Source: Candidatus Berkelbacteria bacterium RIFCSPLOWO2_01_FULL_50_28
GTDB lineage: Bacteria > Patescibacteriota > UBA1384 > 2-12-FULL-50-11
DNA: 64,000 nt
Assembly (NCBI GenBank): GCA_001774395.1
Contig: MEZX01000002.1
Coordinates: forward strand, 160,753 to 224,752
Reading direction: 5' to 3'
The notes under the pieces are model-generated. The model was not told the DNA's origin. It did not search any database and saw nothing but the letters and a program-made list of their open reading frames with translations. Positions 1-64,000 of the stretch are shown piece by piece (position 1 is the stretch's first letter; each line of letters begins with the position of its first letter). The position numbers and the translations under genes are program-made.

Positions 1-3000
1 AGTAGTAATAGTTAGCTGAGGTTGAGCTAGAGGCGTTGCCGGCGTTATCCACTGTACGCAGGTAGAAGATGTTTGTGCCTGACTGGTACTGACCCTCGGC
101 GTGTTCGTCGTTAGGAAGCGCGATTGAGGTGGTCGTCAGTGGGTTGGAGTCGGTCCAGCTATCTACTGCATCCCCGCCCGTTCGGTACTGGTATTTTAGT
201 ACGCCCGACTGAGCGTCGGAGCCGGCAGAGTAGCTAAAAGTGAACGAATCAGTTGCTGAATATCCAGCCGGGTTGACTGAGATCGAGCCGGGGTTGGTTG
301 GCGCGGTTGAGTCGAATTGGTAGGTAAAGGCTTCCCAAGCGGAACCGGAGATGTTCTGGGCGTTGTCGCGGGTTTTAACCAAGAAGTAGTAAGTCGAGCC
401 GCTCGACATCGCCTCATCGAGGATATATTCGGCACCAGTTTGGAACTGAACCGCCGAGCCGTCGTTAATTATTCCCGAAGTTATGCTCGGGTTAGCTTCT
501 GAATCGGTGCCAAAATAAAGATAGTAACCTTCGACACCTGAACCGCCCGCGTTGTCTGTGCCGGCGTTCCAGCTGAATTTGGGTGCGGCGTAATTGTACC
601 AAGTGCTAGTAACTAGGGTCGAGTTCTCCTCGTCGGAGTCGTAAACGGTCAGGGCATCGGGGTTGGTTGGTGCGGTAGTGTCTTGGTAGTAACTGATAGT
701 GTAGTCGTTGAAAGTGGGGGTATGCAGTCCGTCGGAAGTTAGTGTTACCTCTACGCGGAGATAGGCATTGGCTGGCGAGGCGATCTGGTAGGTGTAAGTG
801 TCGGTACCGGTGGTTCGTTGGGCGTTGGTGACGGCCGTGAGACTACTCCAATCGGCGCCGTCACTGGAGCTCTGGGTCTTAATACTGACGGTCGTATTAG
901 CCGGAGCTGTGTAATTGGCGGTCAAGTTGGCCCATTTATAAACTGAAGTGAGGCTGTGAGCAGTGGATGTATAGCTGCCGGTTTTAGCAAAGCTGGTGGT
1001 CGAGGTCTGTTGAGTATAGGTATAGATGCCGTCGGAGATGGCGTTAGTCCCCTGACCCAAGAAACCGTGCAACTGTTCGCCGTTTTCACCCGACAGATCG
1101 CCACCGGCGCCCCATCCAGCAGGGGCGTTATTGAGAGTTGACCAGGTATTGAGTGTAATATCATAAACATACAAATTCTGTGGTGGTGTGCCGATATTAC
1201 CTCGAGCAAGGTAAATCTTGCCGTCGCTACCTAGTGAAAGTGAGCCACCAGTACTAACAGTACCTGGAGCATCAGCTACCAACGGGTCGCTCCAGGTGTT
1301 GGCACCAACATCGTAACGGTAGAAACTAGCCGTACTACTTCCCCTGGTCATATAGATGTAGCCGCTATTATAAACTAGCGAACCACCCCAGCTGGGTGTG
1401 GACGTCGAACTAGTCATCGTGCTCCAACGCGAGCCAGCTGACCCTTGGGTATCGTAACGGTAGAACTGAGCACCATTGGCGCCACGGGAAAGATAAATAT
1501 AGCGGCTACCATCGTAGACCATGTCTGAGCCAGCATTAAGACTGGCCGGAACTAAGTCGGTTGAGCCGGAGTTGATCTTAACCCAACTATTACTGGAGAT
1601 TGTGTACTTAAAGAAATCTAAGTTGGTTGTACCGGTGGTGGCGTAAATCGTGCCGTTGACGGAGTCGTAAACGAGAGATGCTCCTTGGTTAAGTCCCTCT
1701 GGCACCGGAGCCATCGTCACAACAGTACTACTTGAGCGATCGAAGCGAACAAACTGGCTATCGATATTGCCGCGAGTAGCGTAGTAGTAGTTGCCGTCCC
1801 CCTTGACCACCGAGGCGCCATTTGAAGTTGGGTAGTAAATCGTTCCGGCATATTGGGTGCCAAAAACATTTTGAACAGGTTTTTTCCAGACACCGTTATC
1901 GATATCAAAAATCCAAAAAGCGGTGGTATTAGCTCCTCGAAGGGTGTAGATATTGCGACCGATAATTCGTTGAGCGGCGCCGTAAGAGGTATAAAGCGGC
2001 GGTTCTTGGATAATCGACCAAACATCGTTGACAGTGTCGTATTTCAAAAATGTGCCGCGATTGTTACCGGCTAAACCGTAAACAGCGTTGGTGGTGGCGT
2101 CGTAGTTCAGATTCGCACCGACATAGAATCCAACCGGTGCCATTGTTAGCGGTGTCCAAGTGTTGGTAGAGATAGTGTACTTGGCGAAATAGGAATAGTT
2201 ATTGCCTTGACTGGCGTAAATTGTGTCGGTGCCGTCAAAGGCTAAAGCCGCACCAAGGTAGGTTGTTTGGTTGGCGGTGCCGTTGCCGAAGTTGGCGTTG
2301 GTCAAGTTGGCCCAAGTATTGTTCTGGGTGTCATAGCTCCAAAAAGCATCGTCAGAGTTACCGCGCAGGAAATAAATGTAACGAGAGCCATCGTAAACTG
2401 CCGACGCGCCGTAGTTAGCGGCCAGAGGCAAGTCGGCGGCGGCGGAGTCGTCCCAAGTGCTGGACGAAATAGTGTAACGGGCGAACGACGAGGAACCGTT
2501 GCCGATCCAGCCGTAGAGATAACCGCTCGGCCCTTCAACGACCCCACCGCCGGCGTAAACGTTGCCAAAGTTTGAAGCTCCTTCGGTCGTCCAGGCATTG
2601 CCAGCGACATCGTAGGAGTAAAAAGTGGTCGTATTGTTACCGCGGAAGGTGTAGAGCTTGTTCGAGGATGCAACATAGGCGAACATGCCACCAACATAGA
2701 TACTGGCCGGTGGGGCAATTAATGATTCCTGACCCCAACTACCGGTGGCGGTGCTAAGCTGTAAGTTACCCGAACTCTGAGTGGCACTGACGCTCGTTAG
2801 CGTACCGGTTTCAAAATTGGCTTGACTGGTCATCTGCAGGCTTTGCGGCGGTGTCACCCCGTTATAGACATAGGTGAAGGCGGCATAAGTGCTACTGGCG
2901 TTGTTGTTTTTGTTGTCGACGGCCTTAAGGCGTAAATAATAGGTTCCGGCTGTCATGGCGGTGTTAGCGGTAAAGGTGGCGGTAGTAGCGAGGCTGCCGC

Positions 3001-5407
3001 TGGTGGCTGGGTCGGCATTAACATCGGTGCCGAAATAAACATAATAGCCCTGCAAACCGCTCCCAGCGTCGCTCGCTCCGCTCCAGGTGAAATACGGTGC
3101 CACATGGGGGTAGCTCTGGCCGCTGGTCAGGGCGGTGCCACCAACCTGCTGGGACGATCCGGTGGCGGAGGACGGGTTTGTCGGGGCTGTTTCATCTGAG
3201 GTGTAGGTCACAGTGAAATCATCCAGCGTCGGCGTCACCGTTTTATCAGTTGATGCTGTAAACGTCAGCCGAACCTGAAGATAGCGATTAACGGTTGATT
3301 GGATGTCTGAACCCGAAAGGGCTTGGTAGGAAGTCCAGCTACTGTTATCGGCGCTACTTCTGGTTTCGATTAAAAGCGACGAATCGCTACCAGCAGTTGT
3401 GGTACTGGCGAGCGAGACCCAGGCGGAGACGAAGCTAAAATCAAAGACGGGGCTGGTGTAAGTGCCGCTCGTAGTGTAACTGTTGGCATCGATCGAGTAA
3501 GTCCAGAAGTCAGCCACCCCGTTGCCCCGGACGGCATAAATCGTGCTACCCATCACCGCTAGAGAGGCGCCGTTGTAAGCTCCGACACCCCCTGCCGCCG
3601 CTAGCTGGGTGTTAGCTAGTTTTCGCCAGGAGTCGCCGCTGATGTTGTACTCGTAGAACTTGTCTTTGTAGTAACCAGCCAGCGCGTAAATTTTACCCGA
3701 TTTGTACTCGAGAGAAGCGCCGTAGTAGGCCGGGAACGGGGCGGAAGCGATCTCACTCCAGGTATTAGTGCCAACAGTGTATTTCAGAAATCGGCTAACG
3801 CCGTAACCTGGTAGAGCGTAAATGTCCGTGCCATCACTTACCATACGGCCACCAACATTGGCGACCGATGTTTGCGGTGAGGTCGGCAAGTCGGCGACTG
3901 ATGCATCGTCCCAAGAGTCACCAGAGATCGAATAGCGGTAAAAAGTAGCTGTACCGGCTCCGCGAAGAGCATAGATATAGTCTCCTGACCCGGGGTACAC
4001 CAAGCCGCCACCGTTACCAATCGCTGCCAGGGTGATCGCCAACAGTGACCAGGAATTGCCGGCGATGTCATAGCGTAAGAAGTTGGTATTGTTACCCTGG
4101 AAAAAGTAAAGATAGTTGCCCGCCTTCACCCCAAAGGTGTCGTAATTAAAATTGTAAGTAACTGAAGCGACGATAGCACTGGCCATCAAAGACCAAGTAT
4201 TGGCCGAGGAGTCGTAACGAAGAAGGTTAGCCGTATTTCCCCCTCGCAATAGATAAACGTATTGAGCCCCGTCAGATATTAGATTGCCGCCCGTGCCAAC
4301 GGTATAGGCAACAGAAGAAACTATCGGCTCAGCCGAACCAACCCAGGCGGAGGTGTTCGGGTTCCAGGCCCAGAAAGTTCGGGTTGAAGTGCCACGAAAT
4401 GCGTAGATCCGGTCGGTGCCAGAGACATAAATTAACCCGCCGTAGTTCACTGTTAGCGGTACATCGGTCAGTGCTTCCCAAGTATTGCCGGAAATTGAGT
4501 ACCGATACCAAGTTAAGGTGCCGCCGCTTCGAGCTTTGTAGATGTAGTTGCCAACTACCATTGCGTTACCGTCGGCGTTCATTAGTCCTCCGGCCGTGAC
4601 ATCGGCCACGGCCGCGTCGCTCCAAGTTCCGGCCGCAATATCGTAGCGATAGAAACTCAAGGTATTGTTGCCTCGCCAGGCGTAGATGTAGCCAGCGTTA
4701 TAAACAAGGTCAGCGCCGTTATAAATTGTAGCCGGCGGGCCAGTTAGCGGGTCCCAAGTGTTGGTGCCAATATTGTAACGGTAGAAGTCTTGGGAGTTGT
4801 TGCCACGCAAGAGGTACATATTAGTGCCGTCAAAGGCCAAGCCGCTACCATTGCCAACAACATCCGAGGTCTCGGCTAGCTCGGTCCAGGTATTGGTACT
4901 GATGGTATATTTGGCAAATTTTTTAGTGTAGAGCCCGAAAGTGGCGTAAATGGCGCCGGTTGAGTCGTAGCGCATATCCGACCCAATGCCAACGGCAAAC
5001 GGAGCGTTGGCCATGGCCCGCCAGGTATTTCGGACCGGGTCGTAGCGCCAGAAGTAGGCAAATGATCCGCCGCGCAGAGTATAAATATAAGTGCCGTCGC
5101 TCGAAAAAGCCGATCCAGATTCGATGGTGTCGGGCGGTTCAGCCCAGCTTCTAGCACCCCAAGACCCAGCCGCTTGGAGCTGGAGACGATCCGGTGTTGA
5201 TTCGGTGTCGAGACCGCTCAAGACTCCCAACTCATAATCGGCCTTAGTAGTGACGGTCTGGGTTAAGTTGGCGGCAAAACTGGACGGACTGTAACCGAGG
5301 GTGACAAGTATGATGAACACCGAAAGTAACGCAACCCCCCGTCTGGTCCACGGGTGCGTGGCCAAATAACTGACATGCCGGACTATGTGTCGGTGGTTAA
5401 ATTTCAT
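1..5407 (-). CDS. Giant secreted/surface repeat protein (>1800 aa; its C-terminus runs off the left edge of the window). N-terminal signal/anchor, then more than 30 Kelch-type beta-propeller repeats (consensus ..G.IY..RG.....FYRYD...NTW..L..) with FN3/Ig-like modules (YYVYFGTD...) toward the C-terminus
   Basis: My own translation of the minus strand from the ATG at about 5407 gives MKFNHRHIVRHVSYLATHPWTRRGVALLSVFIILVTLGYS... followed by the repeat units. The frame (end mod 3 = 1) has no stop from 5407 to position 1, which would explain its absence from the complete-ORF track. All listed minus-strand ORFs in 1-5400 lie in other frames. An SD-like GGGGA lies upstream. Confidence 0.75.
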   Translation of the reverse strand, partial: MKFNHRHIVRHVSYLATHPWTRRGVALLSVFIILVTLGYSPSSFAANLTQTVTTKADYELGVLSGLDTESTPDRLQLQAAGSWGARSWAEPPDTIESGSAFSSDGTYIYTLRGGSFAYFWRYDPVRNTWRAMANAPFAVGIGSDMRYDSTGAIYATFGLYTKKFAKYTISTNTWTELAETSDVVGNGSGLAFDGTNMYLLRGNNSQDFYRYNIGTNTWDPLTGPPATIYNGADLVYNAGYIYAWRGNNTLSFYRYDIAAGTWSDAAVADVTAGGLMNADGNAMVVGNYIYKARSGGTLTWYRYSISGNTWEALTDVPLTVNYGGLIYVSGTDRIYAFRGTSTRTFWAWNPNTSAWVGSAEPIVSSVAYTVGTGGNLISDGAQYVYLLRGGNTANLLRYDSSANTWSLMASAIVASVTYNFNYDTFGVKAGNYLYFFQGNNTNFLRYDIAGNSWSLLAITLAAIGNGGGLVYPGSGDYIYALRGAGTATFYRYSISGDSWDDASVADLPTSPQTSVANVGGRMVSDGTDIYALPGYGVSRFLKYTVGTNTWSEIASAPFPAYYGASLEYKSGKIYALAGYYKDKFYEYNISGDSWRKLANTQLAAAGGVGAYNGASLAVMGSTIYAVRGNGVADFWTYSIDANSYTTSGTYTSPVFDFSFVSAWVSLASTTTAGSDSSLLIETRSSADNSSWTSYQALSGSDIQSTVNRYLQVRLTFTASTDKTVTPTLDDFTVTYTSDETAPTNPSSATGSSQQVGGTALTSGQSYPHVAPYFTWSGASDAGSGLQGYYVYFGTDVNADPATSGSLATTATFTANTAMTAGTYYLRLKAVDNKNNNASSTYAAFTYVYNGVTPPQSLQMTSQANFETGTLTSVSATQSSGNLQLSTATGSWGQESLIAPPASIYVGGMFAYVASSNKLYTFRGNNTTTFYSYDVAGNAWTTEGASNFGNVYAGGGVVEGPSGYLYGWIGNGSSSFARYTISSSTWDDSAAADLPLAANYGASAVYDGSRYIYFLRGNSDDAFWSYDTQNNTWANLTNANFGNGTANQTTYLGAALAFDGTDTIYASQGNNYSYFAKYTISTNTWTPLTMAPVGFYVGANLNYDATTNAVYGLAGNNRGTFLKYDTVNDVWSIIQEPPLYTSYGAAQRIIGRNIYTLRGANTTAFWIFDIDNGVWKKPVQNVFGTQYAGTIYYPTSNGASVVKGDGNYYYATRGNIDSQFVRFDRSSSTVVTMAPVPEGLNQGASLVYDSVNGTIYATTGTTNLDFFKYTISSNSWVKINSGSTDLVPASLNAGSDMVYDGSRYIYLSRGANGAQFYRYDTQGSAGSRWSTMTSSTSTPSWGGSLVYNSGYIYMTRGSSTASFYRYDVGANTWSDPLVADAPGTVSTGGSLSLGSDGKIYLARGNIGTPPQNLYVYDITLNTWSTLNNAPAGWGAGGDLSGENGEQLHGFLGQGTNAISDGIYTYTQQTSTTSFAKTGSYTSTAHSLTSVYKWANLTANYTAPANTTVSIKTQSSSDGADWSSLTAVTNAQRTTGTDTYTYQIASPANAYLRVEVTLTSDGLHTPTFNDYTISYYQDTTAPTNPDALTVYDSDEENSTLVTSTWYNYAAPKFSWNAGTDNAGGSGVEGYYLYFGTDSEANPSITSGIINDGSAVQFQTGAEYILDEAMSSGSTYYFLVKTRDNAQNISGSAWEAFTYQFDSTAPTNPGSISVNPAGYSATDSFTFSYSAGSDAQSGVLKYQYRTGGDAVDSWTDSNPLTTTSIALPNDEHAEGQYQSGTNIFYLRTVDNAGNASSSTSANYYY

Positions 5408-5554
5408 CCCCTCTGTAACTCACCATATCGCTCGTCAAGCGCGATATCAACCCCAGGCGGTGAGGCCGTAACAAAGCAATTGTATCTTTCTCGTTAAAAA
5501 TTCTATGGTGGTTTTCAAGCACCCCAAAACTAGGGCAAGACACGGAGGTTGGTA

Positions 5555-6244
5555 ATGTGGAAATTTCTTACGACCCTCGCAATTCTTTTGTTCTTCTCAC
5601 TACCGATGGCCTCGGCGAGTATTCGTCACTCCAAAGTGAAGCATCGGGCACGAACCCAATTCACGGTTTATCGCTTTAGCCGCGAGCTCGACCTGTGGTC
5701 GCCGCAGATCTTCAGCGGTCTAACGGCGGCCGAGGTTAAAGCCAGGACCAAAGCTGACAAGGTGTTCACTTTGGGCTTTCTCGACATCAGGAAAGTCCGT
5801 GGTGGATACACCTACAAGCCGGTCAACCTGCACATCATCGATGGAGCGATCATGGTTCCGGCTTTCTTCCCGAAGGAGAAAGTTCTGGCCGACTTTCCTT
5901 GGGAAGGACCAACGATCTACGATAGCGTTACCCAGTGCCTATCGTACGGTACGCCCACAGCCGCCTGCGGCCTAATGCGGATTCCGCCGGTTCCAACAGA
6001 GAAAACTGGTCGCCGGATCTGGGCGATCAAAGGCAAGAACTTCTTTGTCGTTGAGTACTTCGGTACCCGAGCCGATGGACTGCGCATCGCTCGAAGCTAC
6101 GGTTTCGAGTCTAGCGCTCACAGCGACGGTGGCCACATGGTCAGCGCTCATGCCAGGCATGCTTCGTTTGCCCTAATTTTCAAGGGTAAGCGACCGCTAG
6201 CAATCGCAGGCTTGTTCGACCCGCTTGCAAGTCTGGCACAGTAG
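5555..6244 (+). CDS. Secreted hypothetical protein (about 229 aa) with an N-terminal signal peptide (MWKFLTTLAILLFFSLPMASA)
   Basis: ORF 5549..6244. An ATG at 5555 lies 6 nt after GGAGG; the N-terminus is hydrophobic; no recognisable domain. Confidence 0.6.
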   Translation: MWKFLTTLAILLFFSLPMASASIRHSKVKHRARTQFTVYRFSRELDLWSPQIFSGLTAAEVKARTKADKVFTLGFLDIRKVRGGYTYKPVNLHIIDGAIMVPAFFPKEKVLADFPWEGPTIYDSVTQCLSYGTPTAACGLMRIPPVPTEKTGRRIWAIKGKNFFVVEYFGTRADGLRIARSYGFESSAHSDGGHMVSAHARHASFALIFKGKRPLAIAGLFDPLASLAQ

Positions 6245-6372
6245 GCGCAATTTGAGAGAAAGCTTTCGCTCCTCCTCAAGCAAGGCCCTAGATGGGCCTA
6301 CTGGTCCAACCCGAACCCCTCACCGCGCGCGGTGGGGGGAGGTTTTTGCGGCTCATGTTGACCCCGCACTTT

Positions 6373-6630
6373 TCAACCGTCTTGAAGGCTATGCCCAATA
6401 CGCTTCTTCAATCTGGCGTACGACTGGCCGAATTGTTTGAGTTTCTTTTCTCGATCAAGCGCATCTAGTTTTGAGGCATAGCCCTCAAGGTAGACAATCT
6501 TCCACGGTCGGTAGGGTTTTGTTGCGAGTGACTTACCTTCGTTATGATCTAGCAGTCTTTGCCGCAAGTTGTTCGTTTGTCCGAAGTAAAGCCGCCGTTC
6601 CTTGCCAAGCAGTACATACACCCAATGCAT
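6373..6630 (-). CDS. GIY-YIG nuclease-superfamily small protein (UPF0213/YhbQ-like), 85 aa
   Basis: The N-terminus VYVLLG-ERRLYFGQTNNLRQRLLDHN matches the GIY-x10-YIG and R..H core motifs. Confidence 0.75.
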   Translation of the reverse strand: MHWVYVLLGKERRLYFGQTNNLRQRLLDHNEGKSLATKPYRPWKIVYLEGYASKLDALDREKKLKQFGQSYARLKKRIGHSLQDG

Positions 6631-6671
6631 AAGTTAATTGTAACAACTTGCAACGGTTGAATAGTGCGGGG

Positions 6672-6699
6672 TTGACAAATGTAAAGCAAACTTTACAAT
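6672..6699 (+). promoter_or_regulatory. Sigma70-type promoter for groES-groEL (TTGACA-16-TACAAT)
   Basis: TTGACA at about 6672 and TACAAT at about 6694, about 40 nt upstream of the groES ATG. No CIRCE element was seen. Confidence 0.5.
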
Positions 6700-6739
6700 A
6701 AATGCTACAAATATGAGTAAAAATCCTAAAGGAGGTTCA

Positions 6740-7030
6740 ATGCAACTGCAACCACTTTCCGACCGCTTGGTCGTTAAACCGCTCGATGCGGAAACCGTAT
6801 CGAAATCCGGTATCGTCATTCCCGACACCGCCAAAGAGAAGCCCCAAGAGGGCGAAGTTATTGCTGTCGGACCGGGCCGAGTCGATAAAGACGGCCAGAG
6901 AATTGAGATGGAAGTTAAAAAGGGAGATAAGGTTCTCTTTGGCAAGTATGCCGGAGATGAATTTAAGCTTGATGGAGTTGAATACAAGATTATTAGAGAA
7001 GATGAAGTACTGGGCATCCTGAAAGGATGA
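6740..7030 (+). CDS. groES: Co-chaperonin GroES (10 kDa chaperonin)
   Basis: MQLQPLSDRLVVKPLDAETVSKSGIVIPDTAKEKPQEGEVIAVGPG... is the canonical GroES sequence. AAAGGAGG lies 6 nt upstream of the ATG. The track ORF starts earlier at 6713, but that start has no SD. Confidence 0.95.
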   Translation: MQLQPLSDRLVVKPLDAETVSKSGIVIPDTAKEKPQEGEVIAVGPGRVDKDGQRIEMEVKKGDKVLFGKYAGDEFKLDGVEYKIIREDEVLGILKG

Positions 7031-8842
<1,812 letters not shown>

Positions 8843-8867
8843 GCATCGGCTCACTAGAACGAGAGAA

Positions 8868-8887
8868 GGGCCTAGCGGCCCTTTTTT
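8868..8887 (+). terminator. Intrinsic terminator of groEL (GGGCC-tagc-GGCCC + TTTTTT)
   Basis: A perfect 5-bp GC stem followed by six T residues, 25 nt after the stop codon. Confidence 0.65.
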
Positions 8888-8951
8888 CAAACCCAATTTT
8901 CGTGGGGAGGAGGGGCTTAATTCCGAGGCAGCCCCTACCTCCCCACACCCC

Positions 8952-9033
8952 ATACCCTGCACGGTTCCCACAGGGGTGAGGAGAAAATTCGCCTCCCTTC
9001 CGGAAGGTTCGCGGAGCGAATTGGCAAATTTTG
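8952..9033. repeat. About 82-bp structured palindromic element, copy 1 (copy 2 at 56607-56690, about 85% identical)
   Basis: ATACCCTGCACGGTTCCCACAGGGG...GAAAATTCGCCTCCCTTCCGGAAGGTTCGCGGAGCGAATTGGCAAATTTTG. The inner CCTTCCGGAAGG is a perfect palindrome nested in an AATTCGC/GCGAATT stem. Confidence 0.7.
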
Positions 9034-9048
9034 ATTTATTATTTCCCC

Positions 9049-9062
9049 GCCAAAAGAAAACG
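9049..9062 (+). promoter_or_regulatory. Islet motif copy 1: GCCAAAAGAAAACG (core of TTAACTTCCCGCCAAAAGAAAACGGCTCC)
   Basis: ttccccgccaaaagaaaacgccc lies about 80 nt upstream of the ORF at 9130. Confidence 0.55.
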
Positions 9063-9129
9063 CCCATACCTGGATTTTTACTGCCGCTTCTGATATTATT
9101 CAACAAAATCTTTCCTGAGGAGGAAAAGG

Positions 9130-9672
9130 ATGGAAGGAACGTACATTCACGAGTTTTGGGCTGTCACTGGGTCGTGGTCGCTCTATCACGTGACCGATGA
9201 GTTAAATGATCTTGGATTTCCCAATGTGGAGAAAGTGGGTAGCGTTGGGGTAAGCAAGCTGGAGGTAGGTGCTCGTCTCAAGAACGGCCGGCTCGTTGGC
9301 ATCACCGATTCCGGATTAACGCTCTTTAACCCGGGAAGGAGATCGAATTTTGCCAGTGAGGTTAACGTTCTCCACTGGGGCGGGACGACAACACCTTTTG
9401 TCGGCCTCTTTCTTGACGAAGAGACGGCTCGAGAGTGCCTCAACCTCAATATCATTGGACCTATCTTTGAAGACGAATTCACGAAATGTGCTGGCGAAGT
9501 TGTCAGGGGGATTGCGCAAGGCCATCTTGTTTTCCGACTCGATCCGGCAGTCTGCAAACGTTTCGGATTGAAAGCACTTGAGGTCTGCCCCAGCTGCACT
9601 TGGGCGGGTCTAGACGTTCACAAACACACACTAGAGTGCCACCCTGAAGTGGCCATCGATCGCCGCAAGTGA
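9130..9672 (+). CDS. Hypothetical protein, 180 aa, with a C-terminal Cys/His cluster (CPSCTWAGLDVHKHTLECH)
   Basis: ORF with GAGGAGG 7 nt upstream; no recognisable domain. Confidence 0.5.
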   Translation: MEGTYIHEFWAVTGSWSLYHVTDELNDLGFPNVEKVGSVGVSKLEVGARLKNGRLVGITDSGLTLFNPGRRSNFASEVNVLHWGGTTTPFVGLFLDEETARECLNLNIIGPIFEDEFTKCAGEVVRGIAQGHLVFRLDPAVCKRFGLKALEVCPSCTWAGLDVHKHTLECHPEVAIDRRK

Positions 9673-9695
9673 TATGGTCCTGCTGCTATTCGAAG

Positions 9696-9721
9696 CCCGC
9701 CTGAAAAGGCGGGCGACTTTT
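9696..9721 (+). terminator. Intrinsic terminator (GCCCGCC-tgaaaag-GGCGGGC + gaCTTTTT), immediately followed by islet motif copy 2 (9723-9741)
   Basis: A perfect 7-bp stem plus a T tract 24 nt after the stop. The motif gccaaaagaaaacggctcc follows directly. Confidence 0.65.
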
Positions 9722-9766
9722 TGCCAAAAGAAAACGGCTCCGCTGTGTTTTTGCTACTATTGAACA

Positions 9767-10153
9767 ATGAAGTTTCATCGTCTACTGGGGCTTTTGTTGA
9801 TAATCTTTTGCGCCGGAGTTGTATTGCTAGCTCTTCTGAGCCTAACGACTTTCTCACTCCTTACGATAGTGGCATTTCCCATGATGCTGGAAAATGTTTC
9901 TTCAATCTATCCTGAGGGAGTGGTTTGGTTGATCGTAATATTCGAGCTCATCGTTGGGGCTCTTGCGGGCTGGTATCTCCTTAGAGGAAGACTTCTTGGC
10001 CTCAAGCTGTTCATTGTTGTTGGTGCAGTTGGTATCCTTTTGTATTTGCAACCAACCATACTTAGCAATATCCTTCTAGCCTTGATTTTACTTGGAGTGG
10101 GATTCCTTACATACAGAAGCCTTCTAGACTCACGGCAAGAACCGGGACGTTAG
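9767..10153 (+). CDS. Small integral membrane protein (128 aa, about 4 TM helices)
   Basis: Hydrophobic throughout (LLGLLLIIFCAGVVLLALLSL...). Confidence 0.55.
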   Translation: MKFHRLLGLLLIIFCAGVVLLALLSLTTFSLLTIVAFPMMLENVSSIYPEGVVWLIVIFELIVGALAGWYLLRGRLLGLKLFIVVGAVGILLYLQPTILSNILLALILLGVGFLTYRSLLDSRQEPGR

Positions 10154-10209
10154 CTAGGCTAGTAGGGTTAGGGGAGGGTTCTCTTTCAATCTGAAGATTC
10201 ACTAAAACC

Positions 10210-10223
10210 GCCAAAAGAAAACG
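10210..10223 (+). promoter_or_regulatory. Islet motif copy 3 (aaaaccGCCAAAAGAAAACGactcc), followed by TTGACT-17-TAGAGT
   Basis: The motif and then a sigma70-like promoter lie upstream of the lipoprotein gene. Confidence 0.55.
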
Positions 10224-10295
10224 ACTCCGGGAAAGTCTTGACTTTACCTGAGCAAAGAGGTAGAGTATCAATACTTTGCGAACAGGAGGGTTTGT

Positions 10296-10596
10296 AGTGC
10301 GTAAAGCGTTCTCCTTCATTCTCGTCGCTCTCTTTGTTCTGCTTCTAGCTGGTTGCGCTCCTGGTCCGAATACGGCTATGAGCACACCGGTGCCGAACGG
10401 CGAAGCGGGATTCCTACTCGGTCTGTGGCACGGACTAATCGTTTGGGTGACATTCATCGTATCGCTCTTCAACGATCAGGTCAGCATCTACGAAGTGCAC
10501 AACAACGGTGGATGGTACAACTTTGGCTACATCCTCGGTCTCGGATCTGCGCTCGGTGGTACTGCAACGGCCTCGAGCCGCAGCAACAAGGACTGA
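10296..10596 (+). CDS. Small lipoprotein / membrane protein (about 100 aa) with lipobox LLAGC
   Basis: A GTG start 7 nt after AGGAGGG gives VRKAFSFILVALFVLLLAGCAP. The track ORF begins at a TTG at 10276. Confidence 0.55.
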
Positions 10597-10659
10597 AGAC
10601 CCCATCAAGTCACCGCCCGGAAAAGCTTTCAAACTTTCCGGGCGGTTTTTTAACTTCCC

Positions 10660-10673
10660 GCCAAAAGAAAACG
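10660..10673 (+). promoter_or_regulatory. Islet motif copy 4 (tttttTAACTTCCCGCCAAAAGAAAACGGCTCC), directly after the terminator at 10615-10650
   Basis: A CCCGGAAAG...CTTTCCGGGCGG hairpin with TTTTTT, then the motif, about 70 nt upstream of the NTase gene. Confidence 0.6.
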
Positions 10674-10745
10674 GCTCCTTCTGTATTTATTTACTGGTTT
10701 AGGCTAAAGTACTTCTAACGCACATTAGTGCTACAGGAGAACAAG

Positions 10746-11687
10746 ATGTCCAGATTTTTGCCGTATGAGCTCATTGAGCGGCGTTTCCGGACATCACCGG
10801 AAATGCTGCAAGAATTAGCTGACCGGGTCATGACCCACCCACCGTTCCGAGATGGAACCGCTGTAGTCTTCGGTTCTGTTGCTTGGGGAACACAAACCTG
10901 GCGTAGCGATCTAGATATTGCCATCAACAGCCCGGAGGACGGCCGTGGTTCATTAAGGTATCACTACCCGTATGACTACCACGATGCTTCGGAAGCAGTG
11001 AGAGTGGAAGTCGAAAACGTTTTTAGCCAGAGTCGTGGAAACGTTATCCAGTTCCTCCTTGTTGAAGTGCTTGGGAGCCAAATGGGAGTTGGTAACTATG
11101 ACCATCCGAGAATTTCGCCGTCAACATCTGACCATTTCAAACTATTGGCGAAGGTAAAAGGTGGTCCGTGGTCGAAGTTTAACCGCCGTATCAAGCTGAT
11201 CGGGCGGCGTGATCGAAAGGACGATGTCGTTAAGTACGCTGGCACTATTGCCCGGGTTGCCACCGGCTTCTTTCAGGATGTAAAGGAGGGGCATCGGGTT
11301 AACGTCTTTGACGCTCGCTCGCTTCAGGCCCTGGAAAACTTCCCGAAACAGCTAACAAGGAAACTCCTTGGTCTGTATGAGGCATTGCCGTGCCCAGACA
11401 CGTTCGACAACATCATGCAGACTCTCTCCGAGACGAAGCAAGGTTGGGCACGTCAGCTGTTAGAGCTCTATCAACCGTTCTTTGATATCCACAACTCGTA
11501 CACGAAACTAGTTGATGACATCTTCGACGGCTCAGTAGTGCTCGATGAAGCTGAGTACAACCGGCGATTGGTAAACTACCTCCGACCTATGCCCTTCGCG
11601 CAAGTGGGAGTAACCCTAGGAGAGCTATTCCCTGACTGTTCGTACTGGAAACGAGGCGTCGACCAGCTTCGGTACACCAGGACTTGA
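10746..11687 (+). CDS. Pol-beta-superfamily nucleotidyltransferase-domain protein (313 aa) with an uncharacterised C-terminal helical region
   Basis: VVFGSVAWGTQTWRSDLDIAI matches the hG[GS]x9-13[DE]h[DE]h NTase signature. The ATG at 10746 lies 5 nt after AGGAGA. The track start is a GTG at 10728. Confidence 0.65.
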   Translation: MSRFLPYELIERRFRTSPEMLQELADRVMTHPPFRDGTAVVFGSVAWGTQTWRSDLDIAINSPEDGRGSLRYHYPYDYHDASEAVRVEVENVFSQSRGNVIQFLLVEVLGSQMGVGNYDHPRISPSTSDHFKLLAKVKGGPWSKFNRRIKLIGRRDRKDDVVKYAGTIARVATGFFQDVKEGHRVNVFDARSLQALENFPKQLTRKLLGLYEALPCPDTFDNIMQTLSETKQGWARQLLELYQPFFDIHNSYTKLVDDIFDGSVVLDEAEYNRRLVNYLRPMPFAQVGVTLGELFPDCSYWKRGVDQLRYTRT

Positions 11688-11701
11688 TACGAACGACTAT
11701 G

Positions 11702-11728
11702 GCCTGTCTGAGAATGACAGGCTCTTTT
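11702..11728 (+). terminator. Intrinsic terminator (GCCTGTC-tgagaat-GACAGGC + tcTTTTT), followed by islet motif copy 5 (11738-11751)
   Basis: Stem plus T tract 15 nt after the NTase stop; then TTAACTTCCCGCCAAAAGAAAAAGAGCC. Confidence 0.65.
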
Positions 11729-11838
11729 TAACTTCCCGCCAAAAGAAAAAGAGCCTAACGGCCTTTTTCATACCCCAGACCACTTGACTCTGTCTTCTTG
11801 GTCTGGTAACATGTTGCTGATCGGTACTGGAGGACAGA

Positions 11839-11985
11839 ATGGACCGTTGCCCAAAATGTGGAAAGTTGCTTTGTGATCACACGCCGGCTGAGCGGGGGCA
11901 GACCTCCGAACAGCTCGACGCGCAGATGGAACAAAACCAGCGAGAGCTGGAAGAGCGACAAGCGCCACCCACCAAGGACGACTAG
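11839..11985 (+). CDS. Small zinc-ribbon protein, 48 aa (MDRCPKCGKLLCDHTPAERGQTSEQLDAQMEQNQRELEERQAPPTKDD)
   Basis: Not in the track because it is under 60 aa. AGGAGG lies 5 nt upstream and TTGACT-17-TAACAT further upstream. It is antisense to two overlapping minus-strand track ORFs that are probably spurious. Confidence 0.4.
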   Translation: MDRCPKCGKLLCDHTPAERGQTSEQLDAQMEQNQRELEERQAPPTKDD

Positions 11986-12046
11986 TCCTGGACAACAGGC
12001 GGCCGAGCGATCGGCCGCCTGTAACTTATATTAGTTATGCACTAAC

Positions 12047-13111
12047 ATGGGAGGGCAAATGGAAGAAACGCCAGACCCAATTACCCACGGTACAACAACA
12101 GCCGAAACCCAAGTTCCCGAGTATTTTCGGGCTCCGCTCAAAAATTCTAGTCCGCCCAAAATAGATGTGCCCCCCGTCGTTGATACTGTCGATGTTGTTG
12201 ACATCAATGAAGTGAGCCCTGCGGAACGACTCAAGTATTTTCAGCCTTTGATTGAAGCCGCACTAACTAAGTGCGAACAGGTAGTACAAGAGATGAAAGA
12301 AGCTCATGAGCGAGGTGAAACCTTCGACGGAGGGAAGATATTTGACGCTCGTTCAGAACTGTACGAACTGGCGATGAAAATGTGTGGCTATGAAGCCAGG
12401 AAATCTGACTTGCTGGCAATGCACGATCTGATCCGTCCTCAACGCGGTGAGGTTTCTGTTGACCTGTCCGCCGGCACGGGGTTTCTTACACAGGCCGTAG
12501 AATATTGGACGGGAGCGCGGACTTACGCTGTCGATCCAAGTGAAATTCAACTCCAACACCTAGTTCAGAACTGTGGAGACCAGGTAACGGCGGTCCATGC
12601 TGCTCCGAACGAAACGGACAAGATATTTGCCGACGGAAATATTCCTCATGAAGGAGTAGATGTTGTCACCAGTTTTGGTGGGTGGCATCACGTGGATAAA
12701 GAAAAATTGCCAGAGGCGATGCAAAACGTTGCCGATATGTTGAAGCCAAAAGGACGATTTGTGGTCGGTGATGTGGGGGCAGAAACACCTCTACAGCGAC
12801 ATTTTGATGAAATCGTAACTGACAAATGCTTGACGGGACACGAAATGGGTCAGTTCATGAGCCCGGAGAAGTTGAAAGAACTTGCGGAAAGCGCGGGCCT
12901 GGAATTGGTCAGTGCCGAGATGAAGCCACTGACTTGGGATTTTAATTCAGAAGAAGAAATGGCCTGGTTTTTCAAGGGTCTGCACGCCTATCCCCAGCCG
13001 GTGGAAGAGATTATTCAGGATTTACGCGACACGCTTGGAGTTAAAGAAGAAGACGGCAAATTCAAACTCAACTGGCCAATGCTCTTCTGGGAAATTCGCA
13101 AACCAGAATAA
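12047..13111 (+). CDS. Class I SAM-dependent methyltransferase-like protein (354 aa)
   Basis: Motif I VDLSAGTGFLTQAV. The alternative ATG at 12059 follows GGGAGGG. Confidence 0.65.
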   Translation: MGGQMEETPDPITHGTTTAETQVPEYFRAPLKNSSPPKIDVPPVVDTVDVVDINEVSPAERLKYFQPLIEAALTKCEQVVQEMKEAHERGETFDGGKIFDARSELYELAMKMCGYEARKSDLLAMHDLIRPQRGEVSVDLSAGTGFLTQAVEYWTGARTYAVDPSEIQLQHLVQNCGDQVTAVHAAPNETDKIFADGNIPHEGVDVVTSFGGWHHVDKEKLPEAMQNVADMLKPKGRFVVGDVGAETPLQRHFDEIVTDKCLTGHEMGQFMSPEKLKELAESAGLELVSAEMKPLTWDFNSEEEMAWFFKGLHAYPQPVEEIIQDLRDTLGVKEEDGKFKLNWPMLFWEIRKPE

Positions 13112-13117
13112 CTTCCT

Positions 13118-13131
13118 GCCAGAAGAAAACA
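13118..13131 (+). promoter_or_regulatory. Islet motif copy 6 (variant: aacttcctGCCAGAAGAAAACAgc), in the 23-nt gap between convergent genes
   Basis: Sequence as shown. Confidence 0.45.
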
Positions 13132-13134
13132 GCT

Positions 13135-13899
13135 TTACTTCGTTGTGAGCGTATTCCAGACACCTTTGCAGAATTCGCGTAAGTTATGAGCCATCAACGG
13201 GTCGTGAATTTCAATCAGGTAGTGCGGCGAGCGATTGGTAACGACCATAATAACGTAGTCGCCAACAATCCAAGTGGTAGCGGTGAATTGTTTTACTGAA
13301 GCCCATGGGCGAATCTCTCGTTGTGGGTGCTGGGTAACTACCTTCTCAATGTCGGCTTCATTCGAAAGAAGTTTTGCATATACTTCCTTTGCTGAGGGCT
13401 GTTTCCAAAATACCTCGATCCAATCGAGATAGTTTTCTACAAAAGTAGGGTCCTGGTAGCCCCACCATGTACTATCGACAGTCTTAGCGCTTTCGTTCCA
13501 CGTTGGCGTTTGTTGGAAGAAGAAGCGCGAGATGTCTTCTTGGGTGATGAACTGAATTTTGGGGACTGGGTATTGGGTGGAGCCGGCTTCTTTATTCAGG
13601 GCCTCAATCAGTGGCTGGAGAAGCTTCTTTCTTTCCTCGACTTGGCGAAGTTGGTTGTCGAGGATGGTCGTGAGATTCTTTGGTGCAATTGCAGTTAAGC
13701 GAGCAACCTTTTGGCTTAAATCCTCGGCAATGAGGCCGCGTGTAACTAGTTCCTTGGCAGCGGAGTAGACAGTAGTCCGTTTTATGCCGGATAGATTAGC
13801 TACTTCGGTGTGGGAGACGATCCCTGCTTTCAACACCGTCAAGTAAACTTCGGCCTCAGTGTCGTTGATGCCGAGTATCTTGAGCTGTTCGTTGTTCAT
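13135..13899 (-). CDS. TrmB-family transcriptional regulator (254 aa)
   Basis: N-terminal wHTH: LGINDTEAEVYLTVLKAG..SHTEVANLSGIKRTTVYSAAKELVTRGLI. The promoter TTGACT-17-TAAACT ends 6 nt before the ATG, so the mRNA is near-leaderless. Confidence 0.8.
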   Translation of the reverse strand: MNNEQLKILGINDTEAEVYLTVLKAGIVSHTEVANLSGIKRTTVYSAAKELVTRGLIAEDLSQKVARLTAIAPKNLTTILDNQLRQVEERKKLLQPLIEALNKEAGSTQYPVPKIQFITQEDISRFFFQQTPTWNESAKTVDSTWWGYQDPTFVENYLDWIEVFWKQPSAKEVYAKLLSNEADIEKVVTQHPQREIRPWASVKQFTATTWIVGDYVIMVVTNRSPHYLIEIHDPLMAHNLREFCKGVWNTLTTK

Positions 13900-14013
13900 G
13901 GTCTCAGTTTAACTATTTGTCGAAAGATAGTCAACAAAAGTATCAGTCCAGAAAGAAAAACCGTTGATAAAGTGTTGACATATACTACGCCTCCTGTTAT
14001 AGTGCCGGTTAGT

Positions 14014-14424
14014 ATGTTCATTTATAAAACATCGCTTAAACCCAGCCCCATCCACGGGTTGGGGGTGTTCGCTTGGAAGGGGATCAGAAAAGGGAGTGTT
14101 GTCTATCAACATCGACCCGAACTGGACCAAATCTTCAGCGCCAACGAGTTTGCCAACCTAGATCGGCGCGACCAAGCACTGATTCTCCATTACGGCGGAT
14201 TAGATAAGCGGCTAAACCGCTATCGCTTGCCGTACGACAACCTGCGATTCTTGAACCATTCGGATACGCCGAACCTGGTTTATGTAGTCGCTACCGACCA
14301 GATCGTTGCCCTCCGGGCGATCGCTGCCGGCGAGGAACTTACCCAGAATTATCGCGATTTCGAAGATGGTGTCGAATTTCGAATCGCCAAGTCAGTCAAG
14401 AATCCAAATGAGGAGAAGCAATGA
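14014..14424 (+). CDS. SET-domain protein (putative protein-lysine methyltransferase), about 136 aa
   Basis: GLGVFAWKGIRKGSVV, RFLNHSDTPN (NHSCxPN-like) and EELTQNY (ELxFDY-like) motifs. The internal ATG at 14014 follows TTGACA-17-TATAGT. The track ORF starts upstream at 13810, but that part has no protein-like sequence. Confidence 0.7.
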   Translation: MFIYKTSLKPSPIHGLGVFAWKGIRKGSVVYQHRPELDQIFSANEFANLDRRDQALILHYGGLDKRLNRYRLPYDNLRFLNHSDTPNLVYVVATDQIVALRAIAAGEELTQNYRDFEDGVEFRIAKSVKNPNEEKQ

Positions 14425-15134
14425 AGAATACAACAATATCACTTTTGGTAGCCGTCGTTACGGCGCAGTCGTGGGCTCAGGACAGCCTTCAGGTTTCCTA
14501 CAAATCGGTTCTGAAATCGAGCTACGTCGGTGGTCAGACTGGAATGCGTCTTCACGACGGCCCGGTCACCCAGAATTCGGCCACATTCGCTCGCAAGGGA
14601 ATGTACGCCTACATATGGGTCTGTTCGCCGCTAGACACGCGGTGGAACTCTGACTACGGTAGCGAGATTGACCTCGGCTTCGGTCATGATTTCGCTCTGA
14701 AGAACGGTTGGCGCGTTGATGTGGGTTATGCCTACTACAACGTGATTCCCCTCGAGAACATGCGAGGGGACCTCCACGCGATTAGTGCGCATGTCTACCA
14801 GACTCGGGGTGTAATCAGGTCGTTTGCCAGGCTTGAGCAGGATGTCGCCCAGAATCCTTCGATTCTGCCGGGCGGCTTCACCTACAAGCTAGGTGTGAAT
14901 TGGTCTGCCTCTCCCGAGCTCCGCGCAGAGCTGGCCCTACTTGGTCACGGCCGAGTTTACGGGATTTCGGCGGAGACAGTTAGTGCCGGCACGTGCAGTC
15001 TTACGCTCAACCGAAAACTGAATGGTCTGTCTGTACAGGCTGGGATAACCTTCCAGCGGGCACTGGGCCGTAGCGTCGCTAACGGCGGTGCCGCCCATAA
15101 CGAAACGGTGCTCTGGATCGGTTTCTCTTTCTGA
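14421..15134 (+). CDS. Secreted beta-strand-rich protein (237 aa) with a signal peptide and C-terminal ...WIGFSF (OMP-barrel-like)
   Basis: MKNTTISLLVAVVTAQSWAQD signal peptide; alternating aromatic/hydrophilic pattern; terminal Phe. Confidence 0.6.
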   Translation: MKNTTISLLVAVVTAQSWAQDSLQVSYKSVLKSSYVGGQTGMRLHDGPVTQNSATFARKGMYAYIWVCSPLDTRWNSDYGSEIDLGFGHDFALKNGWRVDVGYAYYNVIPLENMRGDLHAISAHVYQTRGVIRSFARLEQDVAQNPSILPGGFTYKLGVNWSASPELRAELALLGHGRVYGISAETVSAGTCSLTLNRKLNGLSVQAGITFQRALGRSVANGGAAHNETVLWIGFSF

Positions 15135-15154
15135 ATCGCCGAAGTCAATGCAAT

Positions 15155-15182
15155 TGCCCGCCTGAAATACGGCGGGCTCTTT
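15155..15182 (+). terminator. Intrinsic terminator (GCCCGCC-tgaaatac-GGCGGGC + tcTTTTT); islet motif copy 7 follows at 15236-15249
   Basis: Stem plus T tract 20 nt after the stop; then tatttcccACCAAAAGAAAACGGtttta. Confidence 0.65.
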
Positions 15183-15358
15183 TTAATTGCGACGAAAGGT
15201 GATGAAGGAGCAATACGAGCTTGCGACTATTTCCCACCAAAAGAAAACGGTTTTACCTCGCCGTAGCTTGGCGAAGGCGGGCCCCACCAGATTGAATCCC
15301 TATCGGCTTGGGTGTAGAATCTACCCATACTGCGATTACTTCGCAGAGGAGACAGCGA

Positions 15359-16006
15359 TTGAGAAACTTCATCCTCGCACTTTTCGTCATTGTATTGGCT
15401 GGTTGCAGTAACGCTCCCGCGCCAAAAACGACCACAACCAAGACGGGCGACCCGGTTTTCGACAAACACATCACCGAACTCGACAAGGATGTCGTGGAAA
15501 TGGGCGAGGCGGCCGAGGAGCTTACCTGGCTCGACCACCACGTTCAGCCGTTGGTCGATCGTCTGATTGAGACTGGCGATCGAATCGAAAACACGAGCGA
15601 CCAAGCTGAGAAGGCCCGGTTGCGCCTCGAATTCGAACAGATCACCGCTGAGCTCGAGGTCAAGGAAAAAGAACGTGCTCAGCTATTTGGCAAGGAAAAG
15701 CCGAAGGCCGGTGCGTTTCGGTTCGACCTGAAGCCTAAGAGCCACTACGGCCACGTGGCTGGAGTTGGCGACGTGAGTGTCACCGAGGAATCGCGGGTCG
15801 ATCACAAGATCGGGGCGTTCCCAAGGTCAAGTTTCGGCTACATTAGCACCGAGTGGCACTTGACCTCAAGGATCATTAACCTCGACAGGACGTGCTCGAC
15901 AACCATGACACCCAAAGGAGTCGTTCATGTGCGGCGAGCTCTAGGCTGCAATCGGGTGATGTCTAAGGCCGACAAGCTACCAAAGCAAAGTCGGTCGAGG
16001 GGCTGA
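15359..16006 (+). CDS. Lipoprotein (about 215 aa) of unknown function
   Basis: A TTG start 7 nt after GAGGAG gives MRNFILALFVIVLAGCSNAP (lipobox LAGC). The upstream part of track ORF 15308 lacks an SD. Confidence 0.55.
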   Translation: MRNFILALFVIVLAGCSNAPAPKTTTTKTGDPVFDKHITELDKDVVEMGEAAEELTWLDHHVQPLVDRLIETGDRIENTSDQAEKARLRLEFEQITAELEVKEKERAQLFGKEKPKAGAFRFDLKPKSHYGHVAGVGDVSVTEESRVDHKIGAFPRSSFGYISTEWHLTSRIINLDRTCSTTMTPKGVVHVRRALGCNRVMSKADKLPKQSRSRG

Positions 16007-16007
16007 G

Positions 16008-16214
16008 GTGGACACGATCTACACCCTTGTTTGGGCCTTGATACTGCTGGGAGCGTACGCCCAAGCGAGAAACGAGCGGGCCAAACGCGCCGAGGAGGAG
16101 CTTGAGAAATCCGAGGGACTATTCTCGGAATTCAATATCGTTCGGGATCCGGATGCTCCCGAGTACAACCTGGCGGAACTACGAGAATTCCACGACCAAA
16201 ATCGCCCGAGCTAG
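16008..16214 (+). CDS. Small membrane-anchored protein (68 aa), GTG start, abutting the upstream gene
   Basis: N-terminal TM segment then a charged tail; GAGGTG overlaps the upstream stop. Confidence 0.3.
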   Translation: MDTIYTLVWALILLGAYAQARNERAKRAEEELEKSEGLFSEFNIVRDPDAPEYNLAELREFHDQNRPS

Positions 16215-16292
16215 TCTCGGGCAATAATTTATTGTAAAAAATGTGGCTCCGCCGTCTGCCAGTGATGACAGAGAGCGAAGCCGTTGGGAGAG

Positions 16293-17087
16293 CTACCGGA
16301 ACGTAACGTAAAGCGCGTCTTCCGGTATGGTGCCAAGCCCGAGTTCGGGTCGGGGCTTGATGTAGCATCGAGTTTTGCCGATCATAAACGTGCTGATGAA
16401 GTACAGGTTGCCGTGGCCGGCAAACTCCGTGACGTCAACGTACACATCGATCGTCGTTCCCGGGGTAATCGGCGATATGCGGACTGGCTTAGGCAGCACG
16501 AGGTCCTTGGACGTCGGAACGGCCATCAGCGGTTCGATCTCAAGAGTCTCGGGCCAAACGACGCTGCCGTCGTTACCTAACCGCCAGCCTTCATAGGTCC
16601 GGCCATCCTGCTTCTTCGTCGGTAGATCCTTGACCCACGTCATTGAGAAGCCTTCGATTCGGGGCGTGCGCCAGAACTTGTAGAGCGCGAAAAGCCGTTT
16701 GTCTTCCTCACCCGAGGACTGCGCCCAGGTTTGGTACAAGGCCTCCAGACGACCGACGCTTGGCCAGCCGTTTTGGCGATAGCCATCGATCTTGTACAGA
16801 GCCTGGAGGAACTGCGCTCCGCGACTCCCGACCAGCTTGGTCAAGCCGTCGGTCTTGCCGGCGGCAAGCCCTTGAAAGAGCGCTAGCCTCTGGGCGGGTG
16901 TGAGCAATTGGATCTGACCCAAATAGCTCGGAGCTTCAGCCAAAAAGTCGAACGGTTTCTCGCTCTGAGCTTTCGGCTGCCCTTGCGATGAACCAGTCGC
17001 TTGGCTAGATGTGTTGGGAGTTTGGCAGCTGATAACCACCGCCAGCGCTACCAGAAATGTGGCAGTAAGCATTTTGGAAATGAACAT
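16293..17087 (-). CDS. Lipoprotein (about 264 aa) of unknown function, in the GC-rich block
   Basis: The internal start MFISKMLTATFLVALAVVISC is preceded by GGAGGA. The upstream part of the track ORF is an Arg/Ser-rich artefact of high GC. Confidence 0.55.
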   Translation of the reverse strand: MFISKMLTATFLVALAVVISCQTPNTSSQATGSSQGQPKAQSEKPFDFLAEAPSYLGQIQLLTPAQRLALFQGLAAGKTDGLTKLVGSRGAQFLQALYKIDGYRQNGWPSVGRLEALYQTWAQSSGEEDKRLFALYKFWRTPRIEGFSMTWVKDLPTKKQDGRTYEGWRLGNDGSVVWPETLEIEPLMAVPTSKDLVLPKPVRISPITPGTTIDVYVDVTEFAGHGNLYFISTFMIGKTRCYIKPRPELGLGTIPEDALYVTFR

Positions 17088-17214
17088 GAATCCTCCGTTG
17101 CCAAGATTGGCAGAGAAATTGTACCAAGTAGTTGCCAGAAGATCAACCTGCTGGGTAACAAAAAAGCGACCCCTCCCCGTCTGGGAAGGAGCCGCGGTTA
17201 CCGCCGAAGGGCGG

Positions 17215-18669
17215 TTATGGGGCGAAGGCGATGTCCAGCCGGAGCTGGGTCTGGCCTCTGGAATGACCGGAGAGGAACTGACCGAGCCGGATCGATAAGG
17301 TCGTAGCACGACCTTTGATGTTGAGGATCGGACCGAGGAGGAACGTCGGCTTGTTGCCATCGCTGGCAAATGCCGCGCCGCCCAGCCCGTAGCTGAAGCT
17401 CTTGCCGGCACTCCAGGTCAGCCGGATGTTCGGAGCGAGGAAGCCGTTGTGCCCCTTCGCGTCCCGGGTAAAGTACACCGGGCCGGTCAAGGTTGCATTA
17501 CCAAGCTTGATCGCCGCGAATCCGCTGACACCGTAGCTGGTCAACTTGCCCGTGCCCGAGCAATCGGCGAACGGTCCGAGCGTCAGACTGCCGTTTAGCA
17601 ACTTCAGCTTGGTCACGTCCACTGCCAACTCGTAGACGGGGTGAGCTGACGAATAGCCGTAGATCGCGGCGTTTACACCTCCCTTGAACGTCAGGAACAG
17701 GTTTTCGGTGGCTGGCCCACCAACACTCAGATTCCGGCTGTAGTTGAGCTTCACGCGTTGGAGCACAAAGTTGTCGCCCGAGGCGTAAGCTTTGACCTGG
17801 CCAGCCATGACCATCAGCGTTCCGACGAGCGAAACGTAGACGGCCTGCTTGGCGTAGCCGAAGCGAACTCCGAAGCCGGCGTGACGCCAGCTCCCACCCC
17901 AGATGACCTTGAGCATTGCCCAGACCGTCTGCAGTGGTGAAACGGCGTCGAACCGACCCCGGCTGATAAGCTCCAGCACGTGTGTGCGCTTGGCTTCCCA
18001 GTCGATGCTGGTGTCTTCGTCTTCTCGGTAGCCGAGCTGGCGGATCTTGTCCATGAGCGAGCAGCTCTCGTGTGGCTTGTAGACTCCGAGGCCCACTCCC
18101 CAACACAGGCTAGCACCGACAAGCTCGAGCCATTCGGCACGAAACATAACTAGAAGCTGTCGGGGCGTGCGAGCCATCATTGCCAATCGCATCGCCAAGA
18201 TGAGAAAGGCGAGCGGGATGAACATGCACCCGATGACCAGTAAGCTGCCGATCGCTGCCCAGTCCATCCCGAGTGAGCCGTAACGTTGCTCCTGCTCTCT
18301 GGTGAGGTAGGCTGAAAGCCCGCCCATCACCGAACCGGGGATCTTGGTGATCGCGGCCAGCTGGGGTACGGAATCGTTGATGCCAACGGCGTGATCCATC
18401 CGCATTTCGATATCGCGGATGTCCAGAACGGTCTTGGCGTACTGCTCGCCGGTGAGCTCGCCCTTGGCCAGAGCGGCCGTGGCGATCTTGTTGATGCGCG
18501 CTGTGCCCTCCGGGGTGGAGAGCTGTTTCGCGACGTTGGCCGCTTCTCGCTCCTGATAATAGTTGTACCAACCCTTCAAGGGGAGGGCGGTTACGACGAA
18601 TGTGGCCACAATGAGCCACAGTAGCGCCGCGTAAACGGGGCGCTTCAACATACCTTCTGAACATTTCAT
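17215..18669 (-). CDS. Membrane protein (about 484 aa): N-terminal TM helices, beta-rich C-terminal half; GC-rich
   Basis: The start at MKCSEGMLKRPVYAALLWLIVATFVV is preceded by TAGGAGA. The C-terminus ...LRLDIAFAP. Confidence 0.55.
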   Translation of the reverse strand: MKCSEGMLKRPVYAALLWLIVATFVVTALPLKGWYNYYQEREAANVAKQLSTPEGTARINKIATAALAKGELTGEQYAKTVLDIRDIEMRMDHAVGINDSVPQLAAITKIPGSVMGGLSAYLTREQEQRYGSLGMDWAAIGSLLVIGCMFIPLAFLILAMRLAMMARTPRQLLVMFRAEWLELVGASLCWGVGLGVYKPHESCSLMDKIRQLGYREDEDTSIDWEAKRTHVLELISRGRFDAVSPLQTVWAMLKVIWGGSWRHAGFGVRFGYAKQAVYVSLVGTLMVMAGQVKAYASGDNFVLQRVKLNYSRNLSVGGPATENLFLTFKGGVNAAIYGYSSAHPVYELAVDVTKLKLLNGSLTLGPFADCSGTGKLTSYGVSGFAAIKLGNATLTGPVYFTRDAKGHNGFLAPNIRLTWSAGKSFSYGLGGAAFASDGNKPTFLLGPILNIKGRATTLSIRLGQFLSGHSRGQTQLRLDIAFAP

Positions 18670-19000
18670 GGTTTGCGTTCTCCTAAACTGAGAGGTTCGT
18701 GACTGAGCGGCAGGCCACTCAGTAGTCGGCGATAAACGCCTCCTAAAGCTTGCGACTTTGTCGCTCGCTATCGATGCGGGCATTGTAACAGTTAACGGGG
18801 GAAAGTCAAGATGTTAGGGGGTCTTTACAAATCTTGCGGTTAAAGAAGTGCGGCTTCGCCGATCTGCCACTTCTGACAGGGGGCGAGGCCGCAATGTGTG
18901 GTTTGGACGATCGGCTACCAGACTGCTGGCGGCGGCTGGTCGTCGGGTCGGTCCGATTGGGATGGTAGTTTGGACGCTGCCTCGGGGGTGTCGTCGTCGC

Positions 19001-19417
19001 CTAGGAAAAATTCGGTGATGAAAACTTGGTCCGAGCGCAAGCCGTAGACCAGGTGGCTGATGCCTTCAAGGATAACGCCGCTGATCTCGCTCCACTAGAC
19101 AGCTGGCGAGAACCCGATCCCGGGTAAGGTTCGATCCGGAGGTACTCTACGCCAGGCACGGTAGGTAACCACTTTACCAAACCCTGAGTGACGTCCATAG
19201 GACGACGACATGCATCGGGCGGATAAGCGATCCCGTCGCCTGGGCCTTCAACATCTAACGCCTGAACGTTGCTGATCATAGTGTTGACACAGCACTCGGC
19301 GTAGAACGGCACACCCGTCCGGAAGATCACTCTGATGCGTGGCGGGAGAATGACCACAGAGATTCTCAAGGTCGAACTTTCGCCCTGATCGCTGACGGAT
19401 TTGCTTCTTCGACTCAT
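19001..19417 (-). CDS. Hypothetical protein (about 138 aa); possibly a decayed gene
   Basis: Only this ORF is open in 18.8-19.5 kb; the sequence looks protein-like but there is no domain or good SD. Confidence 0.3.
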   Translation of the reverse strand: MSRRSKSVSDQGESSTLRISVVILPPRIRVIFRTGVPFYAECCVNTMISNVQALDVEGPGDGIAYPPDACRRPMDVTQGLVKWLPTVPGVEYLRIEPYPGSGSRQLSSGARSAALSLKASATWSTACARTKFSSPNFS

Positions 19418-19856
19418 CTCTGACCTCCTATGTGCACGGCCCGTTGGCCTCGCGGTCAGTATTGTCAAAGTAACTACTCTCGTCAAGAAAATGGGTCTCG
19501 CATGCGAGGCTTTGGCGTGATATTATCGAATTGCCTGTATGGGTACTCTTGGGAGGACTAATGCCTATGAATGTGCATCGGTTCCGCTGTTAGGGTCCGG
19601 ATTCCTCGGTGTTGCAGGGCAATCGCTCTGCGACGATACGTTCAGAGCGGCGGGTTGAAGGGATGCCCTCACCCGCCGCCGTACTTTTTCTGGGGGCTTA
19701 AATGGCAGGAAACTACGAATCTACACCGACAAAACGAAAGATGATGGCGGTGGGGATTCTTCTCTTTGTCGCCTTGGTCGTATTCGCTCGCGCGATGTCC
19801 GGCTAAGGCCTGATCCAAGCCTTGAGATGGCGGCCCGTGAAACGGCCGCCACATTT

Positions 19857-20369
19857 TTAGGCCGCCGAAACGTTTTCGAGGACGGCAACTTGGTCAAACG
19901 TTGGCGTATTAACGCTGTCTTTGAACACGACGTTCTCCGGAGTGATAGCGACGAGAAATTGTCGCGGTATCAGCCGTTCATTGAACAGTTTTCGGAGCGC
20001 AAAACGGACAATTATGCCGGAGCTTGAATCGAATATAACGTCACACACCCGGCCGAGCGGCGCGCCCGACTCGGTCCTGGCATTCACCCCTAGTACCGGA
20101 CCAGTGCGGTGTCCAATTTCTTCCAGCTCTTTTTGGGGCTCTTGGAGCGCTGTTTCGCCGTCAACAAACGCTGCGCGTCGGTCGAGCGAGAGGATGTCGG
20201 TATAAAGAAGATATTTTTTCTTGCGCGAGGCGATGGATGATCGTTTGCAAACACACGCCACTAAGCCAGCGTGGCGATTATCAAAAACGAGTCGTTGGAC
20301 GCTGCCAAGTAGCGTTCCTCGGCTACTGCGAACGTCTAACCCTAATACTGCGGTCGCCTCAATAACCAT
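19857..20369 (-). CDS. Putative PRC-barrel-domain protein (170 aa, two PRC-like halves)
   Basis: AVLGLDVRSSRGTLLGSVQRLVFDNRHAGLVA and GVNARTESGAPLGRVCDVIFDSSSGIIVRFAL resemble the PRC-barrel pattern. Confidence 0.45.
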   Translation of the reverse strand: MVIEATAVLGLDVRSSRGTLLGSVQRLVFDNRHAGLVACVCKRSSIASRKKKYLLYTDILSLDRRAAFVDGETALQEPQKELEEIGHRTGPVLGVNARTESGAPLGRVCDVIFDSSSGIIVRFALRKLFNERLIPRQFLVAITPENVVFKDSVNTPTFDQVAVLENVSAA

Positions 20370-20521
20370 GTACTTCTAGATTAGCAAAACTCTTGCCGCT
20401 ACTCTACAATAATTGTTAGGGAGGGAACACGTCTAAAGAGCGGCTTTACTTTCGTTATAAGGTTAAAGATGAACACGGCAAGACCCGCGCTGGTCGTGCG
20501 GCGGCGAGTAATGCCTCTCAA

Positions 20522-21634
20522 GTGCGGCGACTTCTGCAAGGGCGCGGCTACACAATAATTGGCATCGTTCAGGAAAAGGGCTTCTTCCAGAATCTGGCCC
20601 TTGGGAAAGTTTCCGCCAAAGATCGCTCTGTGATGTACAAGGAGCTGGCCACGATGCTAAAAGCCGGCGTCAGCATCACCCAGGCAATCGAGATCGTGGC
20701 CGAAACGCCGAACAAAAAATTACAGAAAGTGTTGCGAGAAGTATCGACCAGTTTGGAGAACGGCTTTCCGCTCTCAGTAGCGATGTCGGGGCATCCAAAA
20801 ATATTTCCTATCGTCGAAACAGGAGTGGTGCGAGCCGGTGAAGCAACCGGAAATTTAGTGAAGGTGCTCCAAGAGCTGGCCATCACTACCGAACGCTCGG
20901 CTAATTTTAGCGGCAAGGTGAAAGGCGCAATGATCTACCCGGCCTTTATTGTGGTGGTGATGATTGTGGTTGGAGCGATAATTCTGACCAAAGTTATCCC
21001 GCCGATCAAAGATATCTTCTCTACCCAGGGAGCGGAGCTACCGTTAAGTACGCGGATGCTTATCGCTATGGCAGAAGGGTTGATCAATTATTGGGGCTGG
21101 ATAATCTTGGCTGTCATTTTGTTCGTGGTCATAATCAAACTATTTCTCATTACCAAGCCGGGTAAACGAACCTCGAGCGTCTTGGCTCTGAACTTTCCGG
21201 TTTTTGGCACACTGATGCGCCAGGTTTACTTAGCGCAATTTAATCGGACGATGACGCTGCTGGTGGGTGCGGGCGTGCCAATTATTGAGGCGGTAGAAAT
21301 CGTGACGGACTCGACGACCAACGTCATCTTTCGTGACGCGCTAACTGGTTTAATGCACTCGTTGGAACAAGGCTCGCCAATTTCAGTCTCGCTACAAGGC
21401 AGTAAGTACTTCCCTAAGCTCATGACGCAGCTGCTATTTGTTGGTCAACAGTCGGGCGATTTAGGGGGGACGACCCAAACTCTGGCGGAGTATTTCGAAG
21501 GCGAGGTAGATGTAAAACTGCGAACGTTCTCGTCGCTTCTGGAGCCGTTTATTATTACTATTTTAGGGCTGGCGGTGGGGTTCATTATCGTCTCGGTGCT
21601 GCAACCGATTTACAATTTAAGCTCGGCAATCTAA
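20522..21634 (+). CDS. pilC: Type IV pilus / T2SS inner-membrane platform protein PilC (GspF family). The conserved N-terminus appears to extend upstream to about 20429 with no canonical start codon
   Basis: GspF-domain sequence (YKELATMLKAGVSITQAIEIV...). The in-frame upstream ...ERLYFRYKVKDEHGKTRAGRAAASNASQ matches PilC N-termini. It is preceded by TAG-GGAGGG-aac-ACG. Confidence 0.85.
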   Translation: MRRLLQGRGYTIIGIVQEKGFFQNLALGKVSAKDRSVMYKELATMLKAGVSITQAIEIVAETPNKKLQKVLREVSTSLENGFPLSVAMSGHPKIFPIVETGVVRAGEATGNLVKVLQELAITTERSANFSGKVKGAMIYPAFIVVVMIVVGAIILTKVIPPIKDIFSTQGAELPLSTRMLIAMAEGLINYWGWIILAVILFVVIIKLFLITKPGKRTSSVLALNFPVFGTLMRQVYLAQFNRTMTLLVGAGVPIIEAVEIVTDSTTNVIFRDALTGLMHSLEQGSPISVSLQGSKYFPKLMTQLLFVGQQSGDLGGTTQTLAEYFEGEVDVKLRTFSSLLEPFIITILGLAVGFIIVSVLQPIYNLSSAI

Positions 21635-21663
21635 GCTAAATGATGATGGGAGTACTACATTTG

Positions 21664-22554
21664 ATGGCAAAGCGACGGGGCTTTACACTCATTGAGATGC
21701 TGGTGGTTATTACCATCATTGGCATCCTTATTACCCTGATTGTTGGGGTGATCGGGCCGATACAGCGCAAGAGTCGCGATACCAAAAGAAAGTCGGAGAT
21801 CGCTCTGTTTCTGGGTGGCTTGAACGAATTCAAAGCCGATTTCAAGATTTACCCGAATTTCACCATGTACCTTGGCTCGTACGGCACTTCCGGTAACGGC
21901 GGCGAAAACTCTAACTTTGCTCTCTCCTCGACTATTCCGCAGTGCAACGGCTTGCCGGCTAACGCGGGGCAGACAGCCTCGTTTGCCGATTTGAGCTCGG
22001 TCTTTCCACCAACCACCACCCCAACAGCCGCCCAAATTGACGCTAATCCGGTTATCTTGAAAGAGGGGTCAGTTCTACCGGCTGGCTCGAGTTTCTCTTC
22101 GGTCAATCACTTCCTGGTGTGTTTGCGCTACTTAGACCGAGTTGTGGCTGATGTTAGTAAGACTGGCGCCTTGGGTTATCAGGTTAGATTCTCTTACGAT
22201 TTTTCAGACGTTTTGGTTAGTGCCGAAATGGAGAACGCCAGCGACCCGGACGCCAAGACGCTCTACAACGCCGCGGCGCCAAAACGCTATTACCAAGGTT
22301 CGGGGCTAAATATTCGTCAGCTAGACGAAGATAGCAATATCAGTAGCTTCTACTCCGGTTTATCGGGGACTATCAGCGACGGAATGTATCTGTATCAGTG
22401 CCTGAAAAAAGCCCTTCCAGCAGGAGAAGCGATAATAACCGATGACCGTTCTGGCTCCACTTACGATCCGATTATCTACTCTGGTAGCGCTTGGGCAAAA
22501 AATACTGCCTGTCAAGATGCTTCAGGAGGGCTGAATGTCGTCCGTGCGTACTAA
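21664..22554 (+). CDS. Prepilin-type (class III signal peptide) pilin/pseudopilin, about 296 aa
   Basis: MAKRRGFTLIEMLVVITIIGILITL (G|FTLIE prepilin peptidase site). Confidence 0.75.
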   Translation: MAKRRGFTLIEMLVVITIIGILITLIVGVIGPIQRKSRDTKRKSEIALFLGGLNEFKADFKIYPNFTMYLGSYGTSGNGGENSNFALSSTIPQCNGLPANAGQTASFADLSSVFPPTTTPTAAQIDANPVILKEGSVLPAGSSFSSVNHFLVCLRYLDRVVADVSKTGALGYQVRFSYDFSDVLVSAEMENASDPDAKTLYNAAAPKRYYQGSGLNIRQLDEDSNISSFYSGLSGTISDGMYLYQCLKKALPAGEAIITDDRSGSTYDPIIYSGSAWAKNTACQDASGGLNVVRAY

Positions 22555-23863
22555 AAAACGGTCCGGTTATTCCCTCATTGAGATGATGGTTGTTTTGGGG
22601 GTTATTGTGATGATCGGCATCGTTAGTCTGCCGAACATTTTTTCGCAGAACGAACGCGCCAGCCTGGACAGCAGCGCCCAGATGATCCGTCAGGTAATAA
22701 TTGACGCCTACACTCGATCGCTGGCGCCGACACGCAACGACGAATCTCGAACAGGGCAGATCTACCAAGTAGCGTTTGGCAACTTTATAACCGGTCAGCC
22801 GAAACAACAGGGCGAATTCTTCGAGGTCAGCGGTAATACCGGCACCAATAAGGTGTGGCTTGAACGGGGCCTGGCGCGCTGCGACTCTGGCGACGTACAG
22901 GGAGCGTTCTCGACTTTAAAGTCAATTACCCTGCCGCGCGGGATATTTGTCTCCAGCTTCTTTCCTAGTGATCAGCCTAACACCGAAGCAAAGTCGGTGA
23001 TCCGCTTTAGTGCTGGGGTAGAGGGCTTTCAATGCGGTAGCTACACCAAGCCCAACATCAAATCAGACAACTACCGCAACGATTTCGGATGGACTGGTGA
23101 GGATAAGAGCTTGAATCAAAAGGCCTACGCTCGTTACTTGGTAATTGAGCTTAGCGCCAACAAGATTCCCGAACACCGCTACGTTATTATGGACCGTCTA
23201 ACGAAAGAGGTTTCGGCGGTTAATTCCAACCCGCAGAGCTACTTTGCCTCGGATGGGGATAGCGCTGTACCGAAGTGGACGAGTATCAGTAACGATGACG
23301 ATATGACGCTTTCGATCGAGTGTCGAGCCAACGATGCCGATATGCTGCTGACCTTCAAACGGGCCGAAGATCGTCCTAGTGCCACCGAGAACCCCGATCC
23401 GAACCTAGCAGTTTACTACGACATCGACTGGGATTTGCATAACGGCTCTGGCTACGTGCCGCTTTCACTTAAATATTTCTACGATCTTGGCCGTAATGAG
23501 GTTAAGTTCAGTTTTACCACAACTGCCATGTCGGTTGCTTCTCGTCCCGCAAAAATTGGCATTCAGCTCAAAGCCCAGGACGAATTTGCAAATATGCAGC
23601 TGGAGAGCACTCCAGCCGATCCGCTACTACGCTGGTGGCAGAAAGATTTCATCCCTTCCTGCGGGGATCTGCCGGTAACAGAGGTGGAGGAATCCCCACC
23701 TAGCCCAATTCCACCGCAAGGTGACCCGGGCGGTGAAGCTCTGTCGTGCGGCCCGACTGCTTGGCAGCCGCACAATTGGCTTCTTGGTATTGCTTCAAAA
23801 CTTGGGTTGGTGGAGCGGACTTTTGCGCTTGTTGAAAGTGCATGTGACGATGTGGCGCTATGA
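22535..23863 (+). CDS. Prepilin-type minor pilin-like protein, 442 aa
   Basis: KRSGYSLIEMMVVLGVIVMIGIV; overlaps the upstream gene by 20 nt. Confidence 0.75.
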   Translation: MSSVRTKKRSGYSLIEMMVVLGVIVMIGIVSLPNIFSQNERASLDSSAQMIRQVIIDAYTRSLAPTRNDESRTGQIYQVAFGNFITGQPKQQGEFFEVSGNTGTNKVWLERGLARCDSGDVQGAFSTLKSITLPRGIFVSSFFPSDQPNTEAKSVIRFSAGVEGFQCGSYTKPNIKSDNYRNDFGWTGEDKSLNQKAYARYLVIELSANKIPEHRYVIMDRLTKEVSAVNSNPQSYFASDGDSAVPKWTSISNDDDMTLSIECRANDADMLLTFKRAEDRPSATENPDPNLAVYYDIDWDLHNGSGYVPLSLKYFYDLGRNEVKFSFTTTAMSVASRPAKIGIQLKAQDEFANMQLESTPADPLLRWWQKDFIPSCGDLPVTEVEESPPSPIPPQGDPGGEALSCGPTAWQPHNWLLGIASKLGLVERTFALVESACDDVAL

Positions 23864-24324
23864 TGAACACTAAACAACGCGGTTTTTCATTAATTGAGGT
23901 TCTTTTTGCCGTGTCGTTTTTGGTAATGGTGGGGGTAGCGATGGCAACGCTCAACGCTACCGCTAGTCGGTTGATTACTGGCACGGAAATCCGAGTGGAG
24001 GCCCAAGCGCTCAACGAACAGGCCCTAGCGTTCGTGGCGTTGCAAAGACGCACTATGGGCTCGGAATTTGCAACTAATTATTCTGGCTGTATCACTGGCA
24101 CAAAAGGGCCTAAAACTTGTTATGTATACTGTCCGCCAACACAGGTAGATGTCAGCTGCACCCTGACGCCGACCCGCAAGGCGACAACGCTTGGCATCAA
24201 CAAACTGCAATACGTTCCGTCTGTGCTCATTAAGACAACGGGTACAAAATATACTGTTATTGCTACTACCTCCTGGGGTAGCGGTATCAACCGTCAGATA
24301 ACGGCTAGCCAGCTGATCCAATGA
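23860..24324 (+). CDS. Prepilin-type minor pilin-like protein, 154 aa
   Basis: QRGFSLIEVLFAVSFLVMVGVAM; ATGA overlap with the upstream gene. Confidence 0.75.
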   Translation: MMNTKQRGFSLIEVLFAVSFLVMVGVAMATLNATASRLITGTEIRVEAQALNEQALAFVALQRRTMGSEFATNYSGCITGTKGPKTCYVYCPPTQVDVSCTLTPTRKATTLGINKLQYVPSVLIKTTGTKYTVIATTSWGSGINRQITASQLIQ

Positions 24325-25865
24325 GTCTTACAAGAAAAGGCAGTTTTACCCTCGTTGAGCTGATCGTTAGCGTCGCCTTGTTTATGGTTGCCATCACCGT
24401 GGCGCTTTACGCGACCGTTGGCACTCACGGTATCATTGCTCGCACGGAAGCTCGAGCGGTTGTGGCCGAGTCGAGTCGTTCGGTAAGCGACGCTATCCGG
24501 CGAATTACGGTTAACGCCCCAGTTGGGGGGATTGATTTGGTAGGCGGTCTGCAAAGCGGCGGCTATCCGGGTCTGCGCGCGCGGTCGTTTGCCAGCGGGG
24601 AATCGAGCAACATCTGTAGCATTATCGGCCGAGCCTTGGTTACCGTCGACAGTACGGGGAAAGAGCTTTTCGCCCTTGATCAAACGGGCTCAGCGATGGC
24701 GACTTGGATTTATGGCGTTGATGATGCCGGTCTCTGCCCAGCTCCTGGAACAAGCAGCCGTCTTCTCTTTCAAAATCGCCTGACCAACCGACAGACCAAG
24801 GTCACGAGCTTTTCGACGCAGCTACTCTCCATGAACTGTCAGAGCGGCTGTAGTACCAAGGAGCAGCTTCGTTATGTTCTGACTGTCGAAGAAAATACGG
24901 CCCTCGCTGGTCGGGCGTCGGAAACACGGCGGCCAAGCGTTCAGATTTCGGGTAGCGTCCCAATTGGATTAGTTGATGAGACTGTCGGCCTGCCGAACAT
25001 CGTGACGTCCGATCTGCCAGACGGTATCGTGGAAACAGCTTACAGCCAGACCTTAGTGGCGGGCGGCGGGACAACGCCGTACGCTTGGACACTGGTGTCT
25101 GGTGCACTGCCGAGCAATCTAACTCTCTCAAGCATCGGCGTAATCAGTGGCACGCCGCAAGCCGGCACGCAGGGTACTTACAATATCACCGTTCGGGTCA
25201 CTGACGATAACAGCAAAACCGATGATCAGTCCCTGATACTCCAAGTTAGCCCGGTTAACGGCGGTCCGCAACTGACCATTATAACTAACTCGCCGCTTAC
25301 TAATGGGACAGTAGGAACAGCTTACTCGGCCACGCTTCAAGGGGCTAATGGTAGCCAGCCGTATTCGTGGAGTAACCCGGGCGGCGGTTTACCAACTGGT
25401 CTAAGCCTAGCCTCTTCAACAGGCGTAATTAGCGGTACGCCAACGGTGGCTAACAACTACAGCTTCGTTATCCGCCTAACCGATAGCCAGCCGAGCTTTG
25501 TCGAGAAGACATTTAACATTCTGATTAGTGCGGGTAACCAACCGTTAACCATTACCACCACCTCCCCGCTGCCCAACGCCACGGCAACTTGTGCGTATTC
25601 ACAGCAGCTCTCAGCTACTGGAGGAACTCCGGGTTACAGCTGGGCTTTCGACGGTGTTTTGCCAATTCAACTTTCCTGGCTATCTATCAGTGCGGGAGGC
25701 CTACTAACTGGAACACCAACGATGGCAGGCGGGCCGTACACCTTTAGTGTACAAGTAACAGATTCGGGTACTCCAGTACCTGGTACCCAAACCAAGAGCT
25801 TCAACCTAACAATCGACCCGCTGTTGATGTCCTGTGGGGGCACTGGGGAAGAAGAGTTAGGATGA
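24321..25865 (+). CDS. Prepilin-type pseudopilin carrying four tandem putative-Ig (He_PIG/dystroglycan-type) repeats, 514 aa
   Basis: N-terminal KGSFTLVELIVSVALFMVAITV, then 4 units of about 95 aa (...PY.W.....LP.GL.L.S.TGVISGTP.......F.V.VTD...). Confidence 0.75.
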   Translation: MSLTRKGSFTLVELIVSVALFMVAITVALYATVGTHGIIARTEARAVVAESSRSVSDAIRRITVNAPVGGIDLVGGLQSGGYPGLRARSFASGESSNICSIIGRALVTVDSTGKELFALDQTGSAMATWIYGVDDAGLCPAPGTSSRLLFQNRLTNRQTKVTSFSTQLLSMNCQSGCSTKEQLRYVLTVEENTALAGRASETRRPSVQISGSVPIGLVDETVGLPNIVTSDLPDGIVETAYSQTLVAGGGTTPYAWTLVSGALPSNLTLSSIGVISGTPQAGTQGTYNITVRVTDDNSKTDDQSLILQVSPVNGGPQLTIITNSPLTNGTVGTAYSATLQGANGSQPYSWSNPGGGLPTGLSLASSTGVISGTPTVANNYSFVIRLTDSQPSFVEKTFNILISAGNQPLTITTTSPLPNATATCAYSQQLSATGGTPGYSWAFDGVLPIQLSWLSISAGGLLTGTPTMAGGPYTFSVQVTDSGTPVPGTQTKSFNLTIDPLLMSCGGTGEEELG

Positions 25866-28800
25866 CGACAAAAGGTAGCTCCGGCTCGGTGCTACTGCTC
25901 ACAGTGATGGTCCTGGCGGTTTTGACCACGACGACTTTCGGGGCGATCGCCGTGCGTTTTGATCAGCTTGCCGCAACGGATAAATTAACCAACTCAGCGG
26001 TTGCTAAACTGGCCGCTGACTCGGGTCTAGCCCAGCTGCGTGATAAGTTGATCAACAATCAGCCGGTCAGCCAGGCCTACTCTTACAACATCGAAACAGC
26101 CCAAGAGAATCAGATAGCCACAACCGCCGGCTATCGACCGAACCCCAGATCGTCGTACGCCACCTACGAACCAGCCAAAACTTCGCTGCCGCGCTGTATC
26201 GCCGCCGCCGTGCTGGATCCTTGGGTAAACAGCGGCAAGTATCTGTCGAAAGACGTTGCCAGCCCAACGCTAATTTTCTACTACGCCAACATCGTTAACG
26301 ACACGCCGTTGGGTATACTGCCAGCCAACGCGAACCTTTCAGTGAACGACAAGAAGATTCCGATCTCCGACGTCACCAGTATGGGTCACTTTTACAATCC
26401 GTTCGCGCCGTTGAACGCTACCCAAGATTCGCCCAGCTACTGGACGATCAAACTCGGTGGGCCGGACGACCAGTTCTTGACCCAGAAGGCCTCAAACAAC
26501 GTCGACTCGCTTTTCCGCGGCCTTGACGTCCTCTATAGCTATTATCTGCCCAGGCTGACTGACTCGGGTATCGCCGCGGGCGGCTCCCAGACGGGGTTAG
26601 ATCGAATTGATAGTGCTGATCTTACCGGTTTATTTGAAGACACGATTCGCAATAATAACTTCAAAGTTTGGCTTGACGCCTCAATTTCCGATACTTATCT
26701 CTACCAGTACGGATTAGGCGATCTGTTTGTTGCGAATTCGCAGTACCGCATAAAGTGGATGCAGCCCTCGCTCTGGAACGACTTGCCAGAAGCGGATGTG
26801 GCTGTGCCTTATAAATCAGACGATCTGGGCGCCTCGACGGTCTCGTGGACAAAGAAAGGCTTGCCGCTCCTGACGCCAGGAGCAGACATCGGCGGTTGGG
26901 GGGTATCTATCTTACGCGGCGCTTCTTCGTTTTCGTTTGTGCGCTTGAGCAGTGCCAGTAACGGCGTTGCTTTTAGCCCCGGTCAGACCATCGACGGGTT
27001 TGTTTACGGCGGCCTTGACGGTCTGCGGCTCAATTCACGCCTCAGCCTGCAGCTATTTACCAAAGTTGGCGGTCACGTCTCTTTGAAAAGTCGCGCTCAG
27101 GACCAAGGGAAACTTTACGGGGCTACCGTTACTCAGATTGGATCGGTCACTGCGCAAAATATCGCCATTAAGTTAAAACTAAGCAGCAACGACTACGAGA
27201 CGCCGACGCTCTCCTATTCCAGTGCTTACCCGACCGGCTCAATGATCGGCACAATCGCCTTGCTTGCCGCGCCGCAGTTCTCGACTAACAAGTCTCTCTC
27301 CTCGGCGACAGTCAAGGCCGATGGGGACGGCATAAATGCCAACATTACGGTGCAGAGTAACGGTAACTGCGTTGCTGTCGCGGGCAGCTTTACCGCCTGT
27401 CCGGCGGTGGGGGATCTTATCGGCCTGTCAAAATCTGGCCAAGATCCGCTTTGGGGGATGGTTGAGACGGTTAGTTTTACTGGTACAAACCTCGGTAGTT
27501 TTACGATAGACAAATTGCGACGGGGGCCAAAACCTACCCGCCATCAAGCAGTGACGTACTATACAGCCAACTCTAACCCGCGTATCGCCTACTTCGGCGG
27601 CGCGATCGATATGAACGATTACGACGGCGGTTACGCTTCAGAGAGTGCGGAACTGTGGATTTACGACCCAGAAGGCGACAGTTGGAGCTATCCGAATAAC
27701 CCTGGTGGCACGCCACCGGGACCGCGCGCCGGCGCTTCGATGGTCTACGATAACGTCAACGGTCGCTTGGTGGTTGTTGGTGGCTACTATCACGAGGCAG
27801 TGACTCCCGATGCCAACCCGGCCTTTGACTGTGAGATTAGCCAGCAGTCGTGCTTGTACACTAACCGGCCTCATTTTCGTATCGCCAAACGAATAGTTAA
27901 CGACGTCTATGCCTACAATATCGCCGGTAATTCCTGGGAGAAGATGAACTACACCTTTACCGGCGCGGCCCAAAAGATTGAGAACGGTGTCACCTACACC
28001 GCTCGAGTGGTCTCAACGCTGGCCAATCGAAGCGGGTTAGAAGGCTGGCGCCAGACGACGCTGATGGAGAACGCCTCGCCGCAGACTATCAACATTAACG
28101 GCGCGGCGACTAATATTGTTGTTAAGCCGTCCGCGGCCGGGCTGGCAATCGGGGACGAGCTGTATCTTTCCGGAAAGCTCACCGTTAGCGCCGCCTCATT
28201 CACTGCCTGGGGGAGGATAACCGGCATCAATTACGCCGCCAACAGTATCACCGTTACCGTGCGCGGCTATAAAAAAGCTGCTCCCACCGATCCAAACACA
28301 GTGACACTGAGTGATCTTTCGATGCAGGTCTTAAGTCGTCTCGGAAACGGCAACGGTCAAACTTGTACAGGAGTTGTTACTACCTCTTACTCTTGCAATT
28401 TCAGTAATATCACTGGTTTTGCCGTTGGCGACCAAGTGGTTCTGGAGAGATATGTTGGATCAGAAAATTTAACAGATGTTTTAAGCGGTTTTATCAGCTA
28501 CACCTCGGGTACGTCAGCCTATTTTGTGGCCGACGAACGCGACAGCGCCATCTTAGATTTCGCCGATCAGTCTCTGGGTCGCCCTAGCGGCGGCACGGCC
28601 GTCGCCTTCCCTGTTGGGCGTTACGGGGCAACGCTTGGGCAGGATCCAACTGCTGGCGACACAGATAAAGCGCTGTTGTATCAAGGGGCGTCGAAGAATT
28701 TTGCTGCTAATTTGCGTTTTAACGATGTCTGGCAGGCCAAATTCAACGCTGGCACTGGCACCGGCAGTATTGCCTGGACGCTGTTCAATTTGCAGAATCC

Positions 28801-30964
28801 CCAAGGGCCGAATACCGATTCTGGATACTATATTCAGAATATCCGTTCGTCGTACTTTGCTAATGTCTTCACAAGCTCCGTTGCGGCCGAGAACCCGGGG
28901 ATGGTCAAAGACTTGGATTACACCGATCCGCGGACTGAACAGCACTATGTAGCGTGGGATGAGACTAAAAACTGGACTTTGAAACTCGACACGACGGGGC
29001 AGGAGAGTCTATCCAGCGGCCAACTTGTGCCAGGCGCCCAGATTATTATTGAGCGCCAGAGCTTGGTTGCTGACGGAGCTCAGCCGCGCGGTCGTGAAGT
29101 TTTCCACGGTTACATCGTCAGTAACTTTGGCGGCTCTTATGACAGCACCAAGATAGTGGTGCGCCACAACCCGTCTTACGCCGACGACAAAGGTCTGCTC
29201 GGAGATTCAGCCGCTTCTAAAATCTCTATCTATTCCTATCTGCCAACGACCGCCCCGATCCGTAAACAGAGCGATTCGAACTGGCTAACCGCCGCGTGGG
29301 ACGGGACAACGAAGAGTTTCACTGTTAGCTCAAGCGACATCAACCTTAACGAAATCCCACCAGTTGGAGCTCTGATTCAATCCTGGAAAAACCCCAACAG
29401 CAGTGCCACGATCGATGCGACGCTCTTTGTGGTGAAGGGCCGTACTTACAGCTACAACCTCGGGGCGCATCAGTTCCGATTCGATGTGGATACCATCAAG
29501 CTCTCCACGCCTCTCCCAATTGCCTTCGGTAGCAACCAGGTGGTCGGAGATGCTAATAGTGCCCGGGTTATGTCGCTTGGTGATCAAAATATGCCTTGGG
29601 ACAGCTGGGCTGCACCGGACTGGGCGACAGACGCTTCTGCCAATAATCGCTGGGTTATCCGTCGTTCTGCCACGGGAAACCCGGGTTACGCGCCAGGTCC
29701 GCGCCAAGCAGCCGCTCTAGGGTCGTATTTCGATGGCACAAATTCGCAACTCTATATGGCTGGGGCTAGCTTCGGTCCGACGTCGACAGTTTGGAAAAAA
29801 TCCAACGCTGGCAAGACTACTTATACTAGCGACACTGCCTGGTCGTTTCTCAAGACATCGCCGAACAACGACAACGGTTTACCCAGTTTGTGGGGCTCCT
29901 CGATGATTGTTTACCGGTTCAATAGCCAAACAAAAGCGGTTTATTTCAACGGTAAGTTGAAGTACGACAACGGCCGTAACGATTACGGTCGCACCGTTGG
30001 GGCTCGTATCTTGGGGCGGCCGGACTTGAATCGCTGGGGAACCGAATCCAACGGCGGTTACCAGAACAGTGACAATACTTTTTATCTGGACGACACTAGC
30101 TCAACGCTTGATTCGGCCGGGTTTGTTAGTAGTATTTACAACAACTTCCCCACAACCGCTCCAACATCGGTCAAAGATAGTTTTCGCCTCAAGGGATACG
30201 GAATTACGCCAACATCGCAAGGCGGTTGGAGCACCGGCAAAGCGGTCTGCCCGTACTTGGGTCAGAAATGCGACGGCGGTAACGATTACAGCCCGCTTTT
30301 GGGCAGCCTGGGAACGCTCGGCCGCAGCTCCAGTAACAGCAGCGCCTACGGCGGCTACGGTTGGGGCTCGAGTCGAGCGGTTCTGAACCCTGGTTCGGCA
30401 TTCTTGAGCCAAGGTGGCAACGCGAGCGCGATTCTCTCCGGGCCAACATTCTCTGGCAACATCACCAACGGTCGTTGGGAGCAGGACGGTTACGCACCGT
30501 ATCTCTGTGACTCGCAAGTCGGCTGCGGCAATTACTATCAATCGAACTACGGCTCGCTGGCAACTAATTTCCAGAGCGATAAGACGATAATGTTTGCTGG
30601 TTACACTAAACTGATCGGCGGCGGTAAGGGCGGAGCGATTCTGGTCACGCCAGCCGGCGTCGGCACAGGGTTTCTAACCAAATCCGGCATACTTGGTGGC
30701 GCGAGTGATCGTTGGTACTCGTACTGCGCCGCCAGCGACACTACTGTTGATGGCAGCGATAACTACACCTGTAACACCAAAGCAACGCGCTATTTGCCCT
30801 GGTTGCCGGACATCGAAGATATGCTTTTCCTGATGAACGCCGCGGTAAAGTTGGCCTCGGCCGACAGCTACAAAGTCACCGGTTACTACGGCAACGCCCG
30901 TCGGGCCTATATTGTCACTTCCGTTACCGGCGAAGATGCGAAGGTTCAGGAAATAACGCCGTAA
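25862..30964 (+). CDS. Giant pilus-associated protein (1700 aa) with a PilX-like N-terminal TM segment; Gly/Thr/Asn-rich, beta-rich. A putative tip adhesin by analogy to PilY1
   Basis: MTTKGSSGSVLLLTVMVLAVLTTTTFGAIAV; 4-nt overlap with the preceding pseudopilin; no catalytic motifs seen. Confidence 0.8.
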   Translation: MTTKGSSGSVLLLTVMVLAVLTTTTFGAIAVRFDQLAATDKLTNSAVAKLAADSGLAQLRDKLINNQPVSQAYSYNIETAQENQIATTAGYRPNPRSSYATYEPAKTSLPRCIAAAVLDPWVNSGKYLSKDVASPTLIFYYANIVNDTPLGILPANANLSVNDKKIPISDVTSMGHFYNPFAPLNATQDSPSYWTIKLGGPDDQFLTQKASNNVDSLFRGLDVLYSYYLPRLTDSGIAAGGSQTGLDRIDSADLTGLFEDTIRNNNFKVWLDASISDTYLYQYGLGDLFVANSQYRIKWMQPSLWNDLPEADVAVPYKSDDLGASTVSWTKKGLPLLTPGADIGGWGVSILRGASSFSFVRLSSASNGVAFSPGQTIDGFVYGGLDGLRLNSRLSLQLFTKVGGHVSLKSRAQDQGKLYGATVTQIGSVTAQNIAIKLKLSSNDYETPTLSYSSAYPTGSMIGTIALLAAPQFSTNKSLSSATVKADGDGINANITVQSNGNCVAVAGSFTACPAVGDLIGLSKSGQDPLWGMVETVSFTGTNLGSFTIDKLRRGPKPTRHQAVTYYTANSNPRIAYFGGAIDMNDYDGGYASESAELWIYDPEGDSWSYPNNPGGTPPGPRAGASMVYDNVNGRLVVVGGYYHEAVTPDANPAFDCEISQQSCLYTNRPHFRIAKRIVNDVYAYNIAGNSWEKMNYTFTGAAQKIENGVTYTARVVSTLANRSGLEGWRQTTLMENASPQTININGAATNIVVKPSAAGLAIGDELYLSGKLTVSAASFTAWGRITGINYAANSITVTVRGYKKAAPTDPNTVTLSDLSMQVLSRLGNGNGQTCTGVVTTSYSCNFSNITGFAVGDQVVLERYVGSENLTDVLSGFISYTSGTSAYFVADERDSAILDFADQSLGRPSGGTAVAFPVGRYGATLGQDPTAGDTDKALLYQGASKNFAANLRFNDVWQAKFNAGTGTGSIAWTLFNLQNPQGPNTDSGYYIQNIRSSYFANVFTSSVAAENPGMVKDLDYTDPRTEQHYVAWDETKNWTLKLDTTGQESLSSGQLVPGAQIIIERQSLVADGAQPRGREVFHGYIVSNFGGSYDSTKIVVRHNPSYADDKGLLGDSAASKISIYSYLPTTAPIRKQSDSNWLTAAWDGTTKSFTVSSSDINLNEIPPVGALIQSWKNPNSSATIDATLFVVKGRTYSYNLGAHQFRFDVDTIKLSTPLPIAFGSNQVVGDANSARVMSLGDQNMPWDSWAAPDWATDASANNRWVIRRSATGNPGYAPGPRQAAALGSYFDGTNSQLYMAGASFGPTSTVWKKSNAGKTTYTSDTAWSFLKTSPNNDNGLPSLWGSSMIVYRFNSQTKAVYFNGKLKYDNGRNDYGRTVGARILGRPDLNRWGTESNGGYQNSDNTFYLDDTSSTLDSAGFVSSIYNNFPTTAPTSVKDSFRLKGYGITPTSQGGWSTGKAVCPYLGQKCDGGNDYSPLLGSLGTLGRSSSNSSAYGGYGWGSSRAVLNPGSAFLSQGGNASAILSGPTFSGNITNGRWEQDGYAPYLCDSQVGCGNYYQSNYGSLATNFQSDKTIMFAGYTKLIGGGKGGAILVTPAGVGTGFLTKSGILGGASDRWYSYCAASDTTVDGSDNYTCNTKATRYLPWLPDIEDMLFLMNAAVKLASADSYKVTGYYGNARRAYIVTSVTGEDAKVQEITP

Positions 30965-31190
30965 GTGAAGGACTGCGCCCTCAAACCAATTTTTGTGGGG
31001 AGGAGGCTCCCACACCTTTTTTGCAGAGGACAAGGGGCCTACTTGCGAAGCGGCCCCCTATCCTCTGCACTCCAACCCCTGCCCGCTTCACCTTAGCGGC
31101 GGACAAGGTGAAAAACCGCTCACGGACCTGCTGTGGGTCAGGCTCGCGGTTTTTCGGTATTGATAAGCGGGATACACTGTCGGTTTTCGA

Positions 31191-32075
31191 TTATTTGTAT
31201 TCGTGCTGGGCGATTTCGTAGTGAAGTTTTATGCGGTCGTCCCAACTGCGGCCGCGTAGGTCAACAGAGTGCGGTACTTCTTTTATTTCGCCCTTGCTGT
31301 CACGGCGAATAATGCCAACATTGTAGTAAACCATCGGTGTTTCCTCGGCAGTTTTCTTGACGTAATCGGGATGTTTCTCGCCGTAGACGCCGCGCAAGAA
31401 ATCTTCTGTGCTCATGGCCGGGAAAACGTTCGTGTACACGACCGATGGATTGCCGTCGATATACTTGCCGATGTAGCGCGCAAATGCAGGGTCCTTATCG
31501 TCGCCTAGGCACATTTGGTTGAAGAAGATAACTCCACCATCAGCCAGGTGGTGGTTGGCGATCTGGAGCTGATTTTTGAACTCATCCTGACCATCACTGC
31601 CGCCGCGAGCGTGTTGGGGAATTTTGTCGCGAATCGCTTCCGGATAAAGATGATACGGCGGGTAAAGGCCGATGACCTTGGCTGATTTGGGTGGAAAGCT
31701 ATCTTCGCTATAGAGCTCATGCTTCACCTCGAATCGAACGTCATTGAGCTTGGCATTTTCTTGGGCTTGCTCAATTGCTCGGGCACTTTTATCAAGCGCT
31801 ATAACCTTGCTGCCAGGGAAATGTTTGCTAACGAGAATTGAAAACACGCCGCTACCGCAGCCGATATCCAAGAAGTCGATCGAGCCGTTAGAGTCTTGCA
31901 GCGCTTTGGCAATATAAGGCTTAGAAAACTCCCAAGTGAACGGCTGCTCCTCGTAAAACACCGCCATCACGTTATCGCTCTGGTCGGTGCGTTTGCGGTT
32001 AATTGGATCAACTTTTAGTTTAATGCCGGCAAACTCGACATTTTCATCGAACATATTGGGGTTACTAATTGCCAT
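31191..32075 (-). CDS. SAM-dependent methyltransferase (294 aa) with motif I LDIGCGSGVF and a PPY motif
   Basis: FLDIGCGSGVFSILV and GLYPPYH. The [NDS]PP[YF] motif is typical of amino-group (N6-A/N5-Gln-type) methyltransferases. Confidence 0.7.
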   Translation of the reverse strand: MAISNPNMFDENVEFAGIKLKVDPINRKRTDQSDNVMAVFYEEQPFTWEFSKPYIAKALQDSNGSIDFLDIGCGSGVFSILVSKHFPGSKVIALDKSARAIEQAQENAKLNDVRFEVKHELYSEDSFPPKSAKVIGLYPPYHLYPEAIRDKIPQHARGGSDGQDEFKNQLQIANHHLADGGVIFFNQMCLGDDKDPAFARYIGKYIDGNPSVVYTNVFPAMSTEDFLRGVYGEKHPDYVKKTAEETPMVYYNVGIIRRDSKGEIKEVPHSVDLRGRSWDDRIKLHYEIAQHEYK

Positions 32076-32892
32076 TTTCTCCTTTTGTTACGTTATATTT
32101 CTCTGCTGCATCCCACGCTAAACGCCAAATCGCCATCAACATATCCGCAACGTCTTTACTTTCAATGACTGCGGCTAGTAGATTCTTCTTGTATATAGAA
32201 ATGTAGACCTTACCCGCTTTGGGATGCACGGTGATCGATCCAGTAAAAGGAAATCTGTCACGAGGGATATATCGGCTTATCCGTAAGGGATTATTCTCAT
32301 TTTCTTGGACTCTACCGTCGCGATGGGTGTAAATAACGTTAGACTTCGTACCACGTTCTTCCCGCGGTTTTTCATGAACTTCGCCGTAGTTGGGGAAGGC
32401 ATCTTTTAACTCGTCTAAAGCAGTAAACGAAAAAATCTCCATATCCGGATCGGTGCTTGCGCTTGTGCGCATAGTCTTCTGTCCCTCGAGACCTTCGTAG
32501 ATACGGATAACCGGACGATTCTTGGACATTCGAAACAATGCCGCTAGCTGAGGAATAACGGTACCAATCCTCTCTTCGTCTTGTGCCAGTCGCTGCTTTT
32601 GTGTTTCTAAGAGTTTCTTTAGGTTCTCGGGCGATTCGGCACTGTATAGTGTCTTTTTGCCCAATTCTCGATGAGAAGCTAGCCCCTTCTTGCTAAGCTC
32701 GCCCAAGATAAAGTATGCCGTGGGGCGGTTAATGCCGGACTTTGTTGCGATGTTTTGGACAGAGCTTTCGCCAAGCTCTAATGCAGCGAGGTAGACCCTA
32801 GACTCCTTCTCGCTCAATCCGGCACTTGTCAGCATCTCTTCCATTCCTATTTGTATATTAACTTTTTTGCCATCGGTTTTCTTATAACGCAT
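32065..32892 (-). CDS. TrmB-family transcriptional regulator (about 275 aa)
   Basis: LSEKESRVYLAALELGESSVQNIATKSGINRPTAYFILGELSKKGL. Start chosen at M18 (32892) because TTGACA-17-TATAGT ends about 6 nt upstream, making the mRNA leaderless. Alternative starts are 32844 and 32943. Confidence 0.75.
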   Translation of the reverse strand: MRYKKTDGKKVNIQIGMEEMLTSAGLSEKESRVYLAALELGESSVQNIATKSGINRPTAYFILGELSKKGLASHRELGKKTLYSAESPENLKKLLETQKQRLAQDEERIGTVIPQLAALFRMSKNRPVIRIYEGLEGQKTMRTSASTDPDMEIFSFTALDELKDAFPNYGEVHEKPREERGTKSNVIYTHRDGRVQENENNPLRISRYIPRDRFPFTGSITVHPKAGKVYISIYKKNLLAAVIESKDVADMLMAIWRLAWDAAEKYNVTKGENGN

Positions 32893-33233
32893 CTTAACGT
32901 AACTATAATCTAACCTTTGAAATATGTCAAGGGCTATTGACAACTATTGTACAATATGCTATTATCCCCTTTGAAGCTTAACAATAGGTTGTCAATAGAA
33001 ACTGACTTTTCGCCGATAGGGACCACGGCAGAGGCGCTCCTACCCGCAAGGGATGTGAGCGATGCTCGTTTGAGCGGTACGCCGCCCTAAAGACTTTTAG
33101 TTGGTACTTGTCGATCCTTGTGAGCCCACATTCCTTGAATAGCGATTATTAATCACTAGAAAGGGATATTCAGCACCTAACCGTGCTGACATGTAAGGGA
33201 AATAACCTTTACATATCAGTGCGGTTAACGGCT

Positions 33234-33369
33234 GGGGGCGAACGGGTTCGACAGAGACCCAAGTGCGTGGTTAGGGCGTGGTAGCCCAACTCGGAAAAAC
33301 GGCTCAAGAAAGACCGAGCATCACGTAGCAAGTCTTTGGAACTGGGTTCGATTCCCAGCGCCTCCACCA
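33234..33369 (+). ncRNA. ssrA: Miniature tmRNA (ssrA)-like RNA: canonical tmRNA 5' and 3' tRNA-like halves only about 136 nt apart; no identifiable tag reading frame or pseudoknots
   Basis: 5' GGGGGCGAACGGGUUCGACAGAGACCCAAGUGCG resembles B. subtilis GGGGACGUUACGGAUUCGACAGGGAU. 3' GGAACUGGGUUCGAUUCCCAGCGCCUCCACCA resembles GGACGUGGGUUCGACUCCCACCGUCUCCACCA. A G3-U70 pair is present and CCA is encoded. Confidence 0.5.
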
Positions 33370-33548
33370 GATTCGTTTCAACCGGTCGCCGACAAATAAA
33401 GGCGGCCAGCGGCTACCCCCTCCGGGTTTAGGGGTAGCAGTGGGCGGTTATGTAACCCACTGCCTAGGATCACCGCCAAGGTGATCTGACGACTTAGGGA
33501 ACCAAAACTTGGCGAAAGAGAGTCCGTATACTCTCAGGTTCCCGCCTC

Positions 33549-33610
33549 GGATCCGGCTCGAGGCCCGTGCTCGAGCCTGAAATTGAGGGAATTGTCCCTT
33601 GCACTTTACA
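33549..33610 (+). promoter_or_regulatory. Cassette-upstream element A (hairpin GGCTCGAGG-cccgtg-CTCGAGCC + CTGAAATTGAGGGAATTGTCCCTTGCACTTTACA)
   Basis: Member of a 5-copy family (A-E) confined to 33.5-35.6 kb. Confidence 0.6.
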
Positions 33611-33734
33611 AATAGAAAGTTGATAGAGCTTCGGCAAAACTATCCGTTAGTCAGACGACGTTAAGTCCGGCCCTCAGTCGAACGAGTAGCAATACTTGGA
33701 CGAGGATGTATTTCAAGGGAACAGTGAAAGTAAT

Positions 33735-34319
33735 ATGAAAAACCTGACAACTGCCTTGGCCTTCGCCGTTGCCTCGATCGTTTCTGCTCAGACCTCGTTG
33801 GTTTGGGTGGACAGCGCCAAGGGGGGTTCGCCCTCCGTAACAGCTGCCTTCTTCGCGAAGGACGGTTGGGAGGTCTGGGCGTTCGGGGCGAATAACCCCA
33901 AAACGCTCGACCTGGAACTGGGGCGCCTCTTTCCTTGGGGAAAGAAGGTGCTGGTTGGCGGGTACGTTGCCGTTTGGCCGGATTCAAACAGGACCTTCGG
34001 GATACCGTTTGTGATGGTCAACGACAAGGTGCTTGGAGGCCACTTGTGCCTCAAGCTAGGCTGTTACCTGCCGTTAAACGGTGGGCCAACTATCCTTTTC
34101 TCCGATGAGAGTTCGCTCTTGTGGGAGGCCAAAAAAGGGTTAAGTTGGGGGCCGATTCTCTCCTACGTTCAGGTCGACGGTGGTAAGCCAATCGCAAGAT
34201 TGGGACTGTCACTGCGCCTGACGAAGGGGGATGAAACCCTGGAGCTTAGCTGCCAACCGGTTTACTTATCTGGGGACGGGGAAACCCGCTTCCGGATCGG
34301 TATTACCCACCGGTTCTAG
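33735..34319 (+). CDS. Secreted beta-rich protein (about 194 aa), signal peptide, C-terminal ...GITHRF (OMP-like, resembles the 14421 product)
   Basis: MKNLTTALAFAVASIVSAQTS; internal start of track ORF 33696. Confidence 0.55.
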   Translation: MKNLTTALAFAVASIVSAQTSLVWVDSAKGGSPSVTAAFFAKDGWEVWAFGANNPKTLDLELGRLFPWGKKVLVGGYVAVWPDSNRTFGIPFVMVNDKVLGGHLCLKLGCYLPLNGGPTILFSDESSLLWEAKKGLSWGPILSYVQVDGGKPIARLGLSLRLTKGDETLELSCQPVYLSGDGETRFRIGITHRF

Positions 34320-34461
34320 CTCGCTGACCGAGTACGGTTGGGCGCTGAATCGCGCCTTGGAGCTGCATAAAGGAGCGGCAGATCGGGCAGAAACAAGACG
34401 CAAAGAAGTGTGATGGAGGTTCCCTATTGTTAGCCTCCTGCGTCGCCCAGTAATGTTTCAG

Positions 34462-34524
34462 TTTTCATCCACGGCCGGATTCATCCGGCCTGAAATTGAG
34501 AGCTGAAAGGTTCTCGCACATTTT
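34462..34524 (+). promoter_or_regulatory. Cassette-upstream element B (hairpin GGCCGGAT-tc-ATCCGGCC + CTGAAATTGAGAGCTGAAAGGTTCTCGCACATTTT)
   Basis: About 85% identical to element E. Confidence 0.6.
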
Positions 34525-34557
34525 ACAGGGTAGCGACCAACGCCAGGAGAAAAATAC

Positions 34558-34782
34558 ATGACAAGCATCCTCGCCATCCTCGTCGCGATCATTCTGGCAG
34601 TTGGGAACACAGTGCTGATGGGCTCGGCCCTGATAGCGCTCCAGCATGGCCGGTTTGGTCTTCTGCTCGTTGCGCTGATGGTGCTGTTCGTCTCCGGCGA
34701 ACTGATCATCAAGCCCCTGTTTCGACTTGTGGGCGAACAGGGAGTGCGAAAGCACTTGGCTAAGCGCAACAAGGGAGAGTAG
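34558..34782 (+). CDS. Small 2-TM membrane protein (74 aa)
   Basis: MTSILAILVAIILAVGNTVLMGSALIALQHGRFGLLLVALMVLFVSG...; SD CCAGGAGA. Confidence 0.55.
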   Translation: MTSILAILVAIILAVGNTVLMGSALIALQHGRFGLLLVALMVLFVSGELIIKPLFRLVGEQGVRKHLAKRNKGE

Positions 34783-34822
34783 CCCTCGTATTACTCACGT
34801 TTCAGCAATTGAAACGCCCTTT

Positions 34823-34886
34823 GATCCGGCTCGAGGCCTGTGCTCGAGCCTGAAACTAAGGGCTGAAAAGCTCTAATTTGCACATT
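34823..34886 (+). promoter_or_regulatory. Cassette-upstream element C (hairpin GGCTCGAGG-cctgtg-CTCGAGCC + CTGAAACTAAGGGCTGAAAAGCTCTAATTTGCACATT)
   Basis: About 80% identical to element A. Confidence 0.6.
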
Positions 34887-34898
34887 CCAGGAGGCAAG

Positions 34899-35114
34899 AT
34901 GCGTGTAATACTTAAGGTTTACCATGACTGCGGCAGTGATATCAGTACAGTCGAGTTTGATCTCGACGATCTGGTCAGAACACTCAACGCTGGCGGGACC
35001 TTCGAGGTCAAGGCAATGTGCGACGATTTGCACAGTAGGAGACTGGGCCTCCGATATAGCTTGGGACACGAGAATCATACGGGCAAATTTGTTGTTGTGC
35101 CCAGGAAAAGCTGA
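34899..35114 (+). CDS. Small hypothetical protein (71 aa; MRVILKVYHDCGSDISTVEFDLDDLVRTLNAGG...)
   Basis: AGGAGG lies 4 nt upstream of the ATG at 34899. The track ORF starts at 34878 without an SD. Confidence 0.5.
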   Translation: MRVILKVYHDCGSDISTVEFDLDDLVRTLNAGGTFEVKAMCDDLHSRRLGLRYSLGHENHTGKFVVVPRKS

Positions 35115-35127
35115 ACCACAACCTTCA

Positions 35128-35180
35128 TATCCGGCTTGAGCCGTCTCGAGCCCGAAATTGAGAGCTGAAAAAGCTAAGGA
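35128..35180 (+). promoter_or_regulatory. Cassette-upstream element D (hairpin GGCTTGAGCC-gt-CTCGAGCC + CGAAATTGAGAGCTGAAAAAGC, running straight into the SD)
   Basis: Truncated variant lacking the TTGCACAT block. Confidence 0.55.
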
Positions 35181-35190
35181 GAACATTAAA

Positions 35191-35478
35191 ATGGCGACAA
35201 TCATTGCCAACGAACAGTTGACCAAGACTCTAGAACCGCTTCTTGAAGATGTCGATGCGATCTATGTGGATACCCACTCATCGACGGGTCAGATTGACGA
35301 GGAACGAATAAGCCAGGCTGCAGAGCTGGCTCGCAGGGGAAAACGAGTTGTCCTTTTCGGATGGTTCGCCGAGGCCGAGGTGGGTAGTAAAATCGCCCCG
35401 TGTATGACCTACCAGAACGCGGTCTATGCCCGTTTACCGCTTTCGATCGACCAGATGCGGGAACTGGGCAAAGGATGA
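35191..35478 (+). CDS. Small hypothetical protein (95 aa; MATIIANEQLTKTLEPLLEDVDAIYVDTHSSTGQ...)
   Basis: AAGGAGA lies 8 nt upstream of the ATG. Confidence 0.5.
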   Translation: MATIIANEQLTKTLEPLLEDVDAIYVDTHSSTGQIDEERISQAAELARRGKRVVLFGWFAEAEVGSKIAPCMTYQNAVYARLPLSIDQMRELGKG

Positions 35479-35489
35479 TGTCGTCTCAA

Positions 35490-35550
35490 CTTTCATCCAC
35501 GGCCGGATCTTTCCGGCCTGAAAATGAGAGCTGAAAAGTTCTTGCACATC
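35490..35550 (+). promoter_or_regulatory. Cassette-upstream element E (hairpin GGCCGGA-tctt-TCCGGCC + CTGAAAATGAGAGCTGAAAAGTTCTTGCACATCC)
   Basis: Family member upstream of the REC-zinc-finger gene. Confidence 0.6.
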
Positions 35551-35568
35551 CAACTACAGGTGAAATAA

Positions 35569-36291
35569 ATGCGTATTTTAGTGGTAGAAGATTCCGAACT
35601 GCACCGCCGCTCCGCTATCAAGACACTCGAGGGCCACGAGCTTACGATCGCCGCCAACTACAAGCAGGCTGTCAATTGCTTGGGAGGCGCCACGGCCAAC
35701 GAGTACGAGCGTCAAGAGAAAGGAGATCCGTACGACGTGCTACTGACCGATATGATGATCGGGAGCGGCGAGACCAATGACGAGGGGACGCACGCCTTCG
35801 GGTTCGTCCTGGCTCTGATAGCCGCCCTGCGTGGGGTTAAGCACATTGCACTGCTCACCGACATTAACCATCACCACGCTGGTCCTAGCCAAGCGCTCGA
35901 CGCGATCGGCCCGGCCTACTACCGCTGCCCGGGAGAATTCGCGCCAAACTTCGAGATCAACGGCGCTAAGGCGATGTTCGTCCACGCCCCGGTGAGGACG
36001 TTTGAGACGCTCAAGAATCAGCCGTGCGAGAATTGTGTTGATCTGGTGGCCGTGAGGTATAGCACCTGCGATTACCCGCCGAGCTGGAAGCCGGGGGAGT
36101 GCCGATACTGTAAAGGCACCGCTTTCTTAGAGGACGACGAAGAGCGCGAGGTTTGCCCCGCTTGCAAAGCTGATCCCGGCAAATGCAGCGATTGCAAAGG
36201 AACCGGCGTGGCCGACCGCAACCTGGTTGGCAAAGATTGGGGAATGGTCCTGAAGGACCTGCTCGGAACGCTACCAACCGACGAGGTGTAG
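35569..36291 (+). CDS. Response-regulator receiver (REC)-like domain fused to a DnaJ-type cysteine-rich (CxxCxGxG) zinc-finger region, 240 aa
   Basis: N-terminus MRILVVEDSE...YDVLLTDMMIG (acidic pocket and putative phospho-Asp). C-terminus CRYCKGTA...CPACKADPGKCSDCKGTGV. Confidence 0.6.
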   Translation: MRILVVEDSELHRRSAIKTLEGHELTIAANYKQAVNCLGGATANEYERQEKGDPYDVLLTDMMIGSGETNDEGTHAFGFVLALIAALRGVKHIALLTDINHHHAGPSQALDAIGPAYYRCPGEFAPNFEINGAKAMFVHAPVRTFETLKNQPCENCVDLVAVRYSTCDYPPSWKPGECRYCKGTAFLEDDEEREVCPACKADPGKCSDCKGTGVADRNLVGKDWGMVLKDLLGTLPTDEV

Positions 36292-36310
36292 CCAATCACC
36301 TCCGCAAACC

Positions 36311-36345
36311 CGCCCTGAAATATGGGCGGGATATTTTTATGCCCT
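36311..36345 (+). terminator. Intrinsic terminator (CCCGCCC-tgaaatat-GGGCGGG + aTATTTTT) closing the cassette array
   Basis: A perfect 7-bp stem plus a T tract 20 nt after the stop. Confidence 0.65.
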
Positions 36346-36501
36346 AACCTGTCTTATCATATATATGCGATAAAGTAGGTTAGGAGCCGTATGCTATATA
36401 TGACATACGGGTGACAGTGAATACTGGAAATGATTGGTGGCTCGGCGTGAGTTATACGCGCAAGTCTCCCTATTCGGTCGAAAGTTGCTTATTCGCTTCG
36501 C

Positions 36502-37053
36502 TCACGCGCGACTATCGTACTGGCCGGTTTCGGTATTAACAGTGATTCTGTCGCCGGTTTTGACAAAAAGAGGAACATTCACGGTGGCGCCAGTTTCCAG
36601 CGTTGCGGGCTTCAGAGCGGCGTTGACGGTGTTACCAGAAACGGCTGGTTCGGTGTAGGTTATCTCCATCTCAACTTTTTTGGGTAGCTTAACGTCGATG
36701 ACTTTATCTTGCCAAAAGAGTAGGTCGATCGGCTGGCCTTCTTTAAGAAACTTAAATCGATCTTCAGGCAATTTTACAGCTTCTTGCTCAAAAGTGTCGG
36801 CAATCATCACTTGGGCTAGCTCGCCCTCGCGATAAAGATATGTCGCGGCACTATACTGCAGCGAAGCCTCTTCGACGCGATCGTTACCCTGAAATGTTTG
36901 CTCGAAGATGGCTTGAGTTAGAAGACTGCGCAATTTGCAGTCGAGCTTGGCCTGTCCCCGACCCTGCTTAATATGGTTAACAAAAACTACTTCGTGCGGA
37001 GCGTCACGAAACAAAATTTTCGAGCCAACTTTCACCTGAGCTAGCGAAAGCAT
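36502..37053 (-). CDS. efp: Elongation factor P
   Basis: 183 aa with EF-P sequence throughout (MLSLAQVKVGSKILFRDAPHEVV...KTGDRITVNTETGQY). Confidence 0.9.
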   Translation of the reverse strand: MLSLAQVKVGSKILFRDAPHEVVFVNHIKQGRGQAKLDCKLRSLLTQAIFEQTFQGNDRVEEASLQYSAATYLYREGELAQVMIADTFEQEAVKLPEDRFKFLKEGQPIDLLFWQDKVIDVKLPKKVEMEITYTEPAVSGNTVNAALKPATLETGATVNVPLFVKTGDRITVNTETGQYDSRA

Positions 37054-37057
37054 CTGA

Positions 37058-37267
37058 CTATCGTTTAGCGAGGGGAAGCAACCCCAGGAAGCGGGCTCGT
37101 TTGACGGCCACGGAAAGCTGGCGCTGATACTTGCTCGAAGTGTTGGTCTCCCGGGCGCTTTTTAGTTTGCCCCAACCTGTGAGGTAGCGGCTAAGTAACT
37201 CGGTGTCGCGATAGTCAATTTCTCTGACCTGGTTTTTGGCAAAATAGCAGTCGATTCTTCGTTTCAT
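37058..37267 (-). CDS. rpsR: 30S ribosomal protein S18
   Basis: EIDYRDTELLSRYLTGWGKLKSARETNTSSKYQRQLSVAVKRARFLGLLP. Confidence 0.85.
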   Translation of the reverse strand: MKRRIDCYFAKNQVREIDYRDTELLSRYLTGWGKLKSARETNTSSKYQRQLSVAVKRARFLGLLPLAKR

Positions 37268-37393
37268 TATTGGTTAATTTCCAATTTACAAGTTTCAATT
37301 TTCACTGAATTTTCAATGTTCCAATTTTCAAACTGGTTATTGATTAATTGAGAATTTATTGAAAACTGAGAATTGATCATTGTAAATTTTTGT
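37268..37393. repeat. AT-rich CAATTTW/GAAAATTG repeat array (family member 2)
   Basis: tccaatttacaagtttcaattttcactgaattttcaatgttccaattttcaaactgg...gaaaactgagaattg. Confidence 0.55.
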
Positions 37394-37861
37394 TTAGAAC
37401 GGTATGTCATCCAGGTTAATTTCTTGGTCGTCTTTTTTCTCGTCAGCTTTTTTAGCACTCTTCGATTCCTTGGCTGGGGAGCTGTCGTCCGAAGAAATGT
37501 CGGCGATGGCGCTAACGGTGCTGGCGTCACCCTTTGGTGCTAGCGGAATGAAGTTTTCGGCGACAATTTCGGTACGGCTACGTTTGGCGCCGTCGTTGCC
37601 TTCCCACGAGTTGGTTTGCAGGCGGCCTTCAACGTAAACTTTTTTACCCTTTGAAAGCATCGAGGCGGTTAGCTCACCAAGCCGTCCCCAAGCCGTAATC
37701 TCGTGATATTGAGTATCTTCCTTGATGTTGCCGTCCTTATCCTTCCAGCGACGATTAGTGGCGACGGCAAACGAGCAGACGGTCTGTCCGCTCGGCAGAG
37801 CGCGTGTTTCGGGGTCACGAGTAAGGTTGCCAACGATAGTGGCTCGGTTAAGGCTAAACAT
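37394..37861 (-). CDS. ssb: Single-stranded DNA-binding protein with the C-terminal DDIPF tail
   Basis: NRATIVGNLTRDPETRALPSGQTVCSFAVATNRRWKDKDG...DDIPF; start at MFSLNRATIV (internal Met of track ORF). Confidence 0.9.
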   Translation of the reverse strand: MFSLNRATIVGNLTRDPETRALPSGQTVCSFAVATNRRWKDKDGNIKEDTQYHEITAWGRLGELTASMLSKGKKVYVEGRLQTNSWEGNDGAKRSRTEIVAENFIPLAPKGDASTVSAIADISSDDSSPAKESKSAKKADEKKDDQEINLDDIPF

Positions 37862-38258
37862 CTCGGGGTTTTCTCGATCTTGACGACATCTTTTTCTCTG
37901 GATCTTCGCGCCAGGTGGTAATGATGAAGCGATTGATCCCACTTTCGTGTCGGAACTCCTCAGTCAGAGCGGCAACATCTTTCCGTTCAAGGGTGAAGAA
38001 TACTGAAACTAAATTCAACTGACGTTTTTTGTTGATTGGAAAAGCCAGCGGCTTTGGCCCCAGATCTTCGGCTTTAACAACCTTCGCGCCAGAGGACTTG
38101 ATGTGACCTTCCAGGATGCTTAAGGCCTTGGCGCTGTCTTCTGTGAGAGCGCTCACGAGGTAGAGCTGCTCTTCGCTGGCGTCTTCGATAGTCTCAATTC
38201 TTTCTTCGGTTTTTTCCATTCTAAGCGATATTGTAGCCAACTTACGGTTGATCTTCAA
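37854..38258 (-). CDS. rpsF: 30S ribosomal protein S6 (with a short N-terminal extension; alternative start 38219)
   Basis: KAEDLGPKPLAFPINKKRQLNLVSVFFTLE...FRHESGINRFII resembles the S6 core EDWGRRQLAYPI; sits in the conserved rpsF-ssb-rpsR order. Confidence 0.75.
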   Translation of the reverse strand: MKINRKLATISLRMEKTEERIETIEDASEEQLYLVSALTEDSAKALSILEGHIKSSGAKVVKAEDLGPKPLAFPINKKRQLNLVSVFFTLERKDVAALTEEFRHESGINRFIITTWREDPEKKMSSRSRKPRDV

Positions 38259-38370
38259 CCCCGCACCTAACAGTTGACGGCATTTTTCTCACTTTTGCCT
38301 AACTTGAAACAGTGAAATTTGGAGATATCTGGCTCCCCGAAGCTGTGGGTGATGCCGGGAGAGCAAAAGT

Positions 38371-39309
38371 TCAACTCTTAAGTGCGGGGTCAAGTGCGTC
38401 GCCTCTTTTTGTGTCGTGAAAACGATGATGGGCTTCGCGCAGGCTACGGTCGGTCACGTGGGTGTAAATTTGCGTCGTCGCGACCGACGAGTGGCCAAGC
38501 AGAGCCTGAACCGAGCGAAGGTCGGCGCCGTTTTGCAGCAAGTCGGTGGCAAAGCCGTGACGAAGTTTGTGCGGGGTGACTGGTTTACTCAAGCCGGCTT
38601 TGAGCGCCAGAGTGTGGAGAATGCGCTGGACGGAACGGGCGGTGAGCGATGTTTTGTTGCTGTCGAGACGGCTATTGGTGTAGTGTCTGATGAAAACAAA
38701 GGGGTTGCTATCGCTGCGTGACTCCAAGTAATCGGCCAAAATCTCGAGCGCCTCGTCGGATAAGAATACCGGTCGAACTTTGCCGCCTTTGCCCTTAACT
38801 GAAAATTCGCCTTTCACTAGGCTGACCTCGTTTCTTTTTAGCGCCACCAGCTCGCTGACCCGTAGGCCCGTCGAAAAGAGGGTTTTAACAATGGCCCGGT
38901 CCCGTTTATCGGTTAATCGTTCGCCCGCAATCGCCGCGTTGAGCCGTTCCATATCATCAGCGCTAATAAACTGAATCTGTCGCTGGCCGGTTTTGCTCAA
39001 CGGTATTTTAGCGATCGAAATTACATTGGCTTCCGACATCGAGAGAAACCGTAGCAGCGAGCGCAGGGCAATTAAGTAATAATTTCGGCTGCTCGGCCCA
39101 AGCGGCGGCGTGTGCTTGGTGGCAAGATGCTCTTGAAACTCTAAAATGTCGTCGCCGCCGATTTTCTCAACATCGATTAGTTTGGCTTCAAGTGCCCAGG
39201 CAGAAAAAGAATTTAGGTAGTGCTCGTAATTGCGCAAAGTGTACGGGGAGTAGTTGCGTCCCACTCGGCAGTAGCGCAGGTATTCCTTAACGGCGCGCGT
39301 GATGGTCAT
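38371..39309 (-). CDS. xerC: Tyrosine site-specific recombinase XerC/XerD family
   Basis: C-terminal ...HKLRHGFATDLLQNGADLRSVQALLGHSSVATTQIYTHV (R..HxxR...Y catalytic signature). Confidence 0.9.
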   Translation of the reverse strand: MTITRAVKEYLRYCRVGRNYSPYTLRNYEHYLNSFSAWALEAKLIDVEKIGGDDILEFQEHLATKHTPPLGPSSRNYYLIALRSLLRFLSMSEANVISIAKIPLSKTGQRQIQFISADDMERLNAAIAGERLTDKRDRAIVKTLFSTGLRVSELVALKRNEVSLVKGEFSVKGKGGKVRPVFLSDEALEILADYLESRSDSNPFVFIRHYTNSRLDSNKTSLTARSVQRILHTLALKAGLSKPVTPHKLRHGFATDLLQNGADLRSVQALLGHSSVATTQIYTHVTDRSLREAHHRFHDTKRGDALDPALKS

Positions 39310-39374
39310 TTCTTAATCTTTCCAGTCTGGTTGGTTTTGCTTTGGGCTAAACATTAGCTACACTTTAACACGGA

Positions 39375-39953
39375 ATGTCACTACTGGACTTGGATTACCG
39401 CCTAACCTTTTCGCTTTTTAACTTTGGCAACTCGAGCGAGTTTGTGAAATATCTGTCGCTTGGCTTAGCGGCAGTTTTTGCCTACGGTCTGCCACTGGTT
39501 CTGATCTGGATGTTCTGGCGCGGCGCCAAAAATAGGATTGATAGCATTAAGCTTTTTTTGCTGGGAATTTTTACTTGGAAAATTTTCAACAGTGCCGTTG
39601 GAGCGTATTATTACAACACTTGGGGATTTCGCGATCGGCCCTTTAGCTTAAACGGCACGGTGGAGCTATTTTTTGAACAACCGCAAAAAGCGTTTCCGTC
39701 CGATCACGCCGCGCTGTTACTGGCGGTCACAGCCGGGTTTTTCTTCTATCGCTACCCCAAATTGGGCTGGTGGTTTTTAGCTGGGACAATTCTGAGTAGT
39801 CTAGGACGAATCACGGTAGGATTTCACTACGTAGGAGACATCTTGGCCGGCTGGGTCGTTGGCCTGGTCGCGGCCGCGTTGTTTATCGCTTTAGACAAGC
39901 CGCTGCACCGCACTCTGGAGCGGTTGCTTACGCGAATCGGTCTGCTAAAGTAG
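39375..39953 (+). CDS. PAP2-superfamily membrane phosphatase (PgpB/BcrC-like), 192 aa
   Basis: PAP2 motifs R-P (FRDRPF), PSDHAA and GRITVGFHYVGDILAG. Confidence 0.75.
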   Translation: MSLLDLDYRLTFSLFNFGNSSEFVKYLSLGLAAVFAYGLPLVLIWMFWRGAKNRIDSIKLFLLGIFTWKIFNSAVGAYYYNTWGFRDRPFSLNGTVELFFEQPQKAFPSDHAALLLAVTAGFFFYRYPKLGWWFLAGTILSSLGRITVGFHYVGDILAGWVVGLVAAALFIALDKPLHRTLERLLTRIGLLK

Positions 39954-39971
39954 AGAGGATTTAAGGGGAGG

Positions 39972-40562
39972 ATGAGCGTAACAAGATTAGCTAATTTTAT
40001 TTCGATTGCTGCCAACCCGGTCCTGCTACTGCTAGGGGCGGTAATGGTGGTTATTAACCATTACGTTGACTCAACCGCCACCTTTTGGCATCACAGCGGT
40101 TACGCGGCACTCCTTTTGGTAGCCCCGGGCGGCTTGTACACAATTTATCTCTGGCGAAAGGTTGGCGAAATTGATCTAGATATCTCGAATCGTGAAGATC
40201 GGATTGTACCGATGATGCTAACAATTCTGGGCGCCGTAGTTGGTACAGCGCTACTGGCGCGCAGCCAAACTACGAGCGCAACGCTGGAAACGATGAGTTA
40301 TGTCTTAGTTGCCCTGCTGATTACCCTTACCACCATTACTCTGGTGTGGAAGATTAGCATTCATACTGCCACCCTGTCGGCCCTTGCCACCTTAATGGCC
40401 TATTTTGGTGGGTTGAATTACACCTATTTCTTTATTCTTCTTATTCCAGTTGCTTGGGCACGAACGGTGTTGCACCAACACACAAAAGCCCAGCTTCTGG
40501 GTGGGGCAATCTGGGGGGCTCTCGTCACCTGGATACTGGCCTGGTTTTTCTCCGGCCGCTAG
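39972..40562 (+). CDS. Integral membrane protein (196 aa, about 5 TM helices)
   Basis: Hydrophobic throughout. Confidence 0.5.
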   Translation: MSVTRLANFISIAANPVLLLLGAVMVVINHYVDSTATFWHHSGYAALLLVAPGGLYTIYLWRKVGEIDLDISNREDRIVPMMLTILGAVVGTALLARSQTTSATLETMSYVLVALLITLTTITLVWKISIHTATLSALATLMAYFGGLNYTYFFILLIPVAWARTVLHQHTKAQLLGGAIWGALVTWILAWFFSGR

Positions 40563-40614
40563 AGCAACTTATTACAGGTTCATATATAGTTCTCTTCTGT
40601 AGAGCTCGAACAAC

Positions 40615-41319
40615 GTGTATAAATTAGTTATGGATAGTAACACTACTTTAGTGGCACAACAAGAAGAGTGGAACAAGGTTGTCAAGGACTTGGAAGGCGA
40701 GAATCTGAAACTTGCTTCATATGACAACACCCTCGTTCCCCTTCTTGGCGACTTAACGGATAAGAATGTTCTTGATTATGGGGCTGGGCCAGGCGTTCTA
40801 GCTCTCGGGTTAAAAAAGCTCGGAGCAAAAATTAAAGTATGGGATATAAATCCCGAAATGCGTAAAAAAGCTAGCGGTAAGATCGGGACAGAGAACACTT
40901 ACCAAAACCTAGAAGACATACCACGAGATCACTTTGATTTTATTATTTGTAATCTAGTACTCTGTATTGTCCCCGAGAGTGAGGTTAGGGCTATTATTGG
41001 TAATATAAAAGAACTATTAAACGAAAATGGGCTGTCATATATCGGGTTCTGCAATCCCAAGATATTCGACATCAAAGAATCAAACCTCGACTTCCGCTTC
41101 CCAACTGGTAATAAATACGATGATAATCACGACTATAAAAAGGTCAAGAAAGAAGGTGGCTACGAGATCATTGAGACTCACAGACCAATTGAGTGGTATG
41201 AAAAGGTTTTTGCCGAATCAGGCTTGGAACTAGTTGATACCCACTTCACTCCTGAATACGAGCTCGAAGGCGAAAAGATTCAAGATTTCGTAATCTTCGA
41301 GCTTCGTCGTAAGCCTTAG
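40615..41319 (+). CDS. Class I SAM-dependent methyltransferase (234 aa), low GC
   Basis: Motif I VLDYGAGPGVLALGL. Confidence 0.7.
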   Translation: MYKLVMDSNTTLVAQQEEWNKVVKDLEGENLKLASYDNTLVPLLGDLTDKNVLDYGAGPGVLALGLKKLGAKIKVWDINPEMRKKASGKIGTENTYQNLEDIPRDHFDFIICNLVLCIVPESEVRAIIGNIKELLNENGLSYIGFCNPKIFDIKESNLDFRFPTGNKYDDNHDYKKVKKEGGYEIIETHRPIEWYEKVFAESGLELVDTHFTPEYELEGEKIQDFVIFELRRKP

Positions 41320-41334
41320 CATCTGTTTGCTCGA

Positions 41335-42291
41335 ATGCTCGAACGAGACAGCTACATGACCGATGAGATGCCTGAGCACCTCGAAGCTGACAAAAGTCGG
41401 TTACTAGATTCAATCGATTCAAGACACGAGGGACTCGATATTGAGCAAGTAAATTACTTTCTCGGCTCATACGGACTTAAGCCCAGGGAGTCTGTCATTT
41501 TCTATGATGAAGATATTGACCAGTTAAAAGAGGTACTTCCAGAGGACCGAAGTTTTCAGACGTTTCTGGATGACGCAAGGGGACGCAGATGTGGCGCCTA
41601 CTTTCCAAGATACCAAACATCCCTTCTTCGTCGGCCCAGGGAGTATGAGGCAACGAATGGTCCAGTAGTAACCGAGGGATTCCTGGTTCATGAACTCAGT
41701 CACTCTACGAGCGAACTCGCTAGCTACAAGATAACTGATTTGGGAGATGAAATAGGCATTAGCGTTCCGCGATGTGGACAAAATGTCAGCGGCGAGGGAA
41801 AGAGTTGGGGAAACTTCTTCGAAGAAGGCTTTGCTGAAATGATGAGAGCCGAATATGTAAAAACTTTCCAAGGGGAAGCAGAAAGGGTAAAACTTCTAAC
41901 TCGGCTGGGCAAACCTTCAGAATCAACCCTTGATGCGTCGATACCATCTTCGTACCGAGATCTAACATATTACATTCCACTCAAGTACGCTTATATAACC
42001 CCAGACAACAATAATGTACAAATAAGCGTCACTACAATGGCTGGCATGGGCTTGGAGCTAATATGCAAGAAGGAGCCTCGGCTCTGGAACGCTCTAATCA
42101 GCGCCCGAAAGGAAATGTCAGGACTACGGGAAGTTCCTAAAATTATCAATGGTTTAAAAAGTGGACTCTATACCGACTTAAGAGCACTGGGATATAGCCG
42201 GGAAGATTTCTCTGATGGCTACAAGAAGATTGTAGACAGTCTGTTCGACGGAAAATTAAGCCTAAACGACCAAGGAGATATTAATATTTAG
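41335..42291 (+). CDS. Hypothetical protein with an HExxH (HELSH) zinc-metallopeptidase-like motif, 318 aa, low GC
   Basis: GFLVHELSHSTSEL. Confidence 0.5.
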   Translation: MLERDSYMTDEMPEHLEADKSRLLDSIDSRHEGLDIEQVNYFLGSYGLKPRESVIFYDEDIDQLKEVLPEDRSFQTFLDDARGRRCGAYFPRYQTSLLRRPREYEATNGPVVTEGFLVHELSHSTSELASYKITDLGDEIGISVPRCGQNVSGEGKSWGNFFEEGFAEMMRAEYVKTFQGEAERVKLLTRLGKPSESTLDASIPSSYRDLTYYIPLKYAYITPDNNNVQISVTTMAGMGLELICKKEPRLWNALISARKEMSGLREVPKIINGLKSGLYTDLRALGYSREDFSDGYKKIVDSLFDGKLSLNDQGDINI

Positions 42292-42346
42292 GTGGTCACT
42301 TTGGCTGAAAGCTACAGTTCTAACATCCTCCACGATTCGGAGGTAG

Positions 42347-43459
42347 CTAGATTTCCAAATCTTTGACCGGTTGCTGAATTGGCGTGCTTGACGCTGTGGG
42401 CGGAGCCGGGGGCGCTTGGAACGGCTTGTTCACGTTGACGCTAGGCGGCGGAGGTGGCGGCGGCGGCAGAGACTCTCCTGGTTCAACGATGGTTTTTGGC
42501 GGACTGTCGAAAGTAATAGTTGATCCCGTAGACACAGCTGGAGCCGGTTTTGGCTGGTCAGTAGTAAAAGGCGTGGCCAGCGGGTTGGGAGGCGGGGGGC
42601 CGAGCGGTGGTTTAGGTAATGAGGGAGCCTCTGGTGGTTTAGGAAAAGCGGGGGCTGTAACGTTCGGGCTGCTAGATAAGGTGTTCGGCGCCAAAGCTGG
42701 TGGAACTGTCGGTAGTGGGGGGATGGGTGGTGTTGTAAAGGCCGGTTTCGGTAGCGGCGGTACTGGCGGCGCGTTCACGGGAGGTGTAAACGGTTGAGGC
42801 GCACTGTTGGCGATAGTTGGCGGCATTGGCGGCGGGGTTGGTGTAGGGGCAAACGCCGGTTTCGGTGGTACTAACGGCCAAGCGGCGGCGGCTTTTGGCG
42901 GGGGTACGGCGGCGGGAGCGGAGCTCGGCACTGAGGGGAACGGAAAGGAGGGTCTGACGGTGTCTTGACCGGTCCAAGACGGATCAACTTTTGGTTTTTC
43001 GATAATCTCTTTTGGCGGCTCAGCAGCGGCTGGTGCGATCTTCGGCTCGTAGTTTACTGGTGGGGTATTGGTAGCCGGCGGCGTGCTAGCAACGATAGTC
43101 GCTGGTAAGGCGACAACCGCGACGTTCCCTTGGGATCTCATCCCGTCGTGTATAGGCGCTGGGGCGTTGAAAATCGGCGCTTTTTCTTGTGGCTTTGGTT
43201 CGGGTCTAGATGGCTGATGATTAGACTTGAAAGCCGGTTTAGGTGGCGCAAAACTGGTCGAGTGACTGTCGGAAACACCGTTGCTTCGGCCGATTAATTC
43301 TTCAAGGTAACTAATGTTGACCAGCGCGATTGTTGGCTTACCGCCCTTTGTGAGGACGTACATGCCTTCTTGGGCCGATTCAATATCAGAAACGAGACGA
43401 CTAAAATTGTCTCTTGCGTCAGTTAACGGCACTATTCTGTCGATTGGTACACTAATCAT
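42347..43459 (-). CDS. Phd/YefM-type antitoxin-fold N-terminal domain fused to an approximately 300-aa proline-rich low-complexity region
   Basis: N-terminus ISVPIDRIVPLTDARDNFSRLVSDIESAQEGMYVLTKGGKPTIALVNISYLEELIG, then PPKPAF/PPxP repeats. Confidence 0.6.
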   Translation of the reverse strand: MISVPIDRIVPLTDARDNFSRLVSDIESAQEGMYVLTKGGKPTIALVNISYLEELIGRSNGVSDSHSTSFAPPKPAFKSNHQPSRPEPKPQEKAPIFNAPAPIHDGMRSQGNVAVVALPATIVASTPPATNTPPVNYEPKIAPAAAEPPKEIIEKPKVDPSWTGQDTVRPSFPFPSVPSSAPAAVPPPKAAAAWPLVPPKPAFAPTPTPPPMPPTIANSAPQPFTPPVNAPPVPPLPKPAFTTPPIPPLPTVPPALAPNTLSSSPNVTAPAFPKPPEAPSLPKPPLGPPPPNPLATPFTTDQPKPAPAVSTGSTITFDSPPKTIVEPGESLPPPPPPPPSVNVNKPFQAPPAPPTASSTPIQQPVKDLEI

Positions 43460-43624
43460 CGTTTGCCTCCGGCAAACTCAGAATTCTCACAGTGTTGCAC
43501 TAGATTCGAAATCATCTTCCCCCTTAATACAACGGTAGCCGACCACTAATTTGGTGTCAAATAATACACCCGTAGCGGCTCCAATATATTCAGTTTAGTT
43601 GATAATTAAGGTACAATCGGCAGC

Positions 43625-44902
43625 ATGAGTACACCACGCATTAGCGAACAAACGCTCGGCAACGGACTGAAGGTAGTTGCCATCGATCTGCCCGGATTCC
43701 ATTCCGTTACCAACTTTTTATGCATTCGTAGCGGCTCACGCTACGAAGATCAAACCAACAATGGGGTGGCTCATTTTCTGGAGCACATGGTTTTCAAAGG
43801 TACCGAAAAATTTCCTGACACATTAAGCGTGGCCCAATCGATCGAAGGAATCGGCGGACATTTTAACGCCTGGACTTCCAACGACCATACCGCCTATTGG
43901 AATACCGTGCCGCACGACGAATGGCAGCGCGGGATCGAAGTGCCGTTTGAGCTGGCATTCCGCCCGTTAATGAGAACAACTGATCTGGAGCGCGAACGCG
44001 GGGTGATAGTTGAAGAAATCAGACGCATGCGCGACGAGCCAGCCAGCTACGTTGACGATATTCTGGGTTCGGTACTTTTTCCCGATAGTAGCCTGGGTCT
44101 TTCCGTGATTGGCACAGAAGAGCGCATCAAAAAAATGACCCTGGAACAGTTCCAAGACTACCGCGCCAAATACTATCACAGCGCTCAGAGCGTCTTTGTC
44201 GTTGCGGGCAATCTTCACGGTAAGGATATCTTTGCCGAAGTTGAGAGACTGACCAAAACGCTTCAGTCCAAACCAGTCACCAAGCCCAGTTTCGTTAGCT
44301 CGCCCAGCAGCAAAGCGGTAAAACTTCATACCAAAAAAACCGACCAGACCCATTTTATGCTGGCCGTAACTGACCCAACTTTGGGGCTGCACGGACCCGA
44401 GCAGTACGTGGCGACAATCCTGAACGCCGTGCTGGGCCAGGGAATGAGCTCCAGATTGTTTTTGAACATTCGTGAACGTCAGGGCTTGGCTTACGCCATC
44501 CGATCGTATTTCTCGCCGTTTGAAGACACCGGGGTAATTCAAATTTACGGCGGGGTAAACACCGAAAAAGTCAGCGCCACGCTGACCGCGTTGGAGCACG
44601 AGCTGAGCCGTCTGCAAAACGAGCCGGTTGGCGCCGACGAGCTATCCAAAGCCATCAGGATGGTCACAGGTTCGTACGATTTGACTGCGGATTCTCCGTC
44701 AGAGCTGGCTCGGTGGTACGGTTCAACCCGTTTAATGGGACTTGACGATAACCTTGAGCAGTCAAAGAAAGAGCTTGAAGCGGTGAGCGCCGAGCAGATT
44801 CAGGAGCTTGCGAAAAAAGTCCTGGGCAAAGAACGCCAAGTTATCGCCGTTATCGGGCCGTACGATGACGACGCCCAGTTCCGAAAATTTCTTAACCTCT
44901 AG
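43625..44902 (+). CDS. M16-family (pitrilysin/insulinase-like) zinc peptidase
   Basis: Inverted zinc motif HFLEHMVFKGTEKFP (HxxEH). Confidence 0.85.
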   Translation: MSTPRISEQTLGNGLKVVAIDLPGFHSVTNFLCIRSGSRYEDQTNNGVAHFLEHMVFKGTEKFPDTLSVAQSIEGIGGHFNAWTSNDHTAYWNTVPHDEWQRGIEVPFELAFRPLMRTTDLERERGVIVEEIRRMRDEPASYVDDILGSVLFPDSSLGLSVIGTEERIKKMTLEQFQDYRAKYYHSAQSVFVVAGNLHGKDIFAEVERLTKTLQSKPVTKPSFVSSPSSKAVKLHTKKTDQTHFMLAVTDPTLGLHGPEQYVATILNAVLGQGMSSRLFLNIRERQGLAYAIRSYFSPFEDTGVIQIYGGVNTEKVSATLTALEHELSRLQNEPVGADELSKAIRMVTGSYDLTADSPSELARWYGSTRLMGLDDNLEQSKKELEAVSAEQIQELAKKVLGKERQVIAVIGPYDDDAQFRKFLNL

Positions 44903-44934
44903 GAAACTAACCCAGCCGGTTATATAATCAAGAT

Positions 44935-45450
44935 ATGAGAATTGAGCAGACACTGGTGTTAATTAAACCCGACGCGATTGAGCGATCGCTCGTGGGACGC
45001 GTCATAACTCACTTTGAACAACGGGGGCTAAAATTACTTGGATTGAAAATGCTAGTTGCTTCTAAGGAATTGGCAAAAAGTCATTACGGGGATTTCGTCG
45101 AGCGCTACACCGTAAAGCTAGGCGCCGAGAAGGCTAATAGCATTATGGACGAGATGGTCGGCTTTTTAACTTCCGGCCCGATTATTGCCATGGTTGTTGA
45201 GGGCATTGGCGCTGTGGCCGTGGTCCGAAAAATAGTTGGCTCTACTTACCCCAGTGAAGCAGCCGCCGGAACGATCCGTGGCGATTTTGCCCACGTTTCG
45301 CAGGATTACGCCAACGCCAAGGGTATTACGGTCAAAAATCTTGTGCACGCTTCGGGCTCACCGGAGGAAGCCGAGATTGAAGTGAAGCTGTGGTTTGCCG
45401 AGAGTGAACTAATTCAGTACGACTCAGTTCACGACCGACACGTTCTCTAG
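44935..45450 (+). CDS. ndk: Nucleoside diphosphate kinase
   Basis: TLVLIKPDAIERSLVGRVITHFEQRG...FLTSGPIIAMVVEG...GTIRGDFA...NLVHASGS (catalytic His). Confidence 0.88.
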   Translation: MRIEQTLVLIKPDAIERSLVGRVITHFEQRGLKLLGLKMLVASKELAKSHYGDFVERYTVKLGAEKANSIMDEMVGFLTSGPIIAMVVEGIGAVAVVRKIVGSTYPSEAAAGTIRGDFAHVSQDYANAKGITVKNLVHASGSPEEAEIEVKLWFAESELIQYDSVHDRHVL

Positions 45451-45452
45451 CG

Positions 45453-46502
45453 ATGACGCCGCTTTACCTTGCGGCCGGAGCTGGTTTTATCCTGTCACTA
45501 ATATTGACCAGTTTTCTGATAAAGTTCTCGTGGAGAACTGGCAAGTTTTTGCCGGAAATTCGGCCGCGCGATGTCCATAAAACTCGGGTGCCACGCGTCG
45601 GCGGCGTAGCGATGGTGGCCGCCTTCCTGGTGGTGACACTTGTGATCCTGCTTTTTTGGCCTGACCTGCTGCATTTTAGCTCCAAAAAGATACTTGGCAT
45701 CGATCGTAACCTGTTGGGATTGATTTTGGGCCTGGTGGTTCTAAGCGCGGTCAACCTGGTAGATGATCTGAGGAGCCTGTCGTGGAGAAAAAAGTTGGCG
45801 ACCCAGATTGTGGCTGCGGTGATCGTCGCCCTGTGCGGCATAAAAATACTCTGGCTGGGACAGTACGCCGCTACACCGCTGCTGGCCAGTGTTTACAGCC
45901 TGACGTTTGTGGCCGTGTGGCTGGTGTTTGTTGGTAACGTTGTTAACTGGTTGGATAGCATCAACGGTTTGGCCGGCGGGGTAAGCGTTATCACCCTCGG
46001 AATAGTGATGTTTTTGAGCCTCTCGCTTCGATCTTCACAGCAACCGGTGGCGCTGGTGGCCGCGGTAACTATTGGGGTGACGCTAGCTTTCTTAATTTTT
46101 AACCTGCGCGGTAAGGTCTTCATGGGAGATACCGGATCGTTCTTCTTGGGATTTGTGATCGGCGTGTTGGCAATTATCTCTGGCGGAAAAGTTGCGACCG
46201 CCGGACTAGTTTTAGCAATCCCTTTTCTCGACGCGATGGTGGTGGTAATCACGCGTCTTATCAATCGCCAGTCTCCGTTTTTGCCCGACAACAAACACCT
46301 TACACACCGGTTGATAAATCTCGGTTGGCCGCGCTGGATGATAGTTGGCTTCTACTACATGTTGAGCCTGTCGTTTGGCTTAGTGGCCTTGAATACCCAA
46401 ATGTCGGGTAAACTTCAGGCCACGCTGGTGGCGGCCCTCATAATGGCGACGCTGGTAGTCGGTTACAATGTTGCGTTGCGACGCCGTGGCTGTAAGTATT
46501 AA
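45453..46502 (+). CDS. Polyprenyl-phosphate N-acetylhexosamine-1-phosphate transferase (MraY/WecA/TagO family)
   Basis: NLVDDL, VNWLDSINGLAGG and FMGDTGSFFLGF motifs; 349 aa, multi-TM. Confidence 0.85.
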   Translation: MTPLYLAAGAGFILSLILTSFLIKFSWRTGKFLPEIRPRDVHKTRVPRVGGVAMVAAFLVVTLVILLFWPDLLHFSSKKILGIDRNLLGLILGLVVLSAVNLVDDLRSLSWRKKLATQIVAAVIVALCGIKILWLGQYAATPLLASVYSLTFVAVWLVFVGNVVNWLDSINGLAGGVSVITLGIVMFLSLSLRSSQQPVALVAAVTIGVTLAFLIFNLRGKVFMGDTGSFFLGFVIGVLAIISGGKVATAGLVLAIPFLDAMVVVITRLINRQSPFLPDNKHLTHRLINLGWPRWMIVGFYYMLSLSFGLVALNTQMSGKLQATLVAALIMATLVVGYNVALRRRGCKY

Positions 46503-46505
46503 GTA

Positions 46506-47021
46506 ATGGAAGAAGAATACTCGTTTAAAGGACAGCGTTCGGATGAGCAAGTGGTGCTGGTTACCAAGCAACATCTGTGGCTCTTGTCGCCGTTAGTTCT
46601 TGTTTGGGCGGTGATAATTGGGTTGATTCTGCTCTTGGTTTGGTGGCAAGGGGCGTCGCGAGTGAGTTCGTATATAACTTTTGGCATCGCCGTGGTTGGG
46701 CTAATTTACAGCTATTACTTTTGGTTTATCTGGAACAACTCCGATTATATTGTGACCAACCAGCGGGTGATCAAAATGGATCAAATTAGCTTCTTCAACC
46801 GGGTTATTTCTGAAGCCGAAATTGACCGAATCCAAGAGATTTCAACCGAGGTGGCGGGGCCGATTCACACCTTACTCAAATTCGGCACGGTCCGTATTAA
46901 AACAGCATCGGACTCCGGCAAAATGGACCTGGACGACTTGACCGACCCGTACTCGGTTCAGCAAGTTATTGTGAGTATCCAGAAAAAAACCCACCCCAAC
47001 CGGCCCCCGCGGATTATTTAG
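46506..47021 (+). CDS. Membrane protein with a bacterial PH (bPH_2/DUF304, YdbS/YdbT-like) domain
   Basis: Two TM helices, then YIVTNQRVIKMDQ... Confidence 0.6.
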   Translation: MEEEYSFKGQRSDEQVVLVTKQHLWLLSPLVLVWAVIIGLILLLVWWQGASRVSSYITFGIAVVGLIYSYYFWFIWNNSDYIVTNQRVIKMDQISFFNRVISEAEIDRIQEISTEVAGPIHTLLKFGTVRIKTASDSGKMDLDDLTDPYSVQQVIVSIQKKTHPNRPPRII

Positions 47022-50000
47022 ACGTTGTCGAGAAAAAGTTGGGCAATCTCTTCGTCTAGATCGGCGCACTTTTCGACAGTCAGTGTTGTGCGGACGGCTT
47101 TAACGAGGCCGTTCTGGGCAACTCGTAGTTCAACCGGGGTTGTGCCAGGGTAGCCCTCTAGGAGTGATTTTAGTTTTGGGACAAGAGAGCGCGCGGCACC
47201 AGAAGGTAGATCGATCATGTAAGTTGAGGGCCCGTTGGGTTTGGCGGGGGAAGAGCCGCCGTTGGGTCGAGCCGCCCTGACTGTGCTCTCTAGCTTCGGT
47301 AGCATCTGCGGGCTGACTTCTTTCAAGTCCCAAACCCTTTCTGCCAAAAGTTTGACGGTGGAATCTTTGTCGGAAATCCGGGCGTCAACGATCACCATTT
47401 TGTCGGTCTGCCAGAGCGTTGGGAATTGGCCTAGAATTGTCGGGAAAACTATCACTTCTAGCTGGCCGGTTAGATCTTCCAGCTCGGCAAATGCCATCTG
47501 AGCCCCAGCTTTGGTGGTAATTTTTTTGAACTGCTGCAGTATTCCCGCTACTCGTACCATCTTGCCTGCCTGCTCGATGCTGAGCGTCGCAATCGGTGTC
47601 GCAAGGCTTGTTAGGGCAGGGAACTGTTTGAGCGGGTGATCGGAAAGGTAAAGTCCAAGTAGCTCCTTTTCCCAAGTTAAATAGGCCGCTTTATCTTCGA
47701 CGGTTGTTGGTAGCACAACAGCGGGCAAGTTCTGCTTATTGACCGCTTCGGCGAAGATACTGAGCTGACCCTCCGTCACTCCTTTGCCGCCGGCCGCGTA
47801 TTTAACCAGTAGCTCTAGAGCTCCGTGAAGATCGCTTCGTTTACCGAATCTGTCGAGCGCTCCGGAGCGCACGAGGCTGTCTAGGACTTTCTTGTTGAGC
47901 GTCGCCCCGTTTCGACTCAGGAAATCTTCCAAGGTTTCGTACGGGCCGTTGGTTTTGCGCTCCCGTACCATGGCCTTGGCCACCGCGGTACCGACGTTCT
48001 TAATGGCCCCGAGTCCAAAACGGATTGCCTTCTTCTCTTTTAGCACGGCAAAGGCGGCGAACGATTCGTCGACGTCTGGCGGCAAAACTTTCAATCCCAT
48101 ATGCTCGCACTCGGAAATTTCAATAGAGAGGCGATCGGTGTTATCTAGGTCACTAGTCATCAGGGCGGCCATAAAACAATCTGGGAAGTGAGCCTTGAGA
48201 TAGGCCGTTTGATAAGCGATAGTGGCGTAGCTGACGGCGTGGCTTTTGTTGAAGCAATACGCGGCGAAGTCTTCGAGCTGTTTCCAAATATCTCGTGCCT
48301 TAGTCTCGACTACCCCGTTTTTGACCGCGCCCGTGATGAATTTTTCTTTCATCTGGGCCATCAATTTTGGTATTTTTTTACCGACTGCTTTGCGCATTGT
48401 GTCGGCTTCCGCCCCCGTGAAACCGCACATGTCTTTGCTCATCCGCATGACTTGCTCTTGGTAGACTGGAATCCCGTAGGTGTCTTTGAGGGCGTCTTTT
48501 GCCAATGGATGCAGATACTCAATTTTTTCTTTGCCGTTTTTGCGATCGATGAAACTCTGAATCCACTGCATCGGGCCGGGTCGGTAAAGCGCTACCATGG
48601 CGACGATATCCTCGAGCTTATTGGGGCGTAGCTCCTTGATGTAGCGTTTCATTCCGCTCGAGTTATGGACAACAAAGCCGTTAGCAACGTAGTTATTGCC
48701 CGGGGTTTCCATTTTTATGTCATACGTCTCTTCAATTCCGGCGGGTTTGATTGCTTTGACGGTGACGTAATCAAATCCTGAGGGAATTCGCGGGCACTCC
48801 CAGGCGACTAGCGTTCGGTACTTGAGGGCGAACTCGGCGAACTTTGTCGTGCTAATTATGACTAACTTGATTGCCGGGTATTGTTTCTGGAATTCTTCCA
48901 TCTTCAGCCGGTCGCCATCGTGTAGCCAGCCCTTAATCTCATAGTAAGTATTTTCGCTTGGAACAAAAAAGTCTGGCGTATAATTGGTGCTTCTACCGTC
49001 TGGTAAGGTGACGGGGAAAGTTTCAGGTTCGTAGTCGTAAGCTAACCCGTTATGAATTAGAACACGGGCAAAATCAGCCTCCCAATTTGAGCGAACATAA
49101 TGTCCTAAGTCCTGCCGAAAACCACCCTTTCTGTGCGGTGGCCTGCGGCCAAACATGTGATTTTTTTCGCCTCTCATTGCTTCGCTCATCCGTAAGCGGA
49201 TCTCTTCTGCTCGCTCGGGCCCGAACTTATCGATGTTTGTTTTTCCGGCCAGACTGCGACTGATCTTTTCGCCCGTTAAAGCCAGTAAAGCGCTACTCTC
49301 CTTTGTTTCCCCAAGATTCCAAGGCTTTCCGCCACTTTCGTAAAAACGGTGTCGGGATTCAGCAATCCGTTGACGCGAAATTGCTTTGCTTGGATTACTG
49401 TAATGGCGTGCCGAACAGGTATAACAGTACTGGCTTTTCCCTTCTTTTTGGCCATCAATTTGCCTTCCGCAGATGTGGCAGGTGTTGTAAATCAGATGCT
49501 TGGCCTTATTCTTGAGTAAGATTTCCTCGCCGTTTATTAACTCGCTTAGCTTCTTCCAACCATCCTTAGTCAAAAAATGATGATCGGCGCTGGCCTTAAT
49601 GAACCAGCCATTAGTAGCGATGAGATTATAGAGTTGCTTTTTGGGACCCTTCAACACGCGCAGGATTTTATTTTTATGGACTTTGCCTTCGTCGAGGTAG
49701 ACTGACTCTAGCCGCTTTTTGTCCTGGGTCGTGTAAAGCTTTTTTATCGTTGTATTTGAGATGATGGTATCGCCCGATAAACATTCAAGCTGAAAGACAC
49801 CTGTTGTCTCGCCCTTGCCAAACAGCTCGAAAGTTTCTTTGTCATTTTCCGGCAGGTTGTAAACGTCAATTTTGTCGCCGTAAACTGCCTCGATTATCTC
49901 GCAGCACTGACGCAAGATGGTGTAGTTGGCCAGTCCCAAAAAGTCCATTTTTAGTAGGCCAATCTTTTCGATCGGGCCCATCGAATACTGGGTAACCTGG

Positions 50001-51610
50001 TGAACATCGCCGCCTTGAGCCTGCTGAACGGGAGCGTAATCCTCGAGCGGATCGTTAGAAATAACAACGGCGCAAGCGTGCTGGGAGGCGTGGCGAATAG
50101 TTCCCTCCAGTTTCATCGCCGAGTCCAAGACCATTTTGGCCTGCGGGTCGTTGTCGTACATCTGTTTTAGTTCTGGCGCCTCGCCGACTGATTTTGCCAG
50201 CGGGGTGTGACGACCCTGAATAGGCGCAGGGACTACTTTGGCGATGGCGTCGACCTGGTTATACGGCACGCCGAGTACGCGGCCAACGTCTCGCACCGCC
50301 GCTCTGGCCATAATCGTCCCGAAAGTGATAATGCCAGCCACATGCCCGTCGCCGTATTTGGCTCGGGCGTAATCGATAATTTCACCGCGGCGAGAATCTT
50401 CAAAGTCCATATCGATGTCAGGCATAGAGATGCGGTTTAAGTCTAAGAACCGTTCGAAGAGCAGATCGTATCGAAGCGGGTCGATGTTAGTGATTTCGAT
50501 AACGTACGAGATCAATGATCCGGCAGCCGAGCCGCGACAGCCGTAATATATCCCTTTTTCTCGGGCAAATTTGGCAAAATCCCAGACGGCCAGAAAGTAG
50601 CCCGGATAGCCCATCTTGTTGACAATCCCCAATTCGTAATCAAGGCGCGAACGAATTTCTGGTGTTACCTCGCGGAATCTCTTAGTTAGTCCTTCTTCGC
50701 AGAGATGTTTTAGGTACGATGCTTCCGTTTGACCCTTGGGCACGGGAAATTTTGGCAGGAGGTTCTGCTCAAGTGGAATGTCTAGGTTCACCAGATCCGC
50801 GATTTTCAGGGTGTTCTCGAGGGCCTGCGGCACGTCGGTGAAAGCCTCGGCCATCTCCTGCGGCGTTTTTAAGGAAAAGTCGCCGGTATAAATCATCCGG
50901 TTACTGTCGCTAACCAATTTCCCGGTTTGAATACACACCAGCTGATCATGAGACACGTGATCGTCAGAGTTAACGTAGTGCGTGTCGTTGGTGACAATCA
51001 ACGGAAATTTCAACTTCTCGGCTACACGTTTCAGATGTTCATTTACCACCTGTTGTTCGGGAATCGACGGATGATCTTGGAGCTCTAGATAGTACGAATC
51101 TTTACCGAACATCTCGCGGTAGGTTTGGATGGTAGTTTCCAGCTCGTCAAAATTTTTGTCTAGAATTAGCCGAGATGTTTCGCTGGCCAAACAGGCCGAG
51201 GAGGCGATCAATCCTTCGCTGTGGCGACTCAAAAAATCTCGATCCACTCGGGGTTTGTAGTAGTATCCCTCCAAGTGGGCGGCGCTGGTGATTTTGATTA
51301 AGTTTTTGTAACCGGCAAGGTTTTTGGCTAGGAGAATCATATGGAACGGCCGCGAGCCGGGTCCGCTGGTTCGGTCGGACATGGCGTGCGGGGCGATGTA
51401 GGCTTCCTGGCCAATAATCGGTTTAAGACCAGCTTTTTTACACTCACTAAAAAATTCTATGGCGCCGTAGAGAACGCCGTGATCGGTCAGGGCCAACGCC
51501 GGCATGCCCAGCTCTTTGGCTCGCCCAACCAACTCCGGCACTTTCCCTAAGCCATCAAGTAACGAGTAATGCGAGTGAACATGAAGATGGACGAAGTTGG
51601 GCTTGGGCAT
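47018..51610 (-). CDS. dnaE: DNA polymerase III alpha subunit (DnaE), interrupted in frame by a 374-aa intein
   Basis: PHP domain (HLHVHSHYSLLDG), the GVFQLE|...|SGMKRYIKELRP junction and ALYRPGPMQ...IDRK; 1530 aa of which about 1156 aa are extein. Confidence 0.97.
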   Translation of the reverse strand: MPKPNFVHLHVHSHYSLLDGLGKVPELVGRAKELGMPALALTDHGVLYGAIEFFSECKKAGLKPIIGQEAYIAPHAMSDRTSGPGSRPFHMILLAKNLAGYKNLIKITSAAHLEGYYYKPRVDRDFLSRHSEGLIASSACLASETSRLILDKNFDELETTIQTYREMFGKDSYYLELQDHPSIPEQQVVNEHLKRVAEKLKFPLIVTNDTHYVNSDDHVSHDQLVCIQTGKLVSDSNRMIYTGDFSLKTPQEMAEAFTDVPQALENTLKIADLVNLDIPLEQNLLPKFPVPKGQTEASYLKHLCEEGLTKRFREVTPEIRSRLDYELGIVNKMGYPGYFLAVWDFAKFAREKGIYYGCRGSAAGSLISYVIEITNIDPLRYDLLFERFLDLNRISMPDIDMDFEDSRRGEIIDYARAKYGDGHVAGIITFGTIMARAAVRDVGRVLGVPYNQVDAIAKVVPAPIQGRHTPLAKSVGEAPELKQMYDNDPQAKMVLDSAMKLEGTIRHASQHACAVVISNDPLEDYAPVQQAQGGDVHQVTQYSMGPIEKIGLLKMDFLGLANYTILRQCCEIIEAVYGDKIDVYNLPENDKETFELFGKGETTGVFQLECLSGDTIISNTTIKKLYTTQDKKRLESVYLDEGKVHKNKILRVLKGPKKQLYNLIATNGWFIKASADHHFLTKDGWKKLSELINGEEILLKNKAKHLIYNTCHICGRQIDGQKEGKSQYCYTCSARHYSNPSKAISRQRIAESRHRFYESGGKPWNLGETKESSALLALTGEKISRSLAGKTNIDKFGPERAEEIRLRMSEAMRGEKNHMFGRRPPHRKGGFRQDLGHYVRSNWEADFARVLIHNGLAYDYEPETFPVTLPDGRSTNYTPDFFVPSENTYYEIKGWLHDGDRLKMEEFQKQYPAIKLVIISTTKFAEFALKYRTLVAWECPRIPSGFDYVTVKAIKPAGIEETYDIKMETPGNNYVANGFVVHNSSGMKRYIKELRPNKLEDIVAMVALYRPGPMQWIQSFIDRKNGKEKIEYLHPLAKDALKDTYGIPVYQEQVMRMSKDMCGFTGAEADTMRKAVGKKIPKLMAQMKEKFITGAVKNGVVETKARDIWKQLEDFAAYCFNKSHAVSYATIAYQTAYLKAHFPDCFMAALMTSDLDNTDRLSIEISECEHMGLKVLPPDVDESFAAFAVLKEKKAIRFGLGAIKNVGTAVAKAMVRERKTNGPYETLEDFLSRNGATLNKKVLDSLVRSGALDRFGKRSDLHGALELLVKYAAGGKGVTEGQLSIFAEAVNKQNLPAVVLPTTVEDKAAYLTWEKELLGLYLSDHPLKQFPALTSLATPIATLSIEQAGKMVRVAGILQQFKKITTKAGAQMAFAELEDLTGQLEVIVFPTILGQFPTLWQTDKMVIVDARISDKDSTVKLLAERVWDLKEVSPQMLPKLESTVRAARPNGGSSPAKPNGPSTYMIDLPSGAARSLVPKLKSLLEGYPGTTPVELRVAQNGLVKAVRTTLTVEKCADLDEEIAQLFLDNV
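48662..49783 (-). mobile_element. Intein in dnaE (residues 610-983; N-terminal Cys, C-terminal His-Asn, +1 Ser) with an internal non-LAGLIDADG homing-endonuclease-like region
   Basis: CLSGDT... to ...NGFVVHN|S. The insert carries a CHICG...CYTC Cys pair, NUMOD3-like repeats (GKPWNLGETKESSALLALTGEKISRSLAG) and a PD-(D/E)xK-like signature (TPDFFVPSENTYYEIKG). Confidence 0.85.
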
Positions 51611-51720
51611 GACTTAATAAGTCATACCAAGCCAGTTATCAATTTACAATTTTCAATTTTCAGTGAATAACTCAATGATTCAATTTTCAAGTTTAGAAAC
51701 GATTCTTGTTGTAACCACTA
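51611..51720. repeat. AT-rich CAATTTW repeat array (family member 3)
   Basis: caatttacaattttcaattttcagtgaataactcaatgattcaattttcaag. Confidence 0.55.
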
Positions 51721-51804
51721 GCGATGTTTTTAGCAAAGTGGGTAGGCATATTTGTTAGTGATCCTGTTCGTGACAGGACTGGCGAAAGCAAACATAATGG
51801 CAGT

Positions 51805-53058
51805 ATGAAAAACGTGCTGGTTGTTGGGGGCGGTGGACGCGAACACGCTCTGGCCTGGAAACTCTCCCAGTCCAATAGGATCGGAAATCTTTTTGTTTCA
51901 CCAGGGAACGCAGGAACCGCGCATCTCGCACAGAATATTCCCATTTCTTCTACTGACATCCCCGCCTTAATCAAATTTGCTAAACAAAACGCAATTGATC
52001 TGACTGTTGTTGGACCAGATAACTCATTGGCCGCGGGAATTGTAGATAGCTTTCAAGCCCACGGCCTAAAGATCTTTGGTCCCACAAAAAAGGCGGCAGA
52101 AATTGAGTGGTCAAAGGTATTCGCCAAGAAACTAATGAAAAAATATAATATCCCGACTGCCAAGTACGCTTCATTCTCGTCATACGAACCAGCACGGCGG
52201 TATATTTCTACAACCTCATTTCCCACGGTCATCAAAGTCGACGGTTTAGCCCTTGGAAAGGGGGTTTTCATTTGCGAAAGCCCCAAAGAAGCGAAGAAAG
52301 CACTAACGGCTATTATGCGAGGTAAGGATTTCGGGAGCTCGGGCACGAAGATTGTCATAGAGGAGTACCTGGAGGGGATAGAAGTTTCAGCTCACGCAAT
52401 CTGCGATGGAAGCAACTTTCTTCTCTTTCCTTTGGCTCAGGACCACAAACGGATTGGGGAGGGCAATACCGGTCCCAACACGGGCGGTATGGGGACAATC
52501 TGCCCAGTGCCTGGGCCGGTTCGCGAAATAAGTGGAATTATCAGAGCGACCTTAGAGGCCCTGCAAAAAGAAGGGCGATATTTCTCGGGCTGCTTGTTTC
52601 CCGGCATAATGCATACTTCTAAAGGCCCAAAAGTTTTGGAATATAACGCCCGCTTTGGCGATCCAGAAACTCAGGTTTATATGCGCCTACTGAAGAATGA
52701 CCTGCTTGAGGTTTTGGAAGCAGCAACCGAAAAGAGGCTGGGAAACGTTAAACTTGAATGGCAAACAGGAGCAGCTGCATGTATCGTACTAGCATCGCTT
52801 GGTTATCCGGGAAAGTACAAGCAAGGTTTTGAGATAGGGGGAATTGAGGAAAGATCGGGTAACGAAACGGTAATTTTTCACGCCGGAACCAAGCTAGACG
52901 GTGACAGAGTTCTCACGGCAGGAGGCAGGGTGTTGAATGTTACTGCAACGGGGGCGAACCTAGGAGAGACCTTGGAATTGGGCTATAAAGCTGCTGGAAG
53001 AGTGTCTTTCGAGGGTAAAGTATTTCGCAAGGACATAGGATTTCAGTTCGGAAGCTAA
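51805..53058 (+). CDS. purD: Phosphoribosylamine-glycine ligase
   Basis: MKNVLVVGGGGREHALAWKL... and the ATP-grasp region; internal Met of track ORF 51724. Confidence 0.9.
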   Translation: MKNVLVVGGGGREHALAWKLSQSNRIGNLFVSPGNAGTAHLAQNIPISSTDIPALIKFAKQNAIDLTVVGPDNSLAAGIVDSFQAHGLKIFGPTKKAAEIEWSKVFAKKLMKKYNIPTAKYASFSSYEPARRYISTTSFPTVIKVDGLALGKGVFICESPKEAKKALTAIMRGKDFGSSGTKIVIEEYLEGIEVSAHAICDGSNFLLFPLAQDHKRIGEGNTGPNTGGMGTICPVPGPVREISGIIRATLEALQKEGRYFSGCLFPGIMHTSKGPKVLEYNARFGDPETQVYMRLLKNDLLEVLEAATEKRLGNVKLEWQTGAAACIVLASLGYPGKYKQGFEIGGIEERSGNETVIFHAGTKLDGDRVLTAGGRVLNVTATGANLGETLELGYKAAGRVSFEGKVFRKDIGFQFGS

Positions 53059-53201
53059 GGGAATAGGGACGGAGAAGCTAACCCATCGGCTTATTTGTTG
53101 TAGCAGAACAGGAGCATAAAAGCCAAGCCACTCGAGAGTATTGTAAAATAGCGATTAAGTGCGATAGTGTCCACAGGAACATAAAGTTCGAGGAGCGTGA
53201 C

Positions 53202-53582
53202 GTGGAAGATGTAAGCACCGTTGGCGGATTTATCGATCTATTGCTCAAGAGAGAGGAAAACCAGTTTGGGATGCTGTCGTCGGTACTCAAGCTGGCGGAG
53301 GCGAATTACGATCCTGGCAACTGGGCACGATGGTTGACACAGCCCTTATGTCCAGAGGAGATCTACCCGCTCTGCGAAGTCATTAACTCGACATACCAGC
53401 GTATTCTGGTCGGTATCGATACAGACGAATGCTACAAGTCGACTATCGAGAACGCCCACCGGCATCAGCTGCTAGTTTTCACCGAAGCGGCAGCTTTGGG
53501 GGTCGAACTCGACAGGGAACGGGTCGACGCTCCGGTTTCAATGAGCGATGCATTGATCCGGGCACAAAGCGTCACTACTTGA
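53202..53582 (+). CDS. Hypothetical protein, 126 aa
   Basis: ORF only; no domain. A GC hairpin (GCCCCGG...CCGGGGC) follows it. Confidence 0.4.
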   Translation: MEDVSTVGGFIDLLLKREENQFGMLSSVLKLAEANYDPGNWARWLTQPLCPEEIYPLCEVINSTYQRILVGIDTDECYKSTIENAHRHQLLVFTEAAALGVELDRERVDAPVSMSDALIRAQSVTT

Positions 53583-53644
53583 TCAATCCTCTTTCGACAT
53601 CTCTCTAAGCCCCGGCGTGTGACCGGGGCACTACTTTCTGTCGG

Positions 53645-53673
53645 TTGACCAACGAAGCAGTTTTCGATATAAT
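53645..53673 (+). promoter_or_regulatory. Consensus sigma70 promoter TTGACC-17-TATAAT for rpmA; the transcript would be near-leaderless (about 5-nt UTR, no SD)
   Basis: TTGACCaacgaagcagttttcgaTATAAT ends 11 nt before the rpmA ATG. Confidence 0.55.
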
Positions 53674-53684
53674 TTTCTCTACTA

Positions 53685-53975
53685 ATGGCGCATACAAAAG
53701 CGAAAGGTTCAACAAGAAATAATCGAGACTCACAGTCGAAACGGCTGGGAGTTAAGGTTTATGGCGGAGAAGCAATTCGTCGTGGCGGCATAATCTTGCG
53801 TCAGCGCGGTAGCAAGTACTACGTCAGCGCCGGAGCGGCCGTATCGGGGGATGACTCCATCTACGCTACCTGCGACGGTCACGTTGTGTTCTCCAGTAAA
53901 AAAGTTAAAAAGTTTGACGGTCGGTTCGTTAGCAAGACCTTCGTTGGCGTTAAAGTTAAGGAAGAAGCGAAATAA
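53685..53975 (+). CDS. rpmA: 50S ribosomal protein L27
   Basis: MAHTKAKGSTRNNRDSQSKRLGVKVYGGE... Confidence 0.9.
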   Translation: MAHTKAKGSTRNNRDSQSKRLGVKVYGGEAIRRGGIILRQRGSKYYVSAGAAVSGDDSIYATCDGHVVFSSKKVKKFDGRFVSKTFVGVKVKEEAK

Positions 53976-54655
53976 TGGATATTGGCGCCATACTAAAAAC
54001 TGTTGAAGCTAGCTCACGGAAAGTAAAAGTCGCCGAAGTGCGTGTTGGCGAAACGGTTAAGGTTCACTACCGTATTAAAGAAGGCAACAAGCTGCGCCTC
54101 CAGATTTTTGAAGGCCTGGTCATCGGCGTAACCAAGCCAAAAACTCTTCAAGGCAGTTTCACGGTACGCAAGGTAATTGACGGCGTTGGCGTCGAACGAA
54201 CTTTTCCGTTCCACTCGCCGCATATAGCCAAGCTTGAACGAATTAAATCTGGCAAGGTGCGTCGGGCCAAGCTGAACTTCGTTCGCGAGTACGCCCTGTC
54301 GCGTCGTTTCAAACTCAAAGATAAAGGCGTGGCTGGTTCAGTTTGGGAAGAGGTCGCTAAGGAACAGCAGGAGATAGCTAAGGAAGAATCCAAAGAGGAA
54401 GCGAGTATCGAAGGGGAACTGGGTGCTGGGAACTTGGAACTGGATGAAGCAAAAAACGAACCAGTCCTTAGCACCGATTCTGAAACCCAGTCCCCAGTAC
54501 CTAGTGCCGAGTCCCCATCTTCCGAGGTTGCCAAACCAGAGGAATCAGCCGACAATAAGACCGATGAGCTATCTGGGCAAAGCGCTGGGGCAGATGGGGG
54601 AGACGCTAGCGGCGAACCTGTTGAAGAAAAAGGGATTGAAAGTCCTCAGGCGTAA
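53975..54655 (+). CDS. rplS: 50S ribosomal protein L19, with an unusual acidic, low-complexity C-terminal extension of about 100 aa
   Basis: L19 core to ...RRAKLNFVREYALSRRFKLKDKG. It then continues in frame through EEVAKEQQEIAKEESKEE...SPVPSAESPSSE...GEPVEEKGIESPQA, overlapping yraN in another frame. Confidence 0.8.
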   Translation: MDIGAILKTVEASSRKVKVAEVRVGETVKVHYRIKEGNKLRLQIFEGLVIGVTKPKTLQGSFTVRKVIDGVGVERTFPFHSPHIAKLERIKSGKVRRAKLNFVREYALSRRFKLKDKGVAGSVWEEVAKEQQEIAKEESKEEASIEGELGAGNLELDEAKNEPVLSTDSETQSPVPSAESPSSEVAKPEESADNKTDELSGQSAGADGGDASGEPVEEKGIESPQA

Positions 54656-54926
54656 TTTTGTGACCCATTTTGGCGAGATCGATATTCTGGCACGTGACGG
54701 CCAGTCTTTAGTAATTGTTGAGGTGAAGACCAAGACCAGCGGCTGGAAGGGTGCGGCAATCGAGATGATCACTCGTACCAAACAGGAAAAACTAATTTTA
54801 CTTGCCCACGAACTGCAGATGAAATATAAAACAAATAATGTTCGGATCGATGTGGTGACTGTCGACGAGGCTGCCGACGTGCCCGTGGTGCGCTATCACA
54901 AAGGAGTAATTGAGTTCAATGGATAA
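54564..54926 (+). CDS. yraN: YraN-family (UPF0102) endonuclease
   Basis: GE.LAA.LL.KKG...GEIDILARDGQSLVIVEVKT...RIDVVTV. Start ambiguous (54564 or 54594). It overlaps the rplS extension. Confidence 0.8.
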   Translation: MSYLGKALGQMGETLAANLLKKKGLKVLRRNFVTHFGEIDILARDGQSLVIVEVKTKTSGWKGAAIEMITRTKQEKLILLAHELQMKYKTNNVRIDVVTVDEAADVPVVRYHKGVIEFNG

Positions 54927-55066
54927 TAATAATTCTCAATTTTCGAATTTACAATTTTCAGTAAATGTCGCAATGATTCAATTCCGAAACATTGAAAATT
55001 GGTTAACTGGTAAATTATTGAAAATTGAAAACTGGCAATTGAAAATTGTTCAAACCGGAGGTTTGA
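54927..55066. repeat. AT-rich CAATTTW/GAAAATTG repeat array (family member 4)
   Basis: ctcaattttcgaatttacaattttcag...cgcaatgattcaattccgaaacattgaaaattgg...attgaaaattgaaaactggcaattgaaaattg. Confidence 0.55.
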
Positions 55067-55070
55067 AGTA

Positions 55071-56585
55071 ATGGCTGAGGAAATACGAGTTAGAATTGCC
55101 CCTTCGCCAACCGGTAAGTTTCACATCGGCACGGCTCGCACAGCATTGTTCAACTATCTGTTTGCCAAAAAACATGGCGGGCAGTTCATTGTGCGCATTG
55201 AAGACACCGACCGTGAGCGTAATGACGATGTTTACGTCAAAGACATTATCGATGGCCTGCTCTGGCTTGGCCTGGGATTCGACGAGGGCCCGCCCTTCCA
55301 TGGGGTCAGGGCGACTCCGAGCAAGGTCGAGGAGCCGGAAGTTGGTGGGCAGTTCGGCCCGTACTTTCAATCGGAAAGGTTGGATCTCTACAAACCGTAC
55401 GTCGAACAGCTGTTAAAGGAACATCTGGCCTATCGCTGTTACTGCACCGCCGAAGAGCTGACGAAAGTACGCGAGGCCGATCAGAAAAAGGGTTTGGCGC
55501 CAAAGTATTCTGGTCGCTGCCGAGATCTTACTGCCTCCGAGATCGATAAGTTTGAACGGGAGGGCAGAGCGTCGGTGATTCGCTTTAGGACTGAGCCAAG
55601 AAAGGTGAAGTTTACCGACTTGATTCGCGATGAGGTGGAATTTGATGCCGAACTTTTTGGTGATTTCGTGATCGTTCGTAGCGACGGAGTGCCACTATTT
55701 AATTTGTCGAATGTTATTGATGATTCCTTGATGAAAATTAGTCACGTCTTACGCGGCGAGGAGCATCTTGCCAACGCCGCCAAACAGATTATGTTGGCAG
55801 AGGCGCTCCGGATTGCAGTGCCAGAGTTCGGTCATCTGCCACTCATTTTTAACCCCGACCGAACAAAGATGAGCAAGCGACGTGACCCGGTGTCGGTGAG
55901 CGATGATTTTCGGGCCAGGGGCTATCTGCCGGAGGCGATGGTTAATTTCATGGCTCTGCTCGGGTGGTCAGGCGAAAACGATCGAGAGATTTATACGTTG
56001 TCCGAATTGGTAGAAGAGTTTGAGCTGGAGCGCGTCGGTAAAAGTCCGTCCATTTTTGATATCGAAAAATTGAAGTGGATGAACGGCTACTACATTCGAA
56101 ACGCCTCGATCGGCGAGGTAGCGTCGGAGGCTCAGAACTTCATCACTGATAAAAAATTGCTCCAGGCAACGCTCGATAAACCAGATTTTTATCTGGAGAC
56201 AGTCGTCCTGGTACGAGATCGGCTCAAGACCTACGCTGAGATCGAAGAAGCAATTGAGCTTTTCTACACGGCACCAAAGTATGACGCTGAGTTGCTGGTG
56301 GCCAAAAAATCTACTGCCAAAAATGCCCAGCTAGCACTGGTTGTCGCCGCGCAAACATTAAAGCAAATTGAGACTTTTTCGCTTGATGAACTGGAGCCGT
56401 CGTTGCGCGGGGCAGCGGCTAGTAACCAGCTGACCGATGGCGAACTGCTTTGGGCGGTGCGAGCGGCGCTATCTGGCAAAGCCGCGTCTCCTGGATGTTT
56501 TGAGTTGCTGGGGATTTTGAATAAAGACGAGTCTTTGAAGCGGATTGCTACGGCGATCAAGAAGCTCAAAGCTTTGAAAAGCTAA
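55071..56585 (+). CDS. gltX: Glutamyl-tRNA synthetase
   Basis: HIGT (PSPTGKFHIGTAR) and KMSKR motifs; SD CCGGAGG. Confidence 0.95.
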   Translation: MAEEIRVRIAPSPTGKFHIGTARTALFNYLFAKKHGGQFIVRIEDTDRERNDDVYVKDIIDGLLWLGLGFDEGPPFHGVRATPSKVEEPEVGGQFGPYFQSERLDLYKPYVEQLLKEHLAYRCYCTAEELTKVREADQKKGLAPKYSGRCRDLTASEIDKFEREGRASVIRFRTEPRKVKFTDLIRDEVEFDAELFGDFVIVRSDGVPLFNLSNVIDDSLMKISHVLRGEEHLANAAKQIMLAEALRIAVPEFGHLPLIFNPDRTKMSKRRDPVSVSDDFRARGYLPEAMVNFMALLGWSGENDREIYTLSELVEEFELERVGKSPSIFDIEKLKWMNGYYIRNASIGEVASEAQNFITDKKLLQATLDKPDFYLETVVLVRDRLKTYAEIEEAIELFYTAPKYDAELLVAKKSTAKNAQLALVVAAQTLKQIETFSLDELEPSLRGAAASNQLTDGELLWAVRAALSGKAASPGCFELLGILNKDESLKRIATAIKKLKALKS

Positions 56586-56606
56586 GGACAAATTTCTAGC
56601 AGGGCC

Positions 56607-56690
56607 ATACCCTGCACGGTTCTCACAGAGGTGTTGTGAAAATTCGCCTCCCTTCCGGAAGGTTCGCGGAGCGAATCGGCGAATTTTCGG
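56607..56690. repeat. About 82-bp structured palindromic element, copy 2
   Basis: ATACCCTGCACGGTTCTCACAGAGGTG...GAAAATTCGCCTCCCTTCCGGAAGGTTCGCGGAGCGAATCGGCGAATTTTCGG. Confidence 0.7.
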
Positions 56691-56737
56691 TATCTATGGT
56701 GACTCGAGAGGTGAGTTTTGATAAACTATCGAAGTAT

Positions 56738-56808
56738 TCCGGGATCGTATAGTGGTAGTACGCTAGGTTCTGGTCCTAGTAACCTTGGTTCGAATCCAAG
56801 TCCCGGAG
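56738..56808 (+). tRNA. tRNA-Gln (anticodon CTG), CCA not encoded
   Basis: Cloverleaf folded by hand: acceptor TCCGGGA/TCCCGGA (U1-A72), anticodon loop TTCTGGT, T loop TTCGAAT. Confidence 0.85.
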
Positions 56809-56878
56809 CAATGAGAAAAAACGAAGAGCGGAGGGGCGAGGATTACCCGTAGGGGTATTCCAAGTCCCGGAGCAATGA
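56794..56878. repeat. Direct duplication of the tRNA-Gln 3' end: A-TCCAAGTCCCGGAGCAATGA at 56794-56814 and again at 56858-56878 (att-site-like scar)
   Basis: 21-22 nt repeated, with a 43-nt spacer; the second copy contains the ATG of the NUDIX gene. Confidence 0.6.
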
Positions 56879-57306
56879 CAAGTACAGATAAAGATACGTA
56901 TTTCGTGGCGGTGAAGCTTTTTTTGCGACAGGGTGATCAGCTGCTCATCACTCACGATATCTTCGGTTCTTGGGATCTGCCGGGCGGGCGACTAAAACCT
57001 GACGAATTTCACAAGCCACTTTCGGATGTTGTGAAGCGTAAAATGGACGAGGAGCTTGGCTCGGATGTCAGTTACGTAGTCGGTGAGCCTCTGGTCTTCT
57101 TTAGGGTTGAGCGGCAAGAACGGGGACGGGCGGTCAGGATATTTGCGATTGGTTACGAAGCTACCTACGAAGGCGGTAAGATTTCCTTGGGCAAGCATCA
57201 CGATCAGATGAAATGGGTTGATGTTGAAATCTTTAAGCCCGAAGATTACTTCAAGGGTGGCTGGTTGCTCGGTGTTCAGGAGTACCTGGAGAAAGTTCGA
57301 GCCTAA
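56875..57306 (+). CDS. NUDIX hydrolase (143 aa)
   Basis: GGRLKPDEFHKPLSDVVKRKMDEELG fits the Nudix box GX5EX7REUXEEXGU loosely. Confidence 0.7.
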   Translation: MTSTDKDTYFVAVKLFLRQGDQLLITHDIFGSWDLPGGRLKPDEFHKPLSDVVKRKMDEELGSDVSYVVGEPLVFFRVERQERGRAVRIFAIGYEATYEGGKISLGKHHDQMKWVDVEIFKPEDYFKGGWLLGVQEYLEKVRA

Positions 57307-57440
57307 CACTCCCGGTGTTCTTCCCCGGCAGCAAATTAAACCCACCTGGCGGTTTCCACCTATTTCAAGTTGGCACGAGCGTACAAATCAAGAACATCTC
57401 TAAAAACCGCAACAGCGGTTTTTAGGTTGAGAGGAGGTTG

Positions 57441-58298
57441 TCAGCCAAGCCTCAAATGCTGCCACTGCGGACTGACTCTGCCTCCGGGGAAGTGGCTTTG
57501 ATCAAGCACGCTGCCCGATAGTGCATCGTGCCCGCGTGTGATCGGATAGTCTGCTGAAACTCGACCGTTGGCGTAAAGATTGACGCTCTCTACTTCAACA
57601 TAATGAACATCCCAGTAGGTAACCTCCATCTGTCCCCACAAGTAGACCGGCATGCCGTAGATGCGTTTCACTTCGACGGCACTTTTGGCAAGCGGGTCGC
57701 CCAGATGTGGCTGACCGTACGGTTCACGCAAGTTTGTCCGTTTAATGCCAAGGTCGCTCAACCGATCAAGAGTTTTTGCCAAGTCATTATCTGCCAGGTT
57801 CTCTGGTCCGAGCACGATGTTGATCTTAACACTCTGCATGTGGCTGGAATTGGCCAATATTTCCTCGAGGCGAGGAGTGACACCCTGCCCCATCATTTCC
57901 TCATAGATCGCCTCGTCAAATGAGGGGATTGAGATACTTGCTTTGTCAAAGAGCTTCCAGTCGTCGAGATGGTTAAGCGCCACAACACCGTTGGTTCGCA
58001 CCCCGAGTACGAGTTCGGGGATGGCGGTTCGCAGTAGCGCGTTAAGCTTGCCGATATTCTGGCAGAGCAGCGGGTCAGTGTTCGAACCGGTGAGATTTAT
58101 TTCGTGGATGTTGTGGTTCAGACACTCATCAACAAACTTCCAGATTCCTCTTAGCGGCCAGCTGGAGAGGTTGTCAAGTGGATCGAGAGCCATCATATGC
58201 TGTCCGATGCAGAAGTAGCAGCTGCGATTGCACGGCCCTGAAAAGTGAATGTTTCCAAACCAGTGGGTAAAGTTCTTGTCCGAGTTAAGGCAGCCCAT
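57441..58298 (-). CDS. Radical SAM domain protein (about 285 aa)
   Basis: CNRSCYFC (CxxxCxxC). The start at MGCLNS is preceded by AAGGAGA. Confidence 0.7.
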   Translation of the reverse strand: MGCLNSDKNFTHWFGNIHFSGPCNRSCYFCIGQHMMALDPLDNLSSWPLRGIWKFVDECLNHNIHEINLTGSNTDPLLCQNIGKLNALLRTAIPELVLGVRTNGVVALNHLDDWKLFDKASISIPSFDEAIYEEMMGQGVTPRLEEILANSSHMQSVKINIVLGPENLADNDLAKTLDRLSDLGIKRTNLREPYGQPHLGDPLAKSAVEVKRIYGMPVYLWGQMEVTYWDVHYVEVESVNLYANGRVSADYPITRGHDALSGSVLDQSHFPGGRVSPQWQHLRLG

Positions 58299-58379
58299 AA
58301 TTCTCCTTGTAAAAGTGCTTCGTGTTACCATTGTGCCAATTCCATAAGTGTAGTTAGCACACTAAGTAACGCGAAAAAA

Positions 58380-59039
58380 TTATAGTGTTATCATCGTCTT
58401 TTGTCTTACTCGGTACAGTCGGGCTGGACGGTGGGCGCCTTCAGTGTCGAAAAGCTTTGTCGACTCAAGTATGTTCATCGTCTCGATATGTTTGCGGAAA
58501 TTCCGCTTATCTAACTTCTTGTTTAGAACCGCTTCATAGACAGCCTGCAGCTCGCTAAGGCGAAACTCATCGGGGAGAAAGGCGTGGGCGATACCTGTGT
58601 ATTCAAGTTTTGCTCGCAGTCGTTTAATGGCATAATTTACGATCACACGGTGGTCGAATGCAAGCTCGGGCAATTTATTTATCCCAAACCACTTCGCCTC
58701 AGATACATCAGTGTCGGCTCGAAGTTGGAGCTTGTAACTAGGGGTAAGTGCATAGTAGGCGACGGTAATAACCCGCTCACGTGGGTCGCGCTTAGGGTCA
58801 CCGAAGGTGTAGAGCTGTTCAAGGAAGACCTCTTTAATACCAGCCTCCTCTTTCAATTCACGTTTTGCCGCAGTCTCCAGCGTTTCGGTTTCCTTCACAA
58901 AACCCCCCGGAATGGCCCAAATCCCCTTAAAAGGTTCAATATCTCTTCGGACGAGTGCTATTTTTAGCTCGTTGTTAATTAGTGAAAAAACCAGTACATC
59001 AACGGTTACAGCCGGGTGTGGGTAGTTCGCAGTAGACAT
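58380..59039 (-). CDS. NUDIX hydrolase with a C-terminal winged-helix-like extension (NrtR-like), 219 aa
   Basis: Nudix box GGFVKETETLETAAKRELKEEAGI. Confidence 0.7.
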   Translation of the reverse strand: MSTANYPHPAVTVDVLVFSLINNELKIALVRRDIEPFKGIWAIPGGFVKETETLETAAKRELKEEAGIKEVFLEQLYTFGDPKRDPRERVITVAYYALTPSYKLQLRADTDVSEAKWFGINKLPELAFDHRVIVNYAIKRLRAKLEYTGIAHAFLPDEFRLSELQAVYEAVLNKKLDKRNFRKHIETMNILESTKLFDTEGAHRPARLYRVRQKTMITL

Positions 59040-59259
59040 CTTAGTGTTATTAATACACTAATTACTGAACGTGTCAAGGCCTGAAATCTCCTGTCTCTCT
59101 AGACTTTGACGATGTCACCCGGTTCCATTCGTTTCGCTTCAATCCAGCCATCGGAAATATTCCGTCGGCTCTTACTCGCGTCCTTCCCCGGTTGCTATCT
59201 TGACTCGACGGACAGATTATTGTAGAGTTTGCTTTATCTCTGATGGGAGGAGAAACGGC

Positions 59260-59415
59260 ATGAAGAAATGTCAAGTGCGAGCTCTAAGTGAGTCCGCGCG
59301 CCTCAAGGCCATGGGCATCACAATGTCCAAGACCAAGGGCAAAAGAGGTAAGAGAAATCGGAGGGTGAGAGAGCAGGATCGAGCCTACCGCAATTCACGT
59401 GGTTCACGTTGGTAG
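59260..59415 (+). CDS. Small highly basic protein (51 aa; MKKCQVRALSESARLKAMGITMSKTKGKRGKRNRRVREQDRAYRNSRGSRW)
   Basis: GGGAGGAG lies 7 nt upstream; TTGACT-17-TAGAGT promoter about 40 nt upstream. Confidence 0.4.
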   Translation: MKKCQVRALSESARLKAMGITMSKTKGKRGKRNRRVREQDRAYRNSRGSRW

Positions 59416-59626
59416 CTCTGATCGACATCGAGGTGTGACAACTGAGCCGCTGCCCCAGGCCTGCCGGAGAACCCGGTGGGCCTCTTCTTAATAGCCGAAC
59501 TCTAACTATACCTGCGGCGGTAAATATCGTTACTGCAAATAACTATGATTGTCCGGTAGCTCAGATGCTTGATCCTCTGAACCGACACTGATATAGTTAC
59601 GCGGTATTCTACGGGGAGGGTTTCAT

Positions 59627-60307
59627 ATGGACATTATCATCCTTGCCGGGGCCGATAAGGCTACCGAGCGAAAGACCAAGTCGGGACACAGCTACCGCGA
59701 TGCCGCGATCATCGCTGTTTCCAAGATCAACGCCAACCGAACGGTGGTCGTGACAAAGTGGACTCTTGGAGCGCTGGGCGGCGGCAACGTAGTCGCTACT
59801 CATGGCGGGTCAAGCCTGGCAGAGAGCCTGGGTAACGGCCTGAAGCAATGTACGACAGCAGACTGGGTACTGATCGTCGCGGCCGACTTGCCCCACATCA
59901 ACGCGACAGCGGTGGAGGACTTCCTCCAAAAGGTCGAACGAGCCTCAAGCACGAACAGCAACTCGGACGTCTTTGTTGGATATGCTTCGATGGAAGACTG
60001 TAGACGCCTCAACCACACCAGCCACCGTTCGATCATTCTGGACGGGGCGGCGGTCAAGCTAGCCAGCGTTTTTCTGGTCCGTCCGCAGGTTCTGATAGAC
60101 CAGAGCGGGGTGATCGGCAAACTCATCGCTAAGCGCAAAAGCGTCCTGGCCATCGGCCTGAAGCTGCTCGGGTTCAAGACAGCCCTGAAGCTCTTGAGAC
60201 AGGGGGCCTTCAAGCTCTCAGAGCTGGAAGCGGCACTGGCAAAGAAGAAAGTCATGGCCAAGGGCATTAGAGTCCAGGCCGAGTTAGCGGTCGACGATGA
60301 CACCTAG
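59627..60307 (+). CDS. Hypothetical protein with an N-terminal MobA/CofC-like nucleotidyltransferase-fold signature (IIILAGADKA...), 226 aa
   Basis: Weak resemblance only; SD GGGGAGGG. Confidence 0.35.
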   Translation: MDIIILAGADKATERKTKSGHSYRDAAIIAVSKINANRTVVVTKWTLGALGGGNVVATHGGSSLAESLGNGLKQCTTADWVLIVAADLPHINATAVEDFLQKVERASSTNSNSDVFVGYASMEDCRRLNHTSHRSIILDGAAVKLASVFLVRPQVLIDQSGVIGKLIAKRKSVLAIGLKLLGFKTALKLLRQGAFKLSELEAALAKKKVMAKGIRVQAELAVDDDT

Positions 60308-60444
60308 GGGTCGTCACGGGGGGCTTCTCTACGGGTCGTCAGGAAATCTGGCGACCTCTTTAATAGTGGATACCACCTCTCCGGCAGCAATTTTCAGGTT
60401 ACTTTTCTCATCTCCACGCACTTCCGGTATTCTGAAATTGAGTA

Positions 60445-63132
60445 ATGGAAAATTTCTGGGCTGTTCCCAAGACAGCCGTTCTTAAAGAGCTCCAGACGGA
60501 CGAAATACACGGCTTGAGTTCGCGTGAAGCTCGCTCGCGGCTGACCAAACACGGATTCAACGAGCTAGCCATCAAAGAGCGCGACACAACCGCGGCCGTT
60601 TTGGGACGTCAGTTTGCCAGCCCGCTCGTGGCAATACTGCTCGTGGCGCTTATATTGAGCCTGTCACAGCAACACGTCACTGACGCCATAATCATTGCGA
60701 TGGTGGTGATGATAAATGCCCTGATCGGTTTTTTCGAGGAGGATCGGGCTCAAGACGTTATTGCCAAGCTACGGCAGATCCTAGCCCCTCATGCCAGAAT
60801 AATTCGCGACTCAACTGAGGAGAAGATTGGGGCACGACTATTGGTAGTGGGAGACATCATTAAGCTTGAGGCGGGCGATCGCGTTCCGGCTGACGTTCGA
60901 ATTATTGGCGGCAGAAACCTACGGGTAAACCAAGCTTCCTTAACGGGCGAGGCGGTGCCAGAGTTTAAACGCGATACTGTGCTGGCCGAGAAGACACCGT
61001 TGGCCGACCGTGACAATATGGCGTTTTTGGGTAGCCTCGTTGTAAGCGGGGCGGCGCTCTGTGTGGTAACGGCTACAGGAATTGGTAGTGAGGTGGGCAA
61101 GATTACCCGAGAGGTTGTCCAGGTTCGTCGTACGCAGAGCGATATTACCCGCAAGCTGAATTATTGGGCTCGTCTCATTGGCATTGTTTCGGTCCTACTC
61201 TCTGCTCTTGCTCTCTTGGTTGGTTTGGGTCGAGGCATCCCTCTGATCGAAATGCTCAAAACTTCAATTTCACTACTCGTTTCTTTGGTGCCCGAGGGGT
61301 TACCGATTGCACTAACGGTTACATTGTCGGTCAGCCTGCGGCGGGTTTTTCGCTCCCGAGCGGTGCTACGTAAACTTAGTTCAGCCGAAACGTTGGGAAG
61401 CGTGACAATAATTTGTGTTGATAAAACTGGAACACTTACCGAAGGGATGATGGTCGCAGAGCGTCTTATTACAGGGGCAAAAGAGTATCTTGTGACGGGT
61501 CGAGGGCTCTCTCTTAGCGGCTCGTTCGTAAGTGAAGGGGAGAAGGTTGACGTCGCTAAGACGCCGGCCTTGAGACTACTACTAGAGCTAGCCTCGCTCT
61601 CCACTACTTCAACGATAAATAAACGAGACCTGCACAGCGATCGAGCCCGAGAGTTATCCGATCCAACCGAGACGGCGCTGGCCGTGGTGGCGGCAAAGGC
61701 GGGCCTTTATGCCTTTGAACAAAACGAAGAGCACCCAGAGGTAATAGAAGTGCCGTTCGACCAGCTGTTGCGATACTCGGTGTCTGTTCACAAAATGGAC
61801 GGCAAAAATCGTTACATCGTAAAGGGCTCGCCAGAGCGGATCATAAAGCTAGCTACTAAACAGCTAACCTCGACGATGTCTGAGGTAAGACTTGACCGTC
61901 AAAGCCGGGAAAAATTGGAACATATTGCCGAGTCCTACGCCGAGACTGGCTACCGGGTGGTGGCGCTAGGTTTTGTCGATAAACGGTCGGTCGAGTCCCA
62001 GCGACCGGAAAAAGTGGACGATCTAACGTTCGTTGGCCTGTTTCTGCTAAGTGATGCCATTCGTTCAACGGTTCCCCAAGCAATCGTGGAAGCCCAGGAG
62101 GCGGGTTTGAAGGTTATGATGATTACTGGTGATCATCTACTAACGGCCGAACACATCGGCGCCCAATTGGGCTTAATTAATGGTGGAAAAGTAATGCATG
62201 CGGACGAGATTAGCGGTTGCGATATGGCCGATGTGAGCATTATCGCCCGCGCCACTCCGTCGTCGAAACTGCTTATTGTTGAAAAACTGCAACGGCGAGG
62301 CGAGATTGTGGCGATGACTGGGGACGGCGTTAACGACGCTCCGGCTTTGAAGAAGGCCGATATCGGTATTGCGATGGGACTGCACGGGACTGACGTGGCG
62401 ATTGAAGCAGCCGATATGGTGTTGTTGGATAACAACTTCGCATCCATAACCGCTGCTGTCAAAGAAGGCAGGCTGATCTGGAACAATCTGCGCAAGATTA
62501 TTTTTCATCTTACCTCAACCAGCTTTGGCGAAGTGGCAATTATTATTCTAGCCTTGATGTTCGGCTGGCCGCTGCCGCTTATGGCCGTGCAAATTCTTTG
62601 GCTCAACCTAGTTACGGACGGCGCAACCTCCATGGCCTTAACGATTGAGCCGGCGGAGACCGATTTGATGCACCAGCGGCCCCGATCACCCGAAGCCAAA
62701 ATTATCGACTCGGGGATGCTATTTAGAATGATCTTGGTATCCTTGGCGATGGCTGGCGTCTCGCTTTGGCTATATTGGGCGTCTCTGCCAAGTGGGGTCG
62801 AGTACGCCCGCAGTACCGTACTAACATTCATGGTTTTTGCCCAAGTATTTAACTTATTCAATGCCCGTTCGGAAACTCGCTCGGTTTTCATATTGAAGTT
62901 TGGCCAAAATCACCTGTTGATTTGGCTAAGCCTGCTCTCGATCGTCCTTCAGTTCATCGCGATCTACTTCCAGCCACTTAGCCAGGCGCTGGGGCTAGTG
63001 CCGTTGACGTGGCAAACAGTGGGCACAGCTGCCCTCCTAGCCAGTTCGATCCTCTGGGTGGATGAAGTGCGCAAGTTAACTCGGCGTCTGTTACTGGTGT
63101 GGGCGAGGCTACAAAACACTTTTACGGCGTGA
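60445..63132 (+). CDS. Cation-transporting P-type ATPase (P2-type; Ca2+/Mg2+-like)
   Basis: DKTGTLT, PEGLP and TGDGVNDAPALKKADIGIAMG motifs; 895 aa. Confidence 0.9.
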   Translation: MENFWAVPKTAVLKELQTDEIHGLSSREARSRLTKHGFNELAIKERDTTAAVLGRQFASPLVAILLVALILSLSQQHVTDAIIIAMVVMINALIGFFEEDRAQDVIAKLRQILAPHARIIRDSTEEKIGARLLVVGDIIKLEAGDRVPADVRIIGGRNLRVNQASLTGEAVPEFKRDTVLAEKTPLADRDNMAFLGSLVVSGAALCVVTATGIGSEVGKITREVVQVRRTQSDITRKLNYWARLIGIVSVLLSALALLVGLGRGIPLIEMLKTSISLLVSLVPEGLPIALTVTLSVSLRRVFRSRAVLRKLSSAETLGSVTIICVDKTGTLTEGMMVAERLITGAKEYLVTGRGLSLSGSFVSEGEKVDVAKTPALRLLLELASLSTTSTINKRDLHSDRARELSDPTETALAVVAAKAGLYAFEQNEEHPEVIEVPFDQLLRYSVSVHKMDGKNRYIVKGSPERIIKLATKQLTSTMSEVRLDRQSREKLEHIAESYAETGYRVVALGFVDKRSVESQRPEKVDDLTFVGLFLLSDAIRSTVPQAIVEAQEAGLKVMMITGDHLLTAEHIGAQLGLINGGKVMHADEISGCDMADVSIIARATPSSKLLIVEKLQRRGEIVAMTGDGVNDAPALKKADIGIAMGLHGTDVAIEAADMVLLDNNFASITAAVKEGRLIWNNLRKIIFHLTSTSFGEVAIIILALMFGWPLPLMAVQILWLNLVTDGATSMALTIEPAETDLMHQRPRSPEAKIIDSGMLFRMILVSLAMAGVSLWLYWASLPSGVEYARSTVLTFMVFAQVFNLFNARSETRSVFILKFGQNHLLIWLSLLSIVLQFIAIYFQPLSQALGLVPLTWQTVGTAALLASSILWVDEVRKLTRRLLLVWARLQNTFTA

Positions 63133-63149
63133 AGGGGTACAATTGGGCT

Positions 63150-63527
63150 ATGAGTAGCCACACGGTGTTGATAGTTGAAGACAACGAAGAATTGCGCCAT
63201 CTCTACAAGGAGGAGTTTAGCCATAATAACTTTGAAGTCTTGGAAGCCGAGGACGGTGATGTTGCCGTTACTAGCGCTGTAACAAACGCGCCCGACGCGA
63301 TTATTCTTGACTTGATGCTACCGCGCCAAGGGGGCATTAGAGTTTTGCGGGTGTTGCGGACGCTGCCAGAGACAAAACATCTGCCGATTGTTATCCTGAC
63401 CGCACTGCCCAATCCAGAGTACAGAGAGCAGACTATCGATAAGGTTCAGGGGTACTTTCTTAAAACTGAAATTCGACCAAAAGATTTAGTTGCCAAAATA
63501 CGCGAGATTATCGACGAGCGGCAGTAA
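63150..63527 (+). CDS. Single-domain response regulator (CheY-like receiver)
   Basis: TVLIVEDNEELRHLY...AIILDLMLPRQGG...; internal Met of track ORF 63099. Confidence 0.8.
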   Translation: MSSHTVLIVEDNEELRHLYKEEFSHNNFEVLEAEDGDVAVTSAVTNAPDAIILDLMLPRQGGIRVLRVLRTLPETKHLPIVILTALPNPEYREQTIDKVQGYFLKTEIRPKDLVAKIREIIDERQ

Positions 63528-63603
63528 GCTGCCTTGTCGTAATTCTCCTTCGTCGAATTATCGACGCACGAGCCGAGATATAGTAGAATTACAGAAGTAT
63601 TTG

Positions 63604-63677
63604 GGTCTCGTCGTCTAGTGGCCAAGGACACCTGGTTCTCATCCAGGAGATCACGGGTTCGACTCCCGTCGAGACCG
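63604..63677 (+). tRNA. tRNA-Glu (anticodon CTC)
   Basis: Acceptor GGTCTCG/CGAGACC, anticodon loop TTCTCAT, T loop TTCGACT; CCA not encoded. Confidence 0.85.
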
Positions 63678-63792
63678 CAATCACCTTGTTCTTTATATCG
63701 AGGCCAAATCTGTTGACTTTATATGATTTAGTTAGTACAGTCACTTAGTATCATTAGTAGCTTAATTCGGAGACGGATCTATACCATAAGGT

Positions 63793-63867
63793 GCCCCGGT
63801 AGCTCAGTGGTAGAGCGCTGCCTAGATAAGGGAGAGGCCAGGGGTTCGAATCCTTTCTGGGGCACCA
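63793..63867 (+). tRNA. tRNA, best fit Ile (GAT), with an atypical anticodon arm (loop TAGATAA, A at position 33, one G.G mismatch in the stem); CCA encoded
   Basis: Acceptor GCCCCGG/CTGGGGC, D arm TAGCTCAGTGGTAGAGC, T loop TTCGAAT. ...GATAAGGGAGAGG resembles Ile-GAT tRNAs. Confidence 0.55.
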
Positions 63868-63918
63868 AGATTTCCCGGGCAAACCACGTTTGCCCATCCG
63901 TCCCTGTCTTAAGTTAGA

Positions 63919-63945
63919 AAGAGAGCCCAGTTGGGCTCTCTTTTG
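63919..63945 (+). terminator. Intrinsic terminator after the tRNA pair (AGAGAGCCC-agtt-GGGCTCTCT + TTTG)
   Basis: 9-bp stem plus a T tract. Confidence 0.55.
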
Positions 63946-64000
63946 ATAAAGCAATGGAGGATGGTCGAAACCATCCTCCATGGGACGTGGCGCTATACAC

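What the first reader, a model, noticed from the sequence alone, without database searches (positions are those of the whole stretch)
35569..36291. Novel domain fusion: receiver (REC)-like domain with a DnaJ-type CxxCxGxG zinc finger
The N-terminal roughly 120 aa has the response-regulator layout (acidic EDSE pocket; LLTDMMIG with a putative phospho-Asp) but with insertions. The C-terminal roughly 90 aa has DnaJ-CR-like repeats (CRYCKGTA; CPACKADPGKCSDCKGTGV) instead of a DNA-binding output. It is the terminal gene of the five-cassette array. It could couple phosphorylation to zinc-finger-mediated protein interaction or chaperone-like holdase activity
Basis: partly seen in the sequence, partly recalled or inferred. 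Interest (0 to 1): 0.55.

Follow-up and report, generated by a model that had tools for sequence, protein, structure and literature searches.

The report
Atypical receiver protein with inserted zinc module
This gene encodes an unusual signal-receiver protein with a zinc-binding module spliced into one of its loops. It belongs to a large, unnamed protein family found almost only in the tiny "candidate phyla radiation" (CPR) bacteria, where it usually sits next to a TrmB-type gene regulator and may be part of a signalling switch specific to these bacteria.

Summary
Two AlphaFold models (pLDDT 85 and 95) match solved receiver (REC) domains almost exclusively. Profile comparison aligns D8 and D61 with CheY D13 and D57.

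It is not an N-terminal REC fused to a C-terminal output domain. It is one REC fold, and the Cys-rich DnaJ-like module (four CxxC motifs, residues 153-209) is inserted in the beta5-alpha5 loop. The invariant C-terminal "GKDWG" helix is alpha5.

The zinc module is optional. Of 139 family representatives, 55 have no CxxC, 34 have two and 26 have four.

The protein belongs to a large unnamed family (1,245 clusters at E<=1e-3) found almost only in CPR/Patescibacteria. The family keeps the acidic pocket (D/E7, D8, D61, T/S97). It lacks the canonical beta5 lysine (His/Asn instead) and has its own T-D-x-N-H-H loop and an invariant Lys222.

About 25 of 41 informative loci have a TrmBL2-like wHTH regulator gene directly upstream and divergent. 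No histidine kinase was seen nearby. In this window, four small cassettes lie between the two genes.

Best reading: an atypical stand-alone receiver that works with the TrmB-like regulator. It is a new variant of a known kind. The biochemical function was not tested.

The parts
35569..36291 (+). Complete gene, 240 aa: atypical REC-fold protein with an inserted zinc module
   Evidence: ORF. Identical to a deposited Berkelbacteria hypothetical protein. AF2 pLDDT 85, pTM 0.80.
35558..35563 (+). Shine-Dalgarno-like AGGTGA, 5 nt before the ATG
   Evidence: Read directly from the sequence.
35569..35991 (+). REC core, beta1 to beta5 (residues 1-141). Contains the acidic pair E7-D8 (35587-35592), acceptor-position D61 (35749-35751), T97 (35857-35859), the family loop N100-H101-H102 (35866-35874), and H139 where REC domains have Lys (35983-35985)
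   Evidence: AF2 secondary structure. Foldseek REC hits. hhalign D8=CheY D13 and D61=CheY D57. Conservation in 168 family representatives. Coordinates.
35992..36231 (+). Insertion in the beta5-alpha5 loop (residues 142-221): two stalk strands (142-152 and 214-222) carrying the Cys-rich module
   Evidence: AF2 strands E142-152 and E214-222. Minimal family members go from 'FxHAP' to 'KDWG' in 4-9 residues.
36025..36195 (+). DnaJ-CR-like zinc module: four CxxC motifs (C153/156, C178/181, C196/199, C206/209), expected to bind two Zn
   Evidence: Cys positions. Profile hits to the DnaJ CR 1exk (E=0.0036) and 2ctt (E=0.0047). PF00684 hit in 8 of 23 members. pLDDT is 86-94 except for residues 161-170, where it is 48.
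36232..36267 (+). Invariant K222-D-W224-G225 motif and alpha5 helix of the REC fold
   Evidence: K222 in 163/168 and W224 in 165/168 representatives. Helix 224-231 in the model. Present in family members that have no zinc module.
35494..35552 (+). Fifth copy of the two-hairpin intergenic element, in the 5' leader of the gene
   Evidence: The covariance model scores it at 71 bits.
36309..36340 (+). Terminator-like hairpin CCCGCCC..GGGCGGG plus T-run; end of the transcription unit
32937..32965 (+). Sigma-70-like promoter TTGACA-17-TATTAT (11 of 12 matches), back to back with a divergent one at 32930-32902. Probable promoter of the whole + strand unit that ends with this gene
   Evidence: The promoter is conserved in the relative L003. 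In most other loci the REC-like gene follows such a promoter directly.
32065..32835 (-). TrmBL2-like winged-helix regulator, the conserved divergent partner gene of the family
   Evidence: PF01978 at E=3.6e-14. The partner profile matches TrmBL2 over its full length, E=2.5e-13. Adjacency statistics.
33548..35478 (+). Four small cassettes lying between the partner genes, each preceded by the element: 33735-34319 (194 aa, signal peptide), 34558-34782 (74 aa, membrane), 34899-35114 (71 aa), 35191-35478 (95 aa)
   Evidence: Gene calls. Elements. No Pfam hits.

Best explanation
The gene encodes a stand-alone, atypical receiver (REC-fold) protein of a large family restricted to CPR bacteria.

Shown:
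- It is one (beta-alpha)5 REC fold.
- The acidic pocket is kept (E7-D8, D61, T97).
- The canonical beta5 lysine is replaced by His139.
- A family-specific T-D-x-N-H-H loop follows beta4.
- An invariant Lys222-Asp-Trp-Gly motif starts alpha5.
- A DnaJ-CR-like module with four CxxC motifs sits on a two-strand stalk inserted in the beta5-alpha5 loop.
- The module is optional within the family.
- In most loci the gene is the divergent neighbour of a TrmBL2-like winged-helix regulator, and no other neighbour is conserved.

Inferred:
- The two genes form a self-contained regulatory switch, in effect a response regulator split into two polypeptides.
- A signal is read at the Asp/His pocket. It could be phosphorylation from a small donor such as acetyl phosphate or from a distant kinase, or it could be binding of a divalent metal.
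- The signal changes the alpha4-beta5-alpha5 face. This is the usual output surface of receivers and is where the zinc module protrudes.
- That face binds the TrmBL2-like protein and alters its repression of the divergent promoters.
- In this genome those promoters also drive four small secreted or membrane-protein cassettes placed in the gene's leader.
- The zinc module is an accessory protein-contact surface that tunes partner binding. It is not a chaperone domain.
For: Fold:
- AF2 models have pLDDT 85.3/pTM 0.80 and pLDDT 94.8/pTM 0.90 for the 185-aa homologue P0014.
- Foldseek against the PDB is dominated by REC domains for the window model (most of the top 30), and 49 of 50 top hits for P0014 are receiver or receiver-like folds. 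Probability is 1.0 and target-normalised TM is 0.5-0.68. Viral REC proteins top the BFVD search.

Sequence:
- hhalign against CheY/Spo0F/PhoB gives 94.8% and 96.4% probability, with E down to 1e-9.
- PF00072 is hit by 18 of 23 members.

Pocket conservation in 168 representatives:
- D/E7 in 166, D8 in 163, D61 in 166, T/S97 in 168.
- H101 in 163, H102 in 165, K222 in 163.
- Position 139 is His in 91 and Asn in 45, never Lys among the common residues.

Insertion topology. Optional zinc module. DnaJ-CR likeness.

Partner gene:
- A TrmB-like gene lies directly upstream and divergent in about 22-25 of 41 informative loci. The binomial p is about 1e-20 at a 4% background.
- The partner profile matches TrmBL2 over its full length.
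- A TrmB family of about 252 aa is CPR-enriched, present in 1,011 CPR genomes against 13 other bacterial genomes (PMC6744442, Supplementary Data 1).
- The other neighbours are unrelated housekeeping genes.

No histidine kinase:
- None appears in any neighbourhood examined.
- A crude motif screen of the 64-kb window finds none.
- CPR bacteria have the lowest histidine-kinase frequencies (PMC10805038).
Against: - No interaction, phosphorylation or metal-binding data exist. The link to TrmB rests on gene order only, and a divergent regulator may simply control this gene as its target.
- About a third of informative loci lack a TrmB neighbour (for example L001, L009, L015, L016, L048, L050).
- No fusion of the two families was found among 120 listed homologues.
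- The beta5 lysine that real receivers need is missing.
- The second half of the domain aligns to REC only by predicted structure, not by sequence.
The distance of K222, H101 and H102 from D61, and the Cys pairing, were therefore not checked.
Confidence: 0.45

Rival explanations
1. One reading: a classical orphan response regulator. D61 is phosphorylated by a histidine kinase encoded elsewhere, and the DnaJ-type zinc finger is the output, giving phosphorylation-controlled protein binding or holdase activity.
For: The REC fold and an intact D-D-D-T pocket. The zinc module resembles the DnaJ CR and anti-TRAP. The module sits on the surface that phosphorylation normally changes (the role of that surface is established knowledge of REC domains).
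Against: The beta5 Lys is absent in the whole family. About 40% of family representatives have no CxxC at all, so the zinc module cannot be the family's output. No kinase was found in any neighbourhood, and CPR bacteria are kinase-poor. There is no J-domain and no DnaJ C-terminal domains. There is no consistent link to chaperone genes; trigger factor, Clp, Lon or DnaJ appear near only 4 loci.
Confidence: 0.2
2. A REC-scaffold metal site or enzyme. The conserved acids and histidines (D/E7, D8, D61, N/D100-H101-H102, D111) bind a transition metal. The protein would then be a small hydrolase/phosphatase or a metal sensor whose expression is controlled by the neighbouring TrmB-like repressor.
For: H101, H102 and D111 are as conserved as the acceptor Asp. 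Some members read D-H-H instead of N-H-H. The order acidic pair, then D, then (N/D)HH, then D recalls the DxD...D...DHH...D motifs of DHH phosphoesterases (my own knowledge, resemblance only). The beta3-alpha3 loop next to the pocket is about 10 residues longer than in CheY. A divergent regulator next to its target gene is the commonest bacterial arrangement (general knowledge).
Against: No sequence or fold match to DHH, HAD or other hydrolases. Pfam lists none among 23 members, and Foldseek lists REC domains, not DHH proteins. No substrate-related genes are conserved nearby.
Confidence: 0.15
3. A phosphorylation-independent pseudo-receiver. The REC fold serves only as a constitutive dimerisation or docking module for the TrmB-like protein or another partner, and the pocket residues are kept for structural reasons.
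For: The canonical Lys is lost, the window protein fails the Pfam threshold, and kinases are absent. Atypical receivers that work without phosphorylation are well known (my own knowledge).
Against: Pseudo-receivers usually lose the acidic pocket. Here D8, D61 and T/S97 are kept in 97-100% of 168 divergent representatives, together with extra invariant polar residues around them. This argues for a ligand or chemistry at that site.
Confidence: 0.15
4. A mobile-element or phage regulator related to Q-type antiterminators, acting on the repeated hairpin elements of the cassette array.
For: Weak matches of the last zinc knuckle plus the KxWG helix to phage Q proteins: phrog_127 at E=0.0016 for the window protein and 1.7e-5 for P0010, and PDB 7ubj at E=0.036. 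Two paralogues lie in a phage-like region of L001. The array follows a tmRNA-like gene, and tmRNA genes are a classic integration site.
Against: No relatives in IMG/VR or in 50,697 phage records. The KDWG helix is part of the REC core in members without zinc, so the Q match is probably a generic zinc-knuckle similarity. The hairpin element is absent from all other loci that carry the family.
Confidence: 0.05

Closest known systems
Single-domain CheY-like response regulators (REC, Pfam PF00072)
   Same: Predicted (beta-alpha)5 fold. Acidic pair after beta1, Asp at the end of beta3 followed by 'xxMP', Thr at the end of beta4, and Pro after beta5. A stand-alone protein with no DNA-binding domain.
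   Different: No Lys at the end of beta5 (His/Asn instead). An invariant N-H-H loop after the Thr. An invariant Lys-Asp-Trp-Gly motif at the start of alpha5. A long beta3-alpha3 loop. Variable insertions between alpha2 and beta3 and in the beta5-alpha5 loop. The window protein scores 12 bits against the Pfam cut-off of 30. No kinase partner is known.
Cysteine-rich domain of DnaJ/Hsp40 (PF00684; PDB 1exk) and anti-TRAP
   Same: Four CxxC motifs in about 57 residues, the last a perfect CxxCxGxG. This is the best PDB profile match. Like the DnaJ CR, it is an insertion into a host domain. Family members with only two motifs keep the outer pair, which fits the nested two-zinc topology of DnaJ (the DnaJ topology is from my own knowledge).
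   Different: The host is a REC fold, not DnaJ C-terminal domain I. There is no J-domain. Only one or two of the four motifs have the GxG tail. The window protein is below the Pfam threshold (11.9 against 32.7 bits). The module is absent from about 40% of the family.
Atypical or phosphorylation-independent receivers (e.g. HP1043, ChxR, FrzS-type pseudo-receivers; from my own knowledge)
   Same: A REC fold that departs from the canonical five catalytic residues and has no cognate kinase.
   Different: Those proteins typically lose the acidic pocket or the acceptor Asp. This family keeps them almost invariantly and adds conserved histidines.
TrmB/TrmBL2 winged-helix regulators (the partner gene, not this protein)
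   Same: The neighbouring gene matches PF01978 and aligns with archaeal TrmBL2 over its full length.
   Different: No REC-like partner is described for archaeal TrmB/TrmBL2, as far as my knowledge and four literature searches go.
Phage Q antiterminator zinc ribbon (phrog_127; PDB 7ubj)
   Same: The pattern CxxCxGTG followed by K-x-W-G-x-V.
   Different: Marginal E-values. The rest of Q is absent. The KDWG helix belongs to the REC core here.

Membership tests
REC / response-regulator receiver domain (PF00072) | Flavodoxin-like (beta-alpha)5 fold | tested here: met
   AF2 secondary structure gives five beta-alpha units. Foldseek top hits are REC domains at probability 1.0 and target TM 0.5-0.68.
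REC / response-regulator receiver domain (PF00072) | Acidic pair after beta1 (CheY D12/D13) | tested here: met
   E7-D8. In the family, position 7 is D/E in 166 of 168 and D8 is kept in 163 of 168. hhalign aligns D8 with CheY D13.
REC / response-regulator receiver domain (PF00072) | Phospho-acceptor Asp at the end of beta3 (CheY D57) | tested here: met
   D61 is kept in 166 of 168 and aligns with CheY D57.
REC / response-regulator receiver domain (PF00072) | Thr/Ser at the end of beta4 (CheY T87) | tested here: met
   T97 is the last residue of model strand 92-97. T/S occupies this position in 168 of 168. The equivalence is by position in the model, not by sequence alignment.
REC / response-regulator receiver domain (PF00072) | Lys at the end of beta5 followed by Pro (CheY K109-P110) | tested here: not met
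   The sequence is F137-V-H139-A-P141. Position 139 is H in 91 and N in 45; position 140 is A/T/H/S/N; there is no Lys. Pro141 is kept in 100 of 168. An invariant Lys (K222) lies at the start of alpha5 instead. Whether it reaches the pocket is unknown.
REC / response-regulator receiver domain (PF00072) | Score above the Pfam gathering threshold | tested here: not met
   12.2 bits against a cut-off of 30.2 for the window protein. Only 7 of 120 listed homologues carry a precomputed PF00072 hit.
REC / response-regulator receiver domain (PF00072) | Phosphorylation of the Asp by a histidine kinase or small donor | not testable with these tools
   No kinase in the gene lists of 13 loci, among 20 further neighbours, or by a crude motif screen of the window.
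DnaJ cysteine-rich domain (PF00684) | Four CxxCxGxG repeats | tested here: inconclusive
   Four CxxC motifs are present (153, 178, 196, 206). Only C206 is followed by xGxG, C178 by xGxA, and the other two lack the Gly tail.
DnaJ cysteine-rich domain (PF00684) | Significant profile match | tested here: inconclusive
   The window protein gets E=0.28 and 11.9 bits against a cut-off of 32.7. The family profile against 1exk gives E=0.0036. The best single member gets E=1.1e-6, and 8 of 23 members match.
DnaJ cysteine-rich domain (PF00684) | Two zinc centres with nested pairing (motifs 1+4 and 2+3) | not testable with these tools
   Indirect support only: members with two motifs keep the first and last.
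DnaJ/Hsp40 chaperone | J-domain and C-terminal substrate-binding domains | tested here: not met
   No PF00226 or PF01556 hit. The whole protein is accounted for by the REC fold plus the insertion.
Phage Q antiterminator (phrog_127) | Full-length similarity to Q | tested here: not met
   Only residues 140-219 match 79-176 of 253 profile positions, at E=0.0016. There are no relatives in phage collections.
DHH phosphoesterases (considered because of the N/D-H-H motif) | Sequence or fold similarity to the DHH domain | tested here: not met
   No DHH family appears among the Pfam hits of 23 members at E<=1. No DHH protein appears among the top 50 Foldseek hits of either model.
TrmB/TrmBL2 (partner gene 32065-32835) | N-terminal TrmB wHTH and TrmBL2-like full-length architecture | tested here: met
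   PF01978 at E=3.6e-14 and 52.8 bits against a cut-off of 25.6. The partner profile aligns with 5bpd/5box TrmBL2, positions 7-249 to 7-263, E=2.5e-13.

The most novel reading that the evidence does not exclude
The 'REC-NHH' family together with its TrmBL2-like neighbour could be a CPR-specific signalling system that takes the place of classical two-component systems in these kinase-poor bacteria. In this reading the REC scaffold has been rebuilt into a His/Asp metal or ligand site. It would be either a sensor of a metabolite or metal, or a small enzyme whose chemistry differs from Asp phosphorylation. It would pass the signal to a chromatin-like TrmBL2 regulator in trans. The zinc module would be a plug-in specificity surface gained and lost between lineages.
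Probability: 0.15. Interest if true: 0.75.

Novelty: new variant of a known kind. Interest (0 to 1): 0.55.

Why it matters
CPR/Patescibacteria make up a large share of bacterial diversity. They have very small genomes and the fewest histidine kinases of any group surveyed (PMC10805038), and how they regulate genes is largely unknown.

This analysis defines a large family of receiver-like proteins confined to these organisms: 967 clusters at E<=1e-10. No Pfam or NCBIfam model covers the family. It has a distinctive active-site signature and a strong gene-order link to a TrmB family already reported as CPR-enriched (PMC6744442).

If the pair is a switch, it would be one of the main regulatory modules of CPR bacteria and could be tested in vitro with two small proteins.

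It also gives a clear example of a DnaJ-type zinc module used as a removable insertion on the signalling face of a receiver. I found no description of that arrangement.

Tried and rejected
- **Phage origin:** no relatives in INPHARED phages or IMG/VR. PHROG hits are either generic phage receiver families matching residues 1-60 or a marginal Q-like zinc-knuckle match.
- **Defence system:** no PADLOC hit for the protein or the small cassettes.
- **Fusions that would reveal a partner:** none among 120 listed homologues, all 158-332 aa. The longest, P0152, only adds a coiled coil.
- **Other conserved neighbours:** all-against-all comparison of 23 loci found only the TrmB cluster. Twenty neighbours were unrelated housekeeping genes. 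Chaperone or protease genes appear near a few loci but not consistently.
- **Histidine kinase:** none seen. The motif screen is crude and covers only 64 kb.
- **DHH-like or HAD-like enzyme:** motif resemblance only, with no profile or fold support.
- **Integron-like attC sites for the repeated element:** rejected. The stems are short (8 bp), there are no GTTRRRY-type core sites, and no integron-type integrase is adjacent. The nearest tyrosine recombinase (38371-39309) is Xer-like and is separated from the array by efp, rpsR, ssb and rpsF.
- **The element as a set of promoters:** only copy 4 gives a weak 9/12 match.
- **Covariance model of the element:** it found no copies beyond the five in the window and four in L003.
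- **Literature:** searches on receiver plus CxxCxGxG, TrmB plus CPR/Patescibacteria, and TrmBL2 plus receiver gave nothing relevant.
- **Correction:** I queried columns 197, 200, 205 and 208 as cysteines by mistake. The true positions are 196, 199, 206 and 209. Those four rows should be ignored.
Full report
**Observation**

The ORF 35569..36291 (+) is present: ATG start, TAG stop, 240 aa. An AGGTGA ribosome-binding-like site lies 5 nt upstream.

- EDSE at residues 7-10
- LLTDMMIG at residues 58-65
- CRYCKGTA at residues 178-185
- CPACKADPGKCSDCKGTGV at residues 196-214

The identical protein is deposited as a hypothetical protein of Candidatus Berkelbacteria bacterium RIFCSPLOWO2_01_FULL_50_28.

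On its own the protein is below every curated threshold. Response_reg gives E=0.21 and DnaJ_CXXCXGXG gives E=0.28. There is no meaningful single-sequence PDB match. The domain calls therefore had to be made with family profiles and predicted structure.

**Fold**

A first search found 23 homologues (alignment A1).

AlphaFold2 with that alignment gave a confident model (pLDDT 85.3, pTM 0.80). Its elements are:
- beta1 2-6, alpha1 10-19
- beta2 24-28, alpha2 31-37
- a short extra helix 45-51
- beta3 57-61, alpha3 77-87
- beta4 92-97, alpha4 105-113
- beta5 133-139
- an extra strand 142-152
- the Cys-rich stretch
- a strand 214-222 and a final helix 224-231

Foldseek against the PDB returned receiver domains as most of the top 30 hits, including 3h5i, YycF, PhoB and CheB, at probability 1.0 and target-normalised TM 0.5-0.6.

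A second model, of the shorter homologue P0014 (185 aa), was better still (pLDDT 94.8, pTM 0.90). Its top 50 hits were again receiver or receiver-like folds, with one exception. The viral structure library also returned receiver proteins first.

At sequence level, hhalign of the family against CheY/Spo0F/PhoB gives 94.8% and 96.4% probability (E=5e-8 and 1e-9). The aligned region runs from beta1 to beta3, with D8 on CheY D13 and D61 on CheY D57. PF00072 is hit by 18 of 23 members, best E=1.3e-6.

**Topology: an insertion, not a fusion**

The family's shortest members (150-175 aa, no cysteines) run from the beta5 motif 'INGAKxxFxHAP' through 4-9 residues straight into the invariant 'KDWGxVLxxL' helix. 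That helix is alpha5 of the receiver fold.

In the window protein, 80 residues (142-221) are inserted at that point. They form two antiparallel stalk strands (142-152 and 214-222) that carry the Cys-rich module (153-209) at their tip. P0014 has a single-zinc version of the same insertion.

So the protein is one REC domain with a zinc module in its beta5-alpha5 loop. It is not an N-terminal REC followed by a C-terminal output domain.

A second variable insertion of 0-60 residues lies between alpha2 and beta3. The beta3-alpha3 loop next to the pocket is about 10 residues longer than in CheY.

**The zinc module**

The family profile's two best PDB matches are the DnaJ cysteine-rich domain (1exk, E=0.0036) and that of DNAJA3 (2ctt, E=0.0047).
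- PF00684 is hit by 8 of 23 members, best E=1.1e-6.
- NCBIfam DnaJ and anti-TRAP models are hit by a few members.

The module is optional. Among 139 family representatives with both anchor motifs, the CxxC counts are:

| CxxC motifs | Representatives |
|---|---|
| 0 | 55 |
| 1 | 6 |
| 2 | 34 |
| 3 | 18 |
| 4 | 26 |

Members with two motifs keep the first and last positions. This fits the nested pairing known for DnaJ, where the outer motifs form one zinc site and the inner motifs form the second (my own knowledge of 1EXK). I could not check the pairing in coordinates.

**The family and what is atypical about it**

A profile search of 1.84 billion cluster representatives found 1,245 clusters at E<=1e-3, 967 at E<=1e-10 and 275 at E<=1e-30.

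Of 19 loci recovered from GTDB species genomes, 17 are titled with CPR/Patescibacteria lineages: Parcubacteria, Uhrbacteria, Berkelbacteria, Saccharibacteria, Magasanikbacteria, Zambryskibacteria, Moraniibacteriota, Kaiserbacteria and Portnoybacteria. One is titled Gammaproteobacteria and one only 'uncultured bacterium'.

None was found in IMG/VR or in phage genomes. No Pfam, NCBIfam or PADLOC model covers the family. Sources call members 'hypothetical protein' or, in JGI, 'CheY-like chemotaxis protein'.

Conservation across 168 representatives:

| Position | Conservation (of 168) |
|---|---|
| 7 | D/E in 166 |
| D8 | 163 |
| H23 | 158 |
| D61 | 166 |
| P65 | 162 |
| G78 | 168 |
| 97 | T/S in 168 |
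| N100 | N in 125, D in 16 |
| H101 | 163 |
| H102 | 165 |
| D111 | 154 |
| K222 | 163 |
| W224 | 165 |

Four of the five canonical receiver residues are thus kept almost invariantly. The fifth, the Lys at the end of beta5 (CheY K109), is not. The motif is F-V-H-A-P, with His (91) or Asn (45) and no Lys, although the following Pro is kept.

The T-D-x-N-H-H loop right after the beta4 Thr and the Lys at the start of alpha5 are signatures of this family that classical receivers lack.

**Genomic context**

All-against-all comparison of genes in 23 loci found only one conserved neighbour, a TrmB-family gene of about 255 aa, present in 18 of the 23.
- In most loci it lies immediately upstream on the opposite strand.
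- Adding 21 metagenome loci and several annotated contigs gives about 22-25 of 41 informative loci with this divergent arrangement.
- With a generous 4% background for TrmB genes, the binomial probability is about 1e-20.

The partner carries PF01978. Its profile aligns over the full length with archaeal TrmBL2, E=2.5e-13. A TrmB family of 252 aa is listed as CPR-enriched by Meheust et al. 2019, with 1,011 CPR genomes against 13 other bacteria (PMC6744442, Supplementary Data 1).

Other neighbours are unrelated housekeeping genes: LeuRS, ribonucleotide reductase, RmuC, TatD, PfkB, trigger factor, PNPase, NYN, Fic and the DNA pol III delta subunit.

No histidine kinase appears in any gene list or in a crude motif screen of the whole window. 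CPR bacteria are reported to have the lowest kinase frequencies (PMC10805038).

**The window's special arrangement**

Here and in the 52%-identical relative L003, the TrmB-like gene (32065-32835, minus strand, forming an operon with a methyltransferase) is not adjacent to the REC-like gene.

Back-to-back sigma-70-like promoters sit at 32930(-) and 32937(+), each matching 11 of 12 consensus positions. On the + strand these follow in order:
- a conserved leader of about 270 nt
- a 136-nt tmRNA-like gene
- four small ORFs
- the REC-like gene
- a terminator at 36309-36340

Each of the five ORFs is preceded by a roughly 60-nt element made of two hairpins. Both hairpins are supported by compensatory changes. 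87.9% of cells are paired against 76.9% in shuffles, none of 500 shuffles reaches the covariation score, and sliding the register collapses the pairing.

In other CPR lineages the REC-like gene follows such a promoter directly, through a 60-250-nt leader. The simplest reading is that in Berkelbacteria the cassettes were inserted into the leader of the ancestral divergent pair. The unit is then probably co-transcribed and under the same control. This is inference.

**Mechanism**

Shown:
- the fold
- the retained acidic pocket
- the missing Lys
- the family-specific His loop
- the position and optional nature of the zinc module
- the conserved TrmBL2-like neighbour
- the absence of nearby kinases

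Inferred, my best explanation at confidence 0.45:
- The two genes form a self-contained switch, a response regulator split into two polypeptides.
- A signal is read at the Asp/His pocket. It could be phosphorylation by a small donor such as acetyl phosphate or by a distant kinase, or it could be metal binding.
- The signal alters the alpha4-beta5-alpha5 face. This is the usual output surface of receivers (established knowledge) and the place from which the zinc module projects.
- That face contacts the TrmBL2-like regulator and changes repression at the divergent promoters.

Rivals:
It is weakened by the missing Lys, the optional zinc module and the absence of kinases.
- A REC-scaffold metal site or enzyme controlled by TrmB (0.15). 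It is suggested by the invariant histidines and a motif order recalling DHH phosphoesterases, but it has no profile or fold support.
- A signal-independent pseudo-receiver (0.15). It is hard to square with near-invariant pocket residues.
- A Q-like mobile-element regulator (0.05).

**Comparison with what is known, and novelty**

The protein works like a CheY-type stand-alone receiver and is clearly derived from one. It fails two membership tests, the beta5 Lys and the Pfam threshold, so I file it as an atypical REC-fold family rather than a bona fide phospho-receiver.

The zinc module resembles the DnaJ cysteine-rich domain. The protein is not a DnaJ, since it has no J-domain and no substrate-binding domains.

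I found no description of a receiver with an embedded DnaJ-type zinc module, nor of a TrmB/REC gene pair. The searched library does not include most subscription journals.

Verdict: a new variant of a known kind, with moderate interest (0.55).

**Limits**
- No model coordinates were available, so active-site geometry, strand order and Cys pairing are unverified.
- The link to TrmB is by gene order only.
- The locus counts depend on a crude ORF caller plus tblastn.
- The rest of the genome outside the window was not examined for kinases.

Noticed in passing
window 33548-33609, 34466-34524, 34821-34888, 35126-35186, 35494-35552 (+); also L003 4316-4376, 4671-4733, 5498-5557, 5923-5982: A roughly 60-nt two-hairpin element precedes every ORF of the array. 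It consists of a GC-rich hairpin whose stem sequence varies with compensatory changes, a conserved linker YGAAAYTG, and a second hairpin (GAGRGC-TGAAAA-GYYCTY), often followed by TTGCACAT. It has no Rfam match. A covariance model finds it only in these two Berkelbacteria loci. Homologous cassettes (74/71-aa membrane protein; 194/197-aa signal-peptide protein) are in opposite order in the two genomes, which suggests cassette shuffling at the element. Its function is unknown; it could be an RNA processing or stability site or a protein-binding site.
   Followed up: partly
window 33234-33369 (+): A tmRNA-like gene of only 136 nt. Rfam RF00023 scores 65 bits and matches both ends of the model (acceptor, T-arm, helix 2). 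About 50 nt stand in place of the 282-nt tag-coding and pseudoknot region, and ARAGORN does not call it. It is either a drastically reduced tmRNA or a tRNA-like-domain remnant. It is absent from the same position in the relative L003. It sits between the promoter/leader and the first cassette.
   Followed up: partly
window 32966-33230 (+); L003 3830-4080: A leader of about 270 nt after the strong promoter, conserved between the two Berkelbacteria. Conserved blocks include AGGCGCTCCTACC..GGATGnGAGCGATG and CTAGAAAGG..CAGCAC..GTGCTGAC..ATCAGTGCGG. No Rfam family matches at E<=1. It could be an unknown cis-regulatory RNA or small RNA.
   Followed up: partly
window 33400-33545 (+): A run of four short GC-rich hairpins directly after the tmRNA-like gene: GCTACCCC..GGGGTAGC, AGTGGG..CCCACT, GATCACC..GGTGATC and GAGAGT..ACTCTC. 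A weak tmRNA_permuted hit overlaps its start (33342-33443, 23 bits, E=0.069).
   Followed up: no
window 32902-32965: Back-to-back divergent sigma-70-like promoters, each 11 of 12 to consensus, with adjacent -35 boxes. An inverted repeat CTATTGACAAC..GTTGTCAATAG brackets the + strand promoter and is a candidate operator for the TrmB-like regulator. TTGTCAAT/ATTGACAA motifs recur in the equivalent intergenic regions of many other loci.
   Followed up: partly
window 31191-32075 (-) and 32065-32835 (-): The TrmB-like gene overlaps a downstream class I methyltransferase (PrmA/MTS-like, 294 aa) by 11 nt, so the two form an operon. The same pair is conserved in L003. The methyltransferase gives a generic hit to the PADLOC 'mad2' model (E=2e-15).
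   Followed up: no
window 13135-13899 (-): A second TrmB-like paralogue (254 aa) in the window, with no REC-like neighbour.
   Followed up: no
L001 6001-6789 and 9429-10211 (263-kb JGI contig): Two paralogues of the REC-like family 2.6 kb apart in a phage-like region (SPP1_Dit tail protein, M23 peptidase, DUF3800), without a TrmB neighbour. This may be a prophage or a large CPR phage carrying the family.
   Followed up: no
L035 876-4600; L005 4272-11821; L014: Local amplification. L035 has two tandem TrmB/REC-like pairs. L005 has four TrmB paralogues within 12 kb around one REC-like gene, and L014 has three.
   Followed up: no
window 36343-36407: An AT-rich region between the gene's terminator and efp. 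It has a 21-nt inverted repeat (CCTAACCTGTCTTATCATATA / TATGCGATAAAGTAGGTTAGG) and a direct repeat TATCATATATATGCGATA / TATGCTATATATGACATA 35 nt apart. It may be promoter or operator DNA for the minus-strand efp-rpsR-ssb-rpsF genes.
   Followed up: no
window 36187-36267 (residues 206-233): The last zinc knuckle plus the following helix (CSDCKGTG..GKDWGMVL) resembles the CxxCxGTG..KxWGxV stretch of phage Q antiterminators (PDB 7ubj at E=0.036; phrog_127 at E=0.0016 for this protein and 1.7e-5 for a homologue). It is probably a generic zinc-knuckle similarity.
   Followed up: partly
window 25862-30964 (+) and 47018-51610 (-): Two giant ORFs (1,700 and 1,530 aa). The first has an N-terminal membrane anchor and Kelch/beta-propeller hits, typical of large CPR surface proteins.
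   Followed up: no
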